Origin: a virus
Lineage: Duplodnaviria; Caudoviricetes
Reading direction: 5' to 3' (one strand)
IMG/VR virus record: IMGVR_UViG_3300027566_000007
Coordinates: 9,341-73,340 of that record
DNA length: 64,000 nucleotides
The notes below the pieces were generated by a model. That model searched no databases and was not told the DNA's origin. It saw only the letters and a program-made list of their open reading frames with translations. Positions 1 through 64,000 of this stretch are shown in pieces (the first letter of the stretch is position 1; each line of letters opens with the position of its first letter). The position numbers were made by a program, and so were the translations under genes.

Positions 1-2
1 CT

Positions 3-725
3 CAGGATACTCAATATAATTGCGTGATGATCCATGGAGTCTTATCTAATACCCAGGCAACGGTTGTTGCTGTCGCCTGTACTCCTGAAGTAGCTAACGG
101 GACAGCCTGGGCAAATACCTATACACTTGAAGATAACGCTATCTATGAGAAAAGCAGTACAGCCGAAGCTGAAGCTATAAAATGGCTGCTATATTTCAAT
201 ACTCAGAAATCATCAGTCCAGCTCAAGTTTTTAGATCGATATGATATCGAACTGTACCAAAGAATTAGATTTGGAACTGGGTTTTCAAAGTTGCTTAGGG
301 ACCTTACAGACAGGCAGCAATTATCTTATGTCGTTGCTTATGATCCAAGAGACGAAGCTAATTCTAAGCACAATGTGGATGTATCGGGAGTACCTTCTCC
401 GTCGTGGCTTCGAGTATCAGAAGTTAAGTATCACTCTGGAAATAATGATAATTACTGTGATGTCAAGCTCATTACTGACTATATCTATTCTTCTATTGAC
501 TCGGTGGTACAGTCTCCTTATGATCAATATATTGCTCCTGGATACTATAAACCAACAACAGACGACAGTATTTCAAGTACACAGTCAATTGTTGAGAGCA
601 CGCTCTCTAAGAAACAAGCAGACTATGTGACAGGAACCCTGTTATCAGCAGACCCAGATACTAAGATGGGGACAATTAAAACAAATTCAGGCAAAATTCT
701 GAAGGTGTCGTTACCGTGGTTATAA
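3..725 (+). CDS. Virion tail/baseplate-region protein, C-terminal part (5' end outside window)
   Basis: Frame is open from position 3 to the left edge; stop overlaps the next gene; lies upstream of receptor-binding genes. Function inferred from context only. Confidence 0.5.
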   Translation, partial: QDTQYNCVMIHGVLSNTQATVVAVACTPEVANGTAWANTYTLEDNAIYEKSSTAEAEAIKWLLYFNTQKSSVQLKFLDRYDIELYQRIRFGTGFSKLLRDLTDRQQLSYVVAYDPRDEANSKHNVDVSGVPSPSWLRVSEVKYHSGNNDNYCDVKLITDYIYSSIDSVVQSPYDQYIAPGYYKPTTDDSISSTQSIVESTLSKKQADYVTGTLLSADPDTKMGTIKTNSGKILKVSLPWL

Positions 726-2293
726 AATATATTGCCGGTGACGGTACAGGCGATTATGATGCAGACGGATCAGGCGATCAAGCCACGATAAACAGGGCGT
801 TGTCCTGGGCGGCTGATAATCCGGGGAACGAAGTACATTTGGTTGGTCCTTACACGTATGACATAGGATCTACGGTTCTGATTGGCTCTGATACAAAATT
901 CACAGGCGATTCTACCGCGGTCCTTCGACTCAACAATTCATGTACCTGGAATGTAGGCGTACCCATTGTTGGACAGATCGGTGGAACTGGAACAGTTTCA
1001 AAAAATATCGAAATTTCGGGTTTTTCGATTGATGGTAACGAAAGCCACTTATACGGGGTCAATGGGCATATTCGCGGGGAAGGCTACTATAATATGATCC
1101 ACATCCAGGGCCAGAAAGCAAAGCGCGCTACTAATATCAAAATACATCATATGAAAATGTATAACGGTATGGGAGACGGCCCACGCCTTGTATTTTGTGA
1201 CGATCCTCATGTATATAACTGTGATCTGCAAAACCTCATGCACTGTTCGGTATTTTGTATTGAGTGCAACGGGGCCTTAACATTTTCAAACACGATTAAG
1301 GCTATTTCATGCTCTGGCGTTCGTTACGATCATTGCAGAAATGGAGCCATCTACAGTAACAATATTGCAGATTTCACCGGGACAACAAATGCCCCGAAAT
1401 TTGGAGAGTACGGCGTCCAGATAGGGTTACAGCCCCCTAAGTACGGACACACTACCCTTGTAGATAATATCGTAATTCGGGATAATACAATTAACGTTAG
1501 CGGTTCAGGAGTACAGTTAGAGGACTACCTAAAATCAGCTGGTTCAACGTCTCAAAAAGTGACAATCACAAACAATCTCATTAAAGGAGGACAGTACAAC
1601 GGCGCTGCTTATTTTGCGGGAGTCGTTATCTATTCTTGGGGTAACGGTCTAACAATTTCCAGAAATACTATCGATGGGTCAGGAAGAGCCGGTATTCTCG
1701 GGTATAATGCAATTAATTCAAGCTCAAAAGTGTTTGTTACTTATAATAATATAATTAATACTGTAAAACTCGGCGGTGACGGTGGTTATGGAATATGGAA
1801 CAGAGCTTCGGGCCTGAAAATCTCCGCGTCGAATAACTATCTGTCCGGAAATGTTGCAGGAAAATATAAGGGAATTACACCTCTTTCAGAGTCTAGTGTC
1901 TACCTTGATTATGCAGTTCCGGGAAGCACACCGGAAACACCAGATGAACCTGACGAACCGGAAGAGCCAGATACTCCAGACGAGCCAGACGTCCCACCTG
2001 AAGACCCGCCAGACAATCCAGTAAACCCTGTTGACCCAGATGAACCCTATGTCCCTATAGAACCAATTGACCCTAATCCGCCTGCTGTAGGCTGTACAGG
2101 AATCGCTATTTTATCAGGTGGAAAATATGTGTTTTTACCTTATAAAATTCTAGAAATTGGGGATGATATGCTCTTAGTTCCTACTGATAACGGGTATATC
2201 CCGCTGAAGCTTGCAAATGAAACCGAAAAAGGTTCAAACATTACGATGATCCAGGATAACAAAGGCAACTATTACGCAATTGAGGGAGTATAA
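716..2293 (+). CDS. Right-handed parallel beta-helix protein (pectin-lyase-like, putative depolymerase) with Pro/Glu/Asp linker
   Basis: N-terminal DQATINRAL...TYDIGSTVLIGSDTKFTGD motif, repeated I.NN.I/I.GG beta-helix rungs, PDEPDEP linker near the C-terminus. Confidence 0.75.
   Translation: MVIKYIAGDGTGDYDADGSGDQATINRALSWAADNPGNEVHLVGPYTYDIGSTVLIGSDTKFTGDSTAVLRLNNSCTWNVGVPIVGQIGGTGTVSKNIEISGFSIDGNESHLYGVNGHIRGEGYYNMIHIQGQKAKRATNIKIHHMKMYNGMGDGPRLVFCDDPHVYNCDLQNLMHCSVFCIECNGALTFSNTIKAISCSGVRYDHCRNGAIYSNNIADFTGTTNAPKFGEYGVQIGLQPPKYGHTTLVDNIVIRDNTINVSGSGVQLEDYLKSAGSTSQKVTITNNLIKGGQYNGAAYFAGVVIYSWGNGLTISRNTIDGSGRAGILGYNAINSSSKVFVTYNNIINTVKLGGDGGYGIWNRASGLKISASNNYLSGNVAGKYKGITPLSESSVYLDYAVPGSTPETPDEPDEPEEPDTPDEPDVPPEDPPDNPVNPVDPDEPYVPIEPIDPNPPAVGCTGIAILSGGKYVFLPYKILEIGDDMLLVPTDNGYIPLKLANETEKGSNITMIQDNKGNYYAIEGV
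1921..2075 (+). repeat. Coding low-complexity repeat (PETPDEPDEPEEPDTPDEPD linker)
   Basis: Degenerate CCNGAY/GAR repeats in frame; a similar linker occurs at about 12885-12945. Confidence 0.8.
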
Positions 2294-2575
2294 ATGCTTG
2301 CAGAATCGTCAATTTACCCGGCTGAAATCCGACTAGAAAAAGTATCGGCAGGGATTGCTACAATCCGCGTTCGTTGGGATATCCAAGGCGTGTTGATTGA
2401 TGAAAAACTTTCGTACAGGTATGAAGAGGCCATAATAACTAAGGAACTACCTGCTTCGTATGTTACAGATAGTCAGACAGTACATATCTCAACCCGGCAA
2501 GATGTTGAAAATTACCTTGAAGTAGTCAAAGACGAGATCATTTCACAGGCTAAAATGTCAATATTCGAGGTATAA
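2294..2575 (+). CDS. Small tail-fibre-associated/assembly protein
   Basis: ATG directly follows the previous stop; position in tail module. Confidence 0.5.
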   Translation: MLAESSIYPAEIRLEKVSAGIATIRVRWDIQGVLIDEKLSYRYEEAIITKELPASYVTDSQTVHISTRQDVENYLEVVKDEIISQAKMSIFEV

Positions 2576-2576
2576 C

Positions 2577-2846
2577 ATGAGACTAAAATTACTTACCCCC
2601 GATGTTTCCGAGGACGGGAAGCTCATATTTCCGTTTGTCGATCAGGACGACGTAACCCAGACAGTAATACTGATTGAAAAAGTCGTATCGGCTGAATATT
2701 TAGAGGCTGATATCCTAACAGCAAAAACCGCAGCAATTGAAGAGGCGCGAACTATGGCAACAGCGAACGAAGCAAACCGAACTGCAAGAGAACGGGCCAT
2801 AGCCGCCATAACCGAAGCTGGGTTAGGAGAAGAAGAAATTATATGA
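2577..2846 (+). CDS. Small tail-module protein with C-terminal helical region
   Basis: Tightly coupled ORF with RBS-like GAGGT upstream. Confidence 0.5.
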   Translation: MRLKLLTPDVSEDGKLIFPFVDQDDVTQTVILIEKVVSAEYLEADILTAKTAAIEEARTMATANEANRTARERAIAAITEAGLGEEEII

Positions 2847-5464
2847 ATGATCCTGACCTACCTTTTGAGCCTCTGGTATTCGAGGGCGACACATACACAT
2901 TTTCAAATTTTACAAACTTAGTTTTATTTACGGATGAGCCTGACGCTCTTCTTAATTTCAATCAATTTCTTGGAAATGTCCATAGGTGTACATTTTCAGA
3001 AACCCCATGCGGAGGCGCGAAGAATGTACGCTTTTTAGACATGTTTCCAGGATCTATCTCAATTGAAGTAGGGAAAGACTGTTATCTAAAATCATCAGGT
3101 GGTCATGTAGGGAAAGTTCTTTCGGCTGGTCAACTTGCGGAAAGTCAGGAAATAATTACTTCGGATAGTGACGGGATAGCTTATAGGCTTGCAAATGGTG
3201 AAGTTTACCAGATGCAGAATGGAGATGTTTATTTAGTAACGCCTCCAAAAACTATAGTAAGTAAGTTTTCAATATTTAATCCTTCCTCAGAGTGGGCACT
3301 GTGTATATTATCAATCAGATGCCCAGATCACTCGTCGATAAAATTGTACAACCTTGATACAAAGAACTATGAAATGCTCTCTGCTTTGAATATAAAGCAA
3401 ACATCAGGCACAGTAAACTCTTTTTCATTTAATAGAATGCTCAGACCTCACTCAATTGAAAATCTACAACTAATGATAGGGTATGACGATCTGTCTTGGA
3501 CTTACGAGTTTGGATCTGGTGGGGATCAAGCAAACGGACTATGGAACTTAAAAACATTCTTAGCTTTTTATGATCCTACAACAAAGGATGTTTACTATTT
3601 ATTGTTTACGAAAGTCCCTGACGGTCTTACATGCTCAATAGATGAAGCAGGCAATGTTACAGAGCTTATTATCCCTCGGTCCAATCACACTGTCTACTTT
3701 GGAAAAATGAAATATGCTCTGATAAATCAGACGGTAGATGGCGTACCTACCTGCTTTATACCCTCAGAACGTGGCTCTCTTGCTGAGTTTCTGAAACGGT
3801 ATTTTGCAGTAGTAGATATTCAGTCCGAAATTGACCTAAAAACTTATGTTGTACCTGCAATATCGGATGATAAAATTCTACCGTCTACTGTTCTTCCGAC
3901 TACTCGCTTATCAAATTTGATATCTTGCCAGGTGTGTCCGAATGAGTATAGGTCTGAAAGTTTTGTATTAAGATCTGACAAGGATGTAACACTCACTATT
4001 GAAGCATCTGATCTTGTTTCAGGTGAAAATACAATATCAGCAAGCGCCATAAATATAAGATATGTCGATTGCTGGTATCAGGCAGGGTGTGATGCCAAAA
4101 GCACACACAAAGCCGGAAAGTTTCTAACTCCTGAACTCTTGACTTATGATCCTGAGCTTGTCAGGACAAACTGTGATGAGTGGGAAACCTGGAACCTTTC
4201 GAACCCGTATGCAAAAAATGAGTTGAAGCTCCAAGACGGTTCTTATATTGATATTACCACACCGACCAATAGTACTTCTGGGACATATCAACCCACAATT
4301 GAAGAGCGTCCCGTTTATGATGCTGAAACACTTCAACCGCTGCACCTTAAAAAAGATTTGAACCGGCAAATATGGCTAACTATTTTGGTACCAGATGGTT
4401 CGGAGCCGGGGATATATCGAAGTACAATATCGATAAAAGCCGGCAGAACTACTCTAAAAACAATAATGCTTTCTGTAGAAGTTCTTGACATTGAGTTGTT
4501 GGACTCTGAAAACGATAGTATTTATTACAGAGGAAAAATTACTTCAACCGGTGCTGCTACTGTTTCTTCTGAAACAAAGTCGGAAGCTCAATTTTTAGCG
4601 GACCATATTAACATGGTCCGGCACGGCATAAAAAACCCTCAGTTGATGACCCAGACGGCTGCTATACTCCCGACTTCCCTTGCTATCAGGGCTCAATGTG
4701 GAATCAGCAACGCTGACCTGTTTTATAATGGATACCCTAATATAAATGCATCACTCGCGGGAATAGAATCTTGGAATGATACCTGCGTAGCTAATGGGGT
4801 TACCCAACTGTATATTTACGGAGTTGACGAAAGTGATATGTCTTCGCTGACTTCGAAAATGACTGACATACACAATTTAGGCGTGAAAATATATTGTTCT
4901 CAGAGTCCGGCTAACGCGCTTGCTATAAAAGATTATTTAGATGTTGCGATTGGAAGCGGTTCGTTCACTGCCGACCAGATTTTGGAATTCAAGTCAACGG
5001 GGCATGATATATACTCATATGGAAACCCGCAAACGGTCCCAGAGTATGCACTAACATTTAGAAGAAATTACGGTTTATATCTTTGGCAGCTTGGATATAA
5101 AGGGGCATTTCCTTATGCTTGGCAGCATAGCTTCTGGGATATTTGGAATGATTTCGACGATAATTATTCAGGTCAAGAGTTTTACAGAGATCACTGTTTC
5201 ACGTATCCGGCTGCCGACAAACCCATAGATACTATACAGTATGAAGGGTTTGCAGCCGGAATTATAGACAGACGATATATGGCAACTCTTCAGGATGCCG
5301 TTGCTACGGCGAAAACTGCGTATATCAACACTACAACAATTGATAATTGGCTAAATGCTTTGCTACTTACAGACCTCTCAACGGTAGATCTTGATGATGT
5401 GAGAGGGCAGATGATTGATTATATCCTACTGTTAAAAAGTTTATTAATAACACTTCCGGTGTGA
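2843..5464 (+). CDS. Large virion-associated glycoside hydrolase, GH123/DUF4091-like (putative beta-N-acetylgalactosaminidase)
   Basis: PNEYRSESFVLRS, QIWLTILVPDGSEPGIYRSTI, YIYGVDE, RRNYGLYLWQ..GAFPYAW and FTYP...TIQYEGFAAGIIDRRY resemble GH123 N-terminal and DUF4091 motifs (recognised by eye). Confidence 0.55.
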   Translation: MNDPDLPFEPLVFEGDTYTFSNFTNLVLFTDEPDALLNFNQFLGNVHRCTFSETPCGGAKNVRFLDMFPGSISIEVGKDCYLKSSGGHVGKVLSAGQLAESQEIITSDSDGIAYRLANGEVYQMQNGDVYLVTPPKTIVSKFSIFNPSSEWALCILSIRCPDHSSIKLYNLDTKNYEMLSALNIKQTSGTVNSFSFNRMLRPHSIENLQLMIGYDDLSWTYEFGSGGDQANGLWNLKTFLAFYDPTTKDVYYLLFTKVPDGLTCSIDEAGNVTELIIPRSNHTVYFGKMKYALINQTVDGVPTCFIPSERGSLAEFLKRYFAVVDIQSEIDLKTYVVPAISDDKILPSTVLPTTRLSNLISCQVCPNEYRSESFVLRSDKDVTLTIEASDLVSGENTISASAINIRYVDCWYQAGCDAKSTHKAGKFLTPELLTYDPELVRTNCDEWETWNLSNPYAKNELKLQDGSYIDITTPTNSTSGTYQPTIEERPVYDAETLQPLHLKKDLNRQIWLTILVPDGSEPGIYRSTISIKAGRTTLKTIMLSVEVLDIELLDSENDSIYYRGKITSTGAATVSSETKSEAQFLADHINMVRHGIKNPQLMTQTAAILPTSLAIRAQCGISNADLFYNGYPNINASLAGIESWNDTCVANGVTQLYIYGVDESDMSSLTSKMTDIHNLGVKIYCSQSPANALAIKDYLDVAIGSGSFTADQILEFKSTGHDIYSYGNPQTVPEYALTFRRNYGLYLWQLGYKGAFPYAWQHSFWDIWNDFDDNYSGQEFYRDHCFTYPAADKPIDTIQYEGFAAGIIDRRYMATLQDAVATAKTAYINTTTIDNWLNALLLTDLSTVDLDDVRGQMIDYILLLKSLLITLPV

Positions 5465-5468
5465 TACC

Positions 5469-6965
5469 ATGGTAACTTATTTTGAGGGAAACGTCCCAGA
5501 CGGTCCGACTATGAACGCTTATATGGACACGCTGAAATTCATTACAAACACAATTTATACACCTATTGGATTCAGGATCGATACACAGTCATCCAGCCAG
5601 GCAGTTCAAATAGTGGACGTTAACGGAAATTCGTATACACCACCAACCGGCTTTTTTAACTCTCATCCTCTTTGGGCTGGAATGTGGGCAGCATTTTATA
5701 ACAGGAGCACCGGAACCTTTTCAACTGGAAATACTAATATAGGGAGTCCTAAAGTATTTACAGGCGCCGACGGTGATGTTTTTGTAAGGATTCCTGGGGC
5801 TAATTATAGATACCGGTTTGTTGATAATAGATATCATGAGCACATTGTAGCACCGCTTTCAGTACAGTTTCAGGGGAGTGCACCGCATCCATTTACGGTT
5901 ATGCGTGGGGGAACGGTTAGACCTTTTGTGTACCACAGTGCTTACGAAGCATCTTTGTTGATTGACGACACTGGAAACTATAAGCTTCAGTCTGTTTCGG
6001 GCGTTCAGCCGGTCACCGGGGCTGCAATTTCAAAATTGCAGTTTACAAGTGGTGGAACTAACGCTATACAAATTGATGAAGTGATAACCGGTGCTACGAG
6101 CGGCGCTTATGGTACAGTAATAGGCATTCAGAAGAGTTCTGGAACCTGGGCAGGGGGGGATGCAGCAGGTTATCTTTTTCTAAAACAGATAACTGGTACT
6201 TTCCAGGCGGAAAATCTAAATGGATCTGTCGCAGGCACTAATTGCGCAACGGCGGCGGGTGCTTCCTCTGCTTTGTCATTTACAGTAACAAATGCAGAAA
6301 CTTATGCTGCAAACAAAGGTTCTAAATTTGGTGTTATCGATATCTACCTTAAAGCTTATCTTGATTTGTTGCAGGTAATTGAAGCTGGGACCTTAGATGT
6401 GCCTTCTGTGTTTGGAATGGGTATAGTAGACTTACCAGTCGGCACAGGTTTTGCCGGGAAAGTCACCGGCTCAGATAATATCGATAGTCTTCTCGATTCA
6501 CAGGGAACCGGACATGGGGACGGTATTGACGGGCAGGTAGCAATCTCATGGAGAAATATAAGAAACAGATACGGTAACACATATAAACACCTGTTAGGTT
6601 TTAATGTGTTTACAGATAAGGCTTTCCGAGTGACTAAAAGGGATGGTACTGGTACTCTTGCTGAAATTATGGCAGATGGGTCTTATGAGGTTGGTGAGGG
6701 TATTGTACCAACAACTGATGGATACACGAAAACGGTGTGGCCTGGAGAAATAGGCGGTCCGCTTTTCGTGACAAAAACTAATAATGGTTCGAGTACGGAA
6801 ACTTTTGGAGATGGGTGGTTTGGGCCGTCGAGTGCTAATAATTCTATTTTTTATGGGGGTGCTTGGAGATCTGTATATCAGGCAGGGCCTTTTATGATGT
6901 CGGCTTCAAGCGCGGCCGGGGCTTATAGTGCATCATTGGGTACGCATTTTGTTTATTATCCATAA
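5469..6965 (+). CDS. Tail fibre / receptor-binding protein with C-terminal FGE-sulfatase/C-type-lectin-like domain
   Basis: DVFVRIP, YHSAYEA, RNRYGNTY and GGAW...AGPF...S...GT.F motifs are typical of phage Mtd-like/CLec adhesins. Confidence 0.6.
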   Translation: MVTYFEGNVPDGPTMNAYMDTLKFITNTIYTPIGFRIDTQSSSQAVQIVDVNGNSYTPPTGFFNSHPLWAGMWAAFYNRSTGTFSTGNTNIGSPKVFTGADGDVFVRIPGANYRYRFVDNRYHEHIVAPLSVQFQGSAPHPFTVMRGGTVRPFVYHSAYEASLLIDDTGNYKLQSVSGVQPVTGAAISKLQFTSGGTNAIQIDEVITGATSGAYGTVIGIQKSSGTWAGGDAAGYLFLKQITGTFQAENLNGSVAGTNCATAAGASSALSFTVTNAETYAANKGSKFGVIDIYLKAYLDLLQVIEAGTLDVPSVFGMGIVDLPVGTGFAGKVTGSDNIDSLLDSQGTGHGDGIDGQVAISWRNIRNRYGNTYKHLLGFNVFTDKAFRVTKRDGTGTLAEIMADGSYEVGEGIVPTTDGYTKTVWPGEIGGPLFVTKTNNGSSTETFGDGWFGPSSANNSIFYGGAWRSVYQAGPFMMSASSAAGAYSASLGTHFVYYP

Positions 6966-6984
6966 GAAAAAAGGAGGTGATATA

Positions 6985-7023
6985 ATGGCATGTGGTGGAA
7001 ATGGAAAGAAACCGAAGAAATGA
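6985..7023 (+). CDS. Putative 12-aa basic micropeptide MACGGNGKKPKK
   Basis: Perfect GGAGGTGA RBS 4 nt before ATG; last gene of the tail operon; below the ORF-track size cutoff. Confidence 0.45.
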   Translation: MACGGNGKKPKK

Positions 7024-7236
7024 TTAAAATGTAAAATATTTATCTTTTAAAATTTTCATTTTTTTCTTTGCATAAGGTATGTTTTTATATTTTTTATCAA
7101 ATATTATATTTGGTGGCTCATTATCAAAAATTGTTTGATATTTTAAAGTTCCGTCTATGTATAATACAAGTTCTCCGGTTTTTATTTTCCCGTTTGTGTA
7201 TTTTGTTATATAGTGTTCACGACTTATAATTTCCAT
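7024..7236 (-). CDS. Hypothetical protein (accessory cassette)
   Basis: ORF track; RBS GAGGTTGG upstream on the minus strand. Confidence 0.55.
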   Translation of the reverse strand: MEIISREHYITKYTNGKIKTGELVLYIDGTLKYQTIFDNEPPNIIFDKKYKNIPYAKKKMKILKDKYFTF

Positions 7237-7274
7237 ACCAACCTCGTTTATTATATTAGGTTGTGTTCAAATCG

Positions 7275-7595
7275 CTATACAGACGGCAGTGTTTGAAACA
7301 GTTCACTGTCTTCTTTTTTATATTTTTCATTATTATTTATTGCATCAACAACAGGTTTAATAACGCTGTATAGTGCATTGCCAATTGATAAAATCATATT
7401 TTTTAAGTTTTCAGCGAATGTCTTAAACGCTCTTATAGCTGACCTCCATATATACTCTGGGTCACTTCTCATTTTTTTAAGTTTTAAGAGTTCAATTTCA
7501 AGCTCTTCAGGGCCACGTTTTGGAGCTTTTGAGATAAGTCTTTTATTCAATCTCATCATTTTCATCCTCGTCTTCATCGACATCATTTGGATCAA
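7275..7595 (-). CDS. Hypothetical coiled-coil protein (true start probably downstream of annotated ATG)
   Basis: ORF track; overlaps 7543..7755 by 53 nt. Confidence 0.5.
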   Translation of the reverse strand: MIQMMSMKTRMKMMRLNKRLISKAPKRGPEELEIELLKLKKMRSDPEYIWRSAIRAFKTFAENLKNMILSIGNALYSVIKPVVDAINNNEKYKKEDSELFQTLPSV

Positions 7596-7755
7596 AATAC
7601 TCAGTGTGTATTAATACACTTGGCTCACCATAATTAACTACCTTTGGATATACTTTTATGATTGGGGCCAACACATACCCACTTTCTGTTACAGCATATA
7701 CTTTAAGATCTGGGTCTTGTTTTTTGAGTTCCTCGATGAGTTCTTTTACTATCAT
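7543..7755 (-). CDS. Small phage protein (MIVKELIEELKKQDPDLKV family)
   Basis: N-terminus typical of a widespread small phage protein. Confidence 0.6.
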   Translation of the reverse strand: MIVKELIEELKKQDPDLKVYAVTESGYVLAPIIKVYPKVVNYGEPSVLIHTEYFDPNDVDEDEDENDEIE

Positions 7756-7778
7756 TTTTATGCCTCGTTTATTAAGAT

Positions 7779-7985
7779 TTAATCCAACTCGATACTTTCA
7801 ACATAGTCCTTCCATGCCAAGACAACCGCGTTGTATGTTTTTTGATCGTCGACTTTTAACAAACTCTCCGGTATTTCACATTTAAAATTCATTTCTTTTT
7901 CGTAGTATTTAGGGAGTAGGCTGAATTCACCACTTACTACTTTTTTATAAAATTCTATGAAAGACCATGCTTTATTATATTTCAT
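7779..7985 (-). CDS. Hypothetical protein
   Basis: ORF track; GAGGAGA RBS. Confidence 0.55.
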   Translation of the reverse strand: MKYNKAWSFIEFYKKVVSGEFSLLPKYYEKEMNFKCEIPESLLKVDDQKTYNAVVLAWKDYVESIELD

Positions 7986-8129
7986 ATATTCTCCTCAACA
8001 CTTTACCCACTTCAGAACCTCTCTTGCCTGCTTCCCTTAAAGGTTCATCTGTTAATATGATTCCTTGTTTAGAAAGTGATCTAACTGTCTTCATATCAAA
8101 AATCATTGCCTGAATTTGAGTCAATTGTA

Positions 8130-8357
8130 TCAACCTCTTGTTGGTTTTTCCGCGTAAAATGACTGTGAATTCTGAAATATTATTTTGGGATCAGCATCTA
8201 TGACTAAAGCTTCTGTTTTTATATTCCTCCATCCATCTTCTTTTAATATCATTATGGCTTTTTCATACTGATCGTTATTATCTGTTGAGAATGATATGCT
8301 GTTTTTAAACTCTTTAACGTTTTTAATACCTATGTCGTTTAGTCGTTTAGATATCAT
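8130..8357 (-). CDS. Hypothetical protein
   Basis: ORF track; ATGA-type overlap with 8354..8653. Confidence 0.55.
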   Translation of the reverse strand: MISKRLNDIGIKNVKEFKNSISFSTDNNDQYEKAIMILKEDGWRNIKTEALVIDADPKIIFQNSQSFYAEKPTRG

Positions 8358-8653
8358 TTATTCCCTCGTTTCTTATTATGTTTTATCAGCTTCCTATTAA
8401 CCTTATTAACCTGCTTAGTAATCTTGTTTACTGCCGGAGCAAGTACTTTATCAGCCATCGTCAATTCTCGTTTCTTAGAGTCTGCCTGAGCATCTGTACT
8501 GAAATCAGCTTCCTTGAGCATTTGATTATATACTTCAAGCTCTTTTAAATAATCTTCATCTGTTTTTGCAGCCTCAAGTTTTTTAAGTTGGCTGTTTAGA
8601 GCTTTTCCTGCTTCTTCTGTTGTTATTCCTCCAAAATTACTTATTTCATCCAT
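8354..8653 (-). CDS. Hypothetical helical protein
   Basis: ORF track; operon-like packing. Confidence 0.55.
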   Translation of the reverse strand: MDEISNFGGITTEEAGKALNSQLKKLEAAKTDEDYLKELEVYNQMLKEADFSTDAQADSKKRELTMADKVLAPAVNKITKQVNKVNRKLIKHNKKRGNK

Positions 8654-8669
8654 GTCCTAAACCTCTTGT

Positions 8670-9005
8670 TTATTTTTTCAGCACAAAATTTATACAGATC
8701 TGCCTATCTGGGTCTTCTGAATAGTCGCCTTCTGGTGTAATACAGGGAGCTCTTTCAAAAAAATCACAGTCTTTGCAGGTTTTGCCTTCAAAATAGTTGA
8801 CCGCGTTGAGTACGGTAATTACTTTTAATTTCATATAATCATGAGTACGCTCATTAGCGTCGCTCCATTTGAAGGAGGGACCAGGTAAACCAAACTCTTT
8901 TTGAATAGATAACATGAGTTCTTCGTAGAGTATCTTAGCAACCGGTTCTATTGTATTGGGGTAGTCTTTTGCATCAGACATCATATTTCCTCCGGAAATC
9001 TGCAA
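8670..9005 (-). CDS. Hypothetical protein with C-terminal Cys cluster (CKDC...C...C)
   Basis: ORF track; metal-binding motif. Confidence 0.55.
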   Translation of the reverse strand: MQISGGNMMSDAKDYPNTIEPVAKILYEELMLSIQKEFGLPGPSFKWSDANERTHDYMKLKVITVLNAVNYFEGKTCKDCDFFERAPCITPEGDYSEDPDRQICINFVLKK

Positions 9006-9174
9006 ACATAGGAGTGTACGGCATTCCTACTCGATCCATTTCGTCTTTTCTCCTGTCAAGCTCCGGGCAGGCTTCTTTCATCTCGTTATATGACGAAAAT
9101 TTCTGCCCAGGATAAAGGTCTTGATCAGGGATGTACTCAGGAATTAATAAGGGTTCTGAAATTTCTGCAGACAT
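8974..9174 (-). CDS. Hypothetical protein
   Basis: ORF track; GAGGTGG RBS. Confidence 0.5.
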   Translation of the reverse strand: MSAEISEPLLIPEYIPDQDLYPGQKFSSYNEMKEACPELDRRKDEMDRVGMPYTPMFADFRRKYDV

Positions 9175-9301
9175 TTAAACCACCTCACTCATTACAATTT
9201 TCTTGTTGTTGTCTTGCTTCCCTCCGTGAGTCAAGGAGGTCAAAGATTCTTTCATTCGTGGCTGTTTCAAGCAGGTTATTATAATCTGATTCAAGATCCA
9301 T

Positions 9302-9514
9302 TTAACATCCCTGCTGTTCGTCAACGTACTTCAACCAGTCGTATTGCTCACTGATAAACTCTTCATCGCCCACTGTAGCAAGTTCTATTCCTTGCCATCC
9401 AAGAGCTTTTAGGCTTAGAGCATCTTCTTTACGGAGTGGGAATATTAGACCAGTCGGCGTTCTGTGAACGTAAAACTGTTGAAGTAGTATCATTTTGTGA
9501 AGTAGTTCAGACAT
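9302..9514 (-). CDS. Hypothetical protein
   Basis: ORF track; GGAG RBS. Confidence 0.5.
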   Translation of the reverse strand: MSELLHKMILLQQFYVHRTPTGLIFPLRKEDALSLKALGWQGIELATVGDEEFISEQYDWLKYVDEQQGC

Positions 9515-9863
9515 GATTTAAGCTCCTTGGCTTTTCCTTTTCCCTGGATACAAGCATTTTTCAGGGTATATTCTGCCTATACAGCCCGCGCAAGACGGAC
9601 GTGTGAAACAGTCAGAAGGAGTTTCGCAGATATCGACGGTAATCATTTAGACCACCCTTACCCGAATTTTCCCCTTTCTTTGCCGGATAAATAACAGAGC
9701 AGCACGTTCTACGATAATGAGATATTTGGATTTCATCAAAACACTTCCTTAGTATATACAACCCCAAGCCGCTCAAGTTTTGAACAGAATCCAGCTGCTT
9801 TATCTGAATCTCGGAAGGTTAGAACGTCCATGCCTCCACGAGTTGAAATGAGAATGAAAGGAA

Positions 9864-10223
9864 TCATTTTTTTACCTCTTCGGTATGTAACTCCATCCTT
9901 GCAAACCAAACTATAACGTCTGTATTGCCCAATTTCTCTGCAAATCCCTTACTAACGGCCCCGGTTAAATGTGATTTTCCAACTTCAATTAAGGGAACAA
10001 GATTTTTGATAAGTTCTATGAACTCAGAAGGTTCTATCCCGTACTTATAATCTAGTTCTAGCCATACAAGTTCGTCATCGGTTTGATTACTCATATTAAG
10101 TATATGGGCCGCGAGATCACAGCAATCTTCATCTGACATTTCAATTTTATTAGATTGGGCCATTTCAATCATCCTCTGGTGTCTCAGTCTTGCGGTTAGT
10201 CTTTCGTCTTGCATTTCTGGCAT
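9864..10223 (-). CDS. Hypothetical protein, paralog of 22459..22899
   Basis: Shared C..LAAH.LNM...W..L...GI....F..L...L.PLI..G......KGFA..LG pattern. Confidence 0.65.
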   Translation of the reverse strand: MPEMQDERLTARLRHQRMIEMAQSNKIEMSDEDCCDLAAHILNMSNQTDDELVWLELDYKYGIEPSEFIELIKNLVPLIEVGKSHLTGAVSKGFAEKLGNTDVIVWFARMELHTEEVKK

Positions 10224-10291
10224 TTACTACCCGGATTGGCTGTTTCGATTTTATCATTATTTTCACTCCATTACGAACAAAAAAATAAAAA

Positions 10292-10603
10292 TTAGGCTTT
10301 CTGCCTGTCCTCATTAAACCACTGTGTAAAATCTGCATTAGTAACCGTTCTTTTTGCCACTCTTTCGCAGTGTGAACACGTCCAGGTTTCTTCTATTCCT
10401 TGTGAGATCTTAACAATATTTACCAAGCTCATTGAGCTCTCAGTCTTGCAGGCCGAACAGGTACATCTTTTTTTCATGATTGATTCGATGTAACTTTTTA
10501 CATAGTTCCTGTAAGCCTCGTTTCGGGCTTGTCTTATTCTTTCAAGCCTGTCAGCTTCAGCATTGAAGATGTATTGAGTACATTCTGAAAGACCGTTTGA
10601 CAT
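10292..10603 (-). CDS. Zinc-ribbon protein
   Basis: CTCSAC...WTCSHC motifs; first gene of the minus-strand cassette. Confidence 0.6.
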   Translation of the reverse strand: MSNGLSECTQYIFNAEADRLERIRQARNEAYRNYVKSYIESIMKKRCTCSACKTESSMSLVNIVKISQGIEETWTCSHCERVAKRTVTNADFTQWFNEDRQKA

Positions 10604-10619
10604 TTTGTTGCGCTCCGTT

Positions 10620-10716
10620 TAACTTAGTATATAGTAATAGCACTTTATACTATATATACTTAATCTACTTGGTATACTAGATAAACTTTAAATACGATGA
10701 ATACTCTTTTTAAGAC
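10620..10716. promoter_or_regulatory. Divergent archaeal promoter region
   Basis: Minus strand AAGTATATATAG (BRE/TATA) upstream of 10603; plus strand AAACTTTAAATA upstream of 10717. Confidence 0.55.
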
Positions 10717-10872
10717 ATGGCAGAAAAGCAAATAAAAAAACAGAATCCAACTCAGAAAGTATCGCCTGAAAATTTAGAGCGTGTTGCGAATATAGGTAAA
10801 TATGGAGAGTCTTTCGATGATGTATTAAGCAGACTTATAAAATATTGGGAGACTGGAAAGAAGGAGGAATAA
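10717..10872 (+). CDS. Small ribbon-helix-helix/antitoxin-like regulator (51 aa, not in ORF track)
   Basis: MAEKQIKKQNPTQKVSPENLERVANIGKYGESFDDVLSRLIKYWETGKKEE; KYGESFDDVL.RL signature. Confidence 0.65.
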   Translation: MAEKQIKKQNPTQKVSPENLERVANIGKYGESFDDVLSRLIKYWETGKKEE

Positions 10873-11073
10873 ACAATGTATGCAGACATGATGCAAGAGT
10901 TAATAATCCGTGCCGGAAAATGTGCCGAACCAATGAAATAAATGGCTAAAGCGGCGAATAGTATCAGTATACCCCAGGAATTGTTAGATACTATGAAACT
11001 AAAATAAAATTATTGAAAAATAAGTAAGTTAAAATAATCAATCATCGTTAAAAACTAAAAAAGAGGAATTGAC

Positions 11074-11484
11074 ATGAAAACAGTATACAAAATATTAATT
11101 GCAGTCGTAGCAATTTTTTTGTTGCTTGGCTGTGTTGGAAGTAACACAAACAACAGCGAGAATACTAAAGCAGACACCCCACCCGAAACAACAAAGTCTA
11201 CTCCAGCTGAAACGCAAGAAGTCCTAACGGTAACTGAAAATACCCTCACAAAAGACCAGTATGGATATTACTATGTGCAAGGTACAGCCGTTGCGAATAA
11301 AGATCTCGGATACGCTGAAATTGACGCTCAGTTCACAGACGCAGACGGGGCAGTCGTCGGAAGCTTCTTGACTAACACACAAAATCTGAAAAAAGGACAG
11401 ACATGGAAGTTTAAGATAATTGGCCCTGTCGATAGTACCGTAGTTGTGACAGGAGCAAACATTACAAAGGTTTCAGGGTTTTGA
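11074..11484 (+). CDS. Lipoprotein with FxLYD-like Ig domain
   Basis: Lipobox LLLGC, Thr-rich linker, YAEIDAQFTDADGAVVG...NLKKGQTWKFKI. Confidence 0.75.
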   Translation: MKTVYKILIAVVAIFLLLGCVGSNTNNSENTKADTPPETTKSTPAETQEVLTVTENTLTKDQYGYYYVQGTAVANKDLGYAEIDAQFTDADGAVVGSFLTNTQNLKKGQTWKFKIIGPVDSTVVVTGANITKVSGF

Positions 11485-11577
11485 GGGGCTGTATAAAGCC
11501 CTATATTCAACTTTTTTTAATTGGTTAATACATTTACATTAACTTTTTTCAAAACTCTTCTTATAGTCGCTGTTAAA

Positions 11578-11596
11578 TTTTGATTTTCGTTTTTAC
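11578..11596 (+). promoter_or_regulatory. Candidate late-gene motif (TTTTGATTTTC...TTT)
   Basis: Variant of the motif found upstream of terS, portal and scaffold. Confidence 0.4.
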
Positions 11597-11643
11597 CTTC
11601 TCGCTCAGATAAAAATAATCAGAGGTATCCGAGCGAGGAAAAT

Positions 11644-13026
11644 ATGGCTGAAACACCCAATCTATTAACACTAACCCCGGGAACTTTACAGCAATCCACG
11701 TTTACAAAATGTGGTGATGGTTGCAAGTACGACGGGGTAGAACTGACAACAACCGAAAATAAAACAGCGTACACCGCACGCCTGCCGATCACACTAAACC
11801 CAGGGACCACGATATCAGGCGACGGAAAAGCCACGGTAGAATTAGTTACCAGTGCGGACCCTACTGTCTGGAAACCCTTAATTCCAGTTTTCGCATTTTC
11901 AGGAGAAAAATATCTTTTTGAAAATTTTATTTTTGACGGGATGTCAAGCAAACAGTCTGTGCCCTGGGGAAAAGGTTACCATAACCTGTTTGGAGGTAGT
12001 AAAGCTTCGAAAGTCACCATCCAGGGTATGAACATCCATAACTCGATGGGAGATGGAGCACGTATCATAGACAGTAAAGACATCAACTTTGTAAAAAATA
12101 AAGTCTATGGCATCGGGCACGATGGTTTTTACGTGGAAAGGTGTACCGGCGTAGAGGCTGCTGAAAATATTATTTACACCAGGATAGATGCAGCCCTGCG
12201 GTGTCGTGGCTCATCTGATGTGACATTTCGGAATAACTGGATCTACAGCACAAGTAAGTACACGCCCAGGACAGGACCCGGAATAATTGCCCAGATAGAC
12301 GAGACTGCCGGAAGCACCAGCAAAAACGTGAAGATCTTTGAGAACTGGATAGAAGGCTGTGAGGGGCCTGGCATGTGGATAGTAACGCATACATATGATT
12401 ACACTAAGGCAAGTTCTATTGAGATCTACAGAAACGTGATAAAAGCCTGTGGACAGATGCAGGCTGTTAACAAGCTCCCAGGAGTTGCGGGGATCTGCCT
12501 GGACGGGTGGAACGCCGAGGTCTACGATAATACAATAGACCAGTGTTCCGGGGCTGCATTTCGTGTAGGGAACTATATTACGACATCAAAAGGAGATGGG
12601 TACAAGGTCAACATCGAAGGTAACATCCTGACAGGCACTAAAAAAGCCAGTTATCCAGACAAATATAGCGGAATTGGCCTGGTCAACATCCGGGACAATC
12701 ATGAAATTACCGTAGATGAAAACTGTTTCTACGGTAATACTGCAGGCGACTACTACGGCGTAAAACCTACAGGAAGCATCCTGAAGAATCCTGTTTACTC
12801 CGATGCTCAGTACCATCTCTCTACCTCAAGTCCCTGTATGTTCGCAGATAAGCAGCTTGGAAGATACAATAACTCTTCACCTGTAAGCCCGGATGAACCA
12901 GACACACCGGACGAGCCCGACGAACCTACCGAAGACACCCCTGCAGAAGTGTTTGTTACCTGCGATCAGGGAGACGCTGAAAACATTATAAAAAATCTCT
13001 CTGAAAAATATACCATATATAGGTGA
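11644..13026 (+). CDS. Right-handed beta-helix protein (putative polysaccharide lyase; candidate lytic enzyme)
   Basis: NSMGDGAR, IGHDGFYVE and IFENWIEG rungs; paralogous to 716..2293 and 46582..48015; PDEPD linker; no signal peptide evident. Confidence 0.75.
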   Translation: MAETPNLLTLTPGTLQQSTFTKCGDGCKYDGVELTTTENKTAYTARLPITLNPGTTISGDGKATVELVTSADPTVWKPLIPVFAFSGEKYLFENFIFDGMSSKQSVPWGKGYHNLFGGSKASKVTIQGMNIHNSMGDGARIIDSKDINFVKNKVYGIGHDGFYVERCTGVEAAENIIYTRIDAALRCRGSSDVTFRNNWIYSTSKYTPRTGPGIIAQIDETAGSTSKNVKIFENWIEGCEGPGMWIVTHTYDYTKASSIEIYRNVIKACGQMQAVNKLPGVAGICLDGWNAEVYDNTIDQCSGAAFRVGNYITTSKGDGYKVNIEGNILTGTKKASYPDKYSGIGLVNIRDNHEITVDENCFYGNTAGDYYGVKPTGSILKNPVYSDAQYHLSTSSPCMFADKQLGRYNNSSPVSPDEPDTPDEPDEPTEDTPAEVFVTCDQGDAENIIKNLSEKYTIYR

Positions 13027-13030
13027 TTAT

Positions 13031-13597
13031 ATGACCTTAATATCAGATACTAAAGAATATCAGTCAAAAGAAACTGTATGCAATAACACAACTAAAAATT
13101 GTGTAGTACGTGAGTTCACAATTCCGGGAAAATCCGGTAACCAGATATCAATCTCTAAGCTGGGAATTGATATCAAAAATAAAAAAGACGGAATACTATC
13201 AACATGTTTTGTAACTGTTGAGTCTGGAAACAATGAAAAACAGCTTGCAAAGTGGTCAAACTCGAAATCTGATTATACTTCCCGGAATGGAACTGTTGAG
13301 TACCTGGCTCCTGCAGGCAGTGAGGTTAAAATCAGGATATACCTGAAAACTGATGATGCAAACTGTACAGCCTCGGTTAAGAACTTTCTGGGAACCTGGA
13401 AGTATCAAGGCATTAAGCAAGATACAAAAGAAGAAGTTATCGAGCCTGTAGAGCCTGAGAAACCTGCAGAAGTCGCGGAAACGGAAGCTTACCTTGTTGT
13501 GAAATGTACTTCAAAAGAAGTTGAACAGTTGACCGCCGAAATATTAAAAATTGCGCCAAGTGCAAAGGTTTCTACACTGTCCAATGATCCGACTTGA
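13031..13597 (+). CDS. Hypothetical beta-sandwich (carbohydrate-binding-like) protein
   Basis: GGTGA RBS; beta-rich N-terminal domain; C-terminal tail resembles the end of 11644..13026 (xxxVxC). Confidence 0.5.
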   Translation: MTLISDTKEYQSKETVCNNTTKNCVVREFTIPGKSGNQISISKLGIDIKNKKDGILSTCFVTVESGNNEKQLAKWSNSKSDYTSRNGTVEYLAPAGSEVKIRIYLKTDDANCTASVKNFLGTWKYQGIKQDTKEEVIEPVEPEKPAEVAETEAYLVVKCTSKEVEQLTAEILKIAPSAKVSTLSNDPT

Positions 13598-13843
13598 AGT
13601 TGTTTTAACTTCAATTTTCTATTTTAATACTGGACTTTGCTATTGAATAATATGTGCCATCTGATTTTATCTCAGATCGAGCGAGAAGCACAGGATAAGC
13701 TTAAGATAGCCCGACCACTCGGTAAAACCTGCGGAACTTGTGACTTTTTTGAGACAGATGGTACGCTCACATTTGTAGGCACTTGCTCAAAAAAGCAAAC
13801 GCCTGTATCTAAAAATCAACTTTGTAATTTAGGAGTGCAAAAC

Positions 13844-14155
13844 ATGGACTTGATTGAACTCGCAAAAATAGCTACTGCCCTTGTGGTAGTGGCTGGTACT
13901 GTGTACAAATATGCCTCAATGAAATATGGAAAAGAAATTAAAAACGTTGAAATGTCTCTCAAAACAATTGGTGATGAAAAAATATCTGCGCTTGAAGCTC
14001 TTAGCGAGGTAAAAGCCCTCTTTGAATGTGGGAAAGCTGCCGCCGCAGACGGGAAGATCACACCAGAGGAGATGGAAAAAATATATGCGGAAAGTATGGA
14101 GATTGTTAATTCTCCGGCAGTCTCCAAGTTACTCAAGAACTTCGGCAGTGAATAG
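13844..14155 (+). CDS. Membrane-anchored helical protein (lysis-cassette candidate)
   Basis: GGAGTG RBS before ATG 13844; N-terminal hydrophobic segment IATALVVVAGTVY; the ORF track extends it upstream to 13637 through a Cys-rich segment. Confidence 0.55.
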   Translation: MDLIELAKIATALVVVAGTVYKYASMKYGKEIKNVEMSLKTIGDEKISALEALSEVKALFECGKAAAADGKITPEEMEKIYAESMEIVNSPAVSKLLKNFGSE

Positions 14156-14166
14156 GTTGTGTTACT

Positions 14167-14361
14167 ATAAAATTTTCAGAGTGTAACCCGCTCCATCTTG
14201 TAGCAATCATCATTATAGGAGGAATTGAAATTGCTTTAATAGTTACGGGTAACGATGGAGCTTACGCACTCCCTCTTGTTGCAATGATGTGTTTAATTTT
14301 GGGGGTAAAAATTCCCGAAGATAAAGCTTTAGATTTCATTTCACTTTTTATAAAAAAGTAA
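14167..14361 (+). CDS. Putative holin-like two-TM protein, apparent ATA start (not in ORF track)
   Basis: Open frame (M)KFSECNPLHLVAIIIIGGIEIALIVTGNDGAYALPLVAMMCLILGVKIPEDKALDFISLFIKK*; two hydrophobic helices, basic C-terminus; no in-frame ATG/GTG/TTG before the first helix. Confidence 0.55.
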   Translation: MKFSECNPLHLVAIIIIGGIEIALIVTGNDGAYALPLVAMMCLILGVKIPEDKALDFISLFIKK

Positions 14362-14370
14362 TATGTAAAT

Positions 14371-15573
14371 TCATTTCGGTATTAAATCACCCACGTCTTT
14401 CATTTTTTCAGGATTTGCTTTTATCCACTCAACGAAGAGCCGTTCTGCCGTGACTTTTGCTGATTCGTATTCTTGCTGTGAAGTCATTGTAAGAGGCAGG
14501 CCACATCTTAAACAATAGTTTGCACCCGGAGCGTTCATTTCGCTGCATCTGGGGCATTTTCCCGGCTTCATAGGGTCAATTATAGCCTCACTGTCTTCTA
14601 TGCCATACATGGCCTTTACATCCTTGTCCACATCCCGGCCGGAGAGATGGCAGTATATCGCGGGCATGTCGGAGCCTGCAGTCCATCCGAGATAAACTTT
14701 CATTTGTTGCTCAGTCATGTACTCGCTAAGGTGAGTTGCGCGCGCGTGTCTGAAACCGTGAAGCCAAACACGTTTTTTAATTCCCGTTCGTTCAACGATT
14801 TTTATAAGGGCGCACCTTAAACTAATGTCTGAAATCTGAGTATGCCTGTAGTCCCCTGTCGGCCAGAGCGGGGCGTCTGGCTCATCTTTGAGAGGGTGGA
14901 CATCAAGCCATTGTCTAACATAGGAAGCGAAATTAAAAATAAGAACTCTCCTTGCGCCTGTCTTACCGGCAGGGAAGGTTACAGACGCGCCGCCTGATGG
15001 GAGGAATTCAACGTTCTTGATTTTCATACTTAGGATTTCCCCCACTCTGCAGCCGGACTCATATAGAAGACCAAAAAGGGCTTTATCTCGGAGACAGGCG
15101 GCATGGTCTATGATCTCAAGAACCTCTTCTTTTGTCAGGATGTCTTCAGGAAGCTTAGTTCCTTTCAGGTTTCTGCAGCGTATCACCGCCGCTTCTTTTT
15201 CTTTTCCGATATACTTCAAGAATACCTTAAAGTGCGTTCTCATATTGTTTTTTGTGAATTGTGAAAGAGGCTGTCCCTTGTTAAGTCCCCTCTCACATTC
15301 TTTGACTTCCAGGGTGTCTAAGAAGTCTTCTACGTCTTCAATTGTCGTTTTTGAAAATTCAAAATTAGTACTTATCAGAATCTTGGACAATGAAGTTAAC
15401 AGGGTGTGACATGTTTTCTTACTCTTGCCGTCCCTTATTTGCGAGTTAATAAATTTTATAACAAGCTTTTTATTTTCTTCCGAGGCATTAAGTTTTAATG
15501 TTTCAGCCTTCTTTTTTTCGAGCTTTTTCTCAATCGAGATTTTAGTCTTGGGGTTATTTGGGTTCCTTGGCAT
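14371..15573 (-). CDS. int: Tyrosine recombinase/integrase with C-terminal zinc ribbon
   Basis: LYESGCRVGE (R), KTG (K), HGFRHAR (HxxR), LGW and IY (Y) catalytic set; CPRC...YCLRCG tail. Confidence 0.95.
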   Translation of the reverse strand: MPRNPNNPKTKISIEKKLEKKKAETLKLNASEENKKLVIKFINSQIRDGKSKKTCHTLLTSLSKILISTNFEFSKTTIEDVEDFLDTLEVKECERGLNKGQPLSQFTKNNMRTHFKVFLKYIGKEKEAAVIRCRNLKGTKLPEDILTKEEVLEIIDHAACLRDKALFGLLYESGCRVGEILSMKIKNVEFLPSGGASVTFPAGKTGARRVLIFNFASYVRQWLDVHPLKDEPDAPLWPTGDYRHTQISDISLRCALIKIVERTGIKKRVWLHGFRHARATHLSEYMTEQQMKVYLGWTAGSDMPAIYCHLSGRDVDKDVKAMYGIEDSEAIIDPMKPGKCPRCSEMNAPGANYCLRCGLPLTMTSQQEYESAKVTAERLFVEWIKANPEKMKDVGDLIPK

Positions 15574-15832
15574 ATCAAAAGGTAGGTGTTATTGTTATTA
15601 AAAACATTGTATAATTGCAGCCATTATATAACAATTATAATAACAATTACACTTATTAAGTGTCAAACGTCAAAATATTTTAGTATATATAATTTTCTAG
15701 AAAAAAGAGTTGCAGATAATCGAAAATTAATAAGAACATTTATATATTAATAAGTTTGTCTTTGATCGCTCGTAGAGGAGGCAAATCTTACCCAAAAGAT
15801 GTTATCCCGCCTTCTCTTCGGGCAACGTATTT

Positions 15833-16183
15833 TTAGATAACTACAAATACGTTTTCAGTTCCCTGGAAATTTAAGTAGTGTTCTTCTACTAAAAGATTAA
15901 TCACATCTGAGATGCTGTTTTTGGTGATTCCAAACGTGTTTTTTAATATATAATTAAGTTCTTCGTTACTGATTATGTTTTTACTACTGTTATTTAATGA
16001 CTGTATTATATTTTTAACAATGGTTTCGAATGATATAGTTTCTGTGATCTCCACGTTTTTAATAACAATCTTGTCGGCTGCGTCTCCGTCTAACGATGTT
16101 ATTTTTTGATAATGGATTGCAACTCTACTTACGGCAGGTTTGCCGCAGTTTGGACAGATAGTTTTTATATACATGTTAACCAC
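15833..16183 (-). CDS. Zinc-ribbon plus winged-helix-like protein
   Basis: CPNCG motif; helical C-terminus; upstream of the integrase. Confidence 0.5.
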   Translation of the reverse strand: MVNMYIKTICPNCGKPAVSRVAIHYQKITSLDGDAADKIVIKNVEITETISFETIVKNIIQSLNNSSKNIISNEELNYILKNTFGITKNSISDVINLLVEEHYLNFQGTENVFVVI

Positions 16184-16260
16184 CCTGGAGTTTTTGTTGA
16201 CAGGGTTGTGAATTATATAAGCAAAAAAGATATTTAAATGTGATTATTTGTGCTGGAAAA

Positions 16261-16701
16261 TCAGAGTTCGGAGTCCTCGTTATCTATTATTCCATATACA
16301 ATAGAAACGTTTTCTTTTTGAGGTATATCTTTTATTTCTGTTGGGTTGGCTTCTAAGTCTTTCGCCTGGTTGAGGCATTTGATGGCCTCCTTAAATTCAC
16401 CTAGTTCTATACACGCTTTCGCTTTCTTTTTAAGAGCGGATATTCTAAATTTTAAGTCGGTGTGTAGCGTATCAGTGAGGGTTTTTAAACATATTTCATC
16501 AGATAAAAATATAGTTAAAAAGCGGTCTATTGACTCATCAATTAACCCAGTGTCTTCTTTTACAAGATGCTCAGCTACCGCTATTGAAATTAAATCACTA
16601 GGGCTTGAGTATTTTTCATTTTCTGTTTCTTTATCGATTTTTTCCACTAAAAACGGACTCATCGACACGCTAATTGTAATTTTTCTTCGCTTTCGCTCCA
16701 T
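16261..16701 (-). CDS. RHH (CopG/Arc-like) regulator with TPR-like C-terminal helices; repressor candidate
   Basis: KITISVSMSPFLVEKID...YSSPSDLISIAV; ACIELGEFKEAIKCLNQAKDL. Confidence 0.7.
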   Translation of the reverse strand: MERKRRKITISVSMSPFLVEKIDKETENEKYSSPSDLISIAVAEHLVKEDTGLIDESIDRFLTIFLSDEICLKTLTDTLHTDLKFRISALKKKAKACIELGEFKEAIKCLNQAKDLEANPTEIKDIPQKENVSIVYGIIDNEDSEL

Positions 16702-16800
16702 ACAATATAGTATTGTATAGTAAATTATTTATACTCCAACGTTGTATTGTTATTATTGACATGCCAATATTGGTATAGTAAGATTGACATGTTAATGGAG
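16701..16800. promoter_or_regulatory. Divergent switch region with operator-like palindromes
   Basis: TACAATA-TAG-TATTGTA (16701-16717); ATTGACATGCCAAT (16755-16768); ATTGACATGTTAAT (16783-16796). Confidence 0.65.
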
Positions 16801-16807
16801 TGTAAAG

Positions 16808-16960
16808 ATGGAAAAAGTGGAACTAGGAAAAGAAAGTCGCATCTGGAGAAATCTTTCGATGCCAATATCCTTAGAGGTTTGTGAAAAGTTAGGCGTAAAA
16901 CCGGGGGATAATGTACAATTTTATGCATGTGGTGACTCTGTAATTGTCGAAAAGGCATAG
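16808..16960 (+). CDS. AbrB/MazE/SpoVT-family DNA-binding protein (50 aa, not in ORF track)
   Basis: MEKVELGKESRIWRNLSMPISLEVCEKLGVKPGDNVQFYACGDSVIVEKA; GGAG RBS. Confidence 0.75.
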   Translation: MEKVELGKESRIWRNLSMPISLEVCEKLGVKPGDNVQFYACGDSVIVEKA

Positions 16961-16986
16961 AGTGACTGAAAAGGATTGTATGTAAC

Positions 16987-17184
16987 ATGATAAAAACTCA
17001 AAGAAAAGTAACAATAAGCACATCGGTTTCGAGATTTGCAGATAACTGTATAGAACAAATGGTTGAAAGTGAACAATTTTCAAACCGTTCGAATGCTGTA
17101 GAGTCGTCTGCGTTGTTGATGTATTTTGTACTCAATAATGAACAGATTATGAATAAGGCAAAAGAAATTGGAATAGTTCAATGA
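16987..17184 (+). CDS. RHH regulator, paralog of 16261..16701 (Cro-like candidate)
   Basis: RKVTISTSVSRFADNCIEQMVESEQFSNRSNAVE. Confidence 0.7.
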   Translation: MIKTQRKVTISTSVSRFADNCIEQMVESEQFSNRSNAVESSALLMYFVLNNEQIMNKAKEIGIVQ

Positions 17185-17193
17185 GGTGAGACT

Positions 17194-17346
17194 ATGAGAA
17201 TATTATTCACAGCTCCTAATAGTAAGACAGCTTTTGAAAGTCTTAGAGCAACCGGCATTAAAGGTAGAATACTCCTTCACAGAATGCCTCATTGTACCTG
17301 GACTTTTGAAGCTCTTGTAGGCCCTGTTGGGTGTGGTTCCGAATGA
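17194..17346 (+). CDS. Small hypothetical protein (50 aa)
   Basis: GAGGTGAG RBS; MRILFTAPNSK...; not in ORF track. Confidence 0.5.
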   Translation: MRILFTAPNSKTAFESLRATGIKGRILLHRMPHCTWTFEALVGPVGCGSE

Positions 17347-17459
17347 GCGAATCTGAACTGATCCAACAGGCAAAAACGTACTCCGAAGAAACGATAGAAC
17401 AGCTAACAAAAAACGAACCTTTGTACGCTGCGATCCTAACGATTGCTAGACGAGAGTGA
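17343..17459 (+). CDS. Small hypothetical protein (38 aa)
   Basis: ATGA overlap with the previous ORF; MSESELIQQAKTY... Confidence 0.45.
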   Translation: MSESELIQQAKTYSEETIEQLTKNEPLYAAILTIARRE

Positions 17460-17466
17460 GCATTGT

Positions 17467-17502
17467 GCGGCCTGAATACACGGTTCAACTCCTGGGGGCC
17501 GC
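17467..17502 (+). ncRNA. tRNA-like element 1 (minihelix: acceptor stem plus T-loop)
   Basis: GCGGCCT/GGGCCGC stem enclosing GG-TTCAACT-CC; imperfect T-stem. Confidence 0.5.
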
Positions 17503-17582
17503 TACTGTATCAAGACAAAGTAAACCTCCAAAAAATACCCAGGCTTCTGCTTGCCTGGGGTTCCTCCTAATATGAAAATTCA

Positions 17583-17675
17583 ACGTGTGGTCTAAAGCCT
17601 GTTGCAGACCCCTGTGAAGCCAGGTATGATAATAACTACTCAGGCAGGTTCGATTCAATTCCTTCGATGATACGT
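17583..17675 (+). ncRNA. Degenerate tRNA-like element 1b
   Basis: ACGTGT/ATACGT ends, D-loop-like TGGTCTAA, inner GCCTG/CAGGC stem, duplicated T-loop AGG-TTCGATTCAATT-CCT. Confidence 0.35.
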
Positions 17676-17730
17676 AGATCGAGAAAAGAACTCAGCAGTT
17701 GAGGAACTGCTATAAAAAACCTCACCATAT

Positions 17731-17844
17731 GCCGTGCATGGGAGGGCAATAATAAACACCTGCTGTATCCACAAAAAGACCCAAATTCTACCCTTCAACC
17801 TATGACCTACTCAATTGCCCCCAGGTTCAATTCCTGGGCACGGC
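17731..17844 (+). ncRNA. tRNA-like element 2 (acceptor plus T-arm; long insert replaces anticodon arm)
   Basis: GCCGTGC/GCACGGC 7 bp, CCAGG-TTCAATT-CCTGG, GGGCAAT/ATTGCCC stem closing a C/A-rich loop of about 63 nt. Confidence 0.8.
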
Positions 17845-17999
17845 CTGCCCTGTTTTACAGGGGTATAGTTAGAATGTGTTTATCTCAAGCATAGTGTACG
17901 ACGATGGCTCACGGATTGAGTTAGAATGTCCCTACAGACAAGATAAAGCCCTGGTAAATCCAGGGCTAAAATAAAAAACGGGTTGGAAATAATCATCGT

Positions 18000-18122
18000 G
18001 CCGTACCTCAAAGATGAGGGCAGTCAATTATACCATAGTAACACCCGACAAAGTAACACCTTGAACCTCAGATAACACCCCCTAAAGTTCAAGACTGCTC
18101 AAGGTTCGAATCTTGATACGGC
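18000..18122 (+). ncRNA. tRNA-like element 3 (acceptor, D-like hairpin, long insert, T-arm)
   Basis: GCCGTA/TACGGC, CTCA-AAGA-TGAG, GGCAGTC/GACTGCT stem, inner TTGAAC/GTTCAA hairpin, TCAAG-GTTCGAAT-CTTGA. Confidence 0.75.
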
Positions 18123-18275
18123 CTTTGTTTCAAGTTCACGCTTGAGACAAAATCAATAATGGATTTGAAGAAACTGTAAGGATGTATCGAATTGTGCCCG
18201 GTGTTGGGATTACACAACTTAAAATGTCTTAATATGTCTTAGTAATAGAGGTCCCTGGGATAGCCGGGGACAAAT

Positions 18276-18324
18276 GCCATAATCTGTTTGGAGATTCTGG
18301 GAGGGTTCGATTCCTTCTTATGGC
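18276..18324 (+). ncRNA. tRNA-like element 4 (anticodon-less, 49 nt)
   Basis: GCCATAA/TTATGGC 7 bp, TCT-GTTTGG-AGA D-like arm, GAGGG-TTCGATT-CCTTC. Confidence 0.8.
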
Positions 18325-18459
18325 TTTCGGGAATTTTCCCCGTAAAAATATATAAATAGCTTCTAGTGGAGGTATCTAAAAAAGCGTAACGTGAGAAAAC
18401 TGATATCAAAAATATAAGCCAAAAACTTGTACGAACCAGCCCGGTAATCCGGGCACAAG

Positions 18460-18541
18460 TCTCCTTATAGGCTTAACGGTAAACCGGCCACTGGTCCGAG
18501 ATGGCTAGAGGTAATACGAGGTTCAATTCCTTGTAGGGAGA
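18460..18541 (+). ncRNA. tRNA-like element 5 (near-complete cloverleaf, aberrant anticodon loop)
   Basis: TCTCCTT/AGGGAGA, D-loop TTAACGGTAAA, GGCCA/TGGCT stem with an 11-nt loop, CGAGG-TTCAATT-CCTTG. Confidence 0.7.
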
Positions 18542-18663
18542 TCCGGGACAACCCGGACAAAATAATACAAACAAAAAAATTTAGGCAACTCCTAAACCCT
18601 TGAATCTCTGAAATTGGTCAAACGAAAGACGCTGATGCTTTATAAGTTTCAGCGTCTCAACGT

Positions 18664-18708
18664 GTCCATGTTTGACAGAAAAACACAGGTTCAAACCCTG
18701 GCATGGAC
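18664..18708 (+). ncRNA. tRNA-like element 6 (anticodon-less, 45 nt)
   Basis: GTCCATG/CATGGAC 7 bp, CAGG-TTCAAAC-CCTG. Confidence 0.75.
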
Positions 18709-18767
18709 CATTATTTACTTTTTATGAAAAAGAGGCGTGTGTTATTGAATTTTAGAAGGTGTAAGAA

Positions 18768-18935
18768 ATGAGCGATTTTGAAGACGGTGCTGAGATGGTG
18801 CGGGATTTGAGTCTCGCAGATGAAACGAGTCTCCGAGAAGAACCTGAGAAAAAAGGGAAAAGTTGTACTTTTTGCGGGCAGCTGTTTAAATCAAGTGACG
18901 ATAATCCGTTTTGTCCAGATTGCCGGGAGATTTGA
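18768..18935 (+). CDS. Small zinc-finger protein (55 aa, not in ORF track)
   Basis: CTFCG...PFCPDC; GAAGGTG RBS. Confidence 0.6.
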   Translation: MSDFEDGAEMVRDLSLADETSLREEPEKKGKSCTFCGQLFKSSDDNPFCPDCREI

Positions 18936-18937
18936 GG

Positions 18938-19378
18938 ATGGCAGGAGAATCTAAAACCCTTACAGATTTTGACCTGGAACAGATGAAAAAGGCGTTTCAG
19001 GAAGCTGGTAAGAACTGCGTTGTCATGCCTTCACAGCCCGAAACCGAGGTTAAAAAGTACGCTGAAGAACATGATAGTATAGCAGTCCTTGAAAGCCGTA
19101 TTCTTGATATAGAAGAATGGATCGACGGCCTAGAATCAAGAAAGCGATCTCTGGAAAATGTCCTTAGATGGGGCATTGAGGAAAAAGCCTCAGACAAGGC
19201 TTCTGGACTCACAAATGAGACTAAACGAAAGATCGCTTATGAGATGGCTGCTGAGGACAATGATGAGCTTCAGACGCTGTATGGCGAGATCCGGATATTC
19301 AGGCGAGAAGTTAGGGAGCTCCAGATTGAGCTTGATAATGAGAGAAGAGGATTTCAGTTGTTAATCATGGAGGTTTAA
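18938..19378 (+). CDS. Coiled-coil protein
   Basis: ATG 18938 with GAGG RBS (ORF track starts at 18911); heptad pattern. Confidence 0.65.
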   Translation: MAGESKTLTDFDLEQMKKAFQEAGKNCVVMPSQPETEVKKYAEEHDSIAVLESRILDIEEWIDGLESRKRSLENVLRWGIEEKASDKASGLTNETKRKIAYEMAAEDNDELQTLYGEIRIFRREVRELQIELDNERRGFQLLIMEV

Positions 19379-19381
19379 GGC

Positions 19382-20611
19382 ATGACTGACAGCCCCGCTA
19401 TTCTTGAACAAAAAATGAAAATACTCATGGGCCTCCGTGGGTATTCGATCATAAAAATTGAGGAAAAACAGGCTCTCTGGAAAATAAACTCCGAAAATGC
19501 AGTCACAGTAGATGTGTCTTTCCCTGCTGAATTGTGGGAAGTGAAACATAAGGGCAAAGTAGTCAACGACTGGAAAAAAGACCCAACTCTCCCCGCAAAT
19601 ACCCGAGATATGATTCAGACGCTCGATGATGAGTTTCAGGCAGCCTGGAACGAAGCTGTAGACAATGGATGGATAATCGAAACTGAGCAGCCCGTTAAAG
19701 TTCCTGAGAAAATAGAGCCTGAAACGGTTCAGTCTGAAACCCCTAAAATTGACCCTGAAATAGAAGAAAAGAACAGGCTTGAAAGAGAAGAAAACGAAAG
19801 ACGGCTCGCGATGGCTGAAGAAGCAAAGAGAATGGAAGATTCTCAAAACGCACATCTGAAACAAGTGCCTCAAAAACAAACAGCTGAAAAATCAGAAGAG
19901 TTTACAGACCGCCCTACTGAATATGTAGAGGCTCCAGCTCCTAAAACAGGAGAAGTCAACCTTTTTGAAGTCTTGAACAAGATATGTAAAAATGACCTTA
20001 TGCAGATTTTTGGACCCACTGGCACGGGAAAGACAAGCCTTTGTACTAAACTGGCCCTTGATTCGAAATTAAAAGGAAAATCGGTTCTATACATCGACAC
20101 TGAGCACAATATGAATGATGACCAGATAGCAGCGATGCAGAAAGCTGGGATAAAATACGAGTTTATAAAGAAGTTCCCAAAACTCTGTGACTATGTAAAA
20201 AGACTGCCTTCACTCTCTAAGTATAATGTTGTGGTCATTGATAGTATAGGAGCTCCTGCGCTAGCTGCTTTTTGCAGATCAGATATGAGAGGAAAAGGCG
20301 ATGTATTACAAAAATTAATTTGGATGTCGGACGACCTTAAAGAATATGCCACTGACAATAACTCCCTGGTAGTAGCCACCAATCAGCCTGAATCATCTAT
20401 GAACAAGGGAGAGAATGACATCCTGGAACCTTTTGGAGAAAAATCCAGATATTATTATAAAGAGATCCTTAAAACCAACTATGCTGCGCATGGTCGAAAG
20501 ACGGGAAAAACTACACTGGTTTTGAGAGCTCATCGATCCAGATTTATGGGGATCGATACAAATGTTTGTACTATGGAAGTAACTGACAAAGGTGTAAAGG
20601 TGATCCAATGA
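19382..20611 (+). CDS. RecA/RadB-like ATPase with long N-terminal extension
   Basis: Walker A GPTGTGKT, YIDTE, Walker B VVVIDSI, VVATNQ. Confidence 0.85.
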   Translation: MTDSPAILEQKMKILMGLRGYSIIKIEEKQALWKINSENAVTVDVSFPAELWEVKHKGKVVNDWKKDPTLPANTRDMIQTLDDEFQAAWNEAVDNGWIIETEQPVKVPEKIEPETVQSETPKIDPEIEEKNRLEREENERRLAMAEEAKRMEDSQNAHLKQVPQKQTAEKSEEFTDRPTEYVEAPAPKTGEVNLFEVLNKICKNDLMQIFGPTGTGKTSLCTKLALDSKLKGKSVLYIDTEHNMNDDQIAAMQKAGIKYEFIKKFPKLCDYVKRLPSLSKYNVVVIDSIGAPALAAFCRSDMRGKGDVLQKLIWMSDDLKEYATDNNSLVVATNQPESSMNKGENDILEPFGEKSRYYYKEILKTNYAAHGRKTGKTTLVLRAHRSRFMGIDTNVCTMEVTDKGVKVIQ

Positions 20612-20811
20612 CCTCATCCACTACAAATAATTATAAACTGATAGGGTTTTTCCCGGCACTGACCCTCATCTTTGTAATTGCCAAGATTTTTGGATATCTC
20701 ACGTGGTCTTGGTTGTGGGTTTTATCACCTATGATTTTTGAAATAGCTTTATCAATTTTACTTATAGCCATAATATTAATTATCGCTTTAGTAGGAGTGG
20801 TTCTGAAATGA
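20608..20811 (+). CDS. Small two-TM phage membrane protein
   Basis: LTLIFVIAKIFGYLTWSWLWVLSP pattern. Confidence 0.7.
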   Translation: MTSSTTNNYKLIGFFPALTLIFVIAKIFGYLTWSWLWVLSPMIFEIALSILLIAIILIIALVGVVLK

Positions 20812-21201
20812 TTAACACAGTCTCTATTTGTGAAACGTGCTCAAAAAATCCATGTAAATGGATGTCCGGAACAGTTGAAGAATGCCCAGGCTACCGCGAA
20901 AAGGAGGAAGTGCAGGATGAATGAAGACGAGTATGGGAAAGCAATTACCGAGTTAGCCAAAATAAATTATCAACGCACGACCACCACGCTTGAAAAACAC
21001 GAATATGTAAATATCGAGGTAAAGGGCTGTACTTTGGGGGAATGTAAGAAATGTTTTGATAATATCAAAAAAGAGGTGGATGAATGTCCCTCCAACTAAC
21101 CCCCGAACAGGCCAAGAGATGGGAAGATATCAAAACCGGGAAATGGCACGATTATCCATTTGGAACGTCGCGTTCCAATACAAAAAAGGCGGTGAATAGA
21201 A

Positions 21202-21945
21202 GTGAGTGAGATTCCAGCGAAACCAAGCACCACCCAGGAAGGCCAGAACAACACTCAATCAGGAATAATGACCCTTCCTGATATCAACTTTTCTATAAAC
21301 TGTCAGGTCAACGTCAATATTGATCCTGAAACGAAAACCCTGTTGATGACAGCTCTAAGGCTGCTGGAAGGTCAGAACCAAGTACTTGATAGATCGTATT
21401 CAGGGCAGAATATTAACTCAACGATCCAGCCTGAAGCCTTTGTGAACCTTATAGATGATGAGCCTCTGGAATTAAGTGTAAACATCCCTGAAGAGCTTAC
21501 AGTGCCCCGGAACGAAAAGCCATTTGGTACTATAATACCTGCAAACCATAAGAAATGGAATTATGTACCAAAATATAAAGATTTTAGCTGGACCCCAAAC
21601 GGCAACGATATAATTCTTAGATATGCCCACATAACCCACGATATAGACAGGAAAACAGTGAATTATCTCCTCAAGTTCACGGGTTCAAAAAGAACCAAGG
21701 AAATTGAGAAAGTAGTGGGCTCCAAAACAAGTAAAAAGATATCGGCGATAAATATCTTTTGCAGGTCAATTGATGAGGGCATCATAAAATTCCCGGATGA
21801 TCCCGAAAAAAACTTAGTGGAAACCTTTTCTCAATATCAAGCCGAAGAAGACCCGGACGCGGTATTTAGGCCAATGGTGACCCCATACTTTAGTACAGCC
21901 CCTGACTCAGAGCATGGGAAAGTCGAAGGCACTTTGGAGGGCTGA
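21202..21945 (+). CDS. Hypothetical protein
   Basis: ORF track; GGTG RBS; GTG start. Confidence 0.6.
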   Translation: MSEIPAKPSTTQEGQNNTQSGIMTLPDINFSINCQVNVNIDPETKTLLMTALRLLEGQNQVLDRSYSGQNINSTIQPEAFVNLIDDEPLELSVNIPEELTVPRNEKPFGTIIPANHKKWNYVPKYKDFSWTPNGNDIILRYAHITHDIDRKTVNYLLKFTGSKRTKEIEKVVGSKTSKKISAINIFCRSIDEGIIKFPDDPEKNLVETFSQYQAEEDPDAVFRPMVTPYFSTAPDSEHGKVEGTLEG

Positions 21946-22114
21946 ACATGATGTGTACTTGTTCGAGATGTGGAGCCACTCTTAAAGACAACACGCCGGC
22001 AAATTGTATAATTATTGACGGTGGAAAAATAATCTGCTGGGACTGTGCTTTGAGTGCCTGCGAAAAAATCATAGAAAATAAAGGCAAGATAAAAGCTTCT
22101 AAGAGGTCTGCTAC

Positions 22115-22495
22115 ATGAATGCAGACCTTATAGACCGGAATACCACAGCCCATAGAAACGGCAAATTCTGCGAAGAGTATGCAAGAGAAGTAATACCTGG
22201 GCTTGAGTGGGTAAATGGAATCTATGATGCTCTTCTCAATGGCGTCCCGCTTGATGTGAAAAGTTGCCAGGCTTGGTATGAAAGGCCAAATCGTCCGACT
22301 TCGCCCAGGAAGGCCGGTATGGTAACTTTGTATCCTGAGCAGGACACAGAATTAAAAGCTAAGCATGGTATGTATTTTTGCATAGTACATTTTGGGGAGC
22401 TCGTAGTTAAATCTTTTTTTGTGCCTGCTGAGAAGGTCCCTGAGAGAAAGCAGATTTCATGGACCACTTTACAAAAGCTCGCGGTGGCGGTTTGA
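22115..22495 (+). CDS. Putative PD-(D/E)XK nuclease
   Basis: YDA..NGVPLDVKSC motif. Confidence 0.55.
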   Translation: MNADLIDRNTTAHRNGKFCEEYAREVIPGLEWVNGIYDALLNGVPLDVKSCQAWYERPNRPTSPRKAGMVTLYPEQDTELKAKHGMYFCIVHFGELVVKSFFVPAEKVPERKQISWTTLQKLAVAV

Positions 22496-22899
22496 TGACA
22501 GATGAACTTGAATGTATAGAGCTTGCCGCTCATCTTCTTAATATGGAAAACAAGTACGAAGATTGGGAAGAGGTATGGGACGCACTTTATGACCTTCACG
22601 GAATTGATGAAGATGGGTTCTGCTGGCTTGTTAACAGGCTTCTTCCACTTATAAAAATAGGAGGAATGCTACCAAATGAACCCATGTACAAAGGGTTTGC
22701 AAAGCATTTGGGTGGGGACCTTGGATTATATCTGGCAAAAACCGATTTTGGTATGACCAGAAGTGAATATATTGAGCGCATTGCTTACGGTTGGGCTTAT
22801 GAAAAGATAAAGGATTGTGAAACTGGTTTTGAAGTTACCATTACAAAAGATGGAAAAGAGCCGATATTACTCACCGTCTGTAAATCGGAGGTGAGATGA
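22459..22899 (+). CDS. Hypothetical protein, paralog of 9864..10223 (start probably 22495)
   Basis: Shared motifs; GGTGG RBS before MTDELE. Confidence 0.65.
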   Translation: MDHFTKARGGGLMTDELECIELAAHLLNMENKYEDWEEVWDALYDLHGIDEDGFCWLVNRLLPLIKIGGMLPNEPMYKGFAKHLGGDLGLYLAKTDFGMTRSEYIERIAYGWAYEKIKDCETGFEVTITKDGKEPILLTVCKSEVR

Positions 22900-23027
22900 T
22901 GACTGACGAATGCCAATATAAAAAAACATGCCCGAATGCTCAGGATGTTTTTGCCTGCAATGATTCTTTAGAGTGCGAATATTGCGGGATTTTTAAGCAA
23001 AACGAGAGGTTAAAGGGGGCTCTTTAA

Positions 23028-23237
23028 TTGCCCTCTGTAGTATTAAACACCTGTTTAGAGTGCAAAAAAACATTTGAAGCAGGCGGCCAGGCTAAATTCT
23101 GTTCATCATACTGTCGATGGAGCCACAATCAGAAAAATAGCTCCAGGACAAGAGAAATCCAGGCTGAGAAAAAAAGGATTGAAGAGACACAGCGGAGCTT
23201 TAGAATTCTTTCTTTTTTTGAGGATGTGATATTATGA
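23028..23237 (+). CDS. Zinc-finger protein
   Basis: CLEC...KFCSSYCR. Confidence 0.6.
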   Translation: MPSVVLNTCLECKKTFEAGGQAKFCSSYCRWSHNQKNSSRTREIQAEKKRIEETQRSFRILSFFEDVIL

Positions 23238-23274
23238 TACCTGCCTGTATAATTATTTTTGCGGAGTAGCAACT

Positions 23275-23547
23275 ATGCGTATTAGTCAATTCGTAGAAGA
23301 GATATCTTTAAAAGGGATCTGGCCGAAAAATCCCGCTCTTTATATAAGATTTTTAAAAGCTATTCCAGGCGAGCGTCGAAATATAAGCATTTTATCCGTG
23401 GAGAGTGGGACATCCTCACAATATGGATGCAAAATAGTTAGAAATTTAGAAAAAGCAGGATATGTTAAGCGGGTTTTTGGTGGGCAGGCACGCTATGTTA
23501 TTTTGACTGAAGAAGGGGAAAACGTTGTAAGGGGGTTTAGAGAGTGA
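23275..23547 (+). CDS. MarR-like winged-helix protein
   Basis: KIVRNLEKAGYVKR...YVILTEEG. Confidence 0.7.
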   Translation: MRISQFVEEISLKGIWPKNPALYIRFLKAIPGERRNISILSVESGTSSQYGCKIVRNLEKAGYVKRVFGGQARYVILTEEGENVVRGFRE

Positions 23548-23548
23548 G

Positions 23549-23764
23549 TTATTCTTTTTTTACCGGTCTAAATAGATATACGTTCCCATATTGTATTTTT
23601 TCAAAAACCCCTGTATCTACGAGTGAAACGAGTTCCCTGGTAGCATGTCGAGTACTAAAACCCATTTGTTCAGCAAAGCAGACAGCCGGAAGAAACGGGT
23701 ATCTTTTACAAGTGTTGTACGCTTTTACTGCGCCTTTTTCTGTGAATCGCTTTTCCTGTGGCAT
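23549..23764 (-). CDS. Winged-helix protein
   Basis: ATRELVSLVDTGVFEK. Confidence 0.55.
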   Translation of the reverse strand: MPQEKRFTEKGAVKAYNTCKRYPFLPAVCFAEQMGFSTRHATRELVSLVDTGVFEKIQYGNVYLFRPVKKE

Positions 23765-23983
23765 ATATCAATCTATTAAAATGACACGCCCATTGTATAT
23801 AAACTTTATGAAACGTGTTTGTAGATTCTTGAAGCGTGTTTCTAGAAGCATAAAATATATATGCAATGTAGTACTTCTAACTTATAGAGGTGATAACAAA
23901 TGTGTCTAAAAAATAGTTATCAATTTTCCCTAATAAGAATAAGTGAGGGATTCTAACTGAATACTGTATTAGAAGGACTTACT

Positions 23984-24577
23984 GTGACCGAGAGAATTGA
24001 AGAGTTTCGAAGGCTGTTACAATATCCCGAGGTCCAGGAAGACCTTAAAGAACTCGTTAGAAATACCCTCGTAGAAAGTAACGTGTTTACACGACTTAAT
24101 CTTATCGAATCAAATCTAGGAGCTGATGAGTTTCACTGCATCGGGCGGGATCTCAACTACGAAGCTGGTATTTCTGAATATGAAGATGAGAGGGAACCTA
24201 GAAAACCTCTCCCTGAGCAGATTGCCGCGATTTATGCTGCAATAGATAGCAAGGAAACTGTTGTAGAAACTACCATCTTAGGCGGGAACAAGACTGAAAC
24301 CAGAGCTCGGTTACTATTTGAGAAGTTGAAGGTTGTACCTTATACAAATGGTAAACGCTTCATGAAAGGCCCTGACGTTGCTAAATGGCTATTGGGAACT
24401 GAAATTAACACGGAGCTTAGGACTACAAAATCCGGAGCCAGACAAGCAGCAAAGGACGTTATGGAAAAATGCGCAGAGTTGTTTGCAGGGGAAGTTAAAT
24501 TTAATCCCGGCATTGTTGGCAAAAAACTGAAGCGGGCGTACAATATCATAGAGTATATTGAATGTAAGGAGATGTAA
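23984..24577 (+). CDS. Putative DNA-binding/replication-associated protein, paralog of 62192..62785
   Basis: Shared RA..L.EKL, M...V, A...M.KC...F..EV and IEYI motifs; followed by a repeat array. Confidence 0.6.
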   Translation: MTERIEEFRRLLQYPEVQEDLKELVRNTLVESNVFTRLNLIESNLGADEFHCIGRDLNYEAGISEYEDEREPRKPLPEQIAAIYAAIDSKETVVETTILGGNKTETRARLLFEKLKVVPYTNGKRFMKGPDVAKWLLGTEINTELRTTKSGARQAAKDVMEKCAELFAGEVKFNPGIVGKKLKRAYNIIEYIECKEM

Positions 24578-24866
24578 GCGCTAGCTTACAAAAGATGTAA
24601 GCGCTTGTAAGCACTTACTGACATCTTAACACTTAATTATGATAAGAAACATAGGATCTGAGTGAAAATGTGATAAAAAATATGGAGTTATTGGGGAAAA
24701 GGTAATAAACTTTTCTAAATTTCGAAAAAACCTCTATAAGTATTATAGAGAGAATAACACGAATAGAGGATAATGTCTTACAATTTCATGTTTTAAGATT
24801 GGTAAGAAGACGTATCTTGTAAGTTAATTTTCTGGAACTTGTAAGTAAGCGCTGACAGAGCTTACA
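24563..24866. repeat. Iteron-like TGTAAG/CTTACA repeat cluster (origin or operator candidate)
   Basis: TGTAAG at 24563, 24573, 24596, 24606, 24818, 24840; CTTACA at 24585, 24777, 24861; GTAAGCGCT three times; AT-rich core. Confidence 0.7.
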
Positions 24867-24992
24867 AGAATTAACATACTAAAAATTTTGGTGATAATAT
24901 GGCATCTTTTGTTTTTAAATGTATATGTGATGGAAAACACAAAAAAGATGACATCTGCCATTATTGGAGTAAACATTCATTAAAATGTATAT

Positions 24993-25997
24993 GTGAAGGT
25001 TATCACGATGATGCAAGATGTAAATTTTGGGCACAAATATACACTTTTAAAAGGTGATTTAATGGAACTTAAATCTATAGAAACGGTGTATAATAATTAC
25101 CGTTTTCGCTCAAGACTCGAAGCTAGGTGGGCTGTATATTTTGATACCATGGGAATAATGTATGAGTATGAGAAAGAAGGTTATGATCTTGGATTTGTAG
25201 GTAAATATCTCCCTGATTTTTGGTTACCTCAAGTTAATATGTGGGCAGAAGTAAAACCGCAAGAGTTCACAACCGAAGAAAAAAACAAAGCTATTAAACT
25301 TGCTATAGTAACCGGATACCCTGTTATAAAACTAATCGGGTTACCTGATTATGTAACTTATAAAGCTTACCTACCCTCTTTGCATGAAACTGATTTTCTA
25401 TTGTCAAATTACCATGGATACCTCGTTAGCGAGCATAGATTCTATTCAGGCACTGAGTTTTTCGGAAAACCTAAAAATGTAATGCAAAATGGAGTTTATG
25501 AGCTTGACGGAGAATCTATTAAAAAAGGAATCATTGCTTCAAAATCTGTAAGGTTTGAGTTTGATGAAAAACAGGAATGTAAAACTTTTGTAAAAGTAGA
25601 TCCTGAATTAGAAAGAACAATTAAAGAGCTTAAAAGGAAACAACTTGAAAAATATCATTTAAGGCAAGCCGAACTAAAAAGGAAACAGGACGAAGAATCT
25701 AATAAAACATTCTGTGGTTCAAAAAACATTGGAACAGAAAATAAGTATGATTCTGAAGGAAAATTAAGCAACAGGTTTATTATTCGTTCTGTAATGGAAA
25801 AAGAATTCCAAATATGTTTAGAATCAATTCGATTTATAAGAAACTCTTCAAACCCTGAAAAAACACTTGAATATATTTTGAGTATTGTAACAGATGATAC
25901 GGTTATCATAGATACACGTACCATGGATTTGTCTGGATTTAACGAATTCGTGTCTCAGTCTATCTCGCAGAACAAGAGCACCCATGGAGGTAATTAA
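24993..25997 (+). CDS. PD-(D/E)XK nuclease-domain protein
   Basis: FRSRLEARWAVYFD...YEYE...YLPDFWLP....WAEVKP. Confidence 0.75.
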   Translation: MKVITMMQDVNFGHKYTLLKGDLMELKSIETVYNNYRFRSRLEARWAVYFDTMGIMYEYEKEGYDLGFVGKYLPDFWLPQVNMWAEVKPQEFTTEEKNKAIKLAIVTGYPVIKLIGLPDYVTYKAYLPSLHETDFLLSNYHGYLVSEHRFYSGTEFFGKPKNVMQNGVYELDGESIKKGIIASKSVRFEFDEKQECKTFVKVDPELERTIKELKRKQLEKYHLRQAELKRKQDEESNKTFCGSKNIGTENKYDSEGKLSNRFIIRSVMEKEFQICLESIRFIRNSSNPEKTLEYILSIVTDDTVIIDTRTMDLSGFNEFVSQSISQNKSTHGGN

Positions 25998-26298
25998 ATG
26001 CCTCCCTCTGACCCACATAAAAGCATTTTCCGAACACTCTTTGATCTAGATCCAATCACAGACGACATCAACAGAATAATGGTTGAAGCTCAGCCATGCC
26101 AAACCGATCCACTTGATAATCCTGAGTGGAAGAGGTGGTCAAGATGAGACCTAAATCAAATACTTCATGCCTAAACTTTCAAATGGAGTATCCAAGCCTA
26201 GAAGCTTATCACTTTCCAGCAGGCACTAAACACAATTCTCCATGTATGGATTCATTTTGGAGAAGTCAACCGATTAGACAAGGAAAAAAGAAGGAGTA

Positions 26299-26559
26299 AT
26301 GGGTATGCTACAAAAAGACCACATAACCTACAATATCTCACAATCTGAAAAATATCCAAGTCGCATTCTAAATATTAACAAATGGATAGCCGAAACGAAG
26401 GAAATCATAAACTATCAAAAGAAGTTAGTAACCATCAAAAAAGAAACTGAAAAAGCATATTTGATATCTTTTGATATTCCTGCTGAAAATGAATTCTGGA
26501 TACCAAAAAGCCAGGCTGAAATTCAAAAAACAGTCAATGGTGATGTTTTCAGATTTTAA
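26299..26559 (+). CDS. Hypothetical protein
   Basis: ETEKAYLI...WIPKSQ small OB/SH3-like motif. Confidence 0.55.
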   Translation: MGMLQKDHITYNISQSEKYPSRILNINKWIAETKEIINYQKKLVTIKKETEKAYLISFDIPAENEFWIPKSQAEIQKTVNGDVFRF

Positions 26560-26983
26560 GAAGAAAGGGGGAATAATCATATCATCTCAAGAACTACAAG
26601 TCCTATCAGACTGGCTGACTGAAAACATAAAACTAAGTGAAGATAAACTTCACAACATTGAAAACAAACTCTCTTCGAATAAAAACAAACGAAAAATGGC
26701 CTATCTAGAAGGCCGGGTAAACACACTTACTGAAGTAAACGAACTGGTAAAATTCGCTCAACTTGCAGAGGACACAAAGCCTGTATATAGAGAACCATTA
26801 GTCACAAACAAAGACACATCAAGATCCTTTGCTCTATCTGAAGATCCGCGTTCAAATGTAAAAAATTGCATAGTTTGTGGAAACCCGCTATCTCCTCATG
26901 ATTTTGCATATGATAAGCTTTGCTCTGCCAGGTGTAGAGAGATTCATCGTGATCGTATAGAGCGTTCAACAGTGAGACAATAA
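26471..26983 (+). CDS. Coiled-coil protein with C-terminal zinc finger
   Basis: CIVCGNPL...LCSARC; true start probably downstream. Confidence 0.55.
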   Translation: MIFLLKMNSGYQKARLKFKKQSMVMFSDFKKKGGIIISSQELQVLSDWLTENIKLSEDKLHNIENKLSSNKNKRKMAYLEGRVNTLTEVNELVKFAQLAEDTKPVYREPLVTNKDTSRSFALSEDPRSNVKNCIVCGNPLSPHDFAYDKLCSARCREIHRDRIERSTVRQ

Positions 26984-26995
26984 TAAGAGGTCTGA

Positions 26996-27223
26996 ATGAT
27001 AGAGCTTCTTATCCCAATTCCTAATCTTTACGCAGCCTATACCCTTTCAGAAAATAATGCTTATAAAACTAATTTAATTTACTCAGTTGGATATCTGCCT
27101 TTCATCGCTTATAACTTACACATCAATGAATTTTGGCAGGCAGGGTACTTTCTGGTTAATTGGGTACTTGCAGTAAAAGGAGTTTATAAAGTTAAAAGGA
27201 CAAAGGTGAAACAATGTCAATAG
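26996..27223 (+). CDS. Small membrane protein
   Basis: Hydrophobic segments; GAGGT RBS. Confidence 0.5.
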   Translation: MIELLIPIPNLYAAYTLSENNAYKTNLIYSVGYLPFIAYNLHINEFWQAGYFLVNWVLAVKGVYKVKRTKVKQCQ

Positions 27224-27331
27224 TAACCATCAATGAAATTGGACACATCTATTCAGGTATGGGACTTTCTGAGAAAGCAAGGATTTATAAACAGTTCGCG
27301 TTTTGCAGATTGGCGGCTGTGTAAATAATCT

Positions 27332-27349
27332 TTTTTGATTTTCTTTTAT
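27332..27349 (+). promoter_or_regulatory. Candidate late-gene motif TTTTTGATTTTCTTTTAT
   Basis: Identical 18-mer at 29424; one mismatch at 56234; GGCGGCT about 20 nt upstream here and at the portal. Confidence 0.55.
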
Positions 27350-27377
27350 TTAAATACTAAACAATGGTAGAGTAAAT

Positions 27378-27908
27378 ATGCCAGCCCAAAAGAAAAGAAA
27401 ATTAAAGAAACCAAAACAGGTAAATAAAAGTAAAGAATTTACCTGGTCAACAAAACGCAAAGAAGCGGCGTTATTACTATCAACCGGCTTGAAAACACAG
27501 AAAGAAGTCTGTGAGGAAATTCACATCACTGAAAAAACGATGTGTGAATGGAAGAAGTTTCCGGCCTTTTTAGAGAAAATTGACGAGCTCACTATCAAAA
27601 ATGAGAATTTCACACGAGCAGGGCTGTTAAAAGAGTGTCTTAAAGGACTTTCTATAAAAACTGATCACATATGTGAAGACAGATCAACCCATCTTGATTA
27701 TGTAAAACTGATTGCGGATTTACAGGGGCACACTAAACAGAAAGTAGAGCTTGATGCAAATTTAAAACATTCGAATGAACAAGACCCTGAAGAAATGACT
27801 GATGAAGAATTGAGGCAATCGATTAGAGATGATATCACAAAACTTATCACTGCAGGATATGTCCAGACAAGAACTACTAAAGATATATCAGCAAGTGAAG
27901 AAAACTAA
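27378..27908 (+). CDS. terS: Terminase small subunit (HTH)
   Basis: N-terminal HTH (AALLL...QKEVCEEIHITEKTMCEWKK..AF), QKVEL.ANL motif, overlaps terL. Confidence 0.8.
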   Translation: MPAQKKRKLKKPKQVNKSKEFTWSTKRKEAALLLSTGLKTQKEVCEEIHITEKTMCEWKKFPAFLEKIDELTIKNENFTRAGLLKECLKGLSIKTDHICEDRSTHLDYVKLIADLQGHTKQKVELDANLKHSNEQDPEEMTDEELRQSIRDDITKLITAGYVQTRTTKDISASEEN

Positions 27909-29421
27909 AAAAAAAGCAAGAGCTGCATCAAAAAAGCTTGCTAAATCAAACTTCCTAAATTTCACTCGTTATACCATGGAAGATTTCCGGGAGAGCTGGC
28001 ACCATAGAAAAATGGCCTCACTTCTTGAAGAATTCGTAAATAAAGAAATAACCAGACTAATTATTGACGTTCCTCCAAGACATACCAAATCTGAATTTGT
28101 TTCTCGCCGGCTTCCTCCTTATATCTTTGGGCGATTCCCAGATGCTAAAATTATTTCCTGTTCTTATGGGGCTGACCTGGCTTCTCAAATGAATGGCGAC
28201 GCACAGGCAATTATGGACGAACATTCTTATCATGAAGTTTTTCCAAATACTTTTTTAAATAGTTCAAATGTCAGAACAGTCGCAGGATCTTATAAAAGAA
28301 ACTCAGATATCTTTGAAATTGTAGGTAGAAAGGGTGTTTATAAATGTGCCGGAGTTGGGGGCGCAATTACCGGTTATGGTATGGATTACGGCATAATCGA
28401 TGATTATTTTAAAAATAGAGAAGAAGCCGAGAGCCCCGTATTTAGGGAGAAGCTCTGGAAATGGTATATGAGTACCTTCAGATCAAGGAGGCAGAAAAAC
28501 GCAGCTATCCTTATTACAGCTACTCGATGGCATGAAGACGACCTGGTTGGACGACTATTAAATCTCGCTGAACAAAATCCAAAGGCGGATCAATGGGAAG
28601 TTTTTTCATTACCAGCATTAACTGATGAAGAGCCTATAGCTGAGTATGATGAAAGAACAGGGCCCAATCAGGCTTTATGGCCAGATGAATTTTCAGTAGA
28701 CGACCTGCTAAGTACTAAAGCTTCTTTAACTACTTATGAATGGCTTTCACTCTATCAACAAAGACCGTCTGCAGCAGCAGGCAACCTTGTAAAGAAAGAA
28801 GACTTTAAATACTGTACTCTTGAAAACGGAGTTCTTACTCTATTCACTGACAAGGCAGCAGGCTCTAAAAAACTATTCATGCTTAACCAGTGCAAGGTAT
28901 TTCAAACATGTGATCCTGCAGCCTCAGAGAAAAAAACAGCTAATGATTTCGTTTTAGCCACGTGGGCACAGACTCCAAATAACGACCTTGCTTTAATAGA
29001 TATCTTAAAAACTAATTTAGAAACCCCTAAACACGTTCCTCTTTTTAAACAACAGTATGTAAAACACCACCCTCAGCAACAATGGATTGAAACTGATGGA
29101 GTAGGCCGGCCAACATTCCAATTATTAAGAGAAGAAGGGCTCCCAATTGCTGAATTAAAAACATCAGGGCACGATAAGTTAATTAGGTTTATACCTGCAG
29201 CTACAAGGATTACTGCAGGAGCAGTATATTTCTTAGCCGAAGCGCCTTGGTTAACGGCTTATGAAAGCGAGCTTTTAGGATTTCCAAACACCAAACAAAA
29301 CGGCCAGGTCGATGTTACGTCTTATGCTTGCCAGGTAGTTATAGAACATCCATTTATTGTTGAGTCTTACGAAACAACCTATGTAGGAGAAGGTGTAAGC
29401 TCCGGCGGCTTTTGGATATAA
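27829..29421 (+). CDS. terL: Terminase large subunit (start probably 27859)
   Basis: Walker A-like VPPRHTKS, GVGGAITG, IIDD, ATRWHEDD, LYQQRP, RNase H-like DPA...DF, FP...DVTSYA. Confidence 0.95.
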   Translation: MISQNLSLQDMSRQELLKIYQQVKKTKKKARAASKKLAKSNFLNFTRYTMEDFRESWHHRKMASLLEEFVNKEITRLIIDVPPRHTKSEFVSRRLPPYIFGRFPDAKIISCSYGADLASQMNGDAQAIMDEHSYHEVFPNTFLNSSNVRTVAGSYKRNSDIFEIVGRKGVYKCAGVGGAITGYGMDYGIIDDYFKNREEAESPVFREKLWKWYMSTFRSRRQKNAAILITATRWHEDDLVGRLLNLAEQNPKADQWEVFSLPALTDEEPIAEYDERTGPNQALWPDEFSVDDLLSTKASLTTYEWLSLYQQRPSAAAGNLVKKEDFKYCTLENGVLTLFTDKAAGSKKLFMLNQCKVFQTCDPAASEKKTANDFVLATWAQTPNNDLALIDILKTNLETPKHVPLFKQQYVKHHPQQQWIETDGVGRPTFQLLREEGLPIAELKTSGHDKLIRFIPAATRITAGAVYFLAEAPWLTAYESELLGFPNTKQNGQVDVTSYACQVVIEHPFIVESYETTYVGEGVSSGGFWI

Positions 29422-29423
29422 CC

Positions 29424-29441
29424 TTTTTGATTTTCTTTTAT
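29424..29441 (+). promoter_or_regulatory. Candidate late-gene motif TTTTTGATTTTCTTTTAT
   Basis: Exact copy of 27332-27349, 25 nt before the portal ATG. Confidence 0.55.
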
Positions 29442-29466
29442 CTCTTTTTCCCAACACTCTTAATAT

Positions 29467-31293
29467 ATGCAATTCCCGAAAGTATCATCCATCTTCCCTT
29501 TCTCCAAAAAACTCTCTTCTGCATCTCCATCAAAAGACACCCAAGCAGCCCCTGTAGGTGCTGGCGTTTCTCAAGTAGGCGGAGATGAATATTCCCACCA
29601 AGAAAAATTTAATAAGTGGATCGAGGAAACCAAACACAAGCTCCCACGCGCCACGCCACTATTAAGAGAAGAAGCGTTCAGATCTGATCCATTAATCCAG
29701 GGCACTATATACCCATATCTCCGAAACGTCCTTCTGAAAGGCTATACAGTCCAGACAGAAGATAACAAGCTCTACTCGGAAGCCATTCAGGAAATTACGG
29801 CATACCTTGAGCAAATTGATATAATGCAGGTATTCCGGGAGGATTTCAAAGATTTTGCATTTCTCACCGGCCATACATACCGCAGGGCTGACCCTGACCT
29901 TTCAGGCAATATAATAAGGCTTGAAAAGATCGAGCCGTCCACTGTAGAGGTCTTTAACGATCCTTGGGACTCTTCAATAATAGCATATCATCAACACGCA
30001 AAAGTAAGAACAACATGGTCTTACCTGGGTGCTACAGAAGAAGTAGACAGTTGGTTTATTCCCTATGGGTCTGATCTGCAGGACGTAAACGCAACATATA
30101 TTCAAAACAGGGCTACCGGAAACGACCAGAGAGTTTATGATTTATTTACAAAGTATCAACAGAACTATTCAATCTCGAATATTTCTAACCTAAGGATAGC
30201 GGCTTCTGAGCGCGTTATTTCAATGCACAACTCGGATAAAACACAGAGGCTTTGCAACCAATATGACGATTCCGAACAAGTACCTTGCACTCCCGCGCCA
30301 ATTGATTCCGTTATCCTGGCTATCTGGCTAAAACGGTTACTTTTATCGAATGCGCCTCACCTTATTTACGTCGTGATCAATCCTTTCCTACACGCAAAGA
30401 CCGGTATTCTGAAAGATACTAAAGATACACTTGGACATACTTCTATTATTTCTTCAACACCTCAAAAACCATCTACTGCGCTACAAGCTACAAATCCTGT
30501 TATTTATAATGACATGCTTCAAAAATATGAGAACTATGTTAAGGAAAATGAAAAAGCTGCAAATAAAATTCTCGAAAATGTGAAAAATGGTGGCGTTTTT
30601 TTATCGGGACCAGACCTGGAAATAAAACCTATCGAATCTGCCAGAAACGTTTCTTATCAATTTATTAAAAGTCTTATCGATCAGCTTAATGAGGAAATAG
30701 GTCAAGCTTTTGGTTTTCCTATGTCACTCGTCACAGCGACGGGCACAGAGCTCGCAAGCTCAAGAAACATCTTGCAGATGTTCAATAGTGTGCATGCAGG
30801 TGAGCGTATGGAATATGAAAGCGTCGCAAACAAGCTCATTAAAAAACAGTTTGCTGAACGAACCTGGCAGGGCACTACAACTAAAAACGGTAAAGAGATC
30901 CAGGTAACTTACTCTCTTGAAGATATGCAGGTCAATTTTACCCTAGACACTCCAGACGTTAAAGACCTGCTTGCAGAAGCTCAGGCTTTGAAGGCAAGAG
31001 CCGAGACGCTTGTACAACTCAAAGGTATAGGGGCAGGTAAAGAAGACCTTCAGGCACTTGGAGAAGAGGCAGGATTCGGTATTCTTGCGTTGAATGGTAC
31101 GCCAGCACCTCAGGCTGAAGGAGCTCAAGGGGATCAAACTAATGCTATAATACAGGCTATAATTTCCGAGGCTTTAAGATCGGCAAGTCCTACAGACCCA
31201 AGCGGGTTTAAGGACAAAAAAATAACAGAGAGATTACAAGAAGCTTATAAAACGGCTAAAGAAACAATCGATAAACTTTTCGAGGAACATTGA
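29467..31293 (+). CDS. Portal protein
   Basis: Directly downstream of terL; about 600 aa; RLEKIEPSTVEV and EEIGQAFGFP.SL portal-like segments. Confidence 0.75.
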   Translation: MQFPKVSSIFPFSKKLSSASPSKDTQAAPVGAGVSQVGGDEYSHQEKFNKWIEETKHKLPRATPLLREEAFRSDPLIQGTIYPYLRNVLLKGYTVQTEDNKLYSEAIQEITAYLEQIDIMQVFREDFKDFAFLTGHTYRRADPDLSGNIIRLEKIEPSTVEVFNDPWDSSIIAYHQHAKVRTTWSYLGATEEVDSWFIPYGSDLQDVNATYIQNRATGNDQRVYDLFTKYQQNYSISNISNLRIAASERVISMHNSDKTQRLCNQYDDSEQVPCTPAPIDSVILAIWLKRLLLSNAPHLIYVVINPFLHAKTGILKDTKDTLGHTSIISSTPQKPSTALQATNPVIYNDMLQKYENYVKENEKAANKILENVKNGGVFLSGPDLEIKPIESARNVSYQFIKSLIDQLNEEIGQAFGFPMSLVTATGTELASSRNILQMFNSVHAGERMEYESVANKLIKKQFAERTWQGTTTKNGKEIQVTYSLEDMQVNFTLDTPDVKDLLAEAQALKARAETLVQLKGIGAGKEDLQALGEEAGFGILALNGTPAPQAEGAQGDQTNAIIQAIISEALRSASPTDPSGFKDKKITERLQEAYKTAKETIDKLFEEH

Positions 31294-31461
31294 ATGTCAG
31301 ACATCATAGGCTTTCTTTTTGGTGGGTTATGCGGGCTCGTTTTTGGAGTCGCAGTAATGGTAGAATATCACGAACAGTGCGAAAATTTGAACAGTAACGC
31401 ACATATAGTCAACGATTTAAATACAAAAAAGATAAAGACAAACCAAGCCAGCGAAGATTAA
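31294..31461 (+). CDS. Small single-TM protein (55 aa)
   Basis: MSDIIGFLFGGLCGLVFGVAVM...; ATG follows the portal stop. Confidence 0.5.
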   Translation: MSDIIGFLFGGLCGLVFGVAVMVEYHEQCENLNSNAHIVNDLNTKKIKTNQASED

Positions 31462-31593
31462 ATACTCAAATTGCCTCATATTTAAGATGGTAGAAAGGCA
31501 CTAAAAATGAATTAATTTTTACAGTAAAATTTTAAATTCCTACCGTCAATTTTCAATTATATAGCTTTCTACACATCTATCATTTGTGATAGT

Positions 31594-32430
31594 ATGAAAG
31601 CCATTATAAAAAATATTGAACTCGATACAAAATCAGATAAACGCTTTCCAGTTAATTTGTTGTCTGGATCACTATACCGTGCTAGTGACAGGCTATATTA
31701 CGTGCATGGTAACCGGCCAATTGGAGACAATTACGCAAAGGAAGTCTTTAACGGATATTATAACGTATGGGACGATGAAACATTATCTTATGTAAAACAT
31801 CCAACTGAATGGACTGAGTTTATTACTCTTCTGTCCGCAGACGACGTGATCAATTTATTTATTGAGGAAATCTCAAAATGTTCGGTTATCATAAAGGATG
31901 CCGAATTCCTTTTAAAATACCCAATTATCACTACAGGGCACACTAAAGTACACCTGGATAATTGTATTGCACACCTGGATAACGACGAAACAGGGTTTAT
32001 TGAGGTCAATTCAATAGGTGCGTGTACACAAGATCGCCCGGAATTTGATGAATATCTCAAGATACTGGATTCAATTGCATCGATAGGCAGTACTCTTTCT
32101 CGTAGTCGGATAATGTCAGCGACTTATTATAAATATGGTTCTCGATATGGGCAGCCGCAAATAAAAAGACACTGGCCTGAAAATACAGAATATCATTTTA
32201 AGGTGGACCGGAAAGACAAAATACTTGAGTCCAGCACAGATAAAAGAGGGTATCCTCAATCCTGCGGGAAGGAGAATAGAGAAAAGGGAGTAAGTATCAT
32301 TGTTCATAATGATGTGTTGGAACCTGGTAAGGAGCCTCTTCATCTCAAATATGATGATCGGATAATTGGAGTAAGTATAGATCAGAATATAATTGTTGTA
32401 GACAAGATGAGACAATTGGAGATTGTATGA
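31594..32430 (+). CDS. Hypothetical accessory protein
   Basis: ORF track; own TATA-like promoter upstream. Confidence 0.6.
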   Translation: MKAIIKNIELDTKSDKRFPVNLLSGSLYRASDRLYYVHGNRPIGDNYAKEVFNGYYNVWDDETLSYVKHPTEWTEFITLLSADDVINLFIEEISKCSVIIKDAEFLLKYPIITTGHTKVHLDNCIAHLDNDETGFIEVNSIGACTQDRPEFDEYLKILDSIASIGSTLSRSRIMSATYYKYGSRYGQPQIKRHWPENTEYHFKVDRKDKILESSTDKRGYPQSCGKENREKGVSIIVHNDVLEPGKEPLHLKYDDRIIGVSIDQNIIVVDKMRQLEIV

Positions 32431-32750
32431 ACGCTAGCTCTATAACCCTTACCGAGTTAACAGATAAACATAGAGTAGTATGCTCTGTAATTAATAAAGA
32501 TCGTGTGTCATTTGAAATATTTAAAAATGTTCCCACACGTGAAAAAATTAAAACAGATATGGGTACAATTTATGCTGGATTCACAGACATTTATGGATAT
32601 TTGTTAATGAGTTCTAATTGTGAAAATAAAAAGTGGTATGGTTTAAACGAAACACCTGAATCTAGAGCTTTTATGAATGATTTGATAGACGCTGGATTTA
32701 TTCAAAAAGCCGAAATTGTAGATATTCAACCCACTGTATCTGAGGAATAA
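32427..32750 (+). CDS. Hypothetical accessory protein
   Basis: ATGA overlap. Confidence 0.55.
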   Translation: MNASSITLTELTDKHRVVCSVINKDRVSFEIFKNVPTREKIKTDMGTIYAGFTDIYGYLLMSSNCENKKWYGLNETPESRAFMNDLIDAGFIQKAEIVDIQPTVSEE

Positions 32751-32752
32751 TC

Positions 32753-33142
32753 ATGGTAAGTGTCAAACGCTGCACCCTCCATTCAGAATATATAGACGCA
32801 GCCCACAAATTGATAGATTATCTCAGTGGAGAACCACACGTATGCAAAGATAGCGGTACTATATGCACACCGAATAATGGCAATGGATACGATATTCCCT
32901 ATGCGTTCTTCTATCTCAGGTACGACGAAGATCAAGAATGGTACAATGGGGACTGGTGGTTATTAATCGCTTCGACTGATCTAGATCAACATCAAGTAGG
33001 CACAAGGATAATATTAGAAGCAATCAAATTATTAGACATTGATTTACCAGAATTTGATTTTAATGTGCAGAGGCCAAATGAGAATCATTTTTTTTACTAT
33101 TTTGATAGGATCGACGTTAGGGAATGTTCAAAAAGTTTATAA
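32753..33142 (+). CDS. Hypothetical accessory protein
   Basis: GAGG RBS; followed by a T-rich terminator-like tract. Confidence 0.55.
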   Translation: MVSVKRCTLHSEYIDAAHKLIDYLSGEPHVCKDSGTICTPNNGNGYDIPYAFFYLRYDEDQEWYNGDWWLLIASTDLDQHQVGTRIILEAIKLLDIDLPEFDFNVQRPNENHFFYYFDRIDVRECSKSL

Positions 33143-33305
33143 TTAACTTTTTATTTTTTAACATTCGATATAAAATGTAAAGCATCCACATGTATGTCTA
33201 GATAAAATTTATATAATTATACACCATGATAACACCATTGTAAATTATCCGTATCAGTTTGACGGGCTGCGCGGATCACAAAAAGATATAAATTAAGATA
33301 TTTAC

Positions 33306-33381
33306 GTAGATGGAGAGATTTGAACCAACGATACCCGGGACGGTATTTCTTAGAACCATTACCCAAATCCTCAGCCTCTAC
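33306..33381. other. 76-nt branched inverted-repeat element (structured RNA or cruciform candidate)
   Basis: Nested pairing GTAGA(T)GG/CCTCTAC, GATTTG/CAAATC, ATACC/GGTAT, TTCT/AGAA; GGTTCAAATC on the minus strand. Confidence 0.45.
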
Positions 33382-33506
33382 ACACAACATTCAAACATGT
33401 TGACAACTCAGGAACAATTAAATACTAACCCCGCGATATATGACTGATAATGAAGTGTGGCCTGGAGTTTATGCGCTCCATTTTCCTCCAGGCTACTCCT
33501 CTTCAC

Positions 33507-34099
33507 TTAATACATTACTCTTCTTCTTTTTCTTTCCCAAATGCTTAGAGCCTTAACCTCGTCCTCATGGTTGAGTCCAAATGCCTTACAGCATTCAACT
33601 GCCTGGACTATATCTTCTATGAGGTTTAAACAGCCCCACAGACGGCTTTCTTTTCTGGCTCCTACCATCTTAATCCCATACCTGAAAACTACCAATTGCT
33701 TCATGCATTCTGAACTGTTCTTCAAGCTTACATACTAGGCTATGGGCTTTCTTAGTCATACCACTACTTTTTGGAGTGGATGCGAAATAAAAAGACATCG
33801 CGTGGATAAGTTCAATTTCGCTGTTTGAAAGTACATAAGTGTTTTCTGGGATTGTTATGTTTAGTTGTTTCATTTTAGACCACCGCCTGTTCAGGAGTCG
33901 CGTAAGCTCCTTTATTGTGTCTTGCAAGCATCTTCTGTATAGCGTCCCAATCGTTAGCAATCTGGGTTATTTCCGGGATATCGAGTTTAAGCTCGCTTCT
34001 CTGAAGAAGTGAAAAGGCTTCGTCCCAATTGTGGGCAAGTTCGAGAACTTTTTTAATCTGCTTTGATTTGCTCATTCTTCCTGATCTGTATAACACCAT
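33507..34099 (-). CDS. Cluster of three small overlapping hypothetical ORFs (33507-33725, 33670-33960, 33875-34099)
   Basis: ORF track; divergent from 34328; true starts uncertain. Confidence 0.45.
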
Positions 34100-34327
34100 T
34101 TTATTTTCCTCCTAACAAGACACTTATTTTGTGTCTATACTATAGTACTACATTATAATATATAAAACTTTGTGTCATTTATCTAACAAATACACATATG
34201 TCCAATTTATACTAATTTGTTTTTTATATCAAAAACACAATATAAATACTATAACAACGGCACAAAAAACTTATATACTACATCTGCGTATTATAGTATA
34301 GACACAAGCAAAAGGTTGTGACAAACT

Positions 34328-34984
34328 ATGGTAGAAAATAATGAAAATACAGATTTTGAACTGACTAACAAGAACGTTGATGACTGGGAACAAGCCGAGT
34401 TTTGGGAAAAGGACCCGATGCAATCTGAAGATGCATTGTGTGATCTTATTCTATGGGTAGATTGGGAAAGCAAGACTGTAACCGTAGAAACTATGATGAG
34501 AACAAACTCTACTCCAGGAGAATTATATCACGGGCTTGCGTCGAGTTTTGACCTTCCCGTTGATACAGATTTTACCCGCTTTGTGAAGTTTTATAATGAT
34601 CACATAAGACCAAAACTTCAGGAAATTGGAGCTACATATGAGTCAAACTGGAACGGTTCAAATTGGATTGGATCTCTTGACCGTGAACAGGAAGAAGAAC
34701 TTTCTGAGTATATAAGAACAAATGTTCCAGAACATGACATGTGCGCTTATTTCAGCCTCAAAGATCTATATAACGTTGGAGGCAGTCATTCGATAGAGGA
34801 AGACCTCGAAGCCGAAGGTATTGACTTACTCACAGCAGATCTAAATAATGACGGTGTTATGTCTCTAGCTGTTGAAACTGTTACATATGGGAACGGTACA
34901 GACTACAAACTCATAGATGTAGACGTTGAAGACGAGCTAAGGGAGATACAGAAAGAGATTCAAGAAGAAGCAGAAGAGGAATAA
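34328..34984 (+). CDS. Acidic hypothetical protein
   Basis: ORF track; very D/E-rich. Confidence 0.65.
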   Translation: MVENNENTDFELTNKNVDDWEQAEFWEKDPMQSEDALCDLILWVDWESKTVTVETMMRTNSTPGELYHGLASSFDLPVDTDFTRFVKFYNDHIRPKLQEIGATYESNWNGSNWIGSLDREQEEELSEYIRTNVPEHDMCAYFSLKDLYNVGGSHSIEEDLEAEGIDLLTADLNNDGVMSLAVETVTYGNGTDYKLIDVDVEDELREIQKEIQEEAEEE

Positions 34985-35010
34985 CAACTCCTCTTTTCAG
35001 GAAGTGTATT

Positions 35011-35199
35011 ATGAAAGTAGGAGATCGCCAACAGCAAGGAAGGACAGGAGAAGGAAGGACCGGCACGAATCAAAGGGAAATATGCCCAGCTTGTAAAGAC
35101 TATTATCTTAAAACTTATTTTATTTATCAAGATAAAAAATGGATTAAGGCAGGCAAGGTTTGCCCGAATGAAAATTGTAGTTTTTGCAGGAAAGATTAA
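35011..35199 (+). CDS. Small zinc-finger protein
   Basis: CPACK...VCPNENC. Confidence 0.55.
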   Translation: MKVGDRQQQGRTGEGRTGTNQREICPACKDYYLKTYFIYQDKKWIKAGKVCPNENCSFCRKD

Positions 35200-35491
35200 G
35201 GAGAGATTAAAAATGTTTTATGCATTTTTTACACTTCGTCAACGTGACAACATACAAACTAAAGAATGGATGGAAGTGTCAAAAGCAGAAGATAAAAGCA
35301 CCTGTATTAAGATAGCAATGAATAAAGGGGTTATCTTGAATATGATAGAGTTAACTAAAGACGAATTTTATGATTTATGTGGGTTATATACTCCAGACGA
35401 TAAATAATTTAATAAGTAGTTGCTAAAACAGGTTGATTAGAGGTTTAATAATCAATTTTCCTTTTTTATCTCACATACCTTCTTTTCTATA

Positions 35492-36295
35492 ATGCCTTTC
35501 ACCATATCAAATTTCAAAAAAACCCTAAAATCCGCTTTTTCTAAACTCGAAAAAGACCAATCAGAAGCTTTAGCCGTCGAGATCTCAGCAAACTTTATAG
35601 CAGGCCAGACAGCAGCCGAGAAACACAAATCTATTAAATCAGCAGAACCAGAGGACGACGGCCTAACAGACGAAGAAAAAGCAGAAATAGCAACCCTTAC
35701 AGCTCTATATCTAGGCTACATCTCTGAATTCAATATCAGAGCACAAACTCAGATACTCACCAGGGTCCAGGAGCTTGTCAAGGCAGGCAACAGCCAGGAC
35801 GAAATACAAAGTTATGTTGATAGTGTCTTTTCAGGCGAAGAGTCTATAGTAATTGATAATGTGAGTAAGGAACGTAAAGAAATTTACGTTGATGAAAATC
35901 TTAAATTATCCGAAGTTACCAGAACCGTTGAGAATCCATTTTATAGCTCAGTTCTGGCTTATGCTTCACTTATTGGGGCGATAGCCTCACACACAGCCTA
36001 TGAGAAGGGCAAGGAATTGTATAATAAAGCACAGGGTTATAATAAATGGATCTTCTCAGGCCCCGCCGATGAGCGAGCGAGACCCTGGCACGTTGCTTTG
36101 TTGGGTCAGGTGTTTACCTATGGTACGGTACAAAGTAATTATGCTGAACAATGTTTAGGTGAGCCACGGTGCAGACATAGGAAAGAAGTATGGTATGGGG
36201 ATTCGAGGGACACGTCCCAGGAAAAATGGGAACAGTTAAAAAGAGATGCTGGTTTATTTTGGGACGATAAAGCCAAAACCTGGGCTTTGAAATAA
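35492..36295 (+). CDS. Head morphogenesis protein (MuF/gp7-like)
   Basis: WIFSGPADERARPWHVAL...PRCRH motif. Confidence 0.75.
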   Translation: MPFTISNFKKTLKSAFSKLEKDQSEALAVEISANFIAGQTAAEKHKSIKSAEPEDDGLTDEEKAEIATLTALYLGYISEFNIRAQTQILTRVQELVKAGNSQDEIQSYVDSVFSGEESIVIDNVSKERKEIYVDENLKLSEVTRTVENPFYSSVLAYASLIGAIASHTAYEKGKELYNKAQGYNKWIFSGPADERARPWHVALLGQVFTYGTVQSNYAEQCLGEPRCRHRKEVWYGDSRDTSQEKWEQLKRDAGLFWDDKAKTWALK

Positions 36296-36480
36296 ACCTT
36301 GTTATTAAATTTATTTTATCTCCTTAAAATACATCTCAAACAAATCCATCCTATAATGAAAAATATATGAATCCGGAGGATATACACAATCTAAAGTATC
36401 TCCCTCTATATTGATTACTTTACAAACCGTTTTCGCGGTTTTGTGTTTGTAGAGGGAGTTTACTGAAAGTTCCACATTTC

Positions 36481-36996
36481 TCAACATCCAATCTCTTTCA
36501 TCTTATCGTACAACTTAGGACATCTGCCAGTACCACACTCTTCGTAATACAACTTCTCAAACTCATCCCAATTATCCACAAGACGACTCCAAACCTCAGA
36601 AACGTCTTTCATTTCATAGAAACGTTCTCGAAATTCAGGAACTTGATCAAGAAGTTTCATACATCGTTTGAAGTCGTCAGGATCACTAGGGTGAGAATGA
36701 TATCTTATTCCATATTGCCTGAAATCAATTCCTGTAAGTTTTGTAGCGATTGAATCCGAGGATAGGCCGCGTTCACCATTTGCGAGCCATTTAAGGAAAG
36801 TTTCACTTACCCTTACTGTATCTACATTTCCCTCAAGTATCTTTATAGCTTCATTCATCTCATTTTTATAGTTCTCATGCTCGTCATAATCACTTTGAGG
36901 CAATCGACTGCTTAAACCTTCCGTAAGCATGAATTCATAGTCTTCGTCAGCAAGTGCTTTTTTTAGTGCCCGAATTGCTTTATCAAAGTTTGACAT
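36481..36996 (-). CDS. Conserved phage hypothetical protein
   Basis: WLANGERGLSS...HPSDPDDFKRCMKLLDQVPE motif. Confidence 0.65.
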   Translation of the reverse strand: MSNFDKAIRALKKALADEDYEFMLTEGLSSRLPQSDYDEHENYKNEMNEAIKILEGNVDTVRVSETFLKWLANGERGLSSDSIATKLTGIDFRQYGIRYHSHPSDPDDFKRCMKLLDQVPEFRERFYEMKDVSEVWSRLVDNWDEFEKLYYEECGTGRCPKLYDKMKEIGC

Positions 36997-37227
36997 TATT
37001 TATCACTTCTCTTAAACTTGATTTTATTCCACTATCCTTTCATTTCTCTAGAAAGTTTATTATCGTCGCTTTAGCAATTACAAGCTCATCCTTCTCATAA
37101 GTATATAATAAGTCAATAATTAATTGAGTTACATCATCCGAGTCGGTGAGATCATAGTCTATGTTAGCGTCGGTGATTATTCCATTTATGGCTTCAGAAT
37201 CCATTTAGTTCAACTCCTCAAAATATC

Positions 37228-37692
37228 TCATTCACAATCTGTTACCGGTGCAACCATATAAACACAATCAACATACTCTACAATCAACGGAATATCCTTC
37301 CCCCCTCGATACGACAACGGTTCCCCTAAATCATCAAGAGTTTTCAAAGCATACCAATAAGGATAGGTGAGTCTCATCTCATCGGAATCCATATTTTCAA
37401 TCGGTTTGAATGGAACTCCTTCAAGTGTGAACCTCTTAATAAGATCTTCAATACTATTCACTTTAGCAATCGTGAACATCTCGTTTCGGCGAGCCGCTAT
37501 TCCATGTTTAGTGCAGTCTATGAATGGTATTACAAAGCTTCTACAATCGTCCTCTTCCAGGTATTTTTTATATGTTTTCCAGGCAAGCTGACAGTTTCCG
37601 CAGGCGAAGTCTTTGTTACAGGTTCTGCCGTCATCTATAGCGGTGCAATGATCGCCAAATTCATATCTTCGGTTTGTTGGGGGCCATACCAT
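37228..37692 (-). CDS. Cys-rich hypothetical protein
   Basis: ORF track. Confidence 0.55.
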   Translation of the reverse strand: MVWPPTNRRYEFGDHCTAIDDGRTCNKDFACGNCQLAWKTYKKYLEEDDCRSFVIPFIDCTKHGIAARRNEMFTIAKVNSIEDLIKRFTLEGVPFKPIENMDSDEMRLTYPYWYALKTLDDLGEPLSYRGGKDIPLIVEYVDCVYMVAPVTDCE

Positions 37693-38004
37693 TTATTTCA
37701 ACTCCGTCTTAACAAACCAATCCTCATTTATCCACCTGCTTTGATTTCCATCAATTACAATGAGTGTATTCCCCTCACAATGGCCTATGTCAGTAACATT
37801 CCCACAAACCGGAATATACCATTCATTCCACTCTGGAGAGGTTTTAACATAGTCTCCTACTTCGAATCTATCATTATCTGTTGAAGTGTAATGAAGATAG
37901 GTTTGCATACCGACAGACCCGATGATGATTCCTAACACTAATATTATTAAATATGTTGATTTCATTTTATTCAGTCCCCTTAACATTTCCAAACAACATA
38001 ACAC
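37693..38004 (-). CDS. Membrane-anchored small beta-barrel protein
   Basis: Hydrophobic N-terminus; RFEVGDYVKT SH3/KOW-like motif. Confidence 0.55.
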   Translation of the reverse strand: MLCCLEMLRGLNKMKSTYLIILVLGIIIGSVGMQTYLHYTSTDNDRFEVGDYVKTSPEWNEWYIPVCGNVTDIGHCEGNTLIVIDGNQSRWINEDWFVKTELK

Positions 38005-38360
38005 TCTTTACTTCCAAGATAATCTCTTATTACGTCGAATCTCCGATGTTTATATATTATATAAGGTTCATCCGACTCCTTTTTAAATCTCAATCTTCGG
38101 ATAATTGATAAGCAATATTCTCCATCTTCTGCAAAGATGTTTATTTTTACAGTGTCCCCTAACATTCATTTTAACTCCTTTAGTTTTCCCTTCTCTTATA
38201 TGACCTACACGTCACACCTGAACATCTCTTCTTATCCTTTGCACATTTATTCGGTGTAACTGCATGTTTACAATACTCGTCAGTTTTCACCATATTTCAA
38301 TCTCCATTTTCTTGTTCCAGTTTTTCCACCTGATGTCCAGCGCCATTCAACTTCTTCTAT

Positions 38361-39176
38361 TTATTCAATTTCTTTTGATTCATTTAACATCTTTGAAATC
38401 TTAAAAAATACTTTACTATAGGCATCCTTGTTACCTTCATAATACAATTTAGCACTATTGTTTTGCCGTTCTCTCCATTTAATTTCTTCATTTTCAGCGA
38501 GGTTTTCTTGTTCAACCAACCACACTTCGAGTTCTTCTAACTTTTTTAAAAGTAAATCATATTCTGACATTTGTTCCGACCTCCCATATTCAACGATCAA
38601 ACACCGAGATCCTTTTTTTATCTCTTCCAATTACAAATACATCTCCAACTCCTATTGAACACACTTGATGAGGGTGCTCATTGCTTAAATACCACAAATT
38701 TGTAATTGCAAGATTGTCATTTTCAATAGGTCCGTTAATCACAAACCATTCCCGGTTAAACAGAATGGAATGCGCGGCTTCCAATCCTTTATTAGCCATT
38801 TTAAGAAGATTATTTTCAGCTTCTTTTTCTTCAATTAATAACTGGGCCCATTTGGGAAGTTTTGTTAAATCATGTTCCATATTATTCAAGCTCCTTTCCA
38901 GTTAACTAATTATAAAAACGCATCCAAACTCTGTTTATGCCTCAACGGTTTAGGCCGTTCCTTCTTGTCCTCTGTTATCTGCTTTTCAAACATATCTGAA
39001 ATCCCTTTTATCATTTCAGAAGATTCAGCCCCTACTTCATAATACTGCATTCCAGAAATTGAGTTTTTATTAACCATGTACAGGTTACTAATTATGCTTT
39101 TTATTTTCTCATCCGAGACATCGCTCCATGTAATGATTACTACACCTTTGCTTCCATCGTTTGACATGTTATTCAA
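38361..39176 (-). CDS. Three small hypothetical ORFs (38361-38630, 38590-38889, 38910-39176)
   Basis: ORF track; the repeated leader GGAGCTTGAATAACATG/GGAAAGGAGCTTGAATAATATG precedes two of them. Confidence 0.5.
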
Positions 39177-39181
39177 GCTCC

Positions 39182-39364
39182 TCAGTACTCATTCTTACCC
39201 TGAAGTTCCCTTGTGAGATCGCTCGTTGCAGCGTTTAAAGTATCAACCTCGTCCATTAATTCATTTAACAGTTTATCCCAGGTTGTGCCTTTCTGCCCAT
39301 ATGTTCTTAGTCGTTCCCTAGTCGATTTCTTAATTGATATCGTGGTCAAATCTTCATCTGACAT
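39182..39364 (-). CDS. Ribbon-helix-helix regulator
   Basis: TTISIKKSTRERLRTYGQKGTTWDKLLNELMD. Confidence 0.75.
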   Translation of the reverse strand: MSDEDLTTISIKKSTRERLRTYGQKGTTWDKLLNELMDEVDTLNAATSDLTRELQGKNEY

Positions 39365-40079
39365 AGTATGTTATATGTAATTATATGTATTTATACGTTT
39401 CGTATAACAACGTATAACTTAAAACCTATTCCTATAGTATATAATCTTCCACCGGAAACACACCATTTCAAAAATAACTCTTAGTAATAAGGCTTTAAAA
39501 TACTAGTAGCAAATTGATTATTTTTTCACATAAAACGTAAGTAAAAACTTATTATAAGTATGTTATCTAAAATGGACTGAAAAATTCGTGTTACTAAGGA
39601 AAAAATCAATCAGTTTTTAGCTATATGTTTCTAAAATTTTAATTCTAATAGACTATAGGAATAGTCATGTTTCCTTCGATAACCCTATCCTAAAATACAA
39701 AAAAATAGTAAGAAACACATAGGTACTTATCAATAAGTTCTACTGATCACGTTTTAAAAAGAAATTAAAGAAAATGAGTTTATTTTTATAAAAACACGAT
39801 CAGACATTTTTAATAATCCAACACATCTTCGATGAGTTCATCCAAATCATAATAGTAAAATCCCCACATTTCAGCATAGATCCTTGATAAGTCTTCAAAA
39901 CCACAGGCCAAACTTACTTCACAAAGTTTTTCAATATTTTGGCAGAGGTCAAACCATTCAAAATTTTCACTAAATTTTTTATATGTCATAGTATTATCTT
40001 TCCCTTAAAAATCTCATTTTCTCAACAATACAAGCAACCCACTACGAATAGATAGGCCGTTCGCGTTCTTCTCTAAGAC

Positions 40080-40487
40080 TCAACCTAACCACCACACGAA
40101 CTGCATAATATTCCTATTCTCCGCTTCCTTAAGCCGTCTTTCCAGATCTTCTTCTATCTTTTTTCTCATTGATTCTCTCCCCCATTCATCAGCAAGTTTT
40201 AAAAAATAACTTCCGTTTATGATATCAGGTTCAAGTTTGTCCCATGTTTTAAATAAGGATTTTAATTCTTCCATATCAAAAGGTTTACTTTCGTCTGAAG
40301 TGTATGTCTGAGCATCAGGAAGTTTAATAACTTGATATCCTAAAAAAGCATACCCACTCGGAACCCATTCTTCTACATGGATAGCAGACACGGTATAATC
40401 TATAACAGGCTCAGGAAAGAGCTTCTTATATTCTTCCTTCTTGTCAGGAAGCAGACAAGCATATAAATCAGGATTCATTATTATCAT
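40080..40487 (-). CDS. Hypothetical protein
   Basis: ORF track. Confidence 0.55.
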   Translation of the reverse strand: MIIMNPDLYACLLPDKKEEYKKLFPEPVIDYTVSAIHVEEWVPSGYAFLGYQVIKLPDAQTYTSDESKPFDMEELKSLFKTWDKLEPDIINGSYFLKLADEWGRESMRKKIEEDLERRLKEAENRNIMQFVWWLG

Positions 40488-41040
40488 CCTTCTTATGTTT
40501 CTTATCGTATAACTCTTCCAGCTTACTTCTCAATTTACGATGTCCTTTAATTCGATCATCCAGCACATTTCCCCATATTGAAACGTGGGGAGGATCTAAT
40601 TTCCAGGAGAGCGGTTTTTCTTCAGTCATAGTCTCAATCCTGCTCTTAGTTCCCTCATTTTTTCCTTAAATAAATACACCTGCGCATTTTTATTCTCTCT
40701 CGTTCTCCAACACCAAACCCGTATTTTACAATACAATATTTTCAATGTCCATTTTAAACCATCTTTTTTATAAACATTTTTATAAAATGTATAAATAGAT
40801 ACATTTTCACCTTTGAATATCACGTTTAAATCACCTCACCTATTATTCACAGGCAGCACTATAGGTGTAATAGGCGCATCTATAAACAATCCCAACCAAG
40901 GTATAGGATACCATATCTCTCTCACTTCATGATAAGTATGTTCTCTACATAATGAGCTCAGGAATGGAGCCCTCATACATGTTGCACATTTCAATATTTC
41001 GGCGCGATAACCTGCTTGACACCCGGTTACATTAGTCATA

Positions 41041-41454
41041 TTAAAACGCCTTCTCAATTCTTTTCCAAATCCATTTCGGCAACACTCTCTTAACTCCTGT
41101 ACTAAGCCAATCAGTAATAATATGTAGATACTGGGGAACTATCAACCCGATAAACCACCATCCTGTGAAATATACTCCTAATACCCAGACGACGGCCCAG
41201 AATATAGGATTATGCAGCATCCCTCTATGATGAAACAGCATATCAATTATCCAACCGATGAAACCTAATCGTTTTCTTGATTTCGAATTTGTATCAAGGT
41301 CTGGAGTAATATATCGAGTTCCGATTACCCATAAGATTGAGAAATATACTAAATGTTGAATTTTCAAATGGATTACTATGGAGGATGTTAATAGAAGGGA
41401 TATGGCAACTATTAAGGAGATATAATTTAAGACTTCGTGATGTTTTCCGTTCAT
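41041..41454 (-). CDS. Membrane-bound putative metal-dependent hydrolase (DUF2227/YdjM-like)
   Basis: H...PDLD...HRG.LH...H...D motif with TM helices. Confidence 0.75.
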   Translation of the reverse strand: MNGKHHEVLNYISLIVAISLLLTSSIVIHLKIQHLVYFSILWVIGTRYITPDLDTNSKSRKRLGFIGWIIDMLFHHRGMLHNPIFWAVVWVLGVYFTGWWFIGLIVPQYLHIITDWLSTGVKRVLPKWIWKRIEKAF

Positions 41455-41942
41455 GCCATTTTCTCCCAGGAATCACCATTCCACTCTAACATAAGAATAA
41501 TCCCTACCATAAACCTCAACATTAATATATCAAAGTCTTCTGGGTTTCCAAAATATTCATAAGCTTCATTTCGTTCAATTTTATCATATTCAAAATCATG
41601 TTTTCTCATTAAGTAGTCTGCCCAATGACCCATTATATGAAGTATAGCTCGTTTTCGTGTGCATCTATTATGAATCATGTGGAATTTTATAAGTAGATTT
41701 TGAAGTTGTTCCTGACTTGGAACCGGTCTATATTTCCCTTGACTTGGTGTTGCATCTTCAATCAATGTTGCAAAAACAATAACACCATTATTCACCATCG
41801 TTCCAAATGAGCCGATATGGTAGATTTCCCATTCATCCTCTTGTGCAGGACGATATAAAAATGTGTCACCGTCTTTCCATTTCCATCCTTTGAAGAATTC
41901 TTCAGGCAGGGCTAAAATCATTTTTATATACTGATCTGACAT
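41451..41942 (-). CDS. Hypothetical protein
   Basis: ORF track; operon packing. Confidence 0.55.
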   Translation of the reverse strand: MSDQYIKMILALPEEFFKGWKWKDGDTFLYRPAQEDEWEIYHIGSFGTMVNNGVIVFATLIEDATPSQGKYRPVPSQEQLQNLLIKFHMIHNRCTRKRAILHIMGHWADYLMRKHDFEYDKIERNEAYEYFGNPEDFDILMLRFMVGIILMLEWNGDSWEKMA

Positions 41943-42477
41943 TTTAAATCACTCTCACTATTGTGAACTTCTCACAGAAATCCCCAGAATCAAACAGGGT
42001 GCACTCAACTACAAATTCCCCTTTATTCAAGCTGTTTAAATAATGTGTATATGTATCACTTTCACCATTTGAATTCTTTCCAGTGTATCCGATTTTGTTA
42101 AATTCTTCAATCTCACGAGAGTCTAAAAATGGCAATTTGCTAAAATATAATTGTCCTTGGCATGTTTCGATGTGATATACTTCAATTTGGCTCATTTTTT
42201 CCTCCTAATAATCTCTATAACTTCATTTTCAGGATCAAAATCTCGAATAAAACCAACCCCAACGGCTAACCGTCCTTTTTCTTTCTCATCGACTTTTAAC
42301 TCTCTATCTATCGTATGTCGTCGGATGAGTTCTTTCTCTGTAATTTTAAATTCAGGCATGTAACTTTAATTATGCTTTTATACTTTAAATAAGTTTTCCC
42401 ACTTTGTTTATATTGAAGTGGGTAAACTTAATATAGTTTACTGCCATATAGATATCTAAAAGTAAGAAGGTAATATC

Positions 42478-42948
42478 ATGAAACTCGATTTTGGAAACAT
42501 GGATATAAAAGAAGTAGCAGAAACACTAATGACGTTATACAACTTAGATGACTTTCTCGAAGTTGAACATAAGACAAAAATAATAGTTCCAGATGAAAAC
42601 ACAGCTGGACTACTCAGAGCACGGCTGATATTTGAAGGACTTCCAGGTGAGCTAATGCCTAAAATTGAAGTGGCAGGTACTCATATACTTGAAACAGTTA
42701 AGTAAGGAGTTTGAATCATGGATCAAATAATAAAAGAAGGAATGTATAAACTACTTAATACGCAGTTGTCACAGGTAAAAGGACATATTGAATCATTGGA
42801 AGATATTATTAATGATAACCTTTCTCAAAAAATAGGAGATGAAGAAGCCATCATAGAGCTTGATGCATTTGTTAAATTGTTTGATAAAAAAGCATCGTAT
42901 GTTAAACAAACGATAGGTACTATTATTCAAATAGGGTATAATTCATAA
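42478..42948 (+). CDS. Two small hypothetical ORFs (42478-42705, 42718-42948)
   Basis: ORF track; RBS present; divergent promoter at about 42370-42450. Confidence 0.5.
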
Positions 42949-43011
42949 ATATATATTAATAATCTGGGTGGTTTGGTTCCACCTAATCTTTTTTTAAAAA
43001 AAAGTAAGGGG

Positions 43012-43755
43012 TTAGTTACCCCAGAAGTTAAACGTAACATTATTCAAATTTGCGTTCTTGAAATCAAACCAATACTGCTTAACAGTATCAATAATTCCTT
43101 GATTATTAATAGTGCCATTCGAATCTGTCACATTTGTACTAATAGTGGTATTTTCAAGTTTGTTAGTCTCAACTGAACTATTATCTGATCCAACCATCAC
43201 GATTTTTTCGTTATCATGAGATTCTTCAGGCACAACGACCACTACAGGCTGTGTACTCTCATTGACCTCTACGCTCTCAACTGGTATACCTGTTTCATTC
43301 TCGGCTGGCGCATTCCCAAAGTAACTTTGTACAATGCCAAATGAGCATACTCCAGATATCGCACATTTCCCCTGAGCTGGCTCATACCAATCTGTATAAT
43401 ACATTCTCTTGTCGTTGCCTGTAAAGCTTGTTACTTCTTTCTTCTGCGGTCCAAACCATCCATAATAAGCTTCATATCCTTTCTTATTAGGAGCTGCTGG
43501 ATAGAATACATTCAGGTACACCGGAGCATGTTTCGTGAAATTAAGTTGTCTTATATCGCAGTTCCAGTTGTAGTTTTCAGAGACATATTGACCGATTTCA
43601 CAGGCAAGCTGGAGAGAATTGTTTTGGCCGCCGAGATCGTAGTTATTCATTACGTCGCTTACTTCGTTCGTTTCAGGAGTTACACTCGCAGAGGTTGCGA
43701 TACTTGAAGTAAACAAAATAAAAATAAAAAAAGATGAAATAACTTTTATATTCAT
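43012..43755 (-). CDS. Secreted/surface protein
   Basis: Signal peptide MNIKVISSFFIFILFTSSIATSA; S/T/N-rich tail. Confidence 0.7.
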   Translation of the reverse strand: MNIKVISSFFIFILFTSSIATSASVTPETNEVSDVMNNYDLGGQNNSLQLACEIGQYVSENYNWNCDIRQLNFTKHAPVYLNVFYPAAPNKKGYEAYYGWFGPQKKEVTSFTGNDKRMYYTDWYEPAQGKCAISGVCSFGIVQSYFGNAPAENETGIPVESVEVNESTQPVVVVVPEESHDNEKIVMVGSDNSSVETNKLENTTISTNVTDSNGTINNQGIIDTVKQYWFDFKNANLNNVTFNFWGN

Positions 43756-43914
43756 ATTATTCCTCCTATTTACATATTCATTACTGAAAAAATAATGTAA
43801 GTGAATATAAAAGTTATCGAGGCCGTCCAGAAAACAAGTTTTCCCGCTTCCTTTGCGAATAATACCTTTACTTCGGCAGGTGTAAACATAACATCTCCAT
43901 TATCTGAGATCATT

Positions 43915-44499
43915 TTATACCTCCATATTATCCAGGAAACACTTATCAAGCTCGTTTTGAACTTCTTTAAGAGTTACACTGTCTTTAGTTTTTAGATACT
44001 CCATGAAAGCTTCCTTTCGTTCTTCTACTGAAAGATTAGATTCCGATTTGATTGATACTTCTTTACTTTCTGAAACTTCTTCCTTACAGTTTCCATCTCT
44101 ACACGTTTCCTTATCTGATTCCTCATCTTTTGAGTCTCCAATAGTACCTTTATAACTGTCCTTTGTTGAATACCCCTTGAGGGTCGAGGGTATAACAATT
44201 CCCCCATCTTTCACGTAGATACTTCCATATCCTTTAGGGTTAGTATCAGTATAATAAAGTGCAATTGCGGCCTTACTTCCAGAGCAACTTGAACATTCAA
44301 GAAGATCGGCGTTCCAGCTTTTGTGGTCTGATTTTACCTTTTCAAATATATCAGACGCTGAAGAGCCTTTCATTTCGGTTACAAAGGTGTTTACTTCTTC
44401 TTTAGAAGGTAGTTTATCGTTACTTGTCGCTGTTGCCGTAATAGCAAACAGAGCACATAGGATGCATATAAAAACAAGTGCTTTGGTTATTGATTTCAT
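43915..44499 (-). CDS. Secreted/surface protein
   Basis: Signal peptide MKSITKALVFICILCALFAITATA. Confidence 0.7.
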   Translation of the reverse strand: MKSITKALVFICILCALFAITATATSNDKLPSKEEVNTFVTEMKGSSASDIFEKVKSDHKSWNADLLECSSCSGSKAAIALYYTDTNPKGYGSIYVKDGGIVIPSTLKGYSTKDSYKGTIGDSKDEESDKETCRDGNCKEEVSESKEVSIKSESNLSVEERKEAFMEYLKTKDSVTLKEVQNELDKCFLDNMEV

Positions 44500-44587
44500 T
44501 TAAATTCCTCAGTTTGAATATATTGAAAAATTTCAATTTTCAGGGAATCGTTGTTCATGATTTTCAAGTCTGGTTGTTTCATTTATC

Positions 44588-45136
44588 TCAATCATTTTTT
44601 CGTTCTCTAATTATCAACTCCCTCTTTTCTTTATCATAATAAGCTTCAAGTAAAGTAGAATTATCAAAAGGCAGGATTGAAGAAAAGTCATTATTCATAG
44701 TTATTCTACTTATATAATTTCCATGTACAGTATGTACTCTATTATAATTAACTAAAGCTGTAACTCCGTTATTCGTTTCCATCTGTTCAAAATCATTTTT
44801 TAAAATTTTTGGAAAATTAAAATCACTAGTCTTATATTCATTTGGATAAGATGTATTATCTTCATCAATGTCTGGATTTATAGCCCCATTATCACCTATT
44901 ATTACCGATTGCTGTGCTAACCACAATAAAGCAGCTTTGTTTATATCTTTCATTTTCTCAAATTTGTAGCTACTATGCCAAAATTTATTATGTATCTCTT
45001 TTGGAATATATAAACAAATACGTTTGTCTGTTGGTAAATTTAGATGATGGTAATGAGAATTTTCAAATTTTTGATTTAATACTATTTCCTCACATATCAA
45101 AAGATAATCTCCTAATACGTTATTAATTTTATACAA
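44588..45136 (-). CDS. HNH-like domain protein with AbrB-like C-terminus
   Basis: YHHL......ICLYIPKEIH...H motif shared with 52755..53591. Confidence 0.5.
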   Translation of the reverse strand: MYKINNVLGDYLLICEEIVLNQKFENSHYHHLNLPTDKRICLYIPKEIHNKFWHSSYKFEKMKDINKAALLWLAQQSVIIGDNGAINPDIDEDNTSYPNEYKTSDFNFPKILKNDFEQMETNNGVTALVNYNRVHTVHGNYISRITMNNDFSSILPFDNSTLLEAYYDKEKRELIIRERKND

Positions 45137-45306
45137 ATCTCTTTCTTCTCTTTGTCAAAACGCACATTCATTGGAACGTCGACTGGTAATCCAAATTTTT
45201 GAAAAATCTCAGGTGGAATGTATATATTTCCTGCACCGGGTTTATGTTTGATTGCTCTAATGGCAGTGGTAAACAGAATTTCTGTGTCATTTTCTAGATA
45301 ATTCAT
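45112..45306 (-). CDS. AbrB/SpoVT-like regulator
   Basis: GNIYIPPEIFQKFGL......RFDKEKKEICIK. Confidence 0.65.
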   Translation of the reverse strand: MNYLENDTEILFTTAIRAIKHKPGAGNIYIPPEIFQKFGLPVDVPMNVRFDKEKKEICIKLITY

Positions 45307-45722
45307 TGCTTCACCATGATTTTTCTATAGATTACTTAGTATGTTCTTATATATATTTGTTTGTCTCTAGTCAACTTCAGACAAACAAATATATACATAG
45401 ACGACTAATTTACAGTACCTATAAAAAATAAACTGTTAAACAGAGGTAAAATAATGAAAATATTTGAAAAGAATAACACAATGACAAGCAAGCCTTGCAA
45501 GCCATGTGGTGGAGACGTTGAAAATTACTTTGATGACAATTTCAAGGAAAAAGAGCAGGAAATCAAAAACGGTAGAAGATAAGGTGAGAAAATGAGCAAA
45601 CACGAAGATGCACAATATAAAAAATTAAGTCAAAAAATGTCTAACACAGTCAGTGACCGTGAATATGGCGGGCAGATGAATAAATTAGCAGACCGTGACC
45701 TGAAAAATATGAGGCAGAGAAA

Positions 45723-46196
45723 ATGAAAGTAGGAAAAATATTCACATTGTTTTTAGTTTCAATGCTTTTCCTTTCGATTAGCATTGGAACGGTAATGGCA
45801 AGCAGTGATGAAGAAGACAAAGAACTTGTCATAAAAGACGACAGTGGTAATGTTAAAGAAGATTCCACAGGAAACGCTGGAAAAATTCCCGAAATTGGTA
45901 ATCTAAGTACACCATCCACGGCTGAAGACATAACAGGCGACCTCGGGATTTTATCAGGACTTGGGGATTTTATTATAAAGTACGCAGTTCAAATAACAAT
46001 TTTTGTTATGGTGTTGGCAGCTGTGATTCTTAATCTTAGGGGCTCGTGGGCTCGTGGTAATAACAATCTGGATGACGCAGTTACTGCTCAAAAGAATCAA
46101 AAAGGTCTACTCGAAGACGGTATCTATGTAATGGCCGTGCTTTTGTTTATTTTCTGCGTTTTTGCGCCTTTCGTTAAAAGCTTCATTCAGCAATGA
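45723..46196 (+). CDS. VirB2/TrbC-like pilin candidate
   Basis: Signal peptide, acidic linker, then two hydrophobic helices separated by a short polar loop; first gene of the VirB4 cluster. Confidence 0.5.
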   Translation: MKVGKIFTLFLVSMLFLSISIGTVMASSDEEDKELVIKDDSGNVKEDSTGNAGKIPEIGNLSTPSTAEDITGDLGILSGLGDFIIKYAVQITIFVMVLAAVILNLRGSWARGNNNLDDAVTAQKNQKGLLEDGIYVMAVLLFIFCVFAPFVKSFIQQ

Positions 46197-46413
46197 GGAA
46201 TGTACAATGGATGAAAGAGCAAGAGAGGACATGATTATAGGGGTCGCTGCCTGCATTGAAGCCAATCATTGCGCTATCAAACGTGATGACATCTATAAAA
46301 AGTTCAAGAATACTAAGCGTGAGGAGTTGAAGTACATAATCGAGATCATGAAGGATCGCAGGATGCTTCAGTATGATGAAAATAGAGATTTGTACAGACT
46401 AATTATCAGATGA
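46162..46413 (+). CDS. Small winged-helix protein (start probably 46208)
   Basis: IKRDDIYKKF...LKYIIEIMKDRRML. Confidence 0.5.
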   Translation: MRLSLKASFSNEECTMDERAREDMIIGVAACIEANHCAIKRDDIYKKFKNTKREELKYIIEIMKDRRMLQYDENRDLYRLIIR

Positions 46414-46581
46414 ATTTGAATGACAAAAGAGGTTATAATATGGCTATAAAACTCGGAAAATGGGATATACAGACAATAGAACACGGTGGAGAAATCAAAA
46501 AATTCGAACGTGTGAGGCTTGGATCAGTCTGGACTCCTGTATGTAAATCTTCTAAAGAGAAAACAAAGCGTTCGTGATCAG

Positions 46582-48015
46582 ATGAATGTTTTTCGTCTCT
46601 CTGCAATTCTTATTTTTTTACTGGTTTTTGGCTCACAGGTAGCCTATGCAGGAGACGAACAGATCACGTTAAGTCCTGATGGATCTCATTCTAATCAAAA
46701 CCAAATAAACAAAGCTTTTGAGCAGGGTAATGTCTACCTCAAAGCCGGTGTTTATGAGGTCGATAATACTATTATAATAGGCTCAGATCGTGTTTTAACT
46801 GGAGATCCGGACGCTATTATTAGAGTTTATTCTGGATCATCACAATGGTTTACAGGCGCTACAGGTGTGATAAGTTGCTCTGGAATCGTTGATAACATCG
46901 AAATTTCAAATATCCAAATTGATGGAAATATAGGCAGTCTGCCGAAAAGTTATGCAAATTCAAGAGCGGATACAGACCACGATTGCGAAAAATTAATAAT
47001 ACTCCGTGGTTCATCAACCCAGTTTGCAAAAAACATCAAGATCCATAACCTTAAACTTTATAATTCTTTTTCAGATGGTATTTATATAATTTTTGGCGAG
47101 AACATCCAATGTTATGACAATTTCATTAGCAATTGCCAGCATGAAGGTATTTATTACTCTTGCCTTAAAAATAGTGAGTTTTTCAGAAATAAAATAGCTG
47201 GTATATGCAGTGATGCAGCCAGGCTTGACAACTGTGTAAACTGCAAAGTACATGATAATTACTTTTTTTCATACAATGGGGAAAGTTACGGCCAATATAA
47301 AGGCGGTCAAGCTGGTTTGCAAATTGCTAATGCAGGATCTAGTCACGGTTACGATGCTAGTAAAAAACCTCAAAAAACGGATAATGTTGAGGTATATAAT
47401 AACGTGTTTGCAGACCCAGGGAGACAGGCTATCTGGCTGCATAATTATGATGGCAATGTGTATGTTCACGACAATTCATTTATTGATGCTGCCAGCCTTG
47501 AAACGCAGGGAATACCCGTAGGTGATATCTCAGTCGATAATCCTCCATCAGTTGAAACATCAGAAAAAGTATTCACCAATATAATTGATTTTTTGAAACG
47601 TGATTACATTTTCCAATATCCAGCAGTTAAGCATGATTTTAAAGCCTCTGTGACTGTAACAAGTCTCAACAGCTCTATAAAACAGTCTTCAACAGTGAGA
47701 GTATCAGGAAAACATCTCAGCGTTATAAAATTTGAGTATAATGGAATTACAACAAAGCATTTCATTGAACGTAATATGTGGGTAGGGGAACTGTCTCACA
47801 TAGGAAATGATCTTTATATCCCGGGAAAAATACAGCCTGAAAAATTACATATCACCGTATACGGCAAAGCTGGTTTTCAGAAAGTTGAAAATGTTAAGAT
47901 CACTGAGGTTAGCTCTGCCGGAGTCAGTATTAACCCTAACTTTTTTATTTTCATTGCCGTTTTGGCAATCTGCGGTCTTTCAATAGCAAGAAATTTTAGG
48001 AGAATGATTCAATGA
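46582..48015 (+). CDS. Surface-anchored beta-helix protein (signal peptide plus C-terminal TM)
   Basis: MNVFRLSAILIFLLVFGSQVAYA; QINKAFEQG.VYLKAGVYEVDNTIIIGSD...GD; NSFSDGIY; C-terminal TM and basic tail (ORF track starts at 46519). Confidence 0.75.
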   Translation: MNVFRLSAILIFLLVFGSQVAYAGDEQITLSPDGSHSNQNQINKAFEQGNVYLKAGVYEVDNTIIIGSDRVLTGDPDAIIRVYSGSSQWFTGATGVISCSGIVDNIEISNIQIDGNIGSLPKSYANSRADTDHDCEKLIILRGSSTQFAKNIKIHNLKLYNSFSDGIYIIFGENIQCYDNFISNCQHEGIYYSCLKNSEFFRNKIAGICSDAARLDNCVNCKVHDNYFFSYNGESYGQYKGGQAGLQIANAGSSHGYDASKKPQKTDNVEVYNNVFADPGRQAIWLHNYDGNVYVHDNSFIDAASLETQGIPVGDISVDNPPSVETSEKVFTNIIDFLKRDYIFQYPAVKHDFKASVTVTSLNSSIKQSSTVRVSGKHLSVIKFEYNGITTKHFIERNMWVGELSHIGNDLYIPGKIQPEKLHITVYGKAGFQKVENVKITEVSSAGVSINPNFFIFIAVLAICGLSIARNFRRMIQ

Positions 48016-49097
48016 TAAAAAGAGCGATAGCACTGACATTTTGTTTATTACTTTTATGTAGTTATGTAGCGGCTGCTGCTACGAACACTAACTTAACCGA
48101 CTCAAAACACACCAGTAATGACAGCAAAGACAAACAGGCAACATCCCAAGGAAAGGTTACCAGTCTATCAAATTCGACAGAAAACAGTAAAAACAATTCA
48201 TCGAGCTCAGATTCAAATATCAAATCCGAAGAAGTGGATAATGGTAATTTCTTAACCAATGCGGTTTCGTCTGGTATAGCCCTCTTTCTTAAGGGGCTAT
48301 TCGATGGCATGTATACTGATGTATATGCAGACGGGTATGGCCCAGGAGAAACAGGCACTATAACAAACGGCACTGAGTACACAAATTCTACGTATGATGG
48401 TATTTATACAGCCATAACAAGCGTCCCACATCCATATGAAGATGATAAAATAGTTAAACTATATGGTGGATACCTGAACCTAACACTATTTTGCATCTCA
48501 ATTTTCGTTTTTGGCGCACTAACCAGCCGAAGTATTGCGCGGATGAAACTTAACAAAAACCTAAATTTAACACAGTCGGCTTTCGTTGGTGGAATTGCAA
48601 CTTGTCTTTTTGCGCTGGTTACAAATATTATCTACGCTGGCATACTGGATACAATCGAAGTACTTAATAATTTTATAACACTTCCAGCAATGCCAGCACT
48701 GGCCCCAGACCCTAGCAATCTGTTATTGTGTATTGTACAGACATTTTGTGATTTGGTATTGTTTGTATTTTTCATTATCCGGTACTATATCTTATATATT
48801 GTCGCGGTTGGTTGCTCAATTATTGCGGTTCTTCTCGTTCCAGAATTCACCAGGGACTTTTCAGAAAAATGCCTTGAAAAAATAGCTAGAATTCTTGCAC
48901 TTCAACCAGCCGCCCTTTTCGTGTACGTAGTCTGTGTAATTTCTGCGGATAGTCTACCTGGTAGCTTAAAAGCATTTGCGCATATCGGGACAACTGTAAT
49001 GGTTTCCGTGACATGTTGGTATTTCATGTTTGGAAATTTTACACTCTTGAAAAGAGGAATATCATACACAGTTAGGAAAGGAGTTGGAAAAATATGA
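48012..49097 (+). CDS. Polytopic membrane protein, VirB6/TrbL-like
   Basis: Signal peptide, S/N-rich linker, about 5-6 TM segments with FF..RY..L..V....I...L pattern; upstream of VirB4. Confidence 0.6.
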   Translation: MIKRAIALTFCLLLLCSYVAAAATNTNLTDSKHTSNDSKDKQATSQGKVTSLSNSTENSKNNSSSSDSNIKSEEVDNGNFLTNAVSSGIALFLKGLFDGMYTDVYADGYGPGETGTITNGTEYTNSTYDGIYTAITSVPHPYEDDKIVKLYGGYLNLTLFCISIFVFGALTSRSIARMKLNKNLNLTQSAFVGGIATCLFALVTNIIYAGILDTIEVLNNFITLPAMPALAPDPSNLLLCIVQTFCDLVLFVFFIIRYYILYIVAVGCSIIAVLLVPEFTRDFSEKCLEKIARILALQPAALFVYVVCVISADSLPGSLKAFAHIGTTVMVSVTCWYFMFGNFTLLKRGISYTVRKGVGKI

Positions 49098-50002
49098 ACA
49101 ACGACACACCTTATGGACAGCCTAAAGCGCCGGTAACGATTACAAAAATAAAATCAGACAGATTCCTAGATTTGACCAATTTACATACCTGGATTATGTT
49201 TATCGCTATTGGTCTATGTATGTACTTTTTCAAAATGATTGCTTTGTCTACTTTGGATGCAGACCGGTTAATGTATGCATCATTACTTCTATTGGTAGTG
49301 TTTTTATGGGTAAAATACTTCAGAAACGATGAACTTGTAGAATTTCAGAAAGACCGGTTTATATTTTTCATTGCAGACATTAGGGGAAAGCATGTTATTG
49401 ATGCCTTCTCCGAGCAACTTAAAACACTGATGAAAATTATCTCAATAGCAGCTATTCACGAAGGTGGTATTATAGAATTCCAGAGCAATCAAAGCGGTTT
49501 TATTCACTGGTTAAAAAGACTCTTTAAACTCGAAGTTAGAAAGCCTAATGAATTTGGAGTACTTTTTGAAACTTTTCCACCCAGGATATCAGATGAGTAT
49601 CGAGAAATCCACGAGGCAAAGCAGGAAAAGGTTGTTAACGGTCTTCCTGTGAACACTCTATATGAGAGTATAGCCTGCTCTGTTTTGGAGCCAAAGAAAC
49701 CGGTACTTCAGTATCTTTTAGAGCTTCAAAAAACATCAGGTGGTAAAGCAAACGATCAGCTTCTTGCAGACATGTATCTGCAGATTAGCCAGGACGAAGA
49801 CCAGGTCATAAGCTGGAGATATTTTAAGTTCTTAAGTCTTGGTCAACAAAAAAATATTGAAGCAGCCAGAATACAGTTTGGAGCCGTAGTCCCTGGTTTG
49901 CTCCATAGTATGTCAGCAGCATCATTACACCCCACTGTTTTGACAGACGAATGGGACATAATCAATGCATACCAAATAATGTTAGGGGAGGTTTCTATAT
50001 GA
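49094..50002 (+). CDS. Two-TM protein, VirB3/PrgI-like with soluble C-terminal domain
   Basis: Two N-terminal TM helices; overlaps the virB4 start. Confidence 0.5.
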   Translation: MNNDTPYGQPKAPVTITKIKSDRFLDLTNLHTWIMFIAIGLCMYFFKMIALSTLDADRLMYASLLLLVVFLWVKYFRNDELVEFQKDRFIFFIADIRGKHVIDAFSEQLKTLMKIISIAAIHEGGIIEFQSNQSGFIHWLKRLFKLEVRKPNEFGVLFETFPPRISDEYREIHEAKQEKVVNGLPVNTLYESIACSVLEPKKPVLQYLLELQKTSGGKANDQLLADMYLQISQDEDQVISWRYFKFLSLGQQKNIEAARIQFGAVVPGLLHSMSAASLHPTVLTDEWDIINAYQIMLGEVSI

Positions 50003-52518
50003 GCCTTTTTAAGAGCCTTAGAAGAAGCTGGAAGAAAGCAGGTGAAAAGGCTGTCGATCTTTCCTGGAATAGATCTTATGCTAAGAAAATACTGCCATCA
50101 AGAATCGAGATCTTCGATACGAACCTGCTTTTTAATCAAAGAACGGTAGTTAGGTGTCTGGTGTGTGGAACTGAAATGCATTCTGGTGCAGAAGGATACC
50201 CTAGGAATTTTTCGAGCCGAACTATGGAAGCAATACAGGCTATAAGCTTCCAGGGTGTCAAAATTATGATGTCAACTGGCCTGATTCAAATCCCAGGTGG
50301 TAGGACGAAAGAGGTGCTGCAAAGAGCTAACTTTGATGCCGAGAAGCAACAGCTTGTTAATCAGTTGGAAAAAGCAGGCAGTAAAGATTTAGAATTAATG
50401 ATGAAGTCAAACGATATAGTACAGAATTATTCAGAAATTTATCATAAAAATCAAAAAACATTTCATGCAAGCTTGATAGTGGTTCTAAAAGGTCCACATA
50501 ATAAGGTTTTCGAGGCAGAGAGTCAGATAATTAATATTATTCGCGGAGAAAGCATTGAAATAGACATCCCAACAAGAAAACAAATGGAGATGCTGCAAAC
50601 CGCTTTACCAGGTCCGGACTCTCATCCTCGTTCGTGGGTGGAAGTGAGAACTTCAGGAGCTGCAGTATTAACTTCTGCTACGAACCTCAACAGCCGGACA
50701 GATAACGAGGGGATGGTGTGGGGAAAAGACCTACTTACAAACAATCAGGTTGTTTTTGATCTGGATAACCTGGCATCTAAACATATGGTCGTTTGTGGCC
50801 CCACCAGATCAGGGAAAACCTATGCTTTCATGATGCTACTTATGAGGCTTCTGTACCTGCGAAATGCAAGAGTAATATATACAACACCAAAGGGTGATAT
50901 TGGCACGAATTACCGGTCTGTAGCTGGCTTCTTTGGGGAAAAAGGATGTGTAGCTGATATTGGCCTAAATGGTACTGAGTATCTTAATCCCTTGGATATC
51001 CTGGTAGACGAAGAAAGTATCGGGAATTCCCCACAGGCGTATGCTAAAGCTTATGATCTAAAAAAGGACGTGTTAATTCATGCTCACCGTATCTGGTTAG
51101 GTAATGAATTTACTTCGAATATGGAAAGTTATCTTGATGAAAGTATGGATTGGGTTTATGAGCAAGCAAAGGTCTTCAGGGATGATCCGGCAAGTTTCAA
51201 AAATCAAATGCCTGTGTACAACAACATGAGGTATAAATGGGAACTTGACAAGGAAAATAAAAACTTAGGGACAAAAGCAAAAACAGCAGAGGCTCTTTAT
51301 AACAAAAGTTATCAGTTTTCAGAAACAGGGCTGTTCAATAGGTACAATAACCAGACAAAAGGACTCAATTTAAACAAGGATTTCATTATTATTGACATGG
51401 CAGGAGTTCCAGAGGCAATTAAGCCATTCATGAGCGTAATAGTTAACGGCACACTTGCAACCAGGTTTTCAACAGACGTTGAACGAGAGACTTATCTGGC
51501 AGTGGACGAAGGAGCAGTATACCTCAGGGATAAAGAGCTTGCAGGGAACCTTCTCAGGACGCTTACACAGGGAGCCTCACATAAATTTTATTTATGGCTG
51601 GCTACTCAACAGGCAAGCGATTTCAAGAAGAATAATGTTTCAGAAGAATTCCAGGCCAACACTTTTATCAGTATTGTTTTAGGAAACAACTTAAAGGGCG
51701 CAGCCGTTAGGATAGCAAAAGACTATTTTGATCTTACCGACGAAGAGTGCTCAATTCTTGCAGGCTGCACAGTCGGAGAAGGTCTGCTACTCTTCGGAGA
51801 TGAACGAGTACCTATCAGGTTTGAATCCACTCCAACTGAAAATAAGATCATCAAAGGTGAAGGGTATACAGGGGAAAATATTACGCCCGGTGTTGAATTT
51901 GCATTTAAGAAAGAATACAAGTGGTTAATAAACGAGCAAAGAATGGTACTTTCTGACTGGATTGAAGGTGACCGTGACATATTATTACAACGTGGCTATG
52001 AAAAACACAAGGTAGCCAGAGTCAACAAACCAGGAAGGGTAGTAGCATTTTTCCCCAAAGGTGCGGTAATAAACGACAAAATGAGAATACCGCATATAGG
52101 GACCATGTCATTAGATCACTACGCTTCCGTGGTCCAAATTGGAGCACTCATGCAGGATGAAAAATTTGAGGAAATAACGATAAACCATAATGACGAGGAG
52201 GATTTACGCGGGAAAAAGAACGGAATAATACTGGCCATCGAGTACGAGAAAAAAGGATCTCATACTACTGAACAATTGCTAGAAAAGAAGCGTGCCGCGC
52301 TCGAAAAAGGCATGGAAGTAAGGTTTATATGCAGTTCGGAAGACTACCCATTCATTGCGGGCATCGTAGGAGAAGATTACTGCCTTCAGAGAGGGGCAGC
52401 CGTCGCCGAATTCTTACACAATTTCGGCAATCAGAAACCGATAACAGTAGAAACCCTTGTTTCTGAAACATTGGTGGAACTTACAGAAGAAACAGAGGCT
52501 TTAGAAGCCTTAGATTGA
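49999..52518 (+). CDS. virB4: VirB4-family conjugation ATPase with extra C-terminal domain
   Basis: N.QVVFD, HMVVCGPTRSGKT, LNPLD, FIIIDM, LAVDEGAVYL, LWLATQQASDF, GEGLL; GGGGAGG RBS before ATG 49999. Confidence 0.85.
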   Translation: MSLFKSLRRSWKKAGEKAVDLSWNRSYAKKILPSRIEIFDTNLLFNQRTVVRCLVCGTEMHSGAEGYPRNFSSRTMEAIQAISFQGVKIMMSTGLIQIPGGRTKEVLQRANFDAEKQQLVNQLEKAGSKDLELMMKSNDIVQNYSEIYHKNQKTFHASLIVVLKGPHNKVFEAESQIINIIRGESIEIDIPTRKQMEMLQTALPGPDSHPRSWVEVRTSGAAVLTSATNLNSRTDNEGMVWGKDLLTNNQVVFDLDNLASKHMVVCGPTRSGKTYAFMMLLMRLLYLRNARVIYTTPKGDIGTNYRSVAGFFGEKGCVADIGLNGTEYLNPLDILVDEESIGNSPQAYAKAYDLKKDVLIHAHRIWLGNEFTSNMESYLDESMDWVYEQAKVFRDDPASFKNQMPVYNNMRYKWELDKENKNLGTKAKTAEALYNKSYQFSETGLFNRYNNQTKGLNLNKDFIIIDMAGVPEAIKPFMSVIVNGTLATRFSTDVERETYLAVDEGAVYLRDKELAGNLLRTLTQGASHKFYLWLATQQASDFKKNNVSEEFQANTFISIVLGNNLKGAAVRIAKDYFDLTDEECSILAGCTVGEGLLLFGDERVPIRFESTPTENKIIKGEGYTGENITPGVEFAFKKEYKWLINEQRMVLSDWIEGDRDILLQRGYEKHKVARVNKPGRVVAFFPKGAVINDKMRIPHIGTMSLDHYASVVQIGALMQDEKFEEITINHNDEEDLRGKKNGIILAIEYEKKGSHTTEQLLEKKRAALEKGMEVRFICSSEDYPFIAGIVGEDYCLQRGAAVAEFLHNFGNQKPITVETLVSETLVELTEETEALEALD

Positions 52519-52617
52519 AACGGTACATAGAGAGACACTCTATGTATTATACTAAAAACTATCCACAGCAGGGCATTTTAAATACTATTATGACTATTAC
52601 TATGTATGGATAGGAAA

Positions 52618-52758
52618 ATGATAAAATGTCCTGCGTGTGGGTATGAATGGATTTACAAAGGTAAAAAGTTAAAAATGATTGCCGAAGGAAAACGGGTTTA
52701 TTTAACTTGCCCTACATGCAGGACTAATGTAAAAGTGGAGTCAAAAGAGGTTGAGTGA
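52618..52758 (+). CDS. Small zinc-ribbon protein (46 aa, not in ORF track)
   Basis: MIKCPACGYEW...TCPTCR. Confidence 0.65.
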   Translation: MIKCPACGYEWIYKGKKLKMIAEGKRVYLTCPTCRTNVKVESKEVE

Positions 52759-53591
52759 TGGCATCTCGTAGGTTTTTTTCAGATGATGAGCTTCTTAGAG
52801 TGTTATCTTCAGTACCTCAACCAACTTCTGCGATTAGTTCTGCTATAAAATGTTCACCCGACGCGGCTCGGAAGCGTTTAAGACTGTTACATGACGCGGG
52901 TATAATAGAAATGACAGAAATTCCGTTCAATACAAAAATTAGAAAAATATACATGTGGAGCAAAAAAGAAGCACCTGTCAAAAACAACACACCAGATCAT
53001 TATCTTATTTGTAAACAATGTAAACGATTAAAACCTATACGTGACTTTTCTACGTTACATGGAAAGTATATAACTATGTGTAAGAGCTGCAAGAATGAAA
53101 ATTATAGGAGAAATTATAAACTTAAACAATTAACAAATGAATTAAAATCAAAAGAGAAAGAATTGATCAATTTTAGAGAATATTCCACTGGAAATAAAAT
53201 TGATCTATATATAAAAAAAGCACAAGAGATTGACAAAATAAGTAAACAAATTTTTAGGATTAAAAACTGGTACAGAATACGAAACCGAGAACGTATTTAT
53301 GGGACCAAAGTATCAGGAAAACTCTCAAAAATGAAAGCCAACTCTAAACGTCGATTTTTAGGGTTTAACCCGATAAATGAATATTTCAAAGGTTCTGAAT
53401 ATCACCATCTTCGATATAATACAAATGGTCAAAAAGATGATGATATTGGTATCTTTATACCACGCGATATACATCGTTCCGTGCCACATAACGGCGTAAC
53501 GGGAATGGGGATGGATGAAATGAATTCAATAGCCATTAAATGGTATAATTCAAATGGTGGAAACCTGAACTACTCTATACAGACTGTATAG
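52755..53591 (+). CDS. wHTH plus zinc finger plus HNH-like protein
   Basis: ARKRLRLLHDAGII (wHTH), CKQC...CKSC, EYHHL...IFIPRDIHRSVPHN. Confidence 0.6.
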   Translation: MMASRRFFSDDELLRVLSSVPQPTSAISSAIKCSPDAARKRLRLLHDAGIIEMTEIPFNTKIRKIYMWSKKEAPVKNNTPDHYLICKQCKRLKPIRDFSTLHGKYITMCKSCKNENYRRNYKLKQLTNELKSKEKELINFREYSTGNKIDLYIKKAQEIDKISKQIFRIKNWYRIRNRERIYGTKVSGKLSKMKANSKRRFLGFNPINEYFKGSEYHHLRYNTNGQKDDDIGIFIPRDIHRSVPHNGVTGMGMDEMNSIAIKWYNSNGGNLNYSIQTV

Positions 53592-53906
53592 CTTATTACA
53601 CCGAAGCTCGGCTAATATCTATACAGTATAACATATTCAAATTTAAAAACTAAAATTTTATTTATTATTCCCATACCCCCTTTTAATTAATAAATGAACT
53701 CTTAACATAATAGATAATAGATACGTCATACTACTTATTATAAAGATTGATACTAATATTCTGAGTGCAATTCTAATATTTTCATATTCAGGTGGAATCG
53801 GGAGTAAAATTATAAAATGTGTTGAAAAATTGTTTATTATTCCCCATAAATAAATATAAAAATCCACGATTTTCATTTTCGTTAGCTCCAACCAGGTATT
53901 ATGTTA

Positions 53907-54368
53907 TTAATCTTCTTTTTCTAACTTCCTCAATGCTCTACTCAACCGTTTTTTAAGTTCCACGTTATCTCTTTCAAGATTTGTTACATCCCGTTCTCTT
54001 AATCTTATTATATCGTTGGCGTGTCCCATGTCTTCAATGAGCCGTTTTGTATTTTCAATCTCTTCAACTTTTTGATATATCCCACGTTCAAACTCTGAAG
54101 CAAACATTTCAAGCATATCAAAAGTATCCATTCTGTTCATCCATGATGGATATTTACTATTCTGTTTAGAATGTTCCAGAATGCCCACTGGGAGTCCTGC
54201 GGTTTTTAAGACTCGTATTACTATTGATAGTTCTCTATGCGGTTCAGATTTAGTCATCTTTTCTTTAATTTCTTGCTGACTTTTATAATTTGCATATTTT
54301 TGTATTCCTTCAAACATGTTAGCACTTCCCTTTATCCTCTTTTTCCTTCCTCTTCTCCATCCTATCAA
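53907..54368 (-). CDS. Coiled-coil hypothetical protein
   Basis: ORF track. Confidence 0.55.
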   Translation of the reverse strand: MIGWRRGRKKRIKGSANMFEGIQKYANYKSQQEIKEKMTKSEPHRELSIVIRVLKTAGLPVGILEHSKQNSKYPSWMNRMDTFDMLEMFASEFERGIYQKVEEIENTKRLIEDMGHANDIIRLRERDVTNLERDNVELKKRLSRALRKLEKED

Positions 54369-54656
54369 TCCTCTCGGAATATCTCAACATCTTACAAAAT
54401 TCGATTTCGTCATATTCAGGAGCTGGTAACATGATTATTCACCTTCAATCATCTTTAATTCTAAAACCGTTATCAATAGAATTTCATATTAATTAATTGC
54501 ATTTTATTATTATATAATTCAATTCTACCTATCTATCTATACCTATACTTAATCGAATTAAATATTAAATATATTAAATATTTAATTCCCTTCAATAGTC
54601 GTACAGTCTTTTTCACCCATTCAAATTAGATATTATTAAATCCGAGTTTATTAATA

Positions 54657-55163
54657 TTAAATTCCCTTCAGCATCTTTATTTTCTTCAATCTATCTTCGG
54701 AGTGTCCAGCTTCCAAAAGCGTATCAAAAATACACTTTCTTGCTTCTTGCTTATCTTTCAGACCATATGTACCACATAGATGCTCTAAAAACGAATTTGG
54801 ACTTTGGTGATTAATAATAAAACTAAATCGACTAACAATAAACTCCTTCAATTTTGTTTTATTTTCTTCCTCAGCTACCTTCTCTTCCTGTTCGTGTTTT
54901 GCCTTTTCCTCTTCCTCTACTAACCTCGTTTCTAACATTTGAATTAATAGTAACTCATCTTCCACGTGTTTTTTTCGTTCAGCGATTTCCTGTTTAATCT
55001 TACCTATAGGAGATTCCACACTTTTTCTTTTTTCAGCAATCAGCTCCCGTATAAAAGCAGAATTCTCTTTTCCAAAGGTCTTTATAAAATCAAGGTCATC
55101 TTGAGATAGACTGATGCTAGTGTTTGTTCTTTTCTCTAAGACAGTTGGTCGTCCTCTCCTCAT
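54657..55163 (-). CDS. RHH-like N-terminus plus coiled coil
   Basis: MRRGRP...TSISLSQDDLDFIK...NSAFIRELI; RBS GGTGT before ATG 55163 (ORF track starts at 55295). Confidence 0.6.
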   Translation of the reverse strand: MRRGRPTVLEKRTNTSISLSQDDLDFIKTFGKENSAFIRELIAEKRKSVESPIGKIKQEIAERKKHVEDELLLIQMLETRLVEEEEKAKHEQEEKVAEEENKTKLKEFIVSRFSFIINHQSPNSFLEHLCGTYGLKDKQEARKCIFDTLLEAGHSEDRLKKIKMLKGI

Positions 55164-55318
55164 AGTTACACCTACTCGGAGAACACACAAGCAAAAGCAG
55201 AACAATACTTTTATATCAAAAACAAGCATATCCTTAACTGCAATAGCAGGACAGTAGTTTTCTATTGTTCCAGGCTTCAGGGGTGTTAGCCGCACTCCTG
55301 TTGCTTATTGTTCTCTAA

Positions 55319-55558
55319 TTACTTTTTTAATTTTTGTACTTCCGCTTCGAGTTCATGTATTCTTTTTTCAAGAGTTGGTACTTTCTGGGCCTGTTCAATT
55401 AACTTCCACACAGCGTCCTCTTGTGTTTCCTTATCTCCTTTCATCTTATCAAGTGTCTGTTTGAGGCGGTTTGTCGCCTTCATTGTTGACATTTTTTCAG
55501 GAGAAGGGGTTAACTTCTCCTCAAGGGCTTTTATACGGGATTCCAAGTCTTCAGTCAT
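55319..55558 (-). CDS. RHH-like regulator with coiled coil
   Basis: STMKATNRLKQTLDKMKGDKETQEDAVWKLIE. Confidence 0.6.
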   Translation of the reverse strand: MTEDLESRIKALEEKLTPSPEKMSTMKATNRLKQTLDKMKGDKETQEDAVWKLIEQAQKVPTLEKRIHELEAEVQKLKK

Positions 55559-56018
55559 TCTCAGACACCCATTTGAACACTTTAGGGTTTTCAGATATTC
55601 TGATTACGGGGCCGCTTCTACAAGCTTGATACTCGTATTCTGATACTTTTGAATCATCTCTCTTTGGCACTATGATTTCTACATTGAAAGTTTCTTCAAT
55701 TGTTGTCATAAACTTCTTTGTATTTCCACACATACAGCTTCCTAAAATCATATACGCGCCGTCGGGGGTGTACATCTTATGAGGTGTGCCATAGTCAAAA
55801 TCGATTTCAATTCCATGTTCGGATTTATCATTTTCATTGAATCCATATTCTTCTGGACGGTTCCAAACTTCCCCGCCTGCTTCACACCACAAATCTCTAA
55901 GTTTTTCAAGTAGTAATTTATATGTTTCATTTTCAATCGGCTCGCACATCATATATTTATGCATTTTTCCACACACAGGGCAATACTTATTTTCTAAATC
56001 ATCAGTCATTGTTACCAT
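55551..56018 (-). CDS. Cys-containing hypothetical protein
   Basis: CPVCG; first gene after the promoter at about 56030-56070. Confidence 0.55.
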   Translation of the reverse strand: MVTMTDDLENKYCPVCGKMHKYMMCEPIENETYKLLLEKLRDLWCEAGGEVWNRPEEYGFNENDKSEHGIEIDFDYGTPHKMYTPDGAYMILGSCMCGNTKKFMTTIEETFNVEIIVPKRDDSKVSEYEYQACRSGPVIRISENPKVFKWVSEND

Positions 56019-56233
56019 CCTATTAGTTCTGTAGTATAGTATACGTATACTAAGTATATATACTTTTACCGTTTTATCTGATTTAATATTATAAAATTAC
56101 TTAATTACATTAATCGTAATCGATTATTTTCACTCAATTGATAGGATTACTCTCATATCTCTCAGGTAGTCTAATAACAAGCCTCTCTTAAATCCTCCAC
56201 TACCTCAACATTCCAGCGTCCGACGACTCCACA

Positions 56234-56251
56234 TTTTTGATTTTCCTTTAT
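56234..56251 (+). promoter_or_regulatory. Candidate late-gene motif TTTTTGATTTTCCTTTAT
   Basis: One mismatch to the terS/portal motif; 25 nt before the scaffold ATG; upstream gene is divergent. Confidence 0.55.
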
Positions 56252-56276
56252 TATCATTTTACACATTTTTCCAATC

Positions 56277-57284
56277 ATGACAGGTGAATCACCTCCATCT
56301 CATTTTATCACTGAGCCTTTGCTCTGCTCTTTCAAACCAAAAAAACTTGAAGACGGCAGCATTAGGATGGCCTTTGTAAAAGCGGGGCAAAAGGCATACA
56401 GCATTTTTGGGGAAGAGGCTACACTTACAGAAGAATTTATTTCAAGAGATTATAAGACCTGGGAAGGCGGCCTCGTATCTATTAATCATCAGTATAATAA
56501 CGAATGGGTCAAAGCTATCATGCGCGATATCGAATATGACCCAAATGAACGAATCGGAATATGCTCTTTTTACGACATTCCAGACTGGCTAACATCTCTA
56601 ATTTATTCTGATGATTATAGGGGACTCTCACAGGAATGCATACCAATTGAGTTTGGTAAAAATTCAACTGATGTTATCAAAGGCTATGGAACCGGTGTTA
56701 CCATAGTCACCGATCCTTATGAACCGGCAGCTAACCAAACGATGGGAGTAGGTATCAGACCTGAATTAGCTGCTATTCTTGCTTCAAAATATCCACAAGT
56801 AGAGGATACTATGTCAGACAAACCTGGAGGCGGTACTCCCGCCATATCTGTAGAGGCGTTTGAATCTACCGTCTCTGAAAATGTACAGCTCAAGAGTCAG
56901 ATTAAGACTTTGGAATCAGACATAAAAAAGAAGGATGAGGAAATTGTTTCCTGGGAAAAAAGATACAAGGAGCTTGAGTCAGGCGAGGCTGACCGGACTA
57001 AAATTGCCATCGAGTCAGCTCTCGCAGCCAGGGACGCTGAACTCAAAGCAACTGCAGAAAGAGAAACAGCAGTCTCAGAACTTAAGGTAGCAATGGGCAA
57101 GGATGCAGCCGAGCAGTATCTTGCAACAAATCCAAGCCTGGACCAGATCAAGAGTATCACAGTGATACTGAAAACCAAAGCCGCCAGAGGCGTTAGCAGT
57201 ACACAGAGCGACCAGCTAAACGAAGACGGAGAATCTTACGATTCGATCAAAAAGAGATTTGACTCCAGGCTTGGGAGGTCTTAA
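56277..57284 (+). CDS. Prohead protease-like/scaffolding protein
   Basis: Beta-rich N-terminal domain plus a long coiled-coil C-terminus; two genes upstream of the MCP. Confidence 0.65.
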   Translation: MTGESPPSHFITEPLLCSFKPKKLEDGSIRMAFVKAGQKAYSIFGEEATLTEEFISRDYKTWEGGLVSINHQYNNEWVKAIMRDIEYDPNERIGICSFYDIPDWLTSLIYSDDYRGLSQECIPIEFGKNSTDVIKGYGTGVTIVTDPYEPAANQTMGVGIRPELAAILASKYPQVEDTMSDKPGGGTPAISVEAFESTVSENVQLKSQIKTLESDIKKKDEEIVSWEKRYKELESGEADRTKIAIESALAARDAELKATAERETAVSELKVAMGKDAAEQYLATNPSLDQIKSITVILKTKAARGVSSTQSDQLNEDGESYDSIKKRFDSRLGRS

Positions 57285-57286
57285 GC

Positions 57287-57889
57287 ATGGCTGCTAATGA
57301 TGTGTCCGGTGATTACGGCTTCGTAACTCAGATGACCTGTATTCTGAAGGAAGGTAATATCACTTACAACTCTTCGGGTTACGGTCCTTTCGGGAAAATG
57401 GCAGTTAACACGCTTGCAAGCGAAATTAAACAAGGTGATGTAGTCTCCCTTTCCACCGATGCTGCAAACACTGCAGATGCAACAGACAACAATCCGGTTG
57501 TAACTCTTCCTGCAAACGGCGTTGATCTCGCTTTTGGTATTGTAATCGATGTCCCTAAGTGGGTGAGACAGCCTGCAGCATCTCAGACAACCTGGTCTAC
57601 AATGCTTGCGGGCGGATACTACAGAATAGCTACGGTTGCTCTGTTTGTACCCATGAGTGTTTTCAAAGCAACTCTGGTATGTGCTAACGCTGCAGCTATC
57701 GTACCAGGGACTACGGGGACTCTTGACATAGATGCAAGTGCCAGCCTTGCTCTAAACGGGCTTTCAGTCGTGGATGTTGCCAGTAACGGGTCAAGTGATA
57801 TGATACCACTTACCTATGCTGCACAGTCTGCAAGTGCCACGGTTTCTGTTCTGATTGGGTTCAAAGGGTTTGGAACGGTGACAACGTAA
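57287..57889 (+). CDS. Capsid decoration/cement protein
   Basis: Small-residue-rich beta protein between scaffold and MCP. Confidence 0.6.
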   Translation: MAANDVSGDYGFVTQMTCILKEGNITYNSSGYGPFGKMAVNTLASEIKQGDVVSLSTDAANTADATDNNPVVTLPANGVDLAFGIVIDVPKWVRQPAASQTTWSTMLAGGYYRIATVALFVPMSVFKATLVCANAAAIVPGTTGTLDIDASASLALNGLSVVDVASNGSSDMIPLTYAAQSASATVSVLIGFKGFGTVTT

Positions 57890-57903
57890 GGAGGGGTTAA
57901 AAG

Positions 57904-58866
57904 ATGACAGTATCAGCACCAAACGAGGAATTTCTTACAAAAAGGTTTGTCGTTCCTTACATGTTCGAAATTATGAACCCCATGCTTGCATGGACGGACA
58001 TGTTCCCAATGGTTCGATCAACGGCTCCGGTTGTTGGTTACAAACAGGAAACCGTTTCAGATTCGACGGACACCAAGAAACAGAAACCAAAAATCAAAAC
58101 AACTACAGGCCAGTGGACTTATGTGAACATTTCACAGTTCACAATGAAATCAGCTATCCTGAACAAAAAGGGTTTTGCAATCAAGATTGACCCGGATGCC
58201 CTCGACTACACCGAGGGAGTAGACGAAATTCAAAGGGCTTTCCGGAAAACAGCTTTCTGGATTGCTGAAGATTTTAACGACAGGATTTCTGATGAAATCA
58301 CGGCTTCAGCCACTGCACTTTCTACAGATTGGACTCCTTCTGCAGTATGGTCTGATCCAAACGCAACCCCAATTGCTGACCTCGAAGACCTGGAAGACTG
58401 CTTCATCCGTGAAGGGTATCCGTATAGACTCACAGATGTCTATGTGCACAAAACCAATTTCAAGGAATTCAAAAAGTATCTTACCAGCATAGATATCGGA
58501 GACTTCAAACAGCAGAACCTATATGGAGTTCCAAACAACGGTAAGATGGACTCAATTGACGTTCCAGTAGTGGGTACAACTGTTCACAGACTTCTTTCAG
58601 GTGTTTCAGAGGGGTCTATTGTTGCGATGGACCGCAATAACCCTGGACTGTCGGTGTTCTACAATCCAAGTCGCCGGTACTCTGTCATGAACGGCAACTA
58701 CAATACCATAGCAAACGGGCAGAAAATAAGCAAGTCGCTTGCATATGGTTTTAACTACAACCGGTACACCGACCAGGAAACTCACGAAGAAGTAATACAG
58801 CTCTGGTATGATAACGTACCTGTCACACTTGAGCCGTATGCAATCGCAACCGATCAAGGGATTTAA
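57904..58866 (+). CDS. Major capsid protein (HK97 fold)
   Basis: 320 aa; KKGFAIKI, WSDPNATPIADL and RLTDVYVH patterns; strong GGAGGGG RBS; canonical position. Confidence 0.8.
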   Translation: MTVSAPNEEFLTKRFVVPYMFEIMNPMLAWTDMFPMVRSTAPVVGYKQETVSDSTDTKKQKPKIKTTTGQWTYVNISQFTMKSAILNKKGFAIKIDPDALDYTEGVDEIQRAFRKTAFWIAEDFNDRISDEITASATALSTDWTPSAVWSDPNATPIADLEDLEDCFIREGYPYRLTDVYVHKTNFKEFKKYLTSIDIGDFKQQNLYGVPNNGKMDSIDVPVVGTTVHRLLSGVSEGSIVAMDRNNPGLSVFYNPSRRYSVMNGNYNTIANGQKISKSLAYGFNYNRYTDQETHEEVIQLWYDNVPVTLEPYAIATDQGI

Positions 58867-58920
58867 TTCCCTTCTTTTTTTTGGACTACCCTAGTACACA
58901 ACATCAAGGAGTTTTTTCAC

Positions 58921-59427
58921 ATGACATATACTTCACCCGGAGCCTCAACCTTTCGAAGCAAAGCCGGCTCATTAGCCGAAAAAATAACTTACGAACTTGG
59001 ACTTATCGACACTGAACTTGACGCCGCAAAAATTAAAATATGGGATCTAACGGCCTCAATGGTTTCAAGCACATCCTTAGCAGCAAACGGCGCAGATCTC
59101 GCAAGCGGGACAAATGCAACATATTACGCGGTTTTTTGCGCTCCTGTAGATATCCACGTTGTCTCAATGGATGATTTTCTTACCGAAGCTTATGTTAAAG
59201 ACACGAGCGACGCTAAAATTGAGATTGTGACTGAAGCTTCGAGCCCTGTAACTATAGCAACTCGTACACTCACGGCTGCAGGGGAAGCGGTCAAAACTAA
59301 ACATTCGACCACGCCAGCAGTTACAGCGGTTACAGCAGGCACAATACTTAATCTGAAAATAACAGCGTCAGCATCTAGCACCGGGACTGGGCATGCTAAA
59401 GTTTTTATGAGATATACAGTTGATTAA
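58921..59427 (+). CDS. Minor virion protein (jelly-roll-like)
   Basis: Follows the MCP; Ala/Thr-rich beta pattern. Confidence 0.5.
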   Translation: MTYTSPGASTFRSKAGSLAEKITYELGLIDTELDAAKIKIWDLTASMVSSTSLAANGADLASGTNATYYAVFCAPVDIHVVSMDDFLTEAYVKDTSDAKIEIVTEASSPVTIATRTLTAAGEAVKTKHSTTPAVTAVTAGTILNLKITASASSTGTGHAKVFMRYTVD

Positions 59428-59441
59428 GGAGGGGGTTAGCT

Positions 59442-59750
59442 ATCGTAGTAATAACCGGCTATACCTTCAATGCAACTGCAAAACAAATAACAATAACCCA
59501 GGATGGTTATACAGACACTCCTTTCGAAAAAATAGTTTCTATCTTCAACGCTTCAAGAGGCAACTGGTTGTATAATACCGGAATCCAACAGTATGGGGCG
59601 GTTTCTACGTCACTCACTAAATTTTATCCTCTTCAGAGTGTCGTAGATGGGGTAATCACTTATACTGCTCCAAATGCTCAGGGGACTACTAATGATGACA
59701 AATTGATTATCACAATCGCGGTCAATATCATTGATGGAGGCACGCCATAA
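59442..59750 (+). CDS. Virion protein with apparent ATC start (102 aa)
   Basis: TAAGGAGGGGGTTAGCT-ATC leader mirrors the MCP leader; in frame with ORF-track 59568..59750; YTFNATAKQITI resembles phage fibre N-termini. Confidence 0.55.
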   Translation: MVVITGYTFNATAKQITITQDGYTDTPFEKIVSIFNASRGNWLYNTGIQQYGAVSTSLTKFYPLQSVVDGVITYTAPNAQGTTNDDKLIITIAVNIIDGGTP

Positions 59751-61937
59751 ATGCCACGCGAAGACTTTGTTCTGCCTAGAGGCGGGACTGCGGCGTTATG
59801 GGCATCGAGAAATACGGTGTTAGCTCTCAGGGAACTAGGGGTAGAAACTGATACTAAAAAGATGAAGATCGGCGACGGTGTAACACATTGGAATGATCTT
59901 CCGTATATAACTGGGCCTGTTGACGGTGACAATGTTGATCTCCAAGTGAAAAGAGACACAGATGTGAATTTATCAGCTTTGACAACTCCGTTTTTAAGCG
60001 GGCAGCTTGTTTATGGTCAAACTACTGGAAAAACTGTAATAGGTGATGGGGAGTCTTTATTTGATGAGTTGCCAGATTTGAGGAAGCAGTTTCAGAATGT
60101 TGTAACTGTGAGTAAGAGTGGGAAGAAGGGGAGTGCTGATTTTATATGTTCTGATTCACAGTGGAATTCTGATGATGAGTGTATACAGGCGGCGATTGAT
60201 TATTGCGCTACACATAGTATCAAAGAATTGTGGATTAATGAGGGGTATTATATAATAAATGCTCAACTTACAGGATCATCTGATATTAATATTAAAGGTG
60301 TTGGGGACGTAACTCTATTTTCAAATTCACTAGCTTCAGATTTAATTTCATTATCGGGTTCTGTTTTAAAAACAGTAACCGGATCAGATGTTGCGGTTGG
60401 CGCAACATCAATTATGGTATCAGACGTTACGGGGATTAATCCAGGGGATCTTATCTTAATTTATGATGATACCATATGGGACGATGGATCAACTTACGCT
60501 AGTCTGAAAACCGGGGAAATACACGAGGTATTAAGTGTTTCTGGCAGCACTGTTAATTTTATAGACGGGTTAATTAATGCGTATACCGCTGTAAACAATC
60601 TCTCCGTACAAGTCATTAATCCAATTCGTGTTAATATCGAAAATATCAAATTTTTGGGATCTTCTGAGACCACAGCGAATGGGCTTGTTTCGCTCACGTA
60701 TGCTAAATATAGTATAATTTCTGAGTGTATATTGGATAAAGGCGGCCTGCGTGGATTGCATATAAACAATTCATATTTTGTATCCGCTGAAAAACTCAAA
60801 ATTTCAAACTGTATCAGAGACGGGTATGGATATGGGATATCGATATCTAATGCATGTGCACACGTCGGTATACAAAAATCGAAATTAGATATGTGTAGAC
60901 ATTGTATATCGCTAGGTGGGGATGAATCTATCGGGCAAGCGCGAGACATACACATTTATAATAATGAAGTGTATGGAAATGGGTTATATCACACAATTGA
61001 CGCTCACGCATGTGTAGAATCGATATATGTTAATAATAATATAATTCATGCTAATAAAAAATCCGCATTCACAAGCGGTGCAAAAATTTCTGAATTTAAA
61101 AATAATAGGGTGTATAATGGTATAGCTGTATCCGTGAGAGACACAACTAAAAATATGGTATTTTTAGTTGATAGCAATTCTCTGTTTTCATGTTGGTATG
61201 GTTTTAGCGATACCACAGAAGGTGCAACTATAAAATATTTGTCATTCTCAAATAATGATATCATAGATGGGTTGTACTACATGTTATACGTTACCCATGC
61301 AAGTATTATAAACATTGTAAATAATAATATAAATAAATCAACAGAACTGTATGGTATACGTGTTCATTCGGCGACGGGTGGAAAAATACAAAACAATATA
61401 ATTCAAAATACGTTTAGAGACGGGATATATTTAATCGATTGCTCAAACATCACCCTATCTAACAATGTTATTGAAAATAGCAATGGGTCAAACACGGCAG
61501 GACAATTATATGAATCAGGTATTGCACTAACACGCTGTACAAATTTAAAAATATTTAATAATGATGTAAGCGATGCATTTGGTAAACAGAGATACGCAAT
61601 CGCTGAATATGATACTTGTAATAACAATAAAATTAAAAATAATACGGTTAGCGGGGCAATAATAAAACAGATTCTCAAAGTCGGAGCAGCAACAGTTATT
61701 TTTAATAACGACGGGTATATCACAGAAAACACCGGCACAGCAACAATTACCACCTCCTCAACCTCTGTAGTAGTCAGTCACGGTTTAGTAGCAGCCCCCA
61801 CAAAATATTTTGCATTCCCATCAGCAAATTTGGGTAACTGTTGGATTGATACTGTAACAGCTACACAAATGACTATTCACTGTTCAACTGCACCAGGAGC
61901 AGATACAGTAGTAAGTTGGTCTGCGCAGGTGGTTTAA
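59751..61937 (+). CDS. Spike/fibre: two Mtd-N-like repeats plus pectate-lyase-like beta-helix
   Basis: W...N.VL...ELGVETDTKKMKIGDGVTHWNDLPY and a second IGDG...F.ELP; DDECIQAAID; beta-helix rungs; C-terminal V.HGL..AP...VSW.A. Confidence 0.75.
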   Translation: MPREDFVLPRGGTAALWASRNTVLALRELGVETDTKKMKIGDGVTHWNDLPYITGPVDGDNVDLQVKRDTDVNLSALTTPFLSGQLVYGQTTGKTVIGDGESLFDELPDLRKQFQNVVTVSKSGKKGSADFICSDSQWNSDDECIQAAIDYCATHSIKELWINEGYYIINAQLTGSSDINIKGVGDVTLFSNSLASDLISLSGSVLKTVTGSDVAVGATSIMVSDVTGINPGDLILIYDDTIWDDGSTYASLKTGEIHEVLSVSGSTVNFIDGLINAYTAVNNLSVQVINPIRVNIENIKFLGSSETTANGLVSLTYAKYSIISECILDKGGLRGLHINNSYFVSAEKLKISNCIRDGYGYGISISNACAHVGIQKSKLDMCRHCISLGGDESIGQARDIHIYNNEVYGNGLYHTIDAHACVESIYVNNNIIHANKKSAFTSGAKISEFKNNRVYNGIAVSVRDTTKNMVFLVDSNSLFSCWYGFSDTTEGATIKYLSFSNNDIIDGLYYMLYVTHASIINIVNNNINKSTELYGIRVHSATGGKIQNNIIQNTFRDGIYLIDCSNITLSNNVIENSNGSNTAGQLYESGIALTRCTNLKIFNNDVSDAFGKQRYAIAEYDTCNNNKIKNNTVSGAIIKQILKVGAATVIFNNDGYITENTGTATITTSSTSVVVSHGLVAAPTKYFAFPSANLGNCWIDTVTATQMTIHCSTAPGADTVVSWSAQVV

Positions 61938-62191
61938 TCCACAACTCTCTTAATTTTTTAATCACTAAATCTTATATACTTCTCACGAAATAGTATTAAG
62001 TATGAATCATACCAAGCACCGCCTATGCACGAAATATAGAGAAACGGGGGAAATTTGTACAAACCGTTGCCCCGAAAGACAGGCTTGTAATATCCCCAAA
62101 AGCCCTTTATTAACTGAATCGGTTGCTATTTTATCCTCTGAATATGAAAAAGAGGAAGTTTTTGGTATACATATAACGTCTTTTATACCAT

Positions 62192-62785
62192 ATGGATTTT
62201 CACCGGAGGCGTGCGAAAGTGAATTCATCAGCAACGACTCCTAAAACTGATATTACCTGTTCAAATCCACGATGCTCTCAAAAAATAACAATAACAGTTG
62301 AACAAAAAATAGAGTTATTAGAAGAGAACTTCCTAAAATATGGTAAAATCTCACTAATCTATTGTTGCAAAGCCTGCCAAGACGAACATTTACAAAAACT
62401 TAGCGAGTCTAAGTTTGTACGAAAAGGGACTTTAAAAAATCACGAATATGCATTAATAGTCCACGACGCAGATGTAACAAAAAGACAGAAGGGGCGAGAA
62501 GTTCATTTAATTACTGGAAACATTAGGGAGTTGAGGGCAAGCGTTCTAAGGGAAAAATTAAGCTCAGTAATTCCACGCGATAAAAGAAAATACATGACAT
62601 CTAAAGAAGTTCAAGACTTCTTTATAAAAGACACTTCTGGGAAATTAAAGGCTAATTCTAACTCTGCGGCGACTGTTGCCTGGAGAACTATGAATAAATG
62701 TGAAAAGATGTTCCCGCTAGAGGTTTCAATTTTTGAACTCAATGAGAAAGATAGAGGAATCGAGTACATAAAAAGAGAATTATAA
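62192..62785 (+). CDS. Zinc finger plus putative DNA-binding domain, paralog of 23984..24577 (start probably about 62210)
   Basis: CSNPRC...YCCKAC; shared C-terminal motifs. Confidence 0.6.
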   Translation: MDFHRRRAKVNSSATTPKTDITCSNPRCSQKITITVEQKIELLEENFLKYGKISLIYCCKACQDEHLQKLSESKFVRKGTLKNHEYALIVHDADVTKRQKGREVHLITGNIRELRASVLREKLSSVIPRDKRKYMTSKEVQDFFIKDTSGKLKANSNSAATVAWRTMNKCEKMFPLEVSIFELNEKDRGIEYIKREL

Positions 62786-62787
62786 AA

Positions 62788-62832
62788 ATGTTATTACATG
62801 GGTGTAATTAGATGTTATTACACCTATGTAAT
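62788..62832. repeat. Tandem palindromic repeat (ATGTTATTACA-N4-TGTAAT x2)
   Basis: ATGTTATTACA at 62788 and 62812; TGTAAT at 62803 and 62827. Confidence 0.75.
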
Positions 62833-63104
62833 CAAGTATATAAAGTAACGTTTTATAATTAGTCTGTTTTGATTATTTACCCACGAGAAGGGTGAAAGAT
62901 ATATTAATCTACGAGTTTTGACACTTTAAATATTGAGATTTCAAGGTCTAGGTAAAAAATCTGCTAACATTTCTCAGGATAATTCTTTGAGTGTTAAGCT
63001 ATGATTCACATTATGGATTTTTCCTTATAACCCTGACCGGCTTTTTTTCTACTATGGTAGTGTGTTCTGTAGCTTACGTTAGATCCTTCATTCATTCTGA
63101 AAAA

Positions 63105-63464
63105 ATGACGGATGATGATATACAAGATATTATAACTAACACTACGGAAGACATTCTAAATATATGTGGAGTAACTGACTCTACGATCCCTGATATTACA
63201 ATGGCTATAAGGTACACGGTCTTAGCGAACACACTTATCTATCTCAAAACCACAGGGGAGCTTGCTCCGACAATAAAAGTAGGAAACGGACAACGGCAGA
63301 ACACACCAGATAAAGATATTGAAAAGTATCAAAAGTTAGCAGACGAACTCACACAGCCATATATCAATGTCAAAAAATCTTCTTTTGAATCAACATTTTC
63401 AAGTCCTTCCTACGTCGTAAGTTTCTCAGATACGTGTAACGGGGGCAGACATGGGCGTTATTGA
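63105..63464 (+). CDS. Head-tail connector (gp6/gp15-like)
   Basis: Size and position; AI.Y.V.A...IK.G......DI..Y...A pattern (ORF track starts at 62991). Confidence 0.6.
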   Translation: MTDDDIQDIITNTTEDILNICGVTDSTIPDITMAIRYTVLANTLIYLKTTGELAPTIKVGNGQRQNTPDKDIEKYQKLADELTQPYINVKKSSFESTFSSPSYVVSFSDTCNGGRHGRY

Positions 63465-63816
63465 TTTCACGTTTGTGCATGCCTGCCAGATCCTCCGTGA
63501 TACCGGGACTACTCAGAATCCAGCAGGGTCTTTAATCCCTAACATAGTGACTACTAATAGCAGTTGCCTTTTTTCCAATGTTAGCACTTCTGGAAACCAC
63601 ATTTTGGATACGGAAGCTGGTAAGGTTATAGTTTCGTCAACTATGGTTTTTCTGCCTGCTAATACGACTGTCCAAGAAGGGGATTTCATTTCCACAGCTG
63701 AGCCACATTTTGCAGGGAAATATGAAGTTCAAAAAGTGGACGCTCCTGAAATTCTAGGGGCTGATGCCGTCGACCATCTCGAAGTCTATTTAAAAGAGGT
63801 GGCAAAACGTGGCTGA
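63451..63816 (+). CDS. Head closure/stopper protein (gp7/gp16-like)
   Basis: VFLPANTTVQEGDFI....KYEV..V......DHLEV.LKEV. Confidence 0.7.
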   Translation: MGVIDFTFVHACQILRDTGTTQNPAGSLIPNIVTTNSSCLFSNVSTSGNHILDTEAGKVIVSSTMVFLPANTTVQEGDFISTAEPHFAGKYEVQKVDAPEILGADAVDHLEVYLKEVAKRG

Positions 63817-64000
63817 AGGTATCAAAATCGAGATAAAAGGCATCAAAGAACTTCAGAACACGTTCAAACTCATCTCAAAAGACATTGAAGACATTGCAGC
63901 ACAAGCCGTAGAAGAAGGCGGTGAGGTTGTAAAAACCGCATCAACCGGTCATGTTCATGTAGTAACCGGCTGGCTAAGAAGTCACATCGGTATACTTCAC
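63809..64000 (+). CDS. HK97 gp10-like tail completion protein (truncated by window end)
   Basis: GTG start; IEIKGIKELQNTF...A...P/HVVTG.LRSHI. Confidence 0.7.
   Translation, partial: MAEGIKIEIKGIKELQNTFKLISKDIEDIAAQAVEEGGEVVKTASTGHVHVVTGWLRSHIGILH

What the first reader, a model, noticed from the sequence alone, without database searches (positions are those of the whole stretch)
17460..18710. Array of anticodon-less tRNA mimics in the early operon (top candidate novel system)
In 1.25 kb without credible ORFs lie 6-7 same-strand elements (17467, 17583, 17731, 18000, 18276, 18460, 18664). The well-formed ones have a 6-7-bp acceptor-like stem and a GG-TTCRANY-C T-loop directly 5' of the 3' acceptor strand, giving the roughly 12-bp acceptor/T helix measured by RNase P, RNase Z and CCA-adding enzyme. 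Stem sequences differ between elements but stay paired, which indicates selection on structure. The anticodon arm is absent (1, 4, 6), enlarged (5) or replaced by long inserts (2, 3), so they should not decode. Hypotheses: decoys for tRNA-targeting defence nucleases or synthetases/modifying enzymes; processing signals that cut the early transcript into stable small RNAs; tRNA-shaped scaffolds presenting cargo loops.
Basis: partly seen in the sequence, partly recalled or inferred. Interest (0 to 1): 0.92.

Follow-up and report, generated by a model that had tools for sequence, protein, structure and literature searches.

The report
tRNA-derived RNA array in archaeal virus
A head-tailed virus of the methanogen Methanosarcina carries, between its regulatory and replication genes, a conserved row of shrunken or remodelled tRNA look-alikes that keep only the half of a tRNA gripped by processing enzymes, so they probably act as RNA cutting signals or mimics and not as decoders.

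Summary
Window 17467-18709 (+ strand, no credible ORF) has six elements with a 6-8 bp acceptor stem abutting a T arm. Four are strict (17731, 18276, 18460, 18664). Two have irregular T arms (17467, 18000). The seventh (17583) is structured but not tRNA-like. Shuffles give 0.004 strict elements against 4 observed. None is a canonical tRNA by ARAGORN or Rfam.

Homologous arrays lie at the same place in at least 10 related contigs, including proviruses in two Methanosarcina genomes. Some relatives have canonical tRNA-Ser(UGA) and tRNA-Gln(UUG) there. The 49-nt element at 18276 shares its acceptor stem with that tRNA-Ser, so the elements descend from viral tRNA genes.

They are not simply decaying. 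Against a close relative, paired positions changed 1.8% and the rest 12.8%. The mini class keeps 100% pairing, with 5 of 11 pairs changed on both sides. Conserved GC hairpins flank each element; host tRNA genes lack them.

Best reading (inferred, no RNA data): t-element-like substrates for host RNase P and RNase Z that cut the early transcript into tRNA-like RNAs and hairpin-capped spacer RNAs. Decoy and scaffold roles stay open. No host-tRNA (att) match was found.

The scan noted a comparable anticodon-less tRNA look-alike in a giant virus.

The parts
17467..17503 (+). Element 1: 7-bp acceptor-like stem closing a weak T-like arm (GGTTCAACTCC). It starts 7 nt after the stop codon of the upstream small ORF (17331-17459).
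   Evidence: The L010 and L013 orthologues keep the stem through C-G to U-A and G-C to A-U changes. L008 carries a 15-nt hairpin insertion inside it.
17521..17529 (+). Conserved single-stranded motif UAAACCUCC (resembles an anti-Shine-Dalgarno sequence) after element 1, followed by an A-run and a hairpin.
   Evidence: The same 9-mer occurs at the same relative place in L007 and L013, and a near copy in L002. Function unknown.
17538..17559 (+). GC hairpin (7 bp).
   Evidence: Stem unchanged in L008 although the loop changed. The L013 and L010 counterparts differ in sequence.
17583..17690 (+). 'Element 2': structured stretch with two overlapping T-loop-like motifs, not tRNA-like. A dispensable module.
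   Evidence: RNAfold z = +0.6. No scanner hit. A metagenomic variant replaces 17573-17726 by 4 nt.
17731..17845 (+). Element 3: 7-bp acceptor, canonical T arm, D and anticodon arms replaced by a 7-bp long-range helix. The helix encloses a G-poor, C/A-rich loop of about 62 nt (cargo class).
   Evidence: The L010 orthologue has a different 10-12 bp helix at the same place.
17848..17862 (+). Hairpin starting 2 nt after the discriminator base of element 3.
   Evidence: Conserved in position but not in sequence in L007 and L010.
17948..17966 (+). GC hairpin (7 bp), followed by an A/T-rich box centred about 27 nt upstream of element 4.
   Evidence: no change against L008.
18000..18123 (+). Element 4: 6-7 bp acceptor, small D-like hairpin, 12-bp interrupted helix carrying C/A-rich loops (AACACC three times), slipped T hairpin (cargo class).
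   Evidence: RNAfold z = -3.7, 0 of 200 shuffles as stable. The L007 and L013 orthologues have the same four-way layout, canonical T arms and different stem sequences.
18124..18151 (+). 11-bp hairpin directly after element 4.
   Evidence: downstream 32-nt MFE -12.8 kcal/mol.
18252..18270 (+). GC hairpin with one G-U pair, ending 5 nt before element 5.
18276..18325 (+). Element 5: 49-nt mini made of a 7-bp acceptor, an 18-nt linker and a canonical T arm. A truncated descendant of viral tRNA-Ser(UGA).
   Evidence: Weak Rfam mascRNA-like hit, 18.8 bits. The same acceptor stem occurs in a canonical tRNA-Ser(UGA) in L272 (Rfam 60 bits), a 72-nt form in L268 (50 bits), a 97-nt form in L010 (41.5 bits), and minis in L008, L266, L007 and L014.
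18328..18342 (+). Hairpin starting 2-3 nt after element 5.
   Evidence: Counterparts follow the orthologues in L007, L010, L268 and L015.
18439..18454 (+). GC hairpin (6 bp) ending 5 nt before element 6.
18460..18542 (+). Element 6: near-complete cloverleaf with an 8-bp acceptor, a poor D arm, an 11-nt 'anticodon' loop, a 10-12 nt variable region and a canonical T arm. Related to viral tRNA-Gln(UUG).
   Evidence: ARAGORN calls it only at lowered thresholds. One loop site reads three different letters in the window, L008 and L266.
18543..18556 (+). Hairpin CCGGG-ACAA-CCCGG directly after element 6, followed by an A-rich tract.
   Evidence: Conserved in sequence behind tRNA-like or true tRNA genes in L008, L014, L017, L272, L015, L268, G002 and G009.
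18627..18657 (+). 9-bp hairpin ending 6 nt before element 7.
18664..18709 (+). Element 7: 45-nt mini made of a 7-bp acceptor, a 14-nt A-rich linker and a 4-bp T stem with a T loop. It is the last element, about 60 nt before the first replication-module ORF.
   Evidence: Rfam tRNA 16.3 bits. The class is found in L008, L266, L010, L272, L013, L015 and L268. 100% pairing, 5 of 11 pairs changed on both sides, 0 of 500 shuffles as good.
18720..18724 (+). First run of 5 T after the array. Candidate archaeal terminator or part of the next promoter.
   Evidence: T-rich runs follow the last element in L008, L010, L015 and L268. The role is not resolved.

Best explanation
The stretch is a + strand array of RNA modules derived from viral tRNA genes. 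It lies in the early region of a temperate head-tailed Methanosarcina virus, between the last small regulatory ORF and the replication genes. Each module keeps the tRNA 'top half': the acceptor stem stacked on the T arm, about 12 bp. It has lost, shrunk or replaced the D and anticodon arms, so it cannot decode. The top half is what RNase P, RNase Z and the CCA-adding enzyme recognise (established knowledge). The most likely mechanism is therefore that of t-elements. Host RNase P cuts at the 5' end and RNase Z at the 3' end of every module. This would divide the early transcript and separate the upstream from the downstream mRNA. It would also release (a) small tRNA-like RNAs, two of which display long G-poor C/A-rich loops, and (b) spacer RNAs of 120-155 nt. 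Each spacer begins and ends with a GC hairpin that would shield it from exonucleases. Shown: the structures, their conservation, selection on the + strand RNA, their descent from tRNA-Ser/Gln genes, and the virus-specific flanking hairpins. Inferred: transcription, cleavage at the predicted ends, and any downstream role of the released RNAs.
For: Non-random array: 4 strict elements against 0.004 in shuffles, and the T-loop motif 5 times in the array against 0 elsewhere in the window. Non-decoding: no ARAGORN or Rfam call. One loop site in element 6 varies freely among close relatives. Descent from tRNA genes: relatives have canonical tRNA-Ser(UGA), tRNA-Gln(UUG) and intermediates with the same acceptor stems and the same flanks. 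Selection on structure: against L008, 4 of 222 paired positions changed (the 3 substitutions in the tRNA-like stems all keep the pair) against 131 of 1021 elsewhere, Fisher p = 4e-8. The element-7 class shows 66 of 66 cells paired and 5 of 11 pairs changed on both sides, with 0 of 500 shuffles as good and slid controls at 26-46% paired. The long-range helices of the cargo class sit at the same place with unrelated sequences. Processing context: position -1 is U in 23 of 25 viral elements. A hairpin ends 4-9 nt upstream and another starts 1-3 nt downstream. The 32-nt flanks fold to -8.4/-5.9 kcal/mol against -2.5/-1.9 for 30 host tRNA genes (p = 6e-6 and 1e-4). True tRNAs in relatives sit in the same hairpin frame. 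Element 1 begins 7 nt after a stop codon in the window and in L010. Precedent: plant mitochondrial t-elements define mRNA ends through RNase P/Z (PMC1920247). In the archaeon Haloferax, t-element-flanked RNAs are released precisely by RNase P and RNase Z in vivo (PMC6546412).
Against: There is no transcript evidence at all: ends, CCA addition and abundance are untested. Elements 1 and 4 have poor T arms, and in L008 the T loop of element 4 has lost its motif, so not every module need be a good substrate. A/T-rich boxes lie about 26 nt upstream of some hairpins or elements, so some modules could be separate genes and not parts of one transcript. Processing alone does not explain why long, fast-evolving C/A-rich loops are kept on elements 3 and 4. 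It also does not explain why six or seven cutting signals are needed where one would do.
Confidence: 0.55

Rival explanations
1. The tRNA-like RNAs themselves are the product. They would act as decoys or competitive inhibitors for host factors that recognise the tRNA acceptor/T half: defence nucleases or 3'-end-modifying toxins, synthetases, modification enzymes or elongation factor. Processing would only be the way they are matured. This overlaps with the best explanation rather than excluding it.
For: Exactly the top half is conserved, and the T-loop sequence is kept even where no D loop remains to pair with it. Several different acceptor sequences are maintained side by side. The element-7 mini is present in every array examined, including those that still have true tRNAs. 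From general knowledge, phage tRNAs are used against tRNA-cleaving defences.
Against: No tRNA-targeting defence of Methanosarcina has been linked to this. No tRNA-repair or related viral gene was found among about 40 ORFs scanned. Decoys do not explain the hairpin-capped spacers or the cargo loops.
Confidence: 0.2
2. A decaying viral tRNA gene cluster: pseudogenes with no present function.
For: Relatives have canonical tRNA-Ser(UGA) and tRNA-Gln(UUG) where this virus has truncated or distorted versions, and a graded series exists at 60, 50, 41.5 and under 20 Rfam bits. Whole modules come and go among variants. Element 4 loses its T-loop motif in L008.
Against: Stems change about 7 times less than loops and spacers between close relatives, and the 3 stem substitutions all keep pairing. 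Compensatory changes occur in distant relatives. The mini forms of elements 5 and 7 persist in viruses whose ATPase is 35-74% identical. Random decay would not remove the inner arms cleanly while leaving 7/7 acceptor pairing.
Confidence: 0.12
3. Some elements are real but unusual decoders. Examples would be element 6 with an expanded anticodon loop, or elements 3 and 4 as intron-containing pre-tRNAs.
For: Element 6 has all four arms. Archaeal tRNAs can carry introns. The L268 orthologue of element 5 scores 50 bits as a tRNA but has an 8-nt loop.
Against: No bulge-helix-bulge motif flanks the inserts, which fold as continuous helices with large loops. In the 7-nt-loop reading of element 6, position 33 is G (not the usual U), and a loop site varies among close relatives. 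ARAGORN with introns allowed finds nothing at normal thresholds. The viral ORFs read normally with the standard code.
Confidence: 0.05
4. A DNA-level element: attP made of host tRNA fragments, a replication origin, or operator palindromes.
For: An integrase gene lies 1.9 kb upstream. The stretch is ORF-free, rich in inverted repeats and A-runs, and lies next to replication genes.
Against: 59 Methanosarcina species genomes hold no att-like identity to the array. Both acceptor strands are present, not only 3' halves. Stems contain 27 G-U pairs against 4 A-C, and all elements lie on one strand, which points to RNA. Caveat: the scanner accepted G-U pairs, so this ratio is partly biased.
Confidence: 0.05

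Closest known systems
t-elements of plant mitochondria (PMC1920247) and the tRNA-like t-elements used in Haloferax to release RNAs by RNase P and RNase Z (PMC6546412)
   Same: Non-decoding tRNA-like folds with an acceptor stem and a GGTTCRANYCC T arm, embedded in longer transcripts. They are thought or shown to direct RNase P/Z cuts that create the ends of neighbouring RNAs. An archaeal precedent for precise release exists.
   Different: Here they are viral, clustered six in 1.25 kb with no ORF between them, each framed by GC hairpins. Some carry long C/A-rich loops. Cleavage has not been shown.
Viral tRNA gene clusters with accompanying stable tRNA-like RNAs (phage T4 RNAs C and D, from my own knowledge; the scan's note e1-5463756 on a giant-virus anticodon-less tRNA-Leu look-alike)
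   Same: tRNA-shaped, non-decoding RNAs that sit inside a viral tRNA cluster and are conserved among relatives. Relatives of this virus have true tRNA-Ser and tRNA-Gln genes in the same array.
   Different: In this virus no canonical tRNA is left. The reduction goes as far as 41-50 nt minihelix-like RNAs. The host is an archaeon.
TMERs of murine gammaherpesvirus 68 (PMC4337559)
   Same: A cluster of viral tRNA-like units, each followed directly by stem-loops, not aminoacylated, matured by host tRNA enzymes. They are bifunctional elements.
   Different: TMERs rely on eukaryotic RNA polymerase III promoters inside the tRNA-like part, and their hairpins are microRNA precursors. Neither applies in archaea. 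There is no sequence relation.
mascRNA / MEN-beta tRNA-like RNAs (Rfam RF01684)
   Same: A tRNA-like RNA without a working anticodon, cut out by RNase P and RNase Z, whose excision makes the 3' end of the upstream RNA. Element 5 gives a weak hit of 18.8 bits.
   Different: The score is far below the family threshold of 42.5 bits. That family is vertebrate and nuclear, with no homology implied.
Bacterial and phage Y-RNA-like YrlA and the tmRNA tRNA-like domain
   Same: A tRNA-like module (acceptor and T arm) joined to a long helix or large loop in place of the anticodon arm, as in elements 3 and 4.
   Different: Rfam found no YrlA match in the window, and the only tmRNA matches were 8.2 and 6.7 bits against a threshold of 47. 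There is no tag reading frame. No Ro or SmpB partner is evident.

Membership tests
Canonical tRNA (Rfam RF00005 / ARAGORN) | Score at or above the Rfam gathering threshold (29 bits), or an ARAGORN call at default settings | tested here: not met
   0 hits at gathering threshold. The best hit is 16.3 bits, element 7. ARAGORN finds 0 in the whole 73-kb genome, also with introns allowed.
Canonical tRNA (Rfam RF00005 / ARAGORN) | 5-bp anticodon stem with a 7-nt loop (U33, anticodon at 34-36) | tested here: not met
   Absent in elements 1, 5 and 7. Replaced by long helices and loops in elements 3 and 4. Element 6 has an 11-nt loop with a site that varies among close relatives.
Canonical tRNA (Rfam RF00005 / ARAGORN) | 7-bp acceptor stem stacked on a 5-bp T stem with a T loop | tested here: met
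   Elements 3, 5, 6 (8 bp) and 7. Partly met in elements 1 and 4.
t-elements (tRNA-like processing signals) | Non-canonical tRNA-like fold containing the conserved T-arm motif and an acceptor stem | tested here: met
t-elements (tRNA-like processing signals) | RNA ends that coincide with the element's 5' and 3' boundaries (RNase P / RNase Z cleavage), with non-encoded C or CCA at the 3' end | not testable with these tools
   No run on record as RNA holds the stretch. The runs that were laid are contigs flagged 'probably DNA'.
t-elements (tRNA-like processing signals) | Embedded in a longer transcript next to mRNAs | tested here: inconclusive
   Element 1 starts 7 nt after a stop codon, and the array has the orientation of the flanking ORFs. 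Possible internal promoters cannot be excluded.
tRNA-fragment att sites | Identity of the element's 3' part to a host tRNA gene | tested here: not met
   BLAST of the array against 59 Methanosarcina species genomes gave no tRNA match. The only real hit is a 62-nt, 77% match in G009, at the site that carries the same tRNA-like plus hairpin motif. None of 30 host tRNAs of G009 shares an acceptor stem.
mascRNA-menRNA (RF01684) | Rfam gathering score of 42.5 bits | tested here: not met
   Element 5 scores 18.8 bits, E = 1.5.
tmRNA / YrlA | Match to the Rfam model. For tmRNA also a tag reading frame | tested here: not met
   For tmRNA there were only 8.2 and 6.7 bit fragments at the T loops, and no YrlA match. 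ARAGORN finds no tmRNA.

The most novel reading that the evidence does not exclude
A natural tRNA-punctuated non-coding RNA cassette in an archaeal virus. Host RNase P and RNase Z would cut the early transcript at six tRNA top-half modules. This would release two new classes of viral small RNA: tRNA-shaped scaffolds that display fast-evolving single-stranded C/A-rich loops, and hairpin-capped A-rich spacer RNAs. These would act on the host as sponges, antisense RNAs, or decoys for tRNA-directed defence during early infection. It would be the natural counterpart of the engineered tRNA-guide-RNA and t-element-crRNA arrays.
Probability: 0.3. Interest if true: 0.85.

Novelty: new variant of a known kind. 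Interest (0 to 1): 0.7.

Why it matters
Very little is known about non-coding RNAs of archaeal viruses, and almost nothing for viruses of methanogens. This array documents how viral tRNA genes are turned into non-decoding RNAs while selection keeps only the enzyme-recognition half. A graded series runs from canonical tRNA-Ser, through a 97-nt and a 72-nt form, to 46-54 nt minis in related viruses. If the predicted cuts occur, this would be a natural archaeal example of tRNA-guided RNA punctuation producing defined small RNAs. It would also be a source of very small substrates for archaeal RNase P, RNase Z and the CCA-adding enzyme. A related array lies in a 5.8-Mb Methanosarcina genome (G002, a locus also listed as an IMG/VR viral record), which could make the question testable if that strain is in culture.

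Tried and rejected
Expression: the look-up of sequencing runs listed no holder on record as RNA. The four 'RNA-Seq' wastewater runs that were laid are contigs flagged 'probably DNA' and say nothing about transcription or ends.

Antisense idea: loops and spacers have no complementarity to the virus's own genome beyond shuffled controls (an earlier version of the script timed out).

AACACC motif: it occurs 4 times in the loops of elements 3 and 4 (12-fold enriched), but it is not conserved in the loops of relatives.

Anti-Shine-Dalgarno idea: CCUCC occurs only twice in the array, and only the UAAACCUCC site is conserved. This is a lead, not a finding.

Oligo-T avoidance: the window's array has no run of 5 or more T and ten runs of 5 or more A. 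Over all arrays, however, T-runs are not depleted (8 seen, about 5 expected by my own estimate from base composition). Only A-runs are enriched (54 seen, about 15 expected on the same estimate).

CRISPR-repeat or att similarity: no such match in 59 Methanosarcina genomes.

Searches that gave nothing: phage database blastn, and a single-protein scan of the viral collection.

Patterns built on the GCCGT...ACGGC acceptor were far too unspecific and returned ordinary phage tRNAs and unrelated long tRNA-like genes. High-GC hits of the hairpin pattern were tmRNA or tRNA ends of bacteria.

Covariance model R1 (element-7 class) was too specific to serve as a general detector. MAFFT misaligned the 5' acceptor strands of the element-5 class, so that class was counted by script instead.

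Pfam on the small flanking ORFs gave nothing useful, and no viral tRNA-processing or repair enzyme was found.

Promoter assignment (A/T-rich boxes about 26 nt upstream of some hairpins) was judged by eye only and is left open.
Full report
CONTEXT. The window is bases 9341-73340 of a 73,340-bp IMG/VR virus record, rated complete. Pfam and PHROGs hits indicate a temperate head-tailed virus.
- Structural and packaging genes: large terminase 27829-29421, Mu-F-like 35492-36295, capsid-like 57904-58866, and several beta-helix fibre proteins.
- Lysogeny genes: tyrosine integrase 14371-15573 (-) and a TPR protein 16261-16701 (-).
- Downstream of the finding: + strand early or replication genes, including a 409-aa AAA_24/Sak4-like ATPase at 19382-20611.
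- Host: a disaggregatase-related domain points to Methanosarcina. So do relatives on a contig of a Methanosarcina MAG (L012) and in two genomes of the Methanosarcina genus sample (G002, G009).

THE OBSERVATION. Between the stop codon at 17459 and the ATG at 18768 there is no credible ORF. I wrote a scanner for the tRNA 'top half'. It required a 7/7 acceptor stem, a T stem of at least 4/5 pairs closed by G-C, a TTCRANN loop, and a 3' acceptor strand abutting the T arm.
- It finds four elements, all on the + strand: 17731, 18276, 18460 and 18664.
- Only one weak hit occurs in the rest of the window's two strands.
- Dinucleotide shuffles of the region give 0.004 elements on average.
- GGTTCRANNCC occurs five times in the array and nowhere else in the window.
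- The elements at 17467 and 18000 have sound acceptor stems but irregular T arms. The stretch at 17583 is not tRNA-like.
- ARAGORN and Rfam call no tRNA. The best scores are 16.3 bits for tRNA and 18.8 bits for mascRNA, both far below threshold.
Elements 1, 5 and 7 are minis of 37-50 nt. Elements 3 and 4 are 'cargo' elements, in which a long-range helix with a G-poor (0.13-0.15 G) C/A-rich loop replaces the anticodon arm. Element 6 is a cloverleaf with an 8-bp acceptor and an 11-nt loop.

RELATIVES. Homologues of the neighbouring ATPase led to contigs with an ORF-free gap of about 0.9-1.2 kb at the same place. These gaps hold the same kinds of element in the same order.
- A pattern made of the T loop plus the conserved downstream hairpin found further arrays. 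They occur in IMG/VR (L017, L022), in metagenomes (L266, L268, L272, L276, L279), and in 2 of 284 Methanosarcinales genomes.
- Under relaxed criteria there are 29 elements in 9.4 kb of arrays, against 39 in 283 kb of flanking sequence.

DESCENT FROM tRNA GENES.
- L015, L017, L022, L272, L276 and L279 carry a canonical tRNA-Gln(UUG), scored by Rfam at 52-59 bits where tested. It sits inside the same hairpin frame as element 6 and has a related acceptor stem.
- L272 carries a canonical tRNA-Ser(UGA), 60 bits, G73, whose acceptor stem is identical to that of element 5.
- The same acceptor stem also occurs on a 72-nt tRNA with an 8-nt anticodon loop (L268, 50 bits). It occurs on a 97-nt form with a true D arm and an 11-bp extended 'anticodon' helix (L010, 41.5 bits). 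A near-identical stem (one pair changed) occurs on minis of 46-54 nt (L007, L014); the window, L008 and L266 carry the 49-nt mini.
- The array is therefore a viral tRNA cluster in which most members have become non-decoders. In this virus all of them have.

NOT NEUTRAL DECAY.
- In the alignment with L008, about 90% identical over the array even though its ATPase is only 56% identical, 4 of 222 positions in tRNA-like and hairpin stems changed. Three of the four are substitutions, all in tRNA-like stems and all pair-preserving. Elsewhere in the array 131 of 1021 positions changed, Fisher p = 4e-8.
- In the element-7 class (six sequences from viruses whose ATPases are as low as 40% identical), all 66 pair cells are standard pairs. 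Five of 11 pairs show changes on both sides. No shuffle of 500 does as well, and slid registers give only 26-46% pairing (also 75).
- Across 30 elements, 342 of 360 stem cells pair, with 27 G-U against 4 A-C. This fits selection on the + strand RNA, though the scanner's acceptance of G-U biases the ratio.
- The long-range helices of the cargo class are conserved in place but not in sequence.
- One site in the loop of element 6 reads three different letters in three close relatives, which argues against a constrained anticodon.

THE FRAME AROUND EACH ELEMENT.
- Nearly every element is preceded by a GC hairpin that ends 4-9 nt upstream, and has U at position -1 (23 of 25). This includes the true tRNAs of relatives. 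A second hairpin starts 1-3 nt after the discriminator and is often followed by an A-rich tract.
- Thirty tRNA genes of a Methanosarcina genome have no such structured flanks. Their 32-nt MFEs are -2.5/-1.9 kcal/mol, against -8.4/-5.9 for the viral elements (p = 6e-6 and 1e-4).
- Each 120-155 nt spacer thus begins and ends with a hairpin.
- A natural variant lacks the module 17573-17726 and another lacks 18123-18235. L008 has insertions of 15 and 51 nt. The array therefore evolves by whole modules.

MECHANISM. RNase P, RNase Z and the CCA-adding enzyme recognise the acceptor/T-arm half of tRNA (established knowledge). Two precedents apply. Plant mitochondrial t-elements define mRNA ends through these enzymes (PMC1920247). 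In Haloferax, RNAs flanked by t-elements are released precisely by RNase P and RNase Z in vivo (PMC6546412). I therefore consider it most likely (0.55) that the modules are kept as processing substrates. They would cut the early transcript, liberate the tRNA-like RNAs and the hairpin-capped spacers, and uncouple the upstream small-ORF mRNA from the replication-gene mRNA. All of this is inferred, because no RNA evidence could be obtained. What the released RNAs do is open. A decoy role for the minis and a display role for the C/A-rich loops remain possible and do not exclude processing.

ALTERNATIVES TESTED. No att-like identity to 59 Methanosarcina genomes was found. The inserts show no bulge-helix-bulge introns. 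The loops and spacers show no antisense match to the viral genome. No motif is conserved in the cargo loops.

NOVELTY. Seven full-text searches found no description of such arrays in Methanosarcina or other archaeal viruses. The concept has precedents: non-decoding tRNA-like RNAs in viral tRNA clusters, t-elements, TMERs (PMC4337559) and mascRNA. I therefore rate it a new variant of a known kind. It is unusual for the degree of reduction, the cargo loops, the hairpin framing and the archaeal viral setting. The scan's notes hold one comparable case on other DNA, an anticodon-less tRNA-Leu look-alike in a giant virus.

Noticed in passing
window 17573-17726 and 18123-18235: Metagenomic contigs of close relatives lack these two stretches. 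The first is replaced by 4 nt. Whole modules of the array are therefore gained or lost.
   Followed up: partly
window 17560-17730 against L008: This 170-nt stretch, including the non-tRNA-like 'element 2', differs at only 2 positions from L008 while the rest of the array differs by about 10%. Either recent exchange or strong constraint could explain it.
   Followed up: no
L008 about 1017-1067 (insertion after window 17996) and the insertion after window 17475: L008 has a 51-nt insertion that begins with a copy of the leader and first bases of element 4. It also has a 15-nt hairpin inserted inside element 1.
   Followed up: no
window 17521-17529; L007 5888; L013 1724; L002 about 6197: The conserved motif UAAACCUCC (resembling an anti-Shine-Dalgarno sequence) follows the first element in distant relatives, followed by an A-run and a GC hairpin.
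   Followed up: partly
window 18163-18178; L013 2272-2285: A short spacer motif (ATTTGAAGAAACTG) is shared by the window and a distant relative. Another conserved spacer hairpin lies at 17908-17920 and at L010 about 1662-1676.
   Followed up: no
L040:2193-2328 (-) and many similar IMG/VR loci (L041-L152): About 100 unrelated, mostly higher-GC viral contigs carry 113-139 nt genes (many of them 132-137 nt) with a tRNA acceptor and T arm that ARAGORN does not call. The one folded looks like a tRNA-Ser with a variable arm of about 60 nt (Rfam tRNA 45 bits).
   Followed up: partly
L068:1978-2099 and similar loci from phage records of about 157 kb: A 122-nt tRNA-like gene with an acceptor, a T arm and two long internal hairpins lies next to a tRNA cluster. 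Rfam does not recognise it.
   Followed up: no
window 59751-61937: A tail-fibre-like protein has an Mtd_N (major tropism determinant N-terminal) domain plus a beta helix. Whether a diversity-generating retroelement is present was not checked.
   Followed up: no
L272 about 760-1190 (- strand): In this relative an ORF of about 130 aa sits inside the array, between the tRNA-Ser and the next tRNA-like element.
   Followed up: no
L011 (contig CAZUGK010000253.1): A contig binned as an 'uncultured Clostridiaceae' MAG encodes a 73%-identical copy of the viral ATPase. This is probably a misbinned Methanosarcina virus fragment.
   Followed up: no

What the first reader, a model, noticed from the sequence alone, without database searches (positions are those of the whole stretch)
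17731..18122. Two elements with tmRNA/Y-RNA-like topology carrying C/A-rich cargo loops
Elements 2 and 3 share GCCGT...ACGGC-C ends. In both, a 7-bp helix (GGGCAAT/ATTGCCC; GGCAGTC/GACTGCT) replaces the anticodon arm and closes a largely G-poor insert of about 65 nt, as in the tRNA-like domain of tmRNA or bacterial Y RNAs. TAACACC occurs three times in element 3 (18039, 18054, 18073) and AACACC once in element 2. The same motif lies in the integrase mRNA leader (reverse complement of 15585-15591), and CACC is complementary to the GGTG of archaeal RBSs. They may be a protein sponge or anti-RBS guides.
Basis: partly seen in the sequence, partly recalled or inferred. Interest (0 to 1): 0.7.

Follow-up and report, generated by a model that had tools for sequence, protein, structure and literature searches.

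The report
tRNA-like viral RNAs carrying G-poor loops
Two neighbouring RNA genes in a tailed virus of Methanosarcina-type archaea keep the top half of a tRNA but replace the anticodon arm with a stem that holds out a long, unfolded, G-poor loop. Related viruses and proviruses keep this design with different loop sequences, so it is a real, undescribed small-RNA family whose job is still unknown.

Summary
Element 2 (17731-17845) and element 3 (18000-18123) each have a GCCG…CGGC acceptor stem, a T arm, a 6-7 bp stem in place of the anticodon arm, and a 63/67-nt insert with 6-9% G that is predicted to be unfolded. They are not chance, introns, tmRNA or Y RNA. ARAGORN (introns allowed) and Rfam call nothing here, although ARAGORN does find true tRNAs in sister arrays.

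I found eleven elements of this design: the window's two, six on related metagenomic virus contigs and three in two Methanosarcinaceae proviruses. Some are near-duplicates, and two or three lack a clear long stem. Acceptor base pairs 1-4 are invariant in the seven lineages tabulated, and the other stem pairs show compensatory changes. The inserts cannot be aligned with one another, range from about 15 to 72 nt, gain and lose bases as fast as the spacers, yet stay G-poor (35/371, P=1e-7).

The TAACACC triplet is real within element 3 (p≈0.002) but is not a family motif. The anti-RBS idea has support from base composition only.

Best reading: these are tRNA-scaffolded small RNAs inside a tRNA/tRNA-like array, probably cut out by RNase P and tRNase Z, that display single-stranded RNA. 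Expression and function are untested. The scan had noted this same stretch before, and an anticodon-less tRNA look-alike in a giant virus on other DNA.

The parts
17731..17845 (+). Element 2, a GCCG-type tRNA-like RNA: acceptor 17731-37/17838-44, linker ATGGGA 17738-43, long stem 17744-50/17814-20, T arm 17821-37, discriminator C 17845
   Evidence: Ortholog L007 758-873 is 96% identical in the scaffold, and its one stem change keeps pairing as G-U.
17751..17813 (+). Element 2 insert: 63 nt, 6% G, 33% C, 38% A, predicted unfolded (0 kcal/mol). AACACC at 17755.
18000..18123 (+). Element 3, a GCCG-type tRNA-like RNA: acceptor 18000-05/18117-22, D-position hairpin within 18006-19, long stem 18020-25/18093-98, T arm 18099-18116 (8-nt loop), discriminator C 18123
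   Evidence: minimum-energy fold is the proposed fold, z -3.7. The L007 copy 1081-1187 has a mutated T loop and a 16-nt deletion in the insert.
18026..18092 (+). Element 3 insert: 67 nt, 9% G. TAACACC at 18039, 18054 and 18073. One weak inner hairpin TTGAAC/GTTCAA.
17848..17862 (+). Hairpin CCCTG-TTTTA-CAGGG, 3 nt after the element 2 discriminator. The equivalent hairpin follows the orthologs in L007, L002, L045 and L010.
18124..18151 (+). 11-bp hairpin that starts directly after the element 3 discriminator
   Evidence: read from the sequence
17467..18710 (+). The surrounding array of tRNA-like units, all on the + strand: 17467-17503, about 17583-17677, element 2, element 3, 18276-18325, 18461-18541, 18664-18709
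   Evidence: The same array occurs in L007. Relatives carry or lack whole units.
18719..18723 (+). First run of five or more T on the + strand since 16680, 10 nt after the last unit. Candidate archaeal terminator of the array transcript.
   Evidence: suggestive only: zero runs against 1.3 expected from shuffles

Best explanation
Elements 2 and 3 are genes for tRNA-scaffolded small RNAs. They belong to a family found in tailed viruses and proviruses of Methanosarcinaceae, and they sit inside an array that mixes true tRNAs with tRNA-like units.

Shown:
- The RNA keeps the acceptor/T-arm half of a tRNA, with GCCG/CGGC fixed at the end.
- The anticodon arm is replaced by a stem that closes a loop of about 15-72 nt.
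- The loop is kept G-poor and unfolded, but its sequence is free to change.

Inferred:
- The array is transcribed on the + strand.
- Host RNase P and tRNase Z cut at each tRNA-like unit, and a CCA tail is added, giving a stable RNA of about 115-125 nt.
- The tRNA-like handle provides processing and stability.
- The working part is the displayed single-stranded C/A-rich loop. It would bind a single-strand RNA-binding factor (a protein, a nuclease or the ribosome's mRNA channel) or purine-rich RNA such as ribosome-binding sites. Binding would depend on composition or short seeds rather than on one conserved motif.
For: - Conserved design in eleven elements: two in the window; L007 (two), L002, L045, L010, L208 and L001 on related contigs; and three in proviruses G139 and G131.
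- Compensatory changes at acceptor pairs 5-7, T-stem pairs 1-4 and long-stem pairs 2 and 5.
- 97% of cells are paired, against 39-49% when partners are slid. That alignment was fitted to the structure.
- Between close relatives the scaffolds are 95-100% identical with almost no indels. The inserts are 88-94% identical with 13-17 gap columns.
- Inserts pooled over the seven tabulated lineages hold 35 G in 371 nt, against a background of 19.4% (P=1e-7).
- The inserts are predicted to be unfolded.
- The units lie in arrays with real tRNAs: tRNA-Cys with an intron in L010 and tRNA-Gln in G131.
- All units are on one strand. A hairpin follows most of the GCCG-type units examined (seen after element 2 and its orthologs, element 3 and G131 unit 2; not checked for the rest). 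No T5 run occurs until just after the last unit.
- Known precedents for processing of tRNA-like units: MHV68 TMERs (PMC4838037), and T4 RNAs C and D (PMC9697503 plus own knowledge).
Against: - No evidence of expression or processing. The runs that hold this DNA are DNA or probably DNA.
- Insert sequence evolves as fast as the spacers, and no motif is shared across lineages. A sequence-specific guide or sponge is therefore not indicated.
- Pairing with viral start regions is no better than for shuffled inserts.
- No long antisense target was found in the virus or in 151 host-family genomes.
- Element 3 has an 11-bp stack and an 8-nt T loop, and its L007 copy has a broken T loop.
- L001, G139 and G131 unit 1 lack a clean long stem.
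- The D-like linker has no GG in L010 or L208.
Confidence: 0.45

Rival explanations
1. Punctuation only. The tRNA-like fold is merely a cleavage, insulation or stability signal for an early polycistronic transcript. The products that matter are the spacers, hairpins or downstream mRNAs, and the loops are tolerated filler kept unfolded so they do not disturb the fold.
For: - The minimal units of 37-50 nt in the same array carry no cargo at all.
- Units come and go as modules among relatives.
- Inserts evolve like the spacers, and their length varies from about 15 to 72 nt.
Against: - Filler should be lost by deletion, yet most lineages keep a loop of 30 nt or more.
- Composition is held at about 9% G across inserts that cannot be aligned (P=1e-7).
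- The long stem is maintained by compensatory changes.
Confidence: 0.25
2. Decoy for a host factor that recognises the tRNA acceptor end, such as a tRNA-targeting defence nuclease or toxin, a synthetase or the CCA-adding enzyme. Alternatively, a ribosome-directed tRNA-plus-mRNA mimic analogous to tmRNA but non-coding.
For: - GCCG/CGGC at acceptor pairs 1-4 is invariant in all seven lineages tabulated, while neighbouring pairs covary. This suggests the end is read by a protein.
- The best cellular match of model R2 is a host tRNA-Cys.
- The topology resembles the tRNA-like domain of tmRNA.
Against: - No G3:U70, and no G at -1 to go with C73.
- The discriminator varies (C, T or A).
- No conserved reading frame.
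- No partner gene was identified nearby.
Confidence: 0.15
3. Decaying viral tRNA genes (pseudogenes) with expanded anticodon arms and no present function.
For: - The window unit 18276-18325 shares its acceptor stem with an intact-looking tRNA-Cys in L010 but has lost two arms.
- The L007 copy of element 3 has a damaged T loop.
- The virus has no callable tRNA.
Against: - Compensatory changes occur in three helices across the seven tabulated lineages.
- Scaffolds are more conserved than the spacers.
- The composition bias is maintained.
- The same design appears in distant proviruses.
Confidence: 0.1
4. Intron-containing pre-tRNAs, or attachment-site relics of integration into tRNA genes.
For: Archaeal tRNAs can carry long introns. 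The virus encodes a tyrosine integrase at 14371-15573.
Against: - Relaxed calls disagree with one another (Pyl, Arg, Asn).
- Every long-stemmed member has AA where C/U32-U33 should be.
- Both acceptor strands are present, which attachment relics do not need.
- No host tRNA segment matched the array in 151 family genomes.
Confidence: 0.05

Closest known systems
Phage T4 stable RNAs C and D (species 1 and 2) in the T4 tRNA gene cluster
   Same: Small non-coding RNAs encoded among viral tRNA genes, of unknown function (PMC9697503). From my own knowledge, their ends are tRNA-like and they mature together with the tRNAs.
   Different: Bacterial host, no sequence relation, and no G-poor loop on a long stem is reported. 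The tRNA-like ends of the T4 RNAs are recalled from memory and were not checked here.
MHV68 TMERs (viral tRNA-like element followed by hairpins)
   Same: An array of viral tRNA-like units, each followed by stem-loops. The tRNA-like part serves processing by tRNase Z and does not decode (PMC4838037).
   Different: A eukaryotic Pol III and Dicer pathway that yields miRNAs. In TMERs the cargo is the downstream hairpin. Here the cargo sits inside the tRNA-like fold, and archaea have no Dicer.
tRNA-like domain of tmRNA
   Same: Acceptor stem, T arm, D-like loop without a stem, and the anticodon arm replaced by a long helix that closes a large domain.
   Different: No G3:U70, no tag reading frame, no pseudoknots, no ARAGORN or Rfam call, and archaea have no tmRNA or SmpB system.
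Engineered tRNA scaffolds and natural tRNA-like 3' modules (mascRNA/MALAT1)
   Same: A foreign RNA is carried on the anticodon stem of a tRNA body, which supplies folding, RNase P/Z processing and stability. This is what it most works like.
   Different: Those are laboratory constructs or eukaryotic lncRNA ends. This is a natural, evolving viral family in archaea.
Bacterial Y RNAs (YrlA)
   Same: They contain a tRNA-mimicking module.
   Different: In YrlA the 5' and 3' ends form the Ro-binding stem and the tRNA mimic is internal. No Rfam match, and no Ro60 gene was seen among the ORFs scanned.

Membership tests
Archaeal tRNA (with or without intron) | Acceptor stem of about 7 bp stacked on a 5-bp T stem with a GTTCRAnnC-type T loop | tested here: met
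   Met fully by element 2. Element 3 has a 6+5 bp stack and an 8-nt loop.
Archaeal tRNA (with or without intron) | 5-bp anticodon stem closing a 7-nt loop with U33 and an anticodon, directly or after intron removal | tested here: not met
   the loop is about 15-72 nt and begins with AA in every long-stemmed member. ARAGORN -i at its default threshold calls none, and its relaxed calls disagree. Positive controls were the L010 tRNA-Cys and the G131 tRNA-Gln.
Archaeal tRNA (with or without intron) | Bulge-helix-bulge motif at the intron borders | tested here: inconclusive
   my strict scan found none in any member, but it also found none in the control tRNA-Cys of L010, so the scan is not validated.
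tmRNA | tRNA-like domain without an anticodon arm | tested here: met
   (topology only).
tmRNA | G3:U70 alanine identity pair | tested here: not met
   pair 3-70 is C-G in all seven lineages tabulated.
tmRNA | Conserved tag reading frame ending in a stop, and a match to tmRNA models | tested here: not met
   Frame-breaking indels of 1, 4 and 16 nt between close relatives. ARAGORN -m finds none. Rfam matches only 11-17-nt T-loop fragments of other units.
Y RNA / YrlA | RNA ends form the Ro60-binding stem; match to Rfam Y RNA models; Ro60 gene nearby | tested here: not met
   The ends form an acceptor stem. No Rfam match at E up to 10. No TROVE domain in the 28 ORFs scanned; the whole genome was not scanned for it.
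Viral tRNA-like non-coding RNAs inside tRNA arrays (T4 RNA C/D, TMER type) | Encoded within a viral array of tRNA or tRNA-like genes on one strand | tested here: met
Viral tRNA-like non-coding RNAs inside tRNA arrays (T4 RNA C/D, TMER type) | Cannot decode but keeps the RNase P/tRNase Z recognition half | tested here: met
   (structure only).
Viral tRNA-like non-coding RNAs inside tRNA arrays (T4 RNA C/D, TMER type) | Expressed and processed to a stable small RNA | not testable with these tools
   only assembled contigs, probably DNA, so no transcript ends can be read.

The most novel reading that the evidence does not exclude
Methanosarcina viruses use a natural tRNA scaffold as a display platform. 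The conserved GCCG-type handle makes the host tRNA-processing machinery cut out and stabilise the RNA. The fast-evolving unfolded loop is an exchangeable effector that blocks or titrates a host single-strand RNA-binding activity, such as the ribosome's mRNA channel or ribosome-binding sites, an endoribonuclease toxin or a defence sensor. On this reading the loop turnover reflects an arms race rather than neutrality.
Probability: 0.2. Interest if true: 0.85.

Novelty: new variant of a known kind. Interest (0 to 1): 0.6.

Why it matters
- Almost nothing is known about non-coding RNAs of archaeal viruses.
- This is a compact RNA family supported by covariation. It has a clear design (tRNA handle plus unfolded loop), is absent from Rfam, and is present in proviruses of cultivable-type Methanosarcinaceae genomes, so it can be tested by genetics.
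- If the loops are effectors, this would be a natural counterpart of the engineered tRNA scaffold and a new way for viruses to exploit tRNA processing.
- If they are only punctuation, it would extend tRNA-punctuated transcript processing to archaeal viruses.
- It also warns annotators that these arrays mix true tRNAs with non-decoding look-alikes.

Tried and rejected
- **Expression:** no RNA holder is listed. The RNA-Seq-labelled runs are probably DNA and are kept only as contigs, so nothing can be said about expression.
- **Known RNA families:** ARAGORN tRNA/tmRNA and Rfam at gathering and E≤10 thresholds gave nothing for elements 2 and 3.
- **Reverse transcriptase or template idea:** no RVT_1 domain in the 73-kb record.
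- **Long antisense targets in the virus:** the longest is 12 nt, and counts equal those for shuffles.
- **Anti-RBS pairing:** mean duplex energy with 91 start regions is -8.7 (element 2) and -9.4 (element 3) kcal/mol, against -7.3 and -7.2 for intragenic controls. Shuffled inserts give -8.8 to -8.9, so this is a composition effect only.
- **Shared motif in the inserts:** none beyond composition.
- **Anti-SD-like 5-mers in the arrays:** 29 against 13 expected, but the complementary GGAGG-type words are as frequent, so these are probably stems.
- **Host attB or host targets:** a BLAST of the array against 151 family genomes gave only short low-complexity hits, plus the G139 provirus.
- **Census:** models R1 and R2 over 151 Methanosarcinaceae genomes found only G131 and noise. 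R2 cannot separate this family from true tRNAs below about 25 bits. Three further IMG/VR pattern scans found nothing, and the phage DNA search found no match.
- **Bulge-helix-bulge scan:** the control failed too.
- **Alignment:** MAFFT could not align the long stems, so stem covariation was tabulated by hand in a script.

Full report
**Context.** The window is part of a 73-kb IMG/VR virus record that CheckV rates as complete. It encodes a large terminase, a capsid-like protein, beta-helix fibre proteins (one with a disaggregatase-related domain typical of Methanosarcina biology) and a tyrosine integrase. Relatives of its AAA_24/RecA-like ATPase lie in a Methanosarcina MAG. Homologous RNA arrays lie in two large Methanosarcinaceae chromosomes. 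It is therefore a temperate tailed virus of Methanosarcina-type archaea. The finding sits in a 1.4-kb stretch without convincing ORFs (about 17350-18767), between two small + strand ORFs and a Zn-ribbon ORF that starts the replication module.

**The observation.** Reading the sequence and parsing it by script confirms every statement.
- Element 2 (17731-17845): 7-bp acceptor stem GCCGTGC/GCACGGC, discriminator C, canonical T arm, 7-bp stem GGGCAAT/ATTGCCC abutting the T arm, and a 63-nt insert with 4 G.
- Element 3 (18000-18123): acceptor stem GCCGTA/TACGGC, a small hairpin at the D-arm position, stem GCAGTC/GACTGC, a 67-nt insert with 6 G, and a T arm with an 8-nt loop.
- TAACACC lies at 18039, 18054 and 18073, and AACACC at 17755. 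A 7-mer repeated three times arises in only 42 of 20,000 dinucleotide shuffles of the insert.
- Folding gives the proposed structure as the minimum-energy fold for element 3 (z -3.7) and as the centroid for element 2. The minimum-energy fold of element 2 uses an alternative pairing of GGGAGGG with CCCTTC in the loop. The inserts alone are essentially unfolded, at 0 and -2.5 kcal/mol.

**What they are not.**
- ARAGORN finds no tRNA or tmRNA in the window.
- Rfam gives nothing at gathering thresholds, and nothing for these two elements at E up to 10.
- ARAGORN run with introns allowed still calls neither at its default threshold. Only a much relaxed threshold yields mutually inconsistent calls (Pyl, Arg, Asn).
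- The same program does call a tRNA-Cys(GCA) with a 25-nt intron in the sister array of L010 and a tRNA-Gln(UUG) in the G131 provirus array, so the negative result means something.
- All long-stemmed members have AA directly after the stem, where a tRNA has C/U32-U33.
- My bulge-helix-bulge scan found nothing, but it failed on the control too and is inconclusive.
- A tmRNA-like coding role is excluded by frame-breaking indels between close relatives and by C3:G70.
- There is no reverse transcriptase in the record.

**Relatives.** Homologs of the neighbouring ATPase led to metagenomic contigs that carry the same kind of array upstream of that gene.
- A pattern scan added IMG/VR contig L045.
- A BLAST of the array against family genomes revealed provirus G139, and from there G131.
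- GCCG-type elements found: window (two), L007 (two; its array is 92% identical to the window's), L002 and L045 (95% identical to each other), L010, L208, L001, G139 (one) and G131 (two). A further variant is visible only as a loose contig end in run X2.
- In about 110 chance matches to the same end pattern, a stem of 7 bp or more beside the T arm occurred 4 times, and no insert had less than 15% G.

**Conservation pattern** (seven lineages tabulated).
- Acceptor pairs 1-4 are invariant (GCCG/CGGC).
- Pair 5 is T-A, A-T or T-G. Pair 6 is G-C, A-T or C-G. Pair 7 takes four pair types.
- T-stem pairs 1-4 each take two or three pair types.
- The long stem shares a core G-N-C-A-R-T-C. Pair 2 is G-C, T-A, A-T or T-G, and pair 5 is A-T or G-C.
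- On an Infernal alignment of four members, 97% of cells pair against 39-49% when partners are slid, and four pairs change on both sides. That alignment was fitted to the structure.
- Between close relatives the scaffolds are 95-100% identical with almost no indels. The inserts are 88-94% identical with 13-17 gap columns, no better than the spacers at 92-94%.
- Inserts of different lineages cannot be aligned and range from 31 to 72 nt in the tabulated set, or down to about 15 nt in G131 unit 2. They share no k-mer beyond what composition predicts.
- The inserts nevertheless stay G-poor: 35 G in 371 nt against a 19.4% background, P=1e-7.
- Selection therefore acts on the scaffold and on loop composition and openness, not on loop sequence.

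- The TAACACC triplet is a real local repeat, but one copy is deleted in L007 and it is not a family feature.
- AACACCT is not enriched in the window (11 against 8 expected), so the copy in the integrase leader is unremarkable. It also has the same sense as the loop motif, not the complementary sense.
- GGTG occurs in 13 of 91 predicted start regions.
- The inserts pair with start regions more strongly than with intragenic controls, but shuffled inserts do equally well.
- No long antisense target exists in the virus or in 151 host-family genomes.
- Anti-RBS action therefore remains possible only at the level of composition. The sponge idea could not be tested.

**Array-level clues.**
- All units are on the + strand.
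- A hairpin begins 0-4 nt after the discriminator of the element 2 orthologs and element 3.
- Relatives differ by presence or absence of whole units (joints).
- No run of five or more T occurs on the + strand between 16680 and 18718. The first lies 10 nt after the last unit, while the stretch analysed (16987-18718) holds 13 A runs. This fits one + strand transcript ending there, but it is not significant on its own.
- The best cellular hit of the broader model R2 is a host tRNA-Cys. The unit at 18276-18325 shares its acceptor stem with the tRNA-Cys of L010. The family may therefore descend from viral tRNA genes.

**Mechanism.** I commit to tRNA-scaffolded small RNAs.
- Shown: the conserved fold and the composition constraint on the loop.
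- Inferred: excision by RNase P and tRNase Z, CCA addition, and action through the displayed single strand.
- Precedents: MHV68 TMERs (PMC4838037), T4 RNAs C and D of still unknown function (PMC9697503), the tRNA-like domain of tmRNA, and engineered tRNA scaffolds.
- Rivals: processing punctuation with filler loops, a decoy for a factor that reads the acceptor end, neutral tRNA decay, and introns or attachment relics. They are weighed in the Rival explanations section.

**Novelty and score.** tRNA-like non-decoding RNAs in viral tRNA arrays are a known kind. This stem-plus-open-loop design in archaeal viruses, with a fixed GCCG handle and fast-changing cargo, is not in Rfam, and I found no paper describing it. 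I rate it a new variant of a known kind, with interest 0.6. The scan had flagged this same stretch several times, and on other DNA it had flagged an anticodon-less tRNA look-alike in a giant virus.

Noticed in passing
L010:1724-1821; window 18276-18325: L010 carries a plausible tRNA-Cys(GCA) with U73 and a 25-nt intron at a non-canonical site. The window's unit has the same acceptor stem (GCCATAA/TTATGGC-T) but has lost the D and anticodon arms, leaving a 49-nt minihelix.
   Followed up: partly
L221 (provirus in genome G131), minus strand 1760-1300: A chromosome of a 5.8-Mb Methanosarcinaceae genome holds two GCCG-type units (91 and 66 nt) followed by a bona fide tRNA-Gln(UUG). The genome could serve as a laboratory system if the strain is cultivable.
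   Followed up: partly
L219 (provirus in genome G139), minus strand 6347-6260; window 18752-18770: In G139 a GCCG-type unit lies directly in front of the ribosome-binding site AGAAGGTGTAAGAAATG. The same site and start follow the window's array, and a 116-aa ORF separates the G139 unit from the next one.
   Followed up: no
window 18768-18935; L002 from about 6466; L208 1008-1142: A small Zn-ribbon ORF of 44-55 aa (CxxC…CPDC) follows the array directly in several relatives. It has only weak Pfam hits (Prok-RING_1). It is a candidate partner of the RNAs, but this was not tested.
   Followed up: no
window 16681-18723: There are no T5+ runs on the + strand over about 2 kb, against 13 A5+ runs in 16987-18718. 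The first T5 lies 10 nt after the last unit, and L010 shows the same pattern (a T7 after its last unit).
   Followed up: partly
window 17467-17503; L002 5849-5880; L045 8891-8922: The minimal 32-37-nt acceptor/T-arm minihelices show compensatory changes between L002 and L045 (C-G to T-A in the acceptor stem, A-T to T-A in the T stem). Even the cargo-less units therefore appear to be under structural selection.
   Followed up: partly
window 17572-17727, 18027-18161, 18278-18409, 18440-18544: Contigs of a wastewater run join across these intervals, so relatives lack or replace whole units. The array evolves by cassette gain and loss.
   Followed up: no
window 59751-61937: A 728-aa beta-helix protein has an Mtd_N (major tropism determinant) N-terminal domain, yet no reverse transcriptase is detectable in the record.
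   Followed up: no
window 17731-17813: Element 2 can alternatively pair its linker GGGAGGG with CCCTTC in the loop, and this is its minimum-energy fold. Both differences between the window and L007 in this region (G12A and A67T) fall in that helix and improve it in L007. This may be a switch or a coincidence.
   Followed up: no

Follow-up and report, generated by a model that had tools for sequence, protein, structure and literature searches.

The DNA-uptake system ComB of Helicobacter pylori consists of a type IV core without a coupling protein and imports DNA. The Ptl and Brucella VirB systems also lack a coupling protein and secrete proteins. In archaea, Ced (Sulfolobales, Aeropyrum) and Ted (Thermoproteales) are DNA-import systems (PMC9905601; PMC11868833), and Ced is a type IV system that imports DNA without a coupling protein (PMC9905601). 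Recognisable relaxases are generally absent from archaeal elements (PMC9905601, PMC6563490). The conjugative systems of the monoderm (FATA) type encode a VirB6-like protein, PrgI, a CD1110 VirB4 and then a wall hydrolase, as on the Brevibacillus plasmid NZ_CP144923. In bacterial phage-plasmids, a single element couples virion formation to the replication and partition of a plasmid, and has no mating apparatus (PMC12282955). Here we describe a cassette of conjugation-type genes in an archaeal virus; no paper describing this cassette was found in the literature.

The window analysed is a stretch of 64,000 nucleotides from a viral record of 73,340 bp. The record belongs to a head-tail virus of the methane-producing archaeon Methanosarcina and carries genes for terminase, portal, MuF, capsid, tail (at the start of the record) and integrase. 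Large terminase, portal and HK97-type capsid are all encoded on one molecule, which identifies the virus as a member of the Caudoviricetes. Its TerL matches Terminase_6N (1.9e-5) and is 41% identical to the TerL of a Methanomicrobiales virus, and its capsid protein, which matches Phage_capsid_4 weakly, is 93% identical to that of the relative L002. The initial annotation had proposed one operon at 45723-52518, within the capsid gene region. The five genes it named are indeed intact and co-oriented, but the start had to be moved to ~45454 to include two small ORFs. The operon does lie between the portal/MuF and the scaffold/capsid genes, but it is separated from both by blocks of small minus-strand ORFs. 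It comprises intact plus-strand genes from 45454 to 52518, with translationally coupled gene junctions. The features are as follows:

29.5-36.3 kb: portal/MuF genes, 5' of the cassette
45350..45395, no strand: palindrome with 22-nt arms, 91% complementary, in the intergenic stretch between divergent genes just before the operon; candidate operator
45419-45433, after the palindrome: A/T-rich, TATA-like stretch; candidate promoter
45454..45585, plus: opening gene of the operon, a small 43-aa ORF that contains a CxxC motif
45592..45726, plus: small ORF of 44 aa, its stop overlapping the start of the pilin-like gene (ATGA)
45723..46196, plus: pilin-like protein, 157 aa, assigned by topology and position
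46207..46413, plus: small soluble protein of ~68 aa, kept only in closer relatives
46582..48015, plus: beta-helix enzyme, 477 aa, predicted to be secreted and membrane-anchored from Pfam matches and hydrophobic segments
48012..49097, plus: VirB6/TrbL-like polytopic membrane protein, 361 aa, assigned by topology and ESM Atlas
49094..50002, plus: N-terminal piece of a split VirB4, 302 aa, assigned by its profile match to fused VirB4 proteins
49999..52518, plus: VirB4-type ATPase, 839 aa, with the remaining N-domain, an FtsK/HerA-type motor and a C-terminal extension
52105..52425, plus: PD-(D/E)xK (Hjc-like) nuclease-fold domain at the VirB4 C-terminus
56.3-58.9 kb: scaffold/capsid genes, 3' of the cassette

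Two starts were corrected: the beta-helix gene begins at 46582, and VirB4 at 49999, where its start codon overlaps the stop of the gene before it (ATGA). The relatives L008 and L002 each have a palindrome of their own at the equivalent position, and we infer a promoter role for the palindrome/TATA-like region. L002 and L003 also encode a 43-aa ORF at the place of the first operon gene. The ~68-aa soluble protein has no match in Pfam.

The VirB4 ATPase noted earlier was confirmed by three lines of evidence. Residues 122-623 align to positions 262-735 of the NCBIfam CD1110 VirB4 model (E 2.3e-27). The only PDB sequence match is the VirB4 C-terminal domain 4AG5 (E 8.7e-7), of which the whole chain is covered (residues 7-391). 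Walker A (GPTRSGKT, 50797-50820) and Walker B (AVDEGA, 51499-51516) are invariant in 19 homologues. Since the scores stay far below the curated cut-offs for both CD1110 (95.6 bits versus 325) and TIGR00929 (23.4 versus 643), the protein is, judged by these models, a divergent relative and not an equivalog. In one homologue, the Walker A loop is interrupted by a LAGLIDADG intein, as expected for an indispensable active site.

The 302-aa ORF had been taken for a VirB3-like protein, an assignment that we had to revise. It starts with a conserved N-peptide and a membrane hairpin (residues 32-77), followed by the first part of the VirB4 N-domain, and its family profile matches residues ~20-275 of fused VirB4 proteins of 1066-1092 aa. 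The N-region of these fused proteins aligns to CD1110 model positions ~10-160, and comparison with the fused relatives P0242, P0249 and P0282 shows that the 302-aa ORF supplies the first ~160 model positions absent from the 839-aa VirB4. The fused versions from distant relatives also fit full-length conjugative models (VirB4_plasma 2.4e-44, model positions 14-894). Therefore, the ORF represents the N-terminal fragment of a split VirB4, and the stop/start overlap between the two pieces is kept in eight relatives. VirB3/PrgI identity was rejected because the protein has 302 instead of the expected ~100-140 aa, consists mostly of VirB4 N-domain and has no Pfam match; hhalign against a PrgI protein gave a probability of only 10%. 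In common with VirB3, however, the piece provides a membrane hairpin that precedes VirB4.

The C-terminal domain of VirB4 shows the alpha-beta-beta-beta-alpha-beta core of the PD-(D/E)xK fold and is Hjc-like. H707, H730, D735, E748, E750 and K763 are invariant. The catalytic triad of this putative nuclease would follow a variant pattern, with D735, E748-x-E750 and the invariant K763 on the next helix. Conservation of this domain and its fusion to the motor would point to a DNA substrate.

The other components agree with the initial annotation. The pilin-like protein is present and intact; it has a signal peptide ending in A-x-A and two hydrophobic helices with a basic RGSWAR loop between them, a VirB2/TrbC/CedA1-type topology that is identical in 12 homologues and also found in the elements with fused VirB4. 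As no sequence match was obtained in Pfam or PDB, its role as a pilin is based on topology and position. The 361-aa protein consists of a signal/anchor, a Ser/Asn-rich outer region and five to six membrane helices, and adjoins VirB4 in all loci examined. Pfam TrbL models matched 0 of 11 members of its family and a PDB profile search was empty. In the ESM Atlas it was assigned by features to a TrbL_4 cluster (0.91, 202 shared features), with the ten best named matches all from the TrbL clan, and by structure to a TrbL_3 cluster (TM 0.61), in line with the VirB6-like call. It is also homologous to the membrane protein adjoining the fused VirB4 proteins (E 5.6e-9). The right-handed beta-helix protein matches Pfam Beta_helix (9.6e-8) and Pect-lyase-like (3.1e-5), with an N-terminal signal peptide and a C-terminal membrane anchor, as expected for the surface-anchored enzyme described before. 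Its equivalent in L017 contains a Disaggregatase-related domain (Disaggr_assoc, 3.8e-26), which makes the suggested clearing of matrix by an anchored lyase-like protein plausible for Methanosarcina. We regard it as a candidate envelope/matrix depolymerase and functional analogue of VirB1.

No VirD4 coupling protein or relaxase had been seen in the window, and a search with seven Pfam families extended this result to the whole 73,340-bp record. For the coupling protein (VirD4/TraG/TcpA-type), PF02534 and PF01580 matched only the P-loop of VirB4 and PF10412 gave no match; for relaxases, PF03432, PF08751, PF02486 and PF03389 gave none. Five related viral records and 386 kb of related loci, the latter searched with tblastn for the coupling protein, likewise yielded neither coupling protein nor relaxase, and no oriT-like site was identified. 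The missing relaxase weighs little, because archaeal elements generally do without recognisable ones (PMC9905601).

Conjugative ancestry of the cassette is shown by a distant version in L026, a conjugative-type element with VirD4 (5.2e-46), ArdC-N and toxin-antitoxins. The cassette has a homologous four-gene core in common with L026 and with the conjugative plasmids and ICEs of archaea (Sulfolobus pNOB8-type; thaumarchaeal ICEs, PMC6563490); as seen in L026, it consists of the pilin-like protein, an anchored secreted protein, the VirB6-like protein and a VirB4 with the same C-terminal domain. The archaeal plasmids and ICEs retain VirD4/TraG and L026 also ArdC-N, whereas the viral and chromosomal cassettes have neither, and VirB4 is one fused protein of ~1070 aa in L026, L025 and L028 but split here. 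The best-scoring VirB4 models come from the monoderm FATA-type systems and mycoplasma ICEs (NCBIfam VirB4_plasma). The FATA-type systems also resemble the cassette in the order of membrane channel protein, membrane-hairpin element and VirB4, and in having an envelope-degrading enzyme in the operon. In contrast, the cassette lacks VirD4 and relaxase, its hairpin is a piece of VirB4 and not PrgI/VirB3, its hydrolase is of the beta-helix/disaggregatase and not the NlpC/P60 type, and its carrier is an archaeal virus. Like phage-plasmids, this virus unites virion formation and a plasmid-type function in one element, but here an integrase and a transfer-type cassette are involved.

The existence of a VirD4-bearing relative makes the viral version look like a reduced subset, and the cassette evidently moves between replicon types. 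A neutral or decaying fragment of an integrated conjugative element that has lost coupling protein and relaxase would fit both observations. This explanation is largely refuted and very improbable, since none of the lineages examined shows a damaged gene, start/stop overlaps are kept, the G+C content of the cassette equals that of the genome, and all six genes are under purifying selection (pN 0.09-0.45 versus saturated pS of at least 0.72). Pseudogenisation had been raised initially as well, and it is contradicted by the same intact genes. In independently assembled relatives the cassette stands upstream of the scaffold/HK97 capsid genes, and it shares a contig with TerL homologues of only 43-65% identity. 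We infer from this retention at a fixed position through deep viral divergence that the cassette is of direct benefit to the virus, which argues against optional cargo. The independent passenger element considered earlier is half right: the cassette is mobile, but the viruses have kept it while diverging deeply. The source is a metagenomic contig without terminal repeats, as a chimera assembled from a virus and a plasmid or ICE might be, but the cassette is joined to both of its flanks in the same way in L002 and L003 (ENA) and in L008, L010 and L013 (IMG/VR), independent assemblies from different samples and pipelines. Misassembly, also raised at first, can therefore be practically dismissed.

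Intact copies of the cassette also occur alone between cellular genes in the chromosomes of three Methanosarcina genomes. These stand-alone copies are new here, and they indicate that the cassette is autonomous, with no need of a viral genome. In a VirB4 tree they branch at the base of the viral clades or among them. Very probably, the viral genes represent an intact, autonomous cassette for mating-pair formation that descends from conjugative systems (monoderm/archaeal type IV secretion) and has become fixed in a lineage of temperate Methanosarcina head-tail viruses.

These copies bring the cassette close to Ced and Ted. Both sides show a VirB2-like pilin, a VirB6-like membrane protein and a VirB4-like ATPase, a lack of coupling protein and relaxase, an origin in conjugation machinery and stand-alone chromosomal copies; a chromosomally encoded set of just this composition is what we found. 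The present cassette differs in being euryarchaeal (Methanosarcina), virus-borne and known from genes alone, in its split VirB4 with a PD-(D/E)xK-fold domain and in the depolymerase-like beta-helix enzyme of its operon. A cassette-bearing cell (lysogen, infected or with a chromosomal copy) could take up DNA from its neighbours as with Ced and Ted, and for the virus the cassette would be a lysogenic-conversion or recombination-promoting module with no role in viral spread. This import reading, for which the shared set of parts (PMC9905601, PMC11868833), the lone chromosomal copies, their place in the tree and a weak match of VirB4 to NCBIfam CedB (3.8e-12) speak, is a serious though rather unlikely alternative. 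VirB4 is far nearer to conjugative models than to CedB (95.6 versus 45.6 bits); lysogenic-conversion genes would not usually form a 7-kb module that stays in place across viruses whose TerL identity falls to 43%; and the gain to the virus would be indirect. Orthology to CedB/CedA itself was rejected, as the CedB match covers only the P-loop and its 45.6 bits compare with a cut-off of 700.

Taken together, the cassette is, judged by its gene content, an autonomous mating-pair-formation system without a coupling protein that resembles Ced/Ted in its parts and descends from conjugation. Its likeliest function would be to transfer DNA by contact between adjoining cells within an aggregate, for whichever replicon bears it, to which we assign a probability of roughly 0.4. 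The direction is the weakest step: export carries about that same probability, Ced-like import a clearly lower one. For transfer, the anchored beta-helix enzyme would locally open the methanochondroitin/S-layer envelope, and a pilus and membrane channel would be built from the pilin-like and VirB6-like proteins. The VirB4 motor would be anchored to the membrane through its N-terminal hairpin piece, the product of a separate gene, and would power assembly and DNA passage, while the fused nuclease-fold domain would cut or process DNA at the cytoplasmic face. We propose that a separate relaxase and coupling protein would then not be needed. In this virus, viral or prophage DNA could be handed to adjacent cells without virions.

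That the cassette moves no DNA at all is quite unlikely. It might serve as an adhesion or aggregation pilus, in coupling-protein-free protein secretion, or in envelope remodelling that aids virion release or entry in matrix-embedded cells. Ptl and Brucella VirB are precedents for such secretion, a surface-anchored depolymerase-like enzyme is part of the operon, and the operon adjoins morphogenesis genes on the same strand. But the conserved nuclease-fold domain on the motor points to DNA, the operon contains no conserved candidate effector, and where the cassette sits in a chromosome there is no virion to be released. ComB resembles the cassette in its type IV secretion core without a coupling protein; DNA movement is a feature of ComB that would apply to the cassette by analogy. 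It differs in being bacterial, diderm and non-viral, with many more parts (VirB7-10).

With contact-dependent transfer as the preferred function, Methanosarcina viruses that carry the cassette may move DNA by contact in addition to particles. The specific idea of a virus-conjugative hybrid spreading from cell to cell is weakened, because every virus-borne copy examined lacks VirD4 and the characterised VirD4-less DNA movers (Ced, ComB) import, and because intact cassettes stand alone in Methanosarcina chromosomes. In its full form this idea is speculative and rather doubtful: the virus would have two routes of spread, namely virions and a self-encoded conjugation-like channel without coupling protein and relaxase, in which the VirB4-nuclease processes viral or prophage DNA passing between matrix-embedded Methanosarcina cells, and chromosomes and plasmid-like elements would also use the cassette as a minimal plug-in for transfer.

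Among mobile DNA, viruses are usually classed apart from conjugative elements. If the proposed function is true, a conserved mating-type apparatus in tailed viruses blurs this line and provides a route for viral spread inside aggregates that virions penetrate poorly. The combination of VirB4 with a nuclease fold offers a testable answer to relaxase-free DNA processing in archaeal transfer systems. To our knowledge, Ced/Ted-type systems are known only from Thermoproteota, and the intact copies in Methanosarcina chromosomes suggest that methanogens amenable to genetics possess a system of DNA exchange that is still unstudied.

The cassette encoding the VirB4 ATPase of this virus extends from about position 45454 to 52518. 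Its pilin-like, anchored β-helix, VirB6-like and VirB4 genes had been assigned to a single operon in the initial annotation, and this assignment holds. Every gene lies on the plus strand and the majority of the junctions overlap (ATGA or similar). The overlaps indicate translational coupling. The cassette and its flanks are organized as follows.

45350-45395: palindrome with 22-nt arms, ahead of the operon within the divergent intergenic region
Plus strand, first in the operon: two short ORFs (43 and 44 aa)
Plus strand, after the small ORFs: pilin-like protein of 157 aa, consisting of a signal peptide and a pair of hydrophobic helices linked by a basic loop
Plus strand, after the pilin-like gene: soluble protein of about 68 aa
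46582-48015, plus strand: secreted right-handed β-helix protein of 477 aa with a C-terminal membrane anchor
Plus strand, between the β-helix gene and the 302-aa ORF: polytopic membrane protein of 361 aa
Plus strand, just before the ATPase gene: 302-aa protein with an N-terminal membrane hairpin
49999-52518, plus strand: VirB4 ATPase of 839 aa, last gene of the cassette
52606-53591, plus strand, downstream of VirB4: 50-aa zinc-ribbon ORF, then a 278-aa HTH protein

The divergent intergenic region also contains an A/T-rich TATA-like stretch. Relatives have their own palindromes at the equivalent place (L008:5698-5749, a perfect 52 bp, and L002:5802-5853), and the palindrome sequences vary from lineage to lineage. 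No counterpart of the 278-aa HTH protein was found by tblastn of the related loci. The block of minus-strand genes before the cassette contains one for DUF2227, a metal-binding membrane protein (41041-41454), and a DUF2227 gene likewise directly precedes the cassette of a distant element (L028).

The identification of the ATPase as VirB4 was borne out by profile and structure database searches. Residues 122-623 match positions 262-735 of the NCBIfam CD1110 VirB4 model (E 2.3e-27), far better than the model of CedB, the ATPase of the Ced DNA-import system, to which only the P-loop aligns (45.6 bits). The VirB4 C-domain 4AG5 was the sole match in a PDB sequence search and was covered end to end. 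The scores are well under the curated cut-offs; the protein is therefore a divergent relative rather than an equivalog. Its homologues form 65 clusters (identity 33-100%), and the "phages" collection contained no close homologue, only three weak matches (20-23% identity) on unannotated gut contigs. In one homologue of 1219 aa (P0025), the Walker A loop is interrupted, precisely between GSGK and T, by a LAGLIDADG/Hom_end intein of about 355 aa.

The 302-aa protein had been described as VirB3-like, but profile searches and fused relatives identify it as part of VirB4. We searched a profile of its family against 1.84 billion representative proteins and obtained about 100 clusters, mostly of 270-330 aa. 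A few clusters are 1066-1092 aa long and match at residues ~20-275, that is, at the N-terminus of fused VirB4s, which indicates that the viral motor is split. The remainder of one fused protein, P0242, can be aligned with the viral VirB4 across 762 columns (hhalign probability 100%, E 2.9e-92). In its full length, P0242 spans positions 14-894 of the mycoplasma-ICE VirB4 model (E 2.4e-44) and matches CD1110 from position 38. The part of the fused protein that is homologous to the 302-aa ORF falls on CD1110 model positions ~10-160 in three independent cases. Judged from these alignments, the 302-aa piece contributes the membrane hairpin together with the beginning of the VirB4 N-domain, and the 839-aa piece the remainder. 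All eight relatives checked have VirB4 split in this way, with stop and start codons overlapping. Comparison of the hairpin with PrgI/VirB3 gave an hhalign probability of only 10%, which does not establish a relationship; a PDB profile search with the family was empty, and the ESM Atlas held no usable match to the protein.

The last ~200 residues of VirB4 are conserved and include invariant H707, H730, D735, E748, E750 and K763. Their confidently predicted fold is alpha-beta-beta-beta-alpha-beta (core pLDDT 80-94), and Foldseek ranks Hjc, the archaeal Holliday-junction resolvases, highest (probability 1.0, E 2e-3, rmsd 2.6 A). Because the fused VirB4s share this nuclease-fold domain (E 1e-17 to 1e-30), it is ancestral to this VirB4 clade.

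The proposed VirB6-like character of the 361-aa protein, which has 5-6 membrane helices, gained support from the ESM Atlas, where feature similarity (0.91, 202 shared features) and structural similarity (TM 0.61, with CTnDOT TraJ and TrbL also matched) both group it with TrbL/VirB6 clusters, all ten of its best named matches belonging to the TrbL clan. Neither this protein nor 11 members of its family matched the Pfam TrbL models, a PDB profile search was empty, and hhalign of the family profile against a Firmicutes neighbour protein gave nothing. We therefore call the protein VirB6-like and do not claim family membership as proven. The 157-aa protein is termed pilin-like on the basis of topology, signal peptide and gene position; a PDB profile search with its family was likewise empty. 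The β-helix protein is, as first described, surface-anchored. Its counterpart in L017, a related chromosomal locus, contains a Disaggregatase-related domain (3.8e-26). The domain is in keeping with the opening of the methanochondroitin envelope, a candidate function of the viral protein that would parallel that of the wall hydrolase in bacterial operons.

The absence of VirD4 and relaxase genes from the window, already remarked upon, extends to the whole 73,340-bp record. In six-frame Pfam scans with working positive controls, models for T4SS-DNA_transf, TrwB_AAD_bind and FtsK_SpoIIIE matched VirB4's own P-loop or nothing, and Relaxase, TrwC, Rep_trans and MobA_MobL had no match, making seven families in total. 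VirD4 is also absent from five related IMG/VR records, and tblastn with a related VirD4 found nothing in 386 kb of related loci.

The IMG/VR record, of which the window covers bases 9341-73340, is rated complete by CheckV and is that of a head-tail virus with the following features.

Start of the record: tail genes including a 1388-aa tape-measure-sized ORF
14371-15573, minus strand: tyrosine integrase
27829-29421: large terminase (TerL), Terminase_6N, 41% identity to a Methanomicrobiales Caudoviricetes TerL
29467-31293: portal
35492-36295: MuF-like gene
Upstream of the capsid gene: coiled-coil scaffold-like gene
57904-58866: capsid gene, weak Phage_capsid_4 match, 93% identity to the capsid of L002
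59751-61937: Mtd_N/β-helix fibre with an Mtd_N head

The position of the tail genes implies a circularly permuted map. The host is Methanosarcina: the virus encodes Disaggregatase-related domains, and homologues of the cassette occur in MAGs of Methanosarcina as well as in an isolate, Methanosarcina sp. Ant1. Four β-helix proteins are encoded in separate modules (716-2293, 11644-13026, 46582-48015 and 59751-61937), the second with a Disaggregatase-related domain. The best DNA sequencing match for the record is a 2017 groundwater metagenome, and no RNA data set was among the sequencing runs listed for it. MetMV, a published 67.8-kb Methanosarcina virus from hydrocarbon-polluted subsurface, may be identical or closely related to this virus; its description does not mention VirB4 or secretion genes (PMC7164591). 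In the full-text literature we found no account of a VirB4 or type IV secretion module carried by an archaeal tailed virus.

In independent assemblies, the cassette again precedes a scaffold-like gene with a coiled coil, followed by a capsid gene. This capsid matches the HK97 type (Linocin_M18/Phage_capsid) in L010 and L013 and weakly Phage_capsid_4 in L002/L003; L004 has tail-like genes downstream and no recognisable capsid. A TerL homologue (43-65% identity) is located on the same contig in three of five IMG/VR fragments. For all six genes, pS is saturated (0.72 or more), compared with non-synonymous differences of 0.09-0.45. The recurring layout, the co-occurrence with TerL, these ratios and the Walker A intein led us to reject both misassembly of the cassette into the virus and pseudogenisation. 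That the cassette is an inert passenger is very improbable. Three cassette contigs (P0017, L016, L020) were binned into bacterial MAGs (Paludibacteraceae, Proteiniphilum, Leptospirales) and are probably misbinned viral contigs.

A distant version retains the viral gene order, with pilin-like, anchored secreted and VirB6-like proteins (the latter matching the viral family at E 2.4e-4 to 5.6e-9) followed by a fused VirB4. The 42-kb contig with this version, L026, also encodes VirD4 (PF02534 5.2e-46, plus TraG-D_C and TrwB), ArdC-N and toxin-antitoxin genes and is a conjugative-type element. Directly upstream of its VirD4 gene, a 178-aa ORF (L026:2551-3087) without a Pfam match contains HDDHTPNRHMH, resembling relaxase motif III; should the element prove archaeal, the ORF would provide a rare candidate for a relaxase. 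Two further distant versions adjoin Cdc6 or a Prim-Pol primase and have no visible VirD4.

Intact stand-alone cassettes are situated between ordinary cellular genes in three Methanosarcina genomes (L019:5464-12469, L018:5638-12460 and L017:5715-12457), in which Terminase_6N has no match; by tblastn, the genes of L018 and L019 are full-length and uninterrupted. The copy of Methanosarcina sp. Ant1 has PspA, PsiE and an ArsR/V4R regulator as neighbours at one end and alkaline phosphatase (2e-88) at the other. The second copy is bordered at one end by a PstS-like binding protein and at the other by pentapeptide, transposase and STAND genes, and the third neighbours TPR and LiaF genes. Among 177 species genomes representing the family, 13 contain a VirB4 match at E 1e-10 or better. 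When the VirB4 tree is rooted with the fused forms, the chromosomal copies either branch basally to two virus-borne clades or are unresolved relative to them. Therefore, at least one transfer of the cassette between chromosomes and viruses has taken place, and perhaps two. In composition it resembles the Ced/Ted systems, and both the missing coupling protein and the free-standing chromosomal copies would suit Ced-type DNA import, which we consider less likely than export, the VirB4 being nearer to conjugative VirB4 than to CedB. The chromosomal copies may constitute a Ced-like system of methanogens that does not depend on viruses.

Taken together, an autonomous mating-pair-formation cassette of conjugative ancestry, lacking a coupling protein, is well supported. 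The combination of a nuclease fold on a DNA-pump-type motor with a pilin-like subunit, a protein for the channel and an enzyme to open the envelope points to contact-dependent DNA transfer as the probable function; a role not involving DNA seems improbable. We tentatively favor export (probability roughly 0.4), because the cassette is kept at a fixed position through deep viral divergence, because of the affinity of its VirB4 to conjugative motors, and because plasmid-like elements carry it with no other transfer gene in view. The cassette may mediate conjugation-like spread of its carrier replicon, here the virus.
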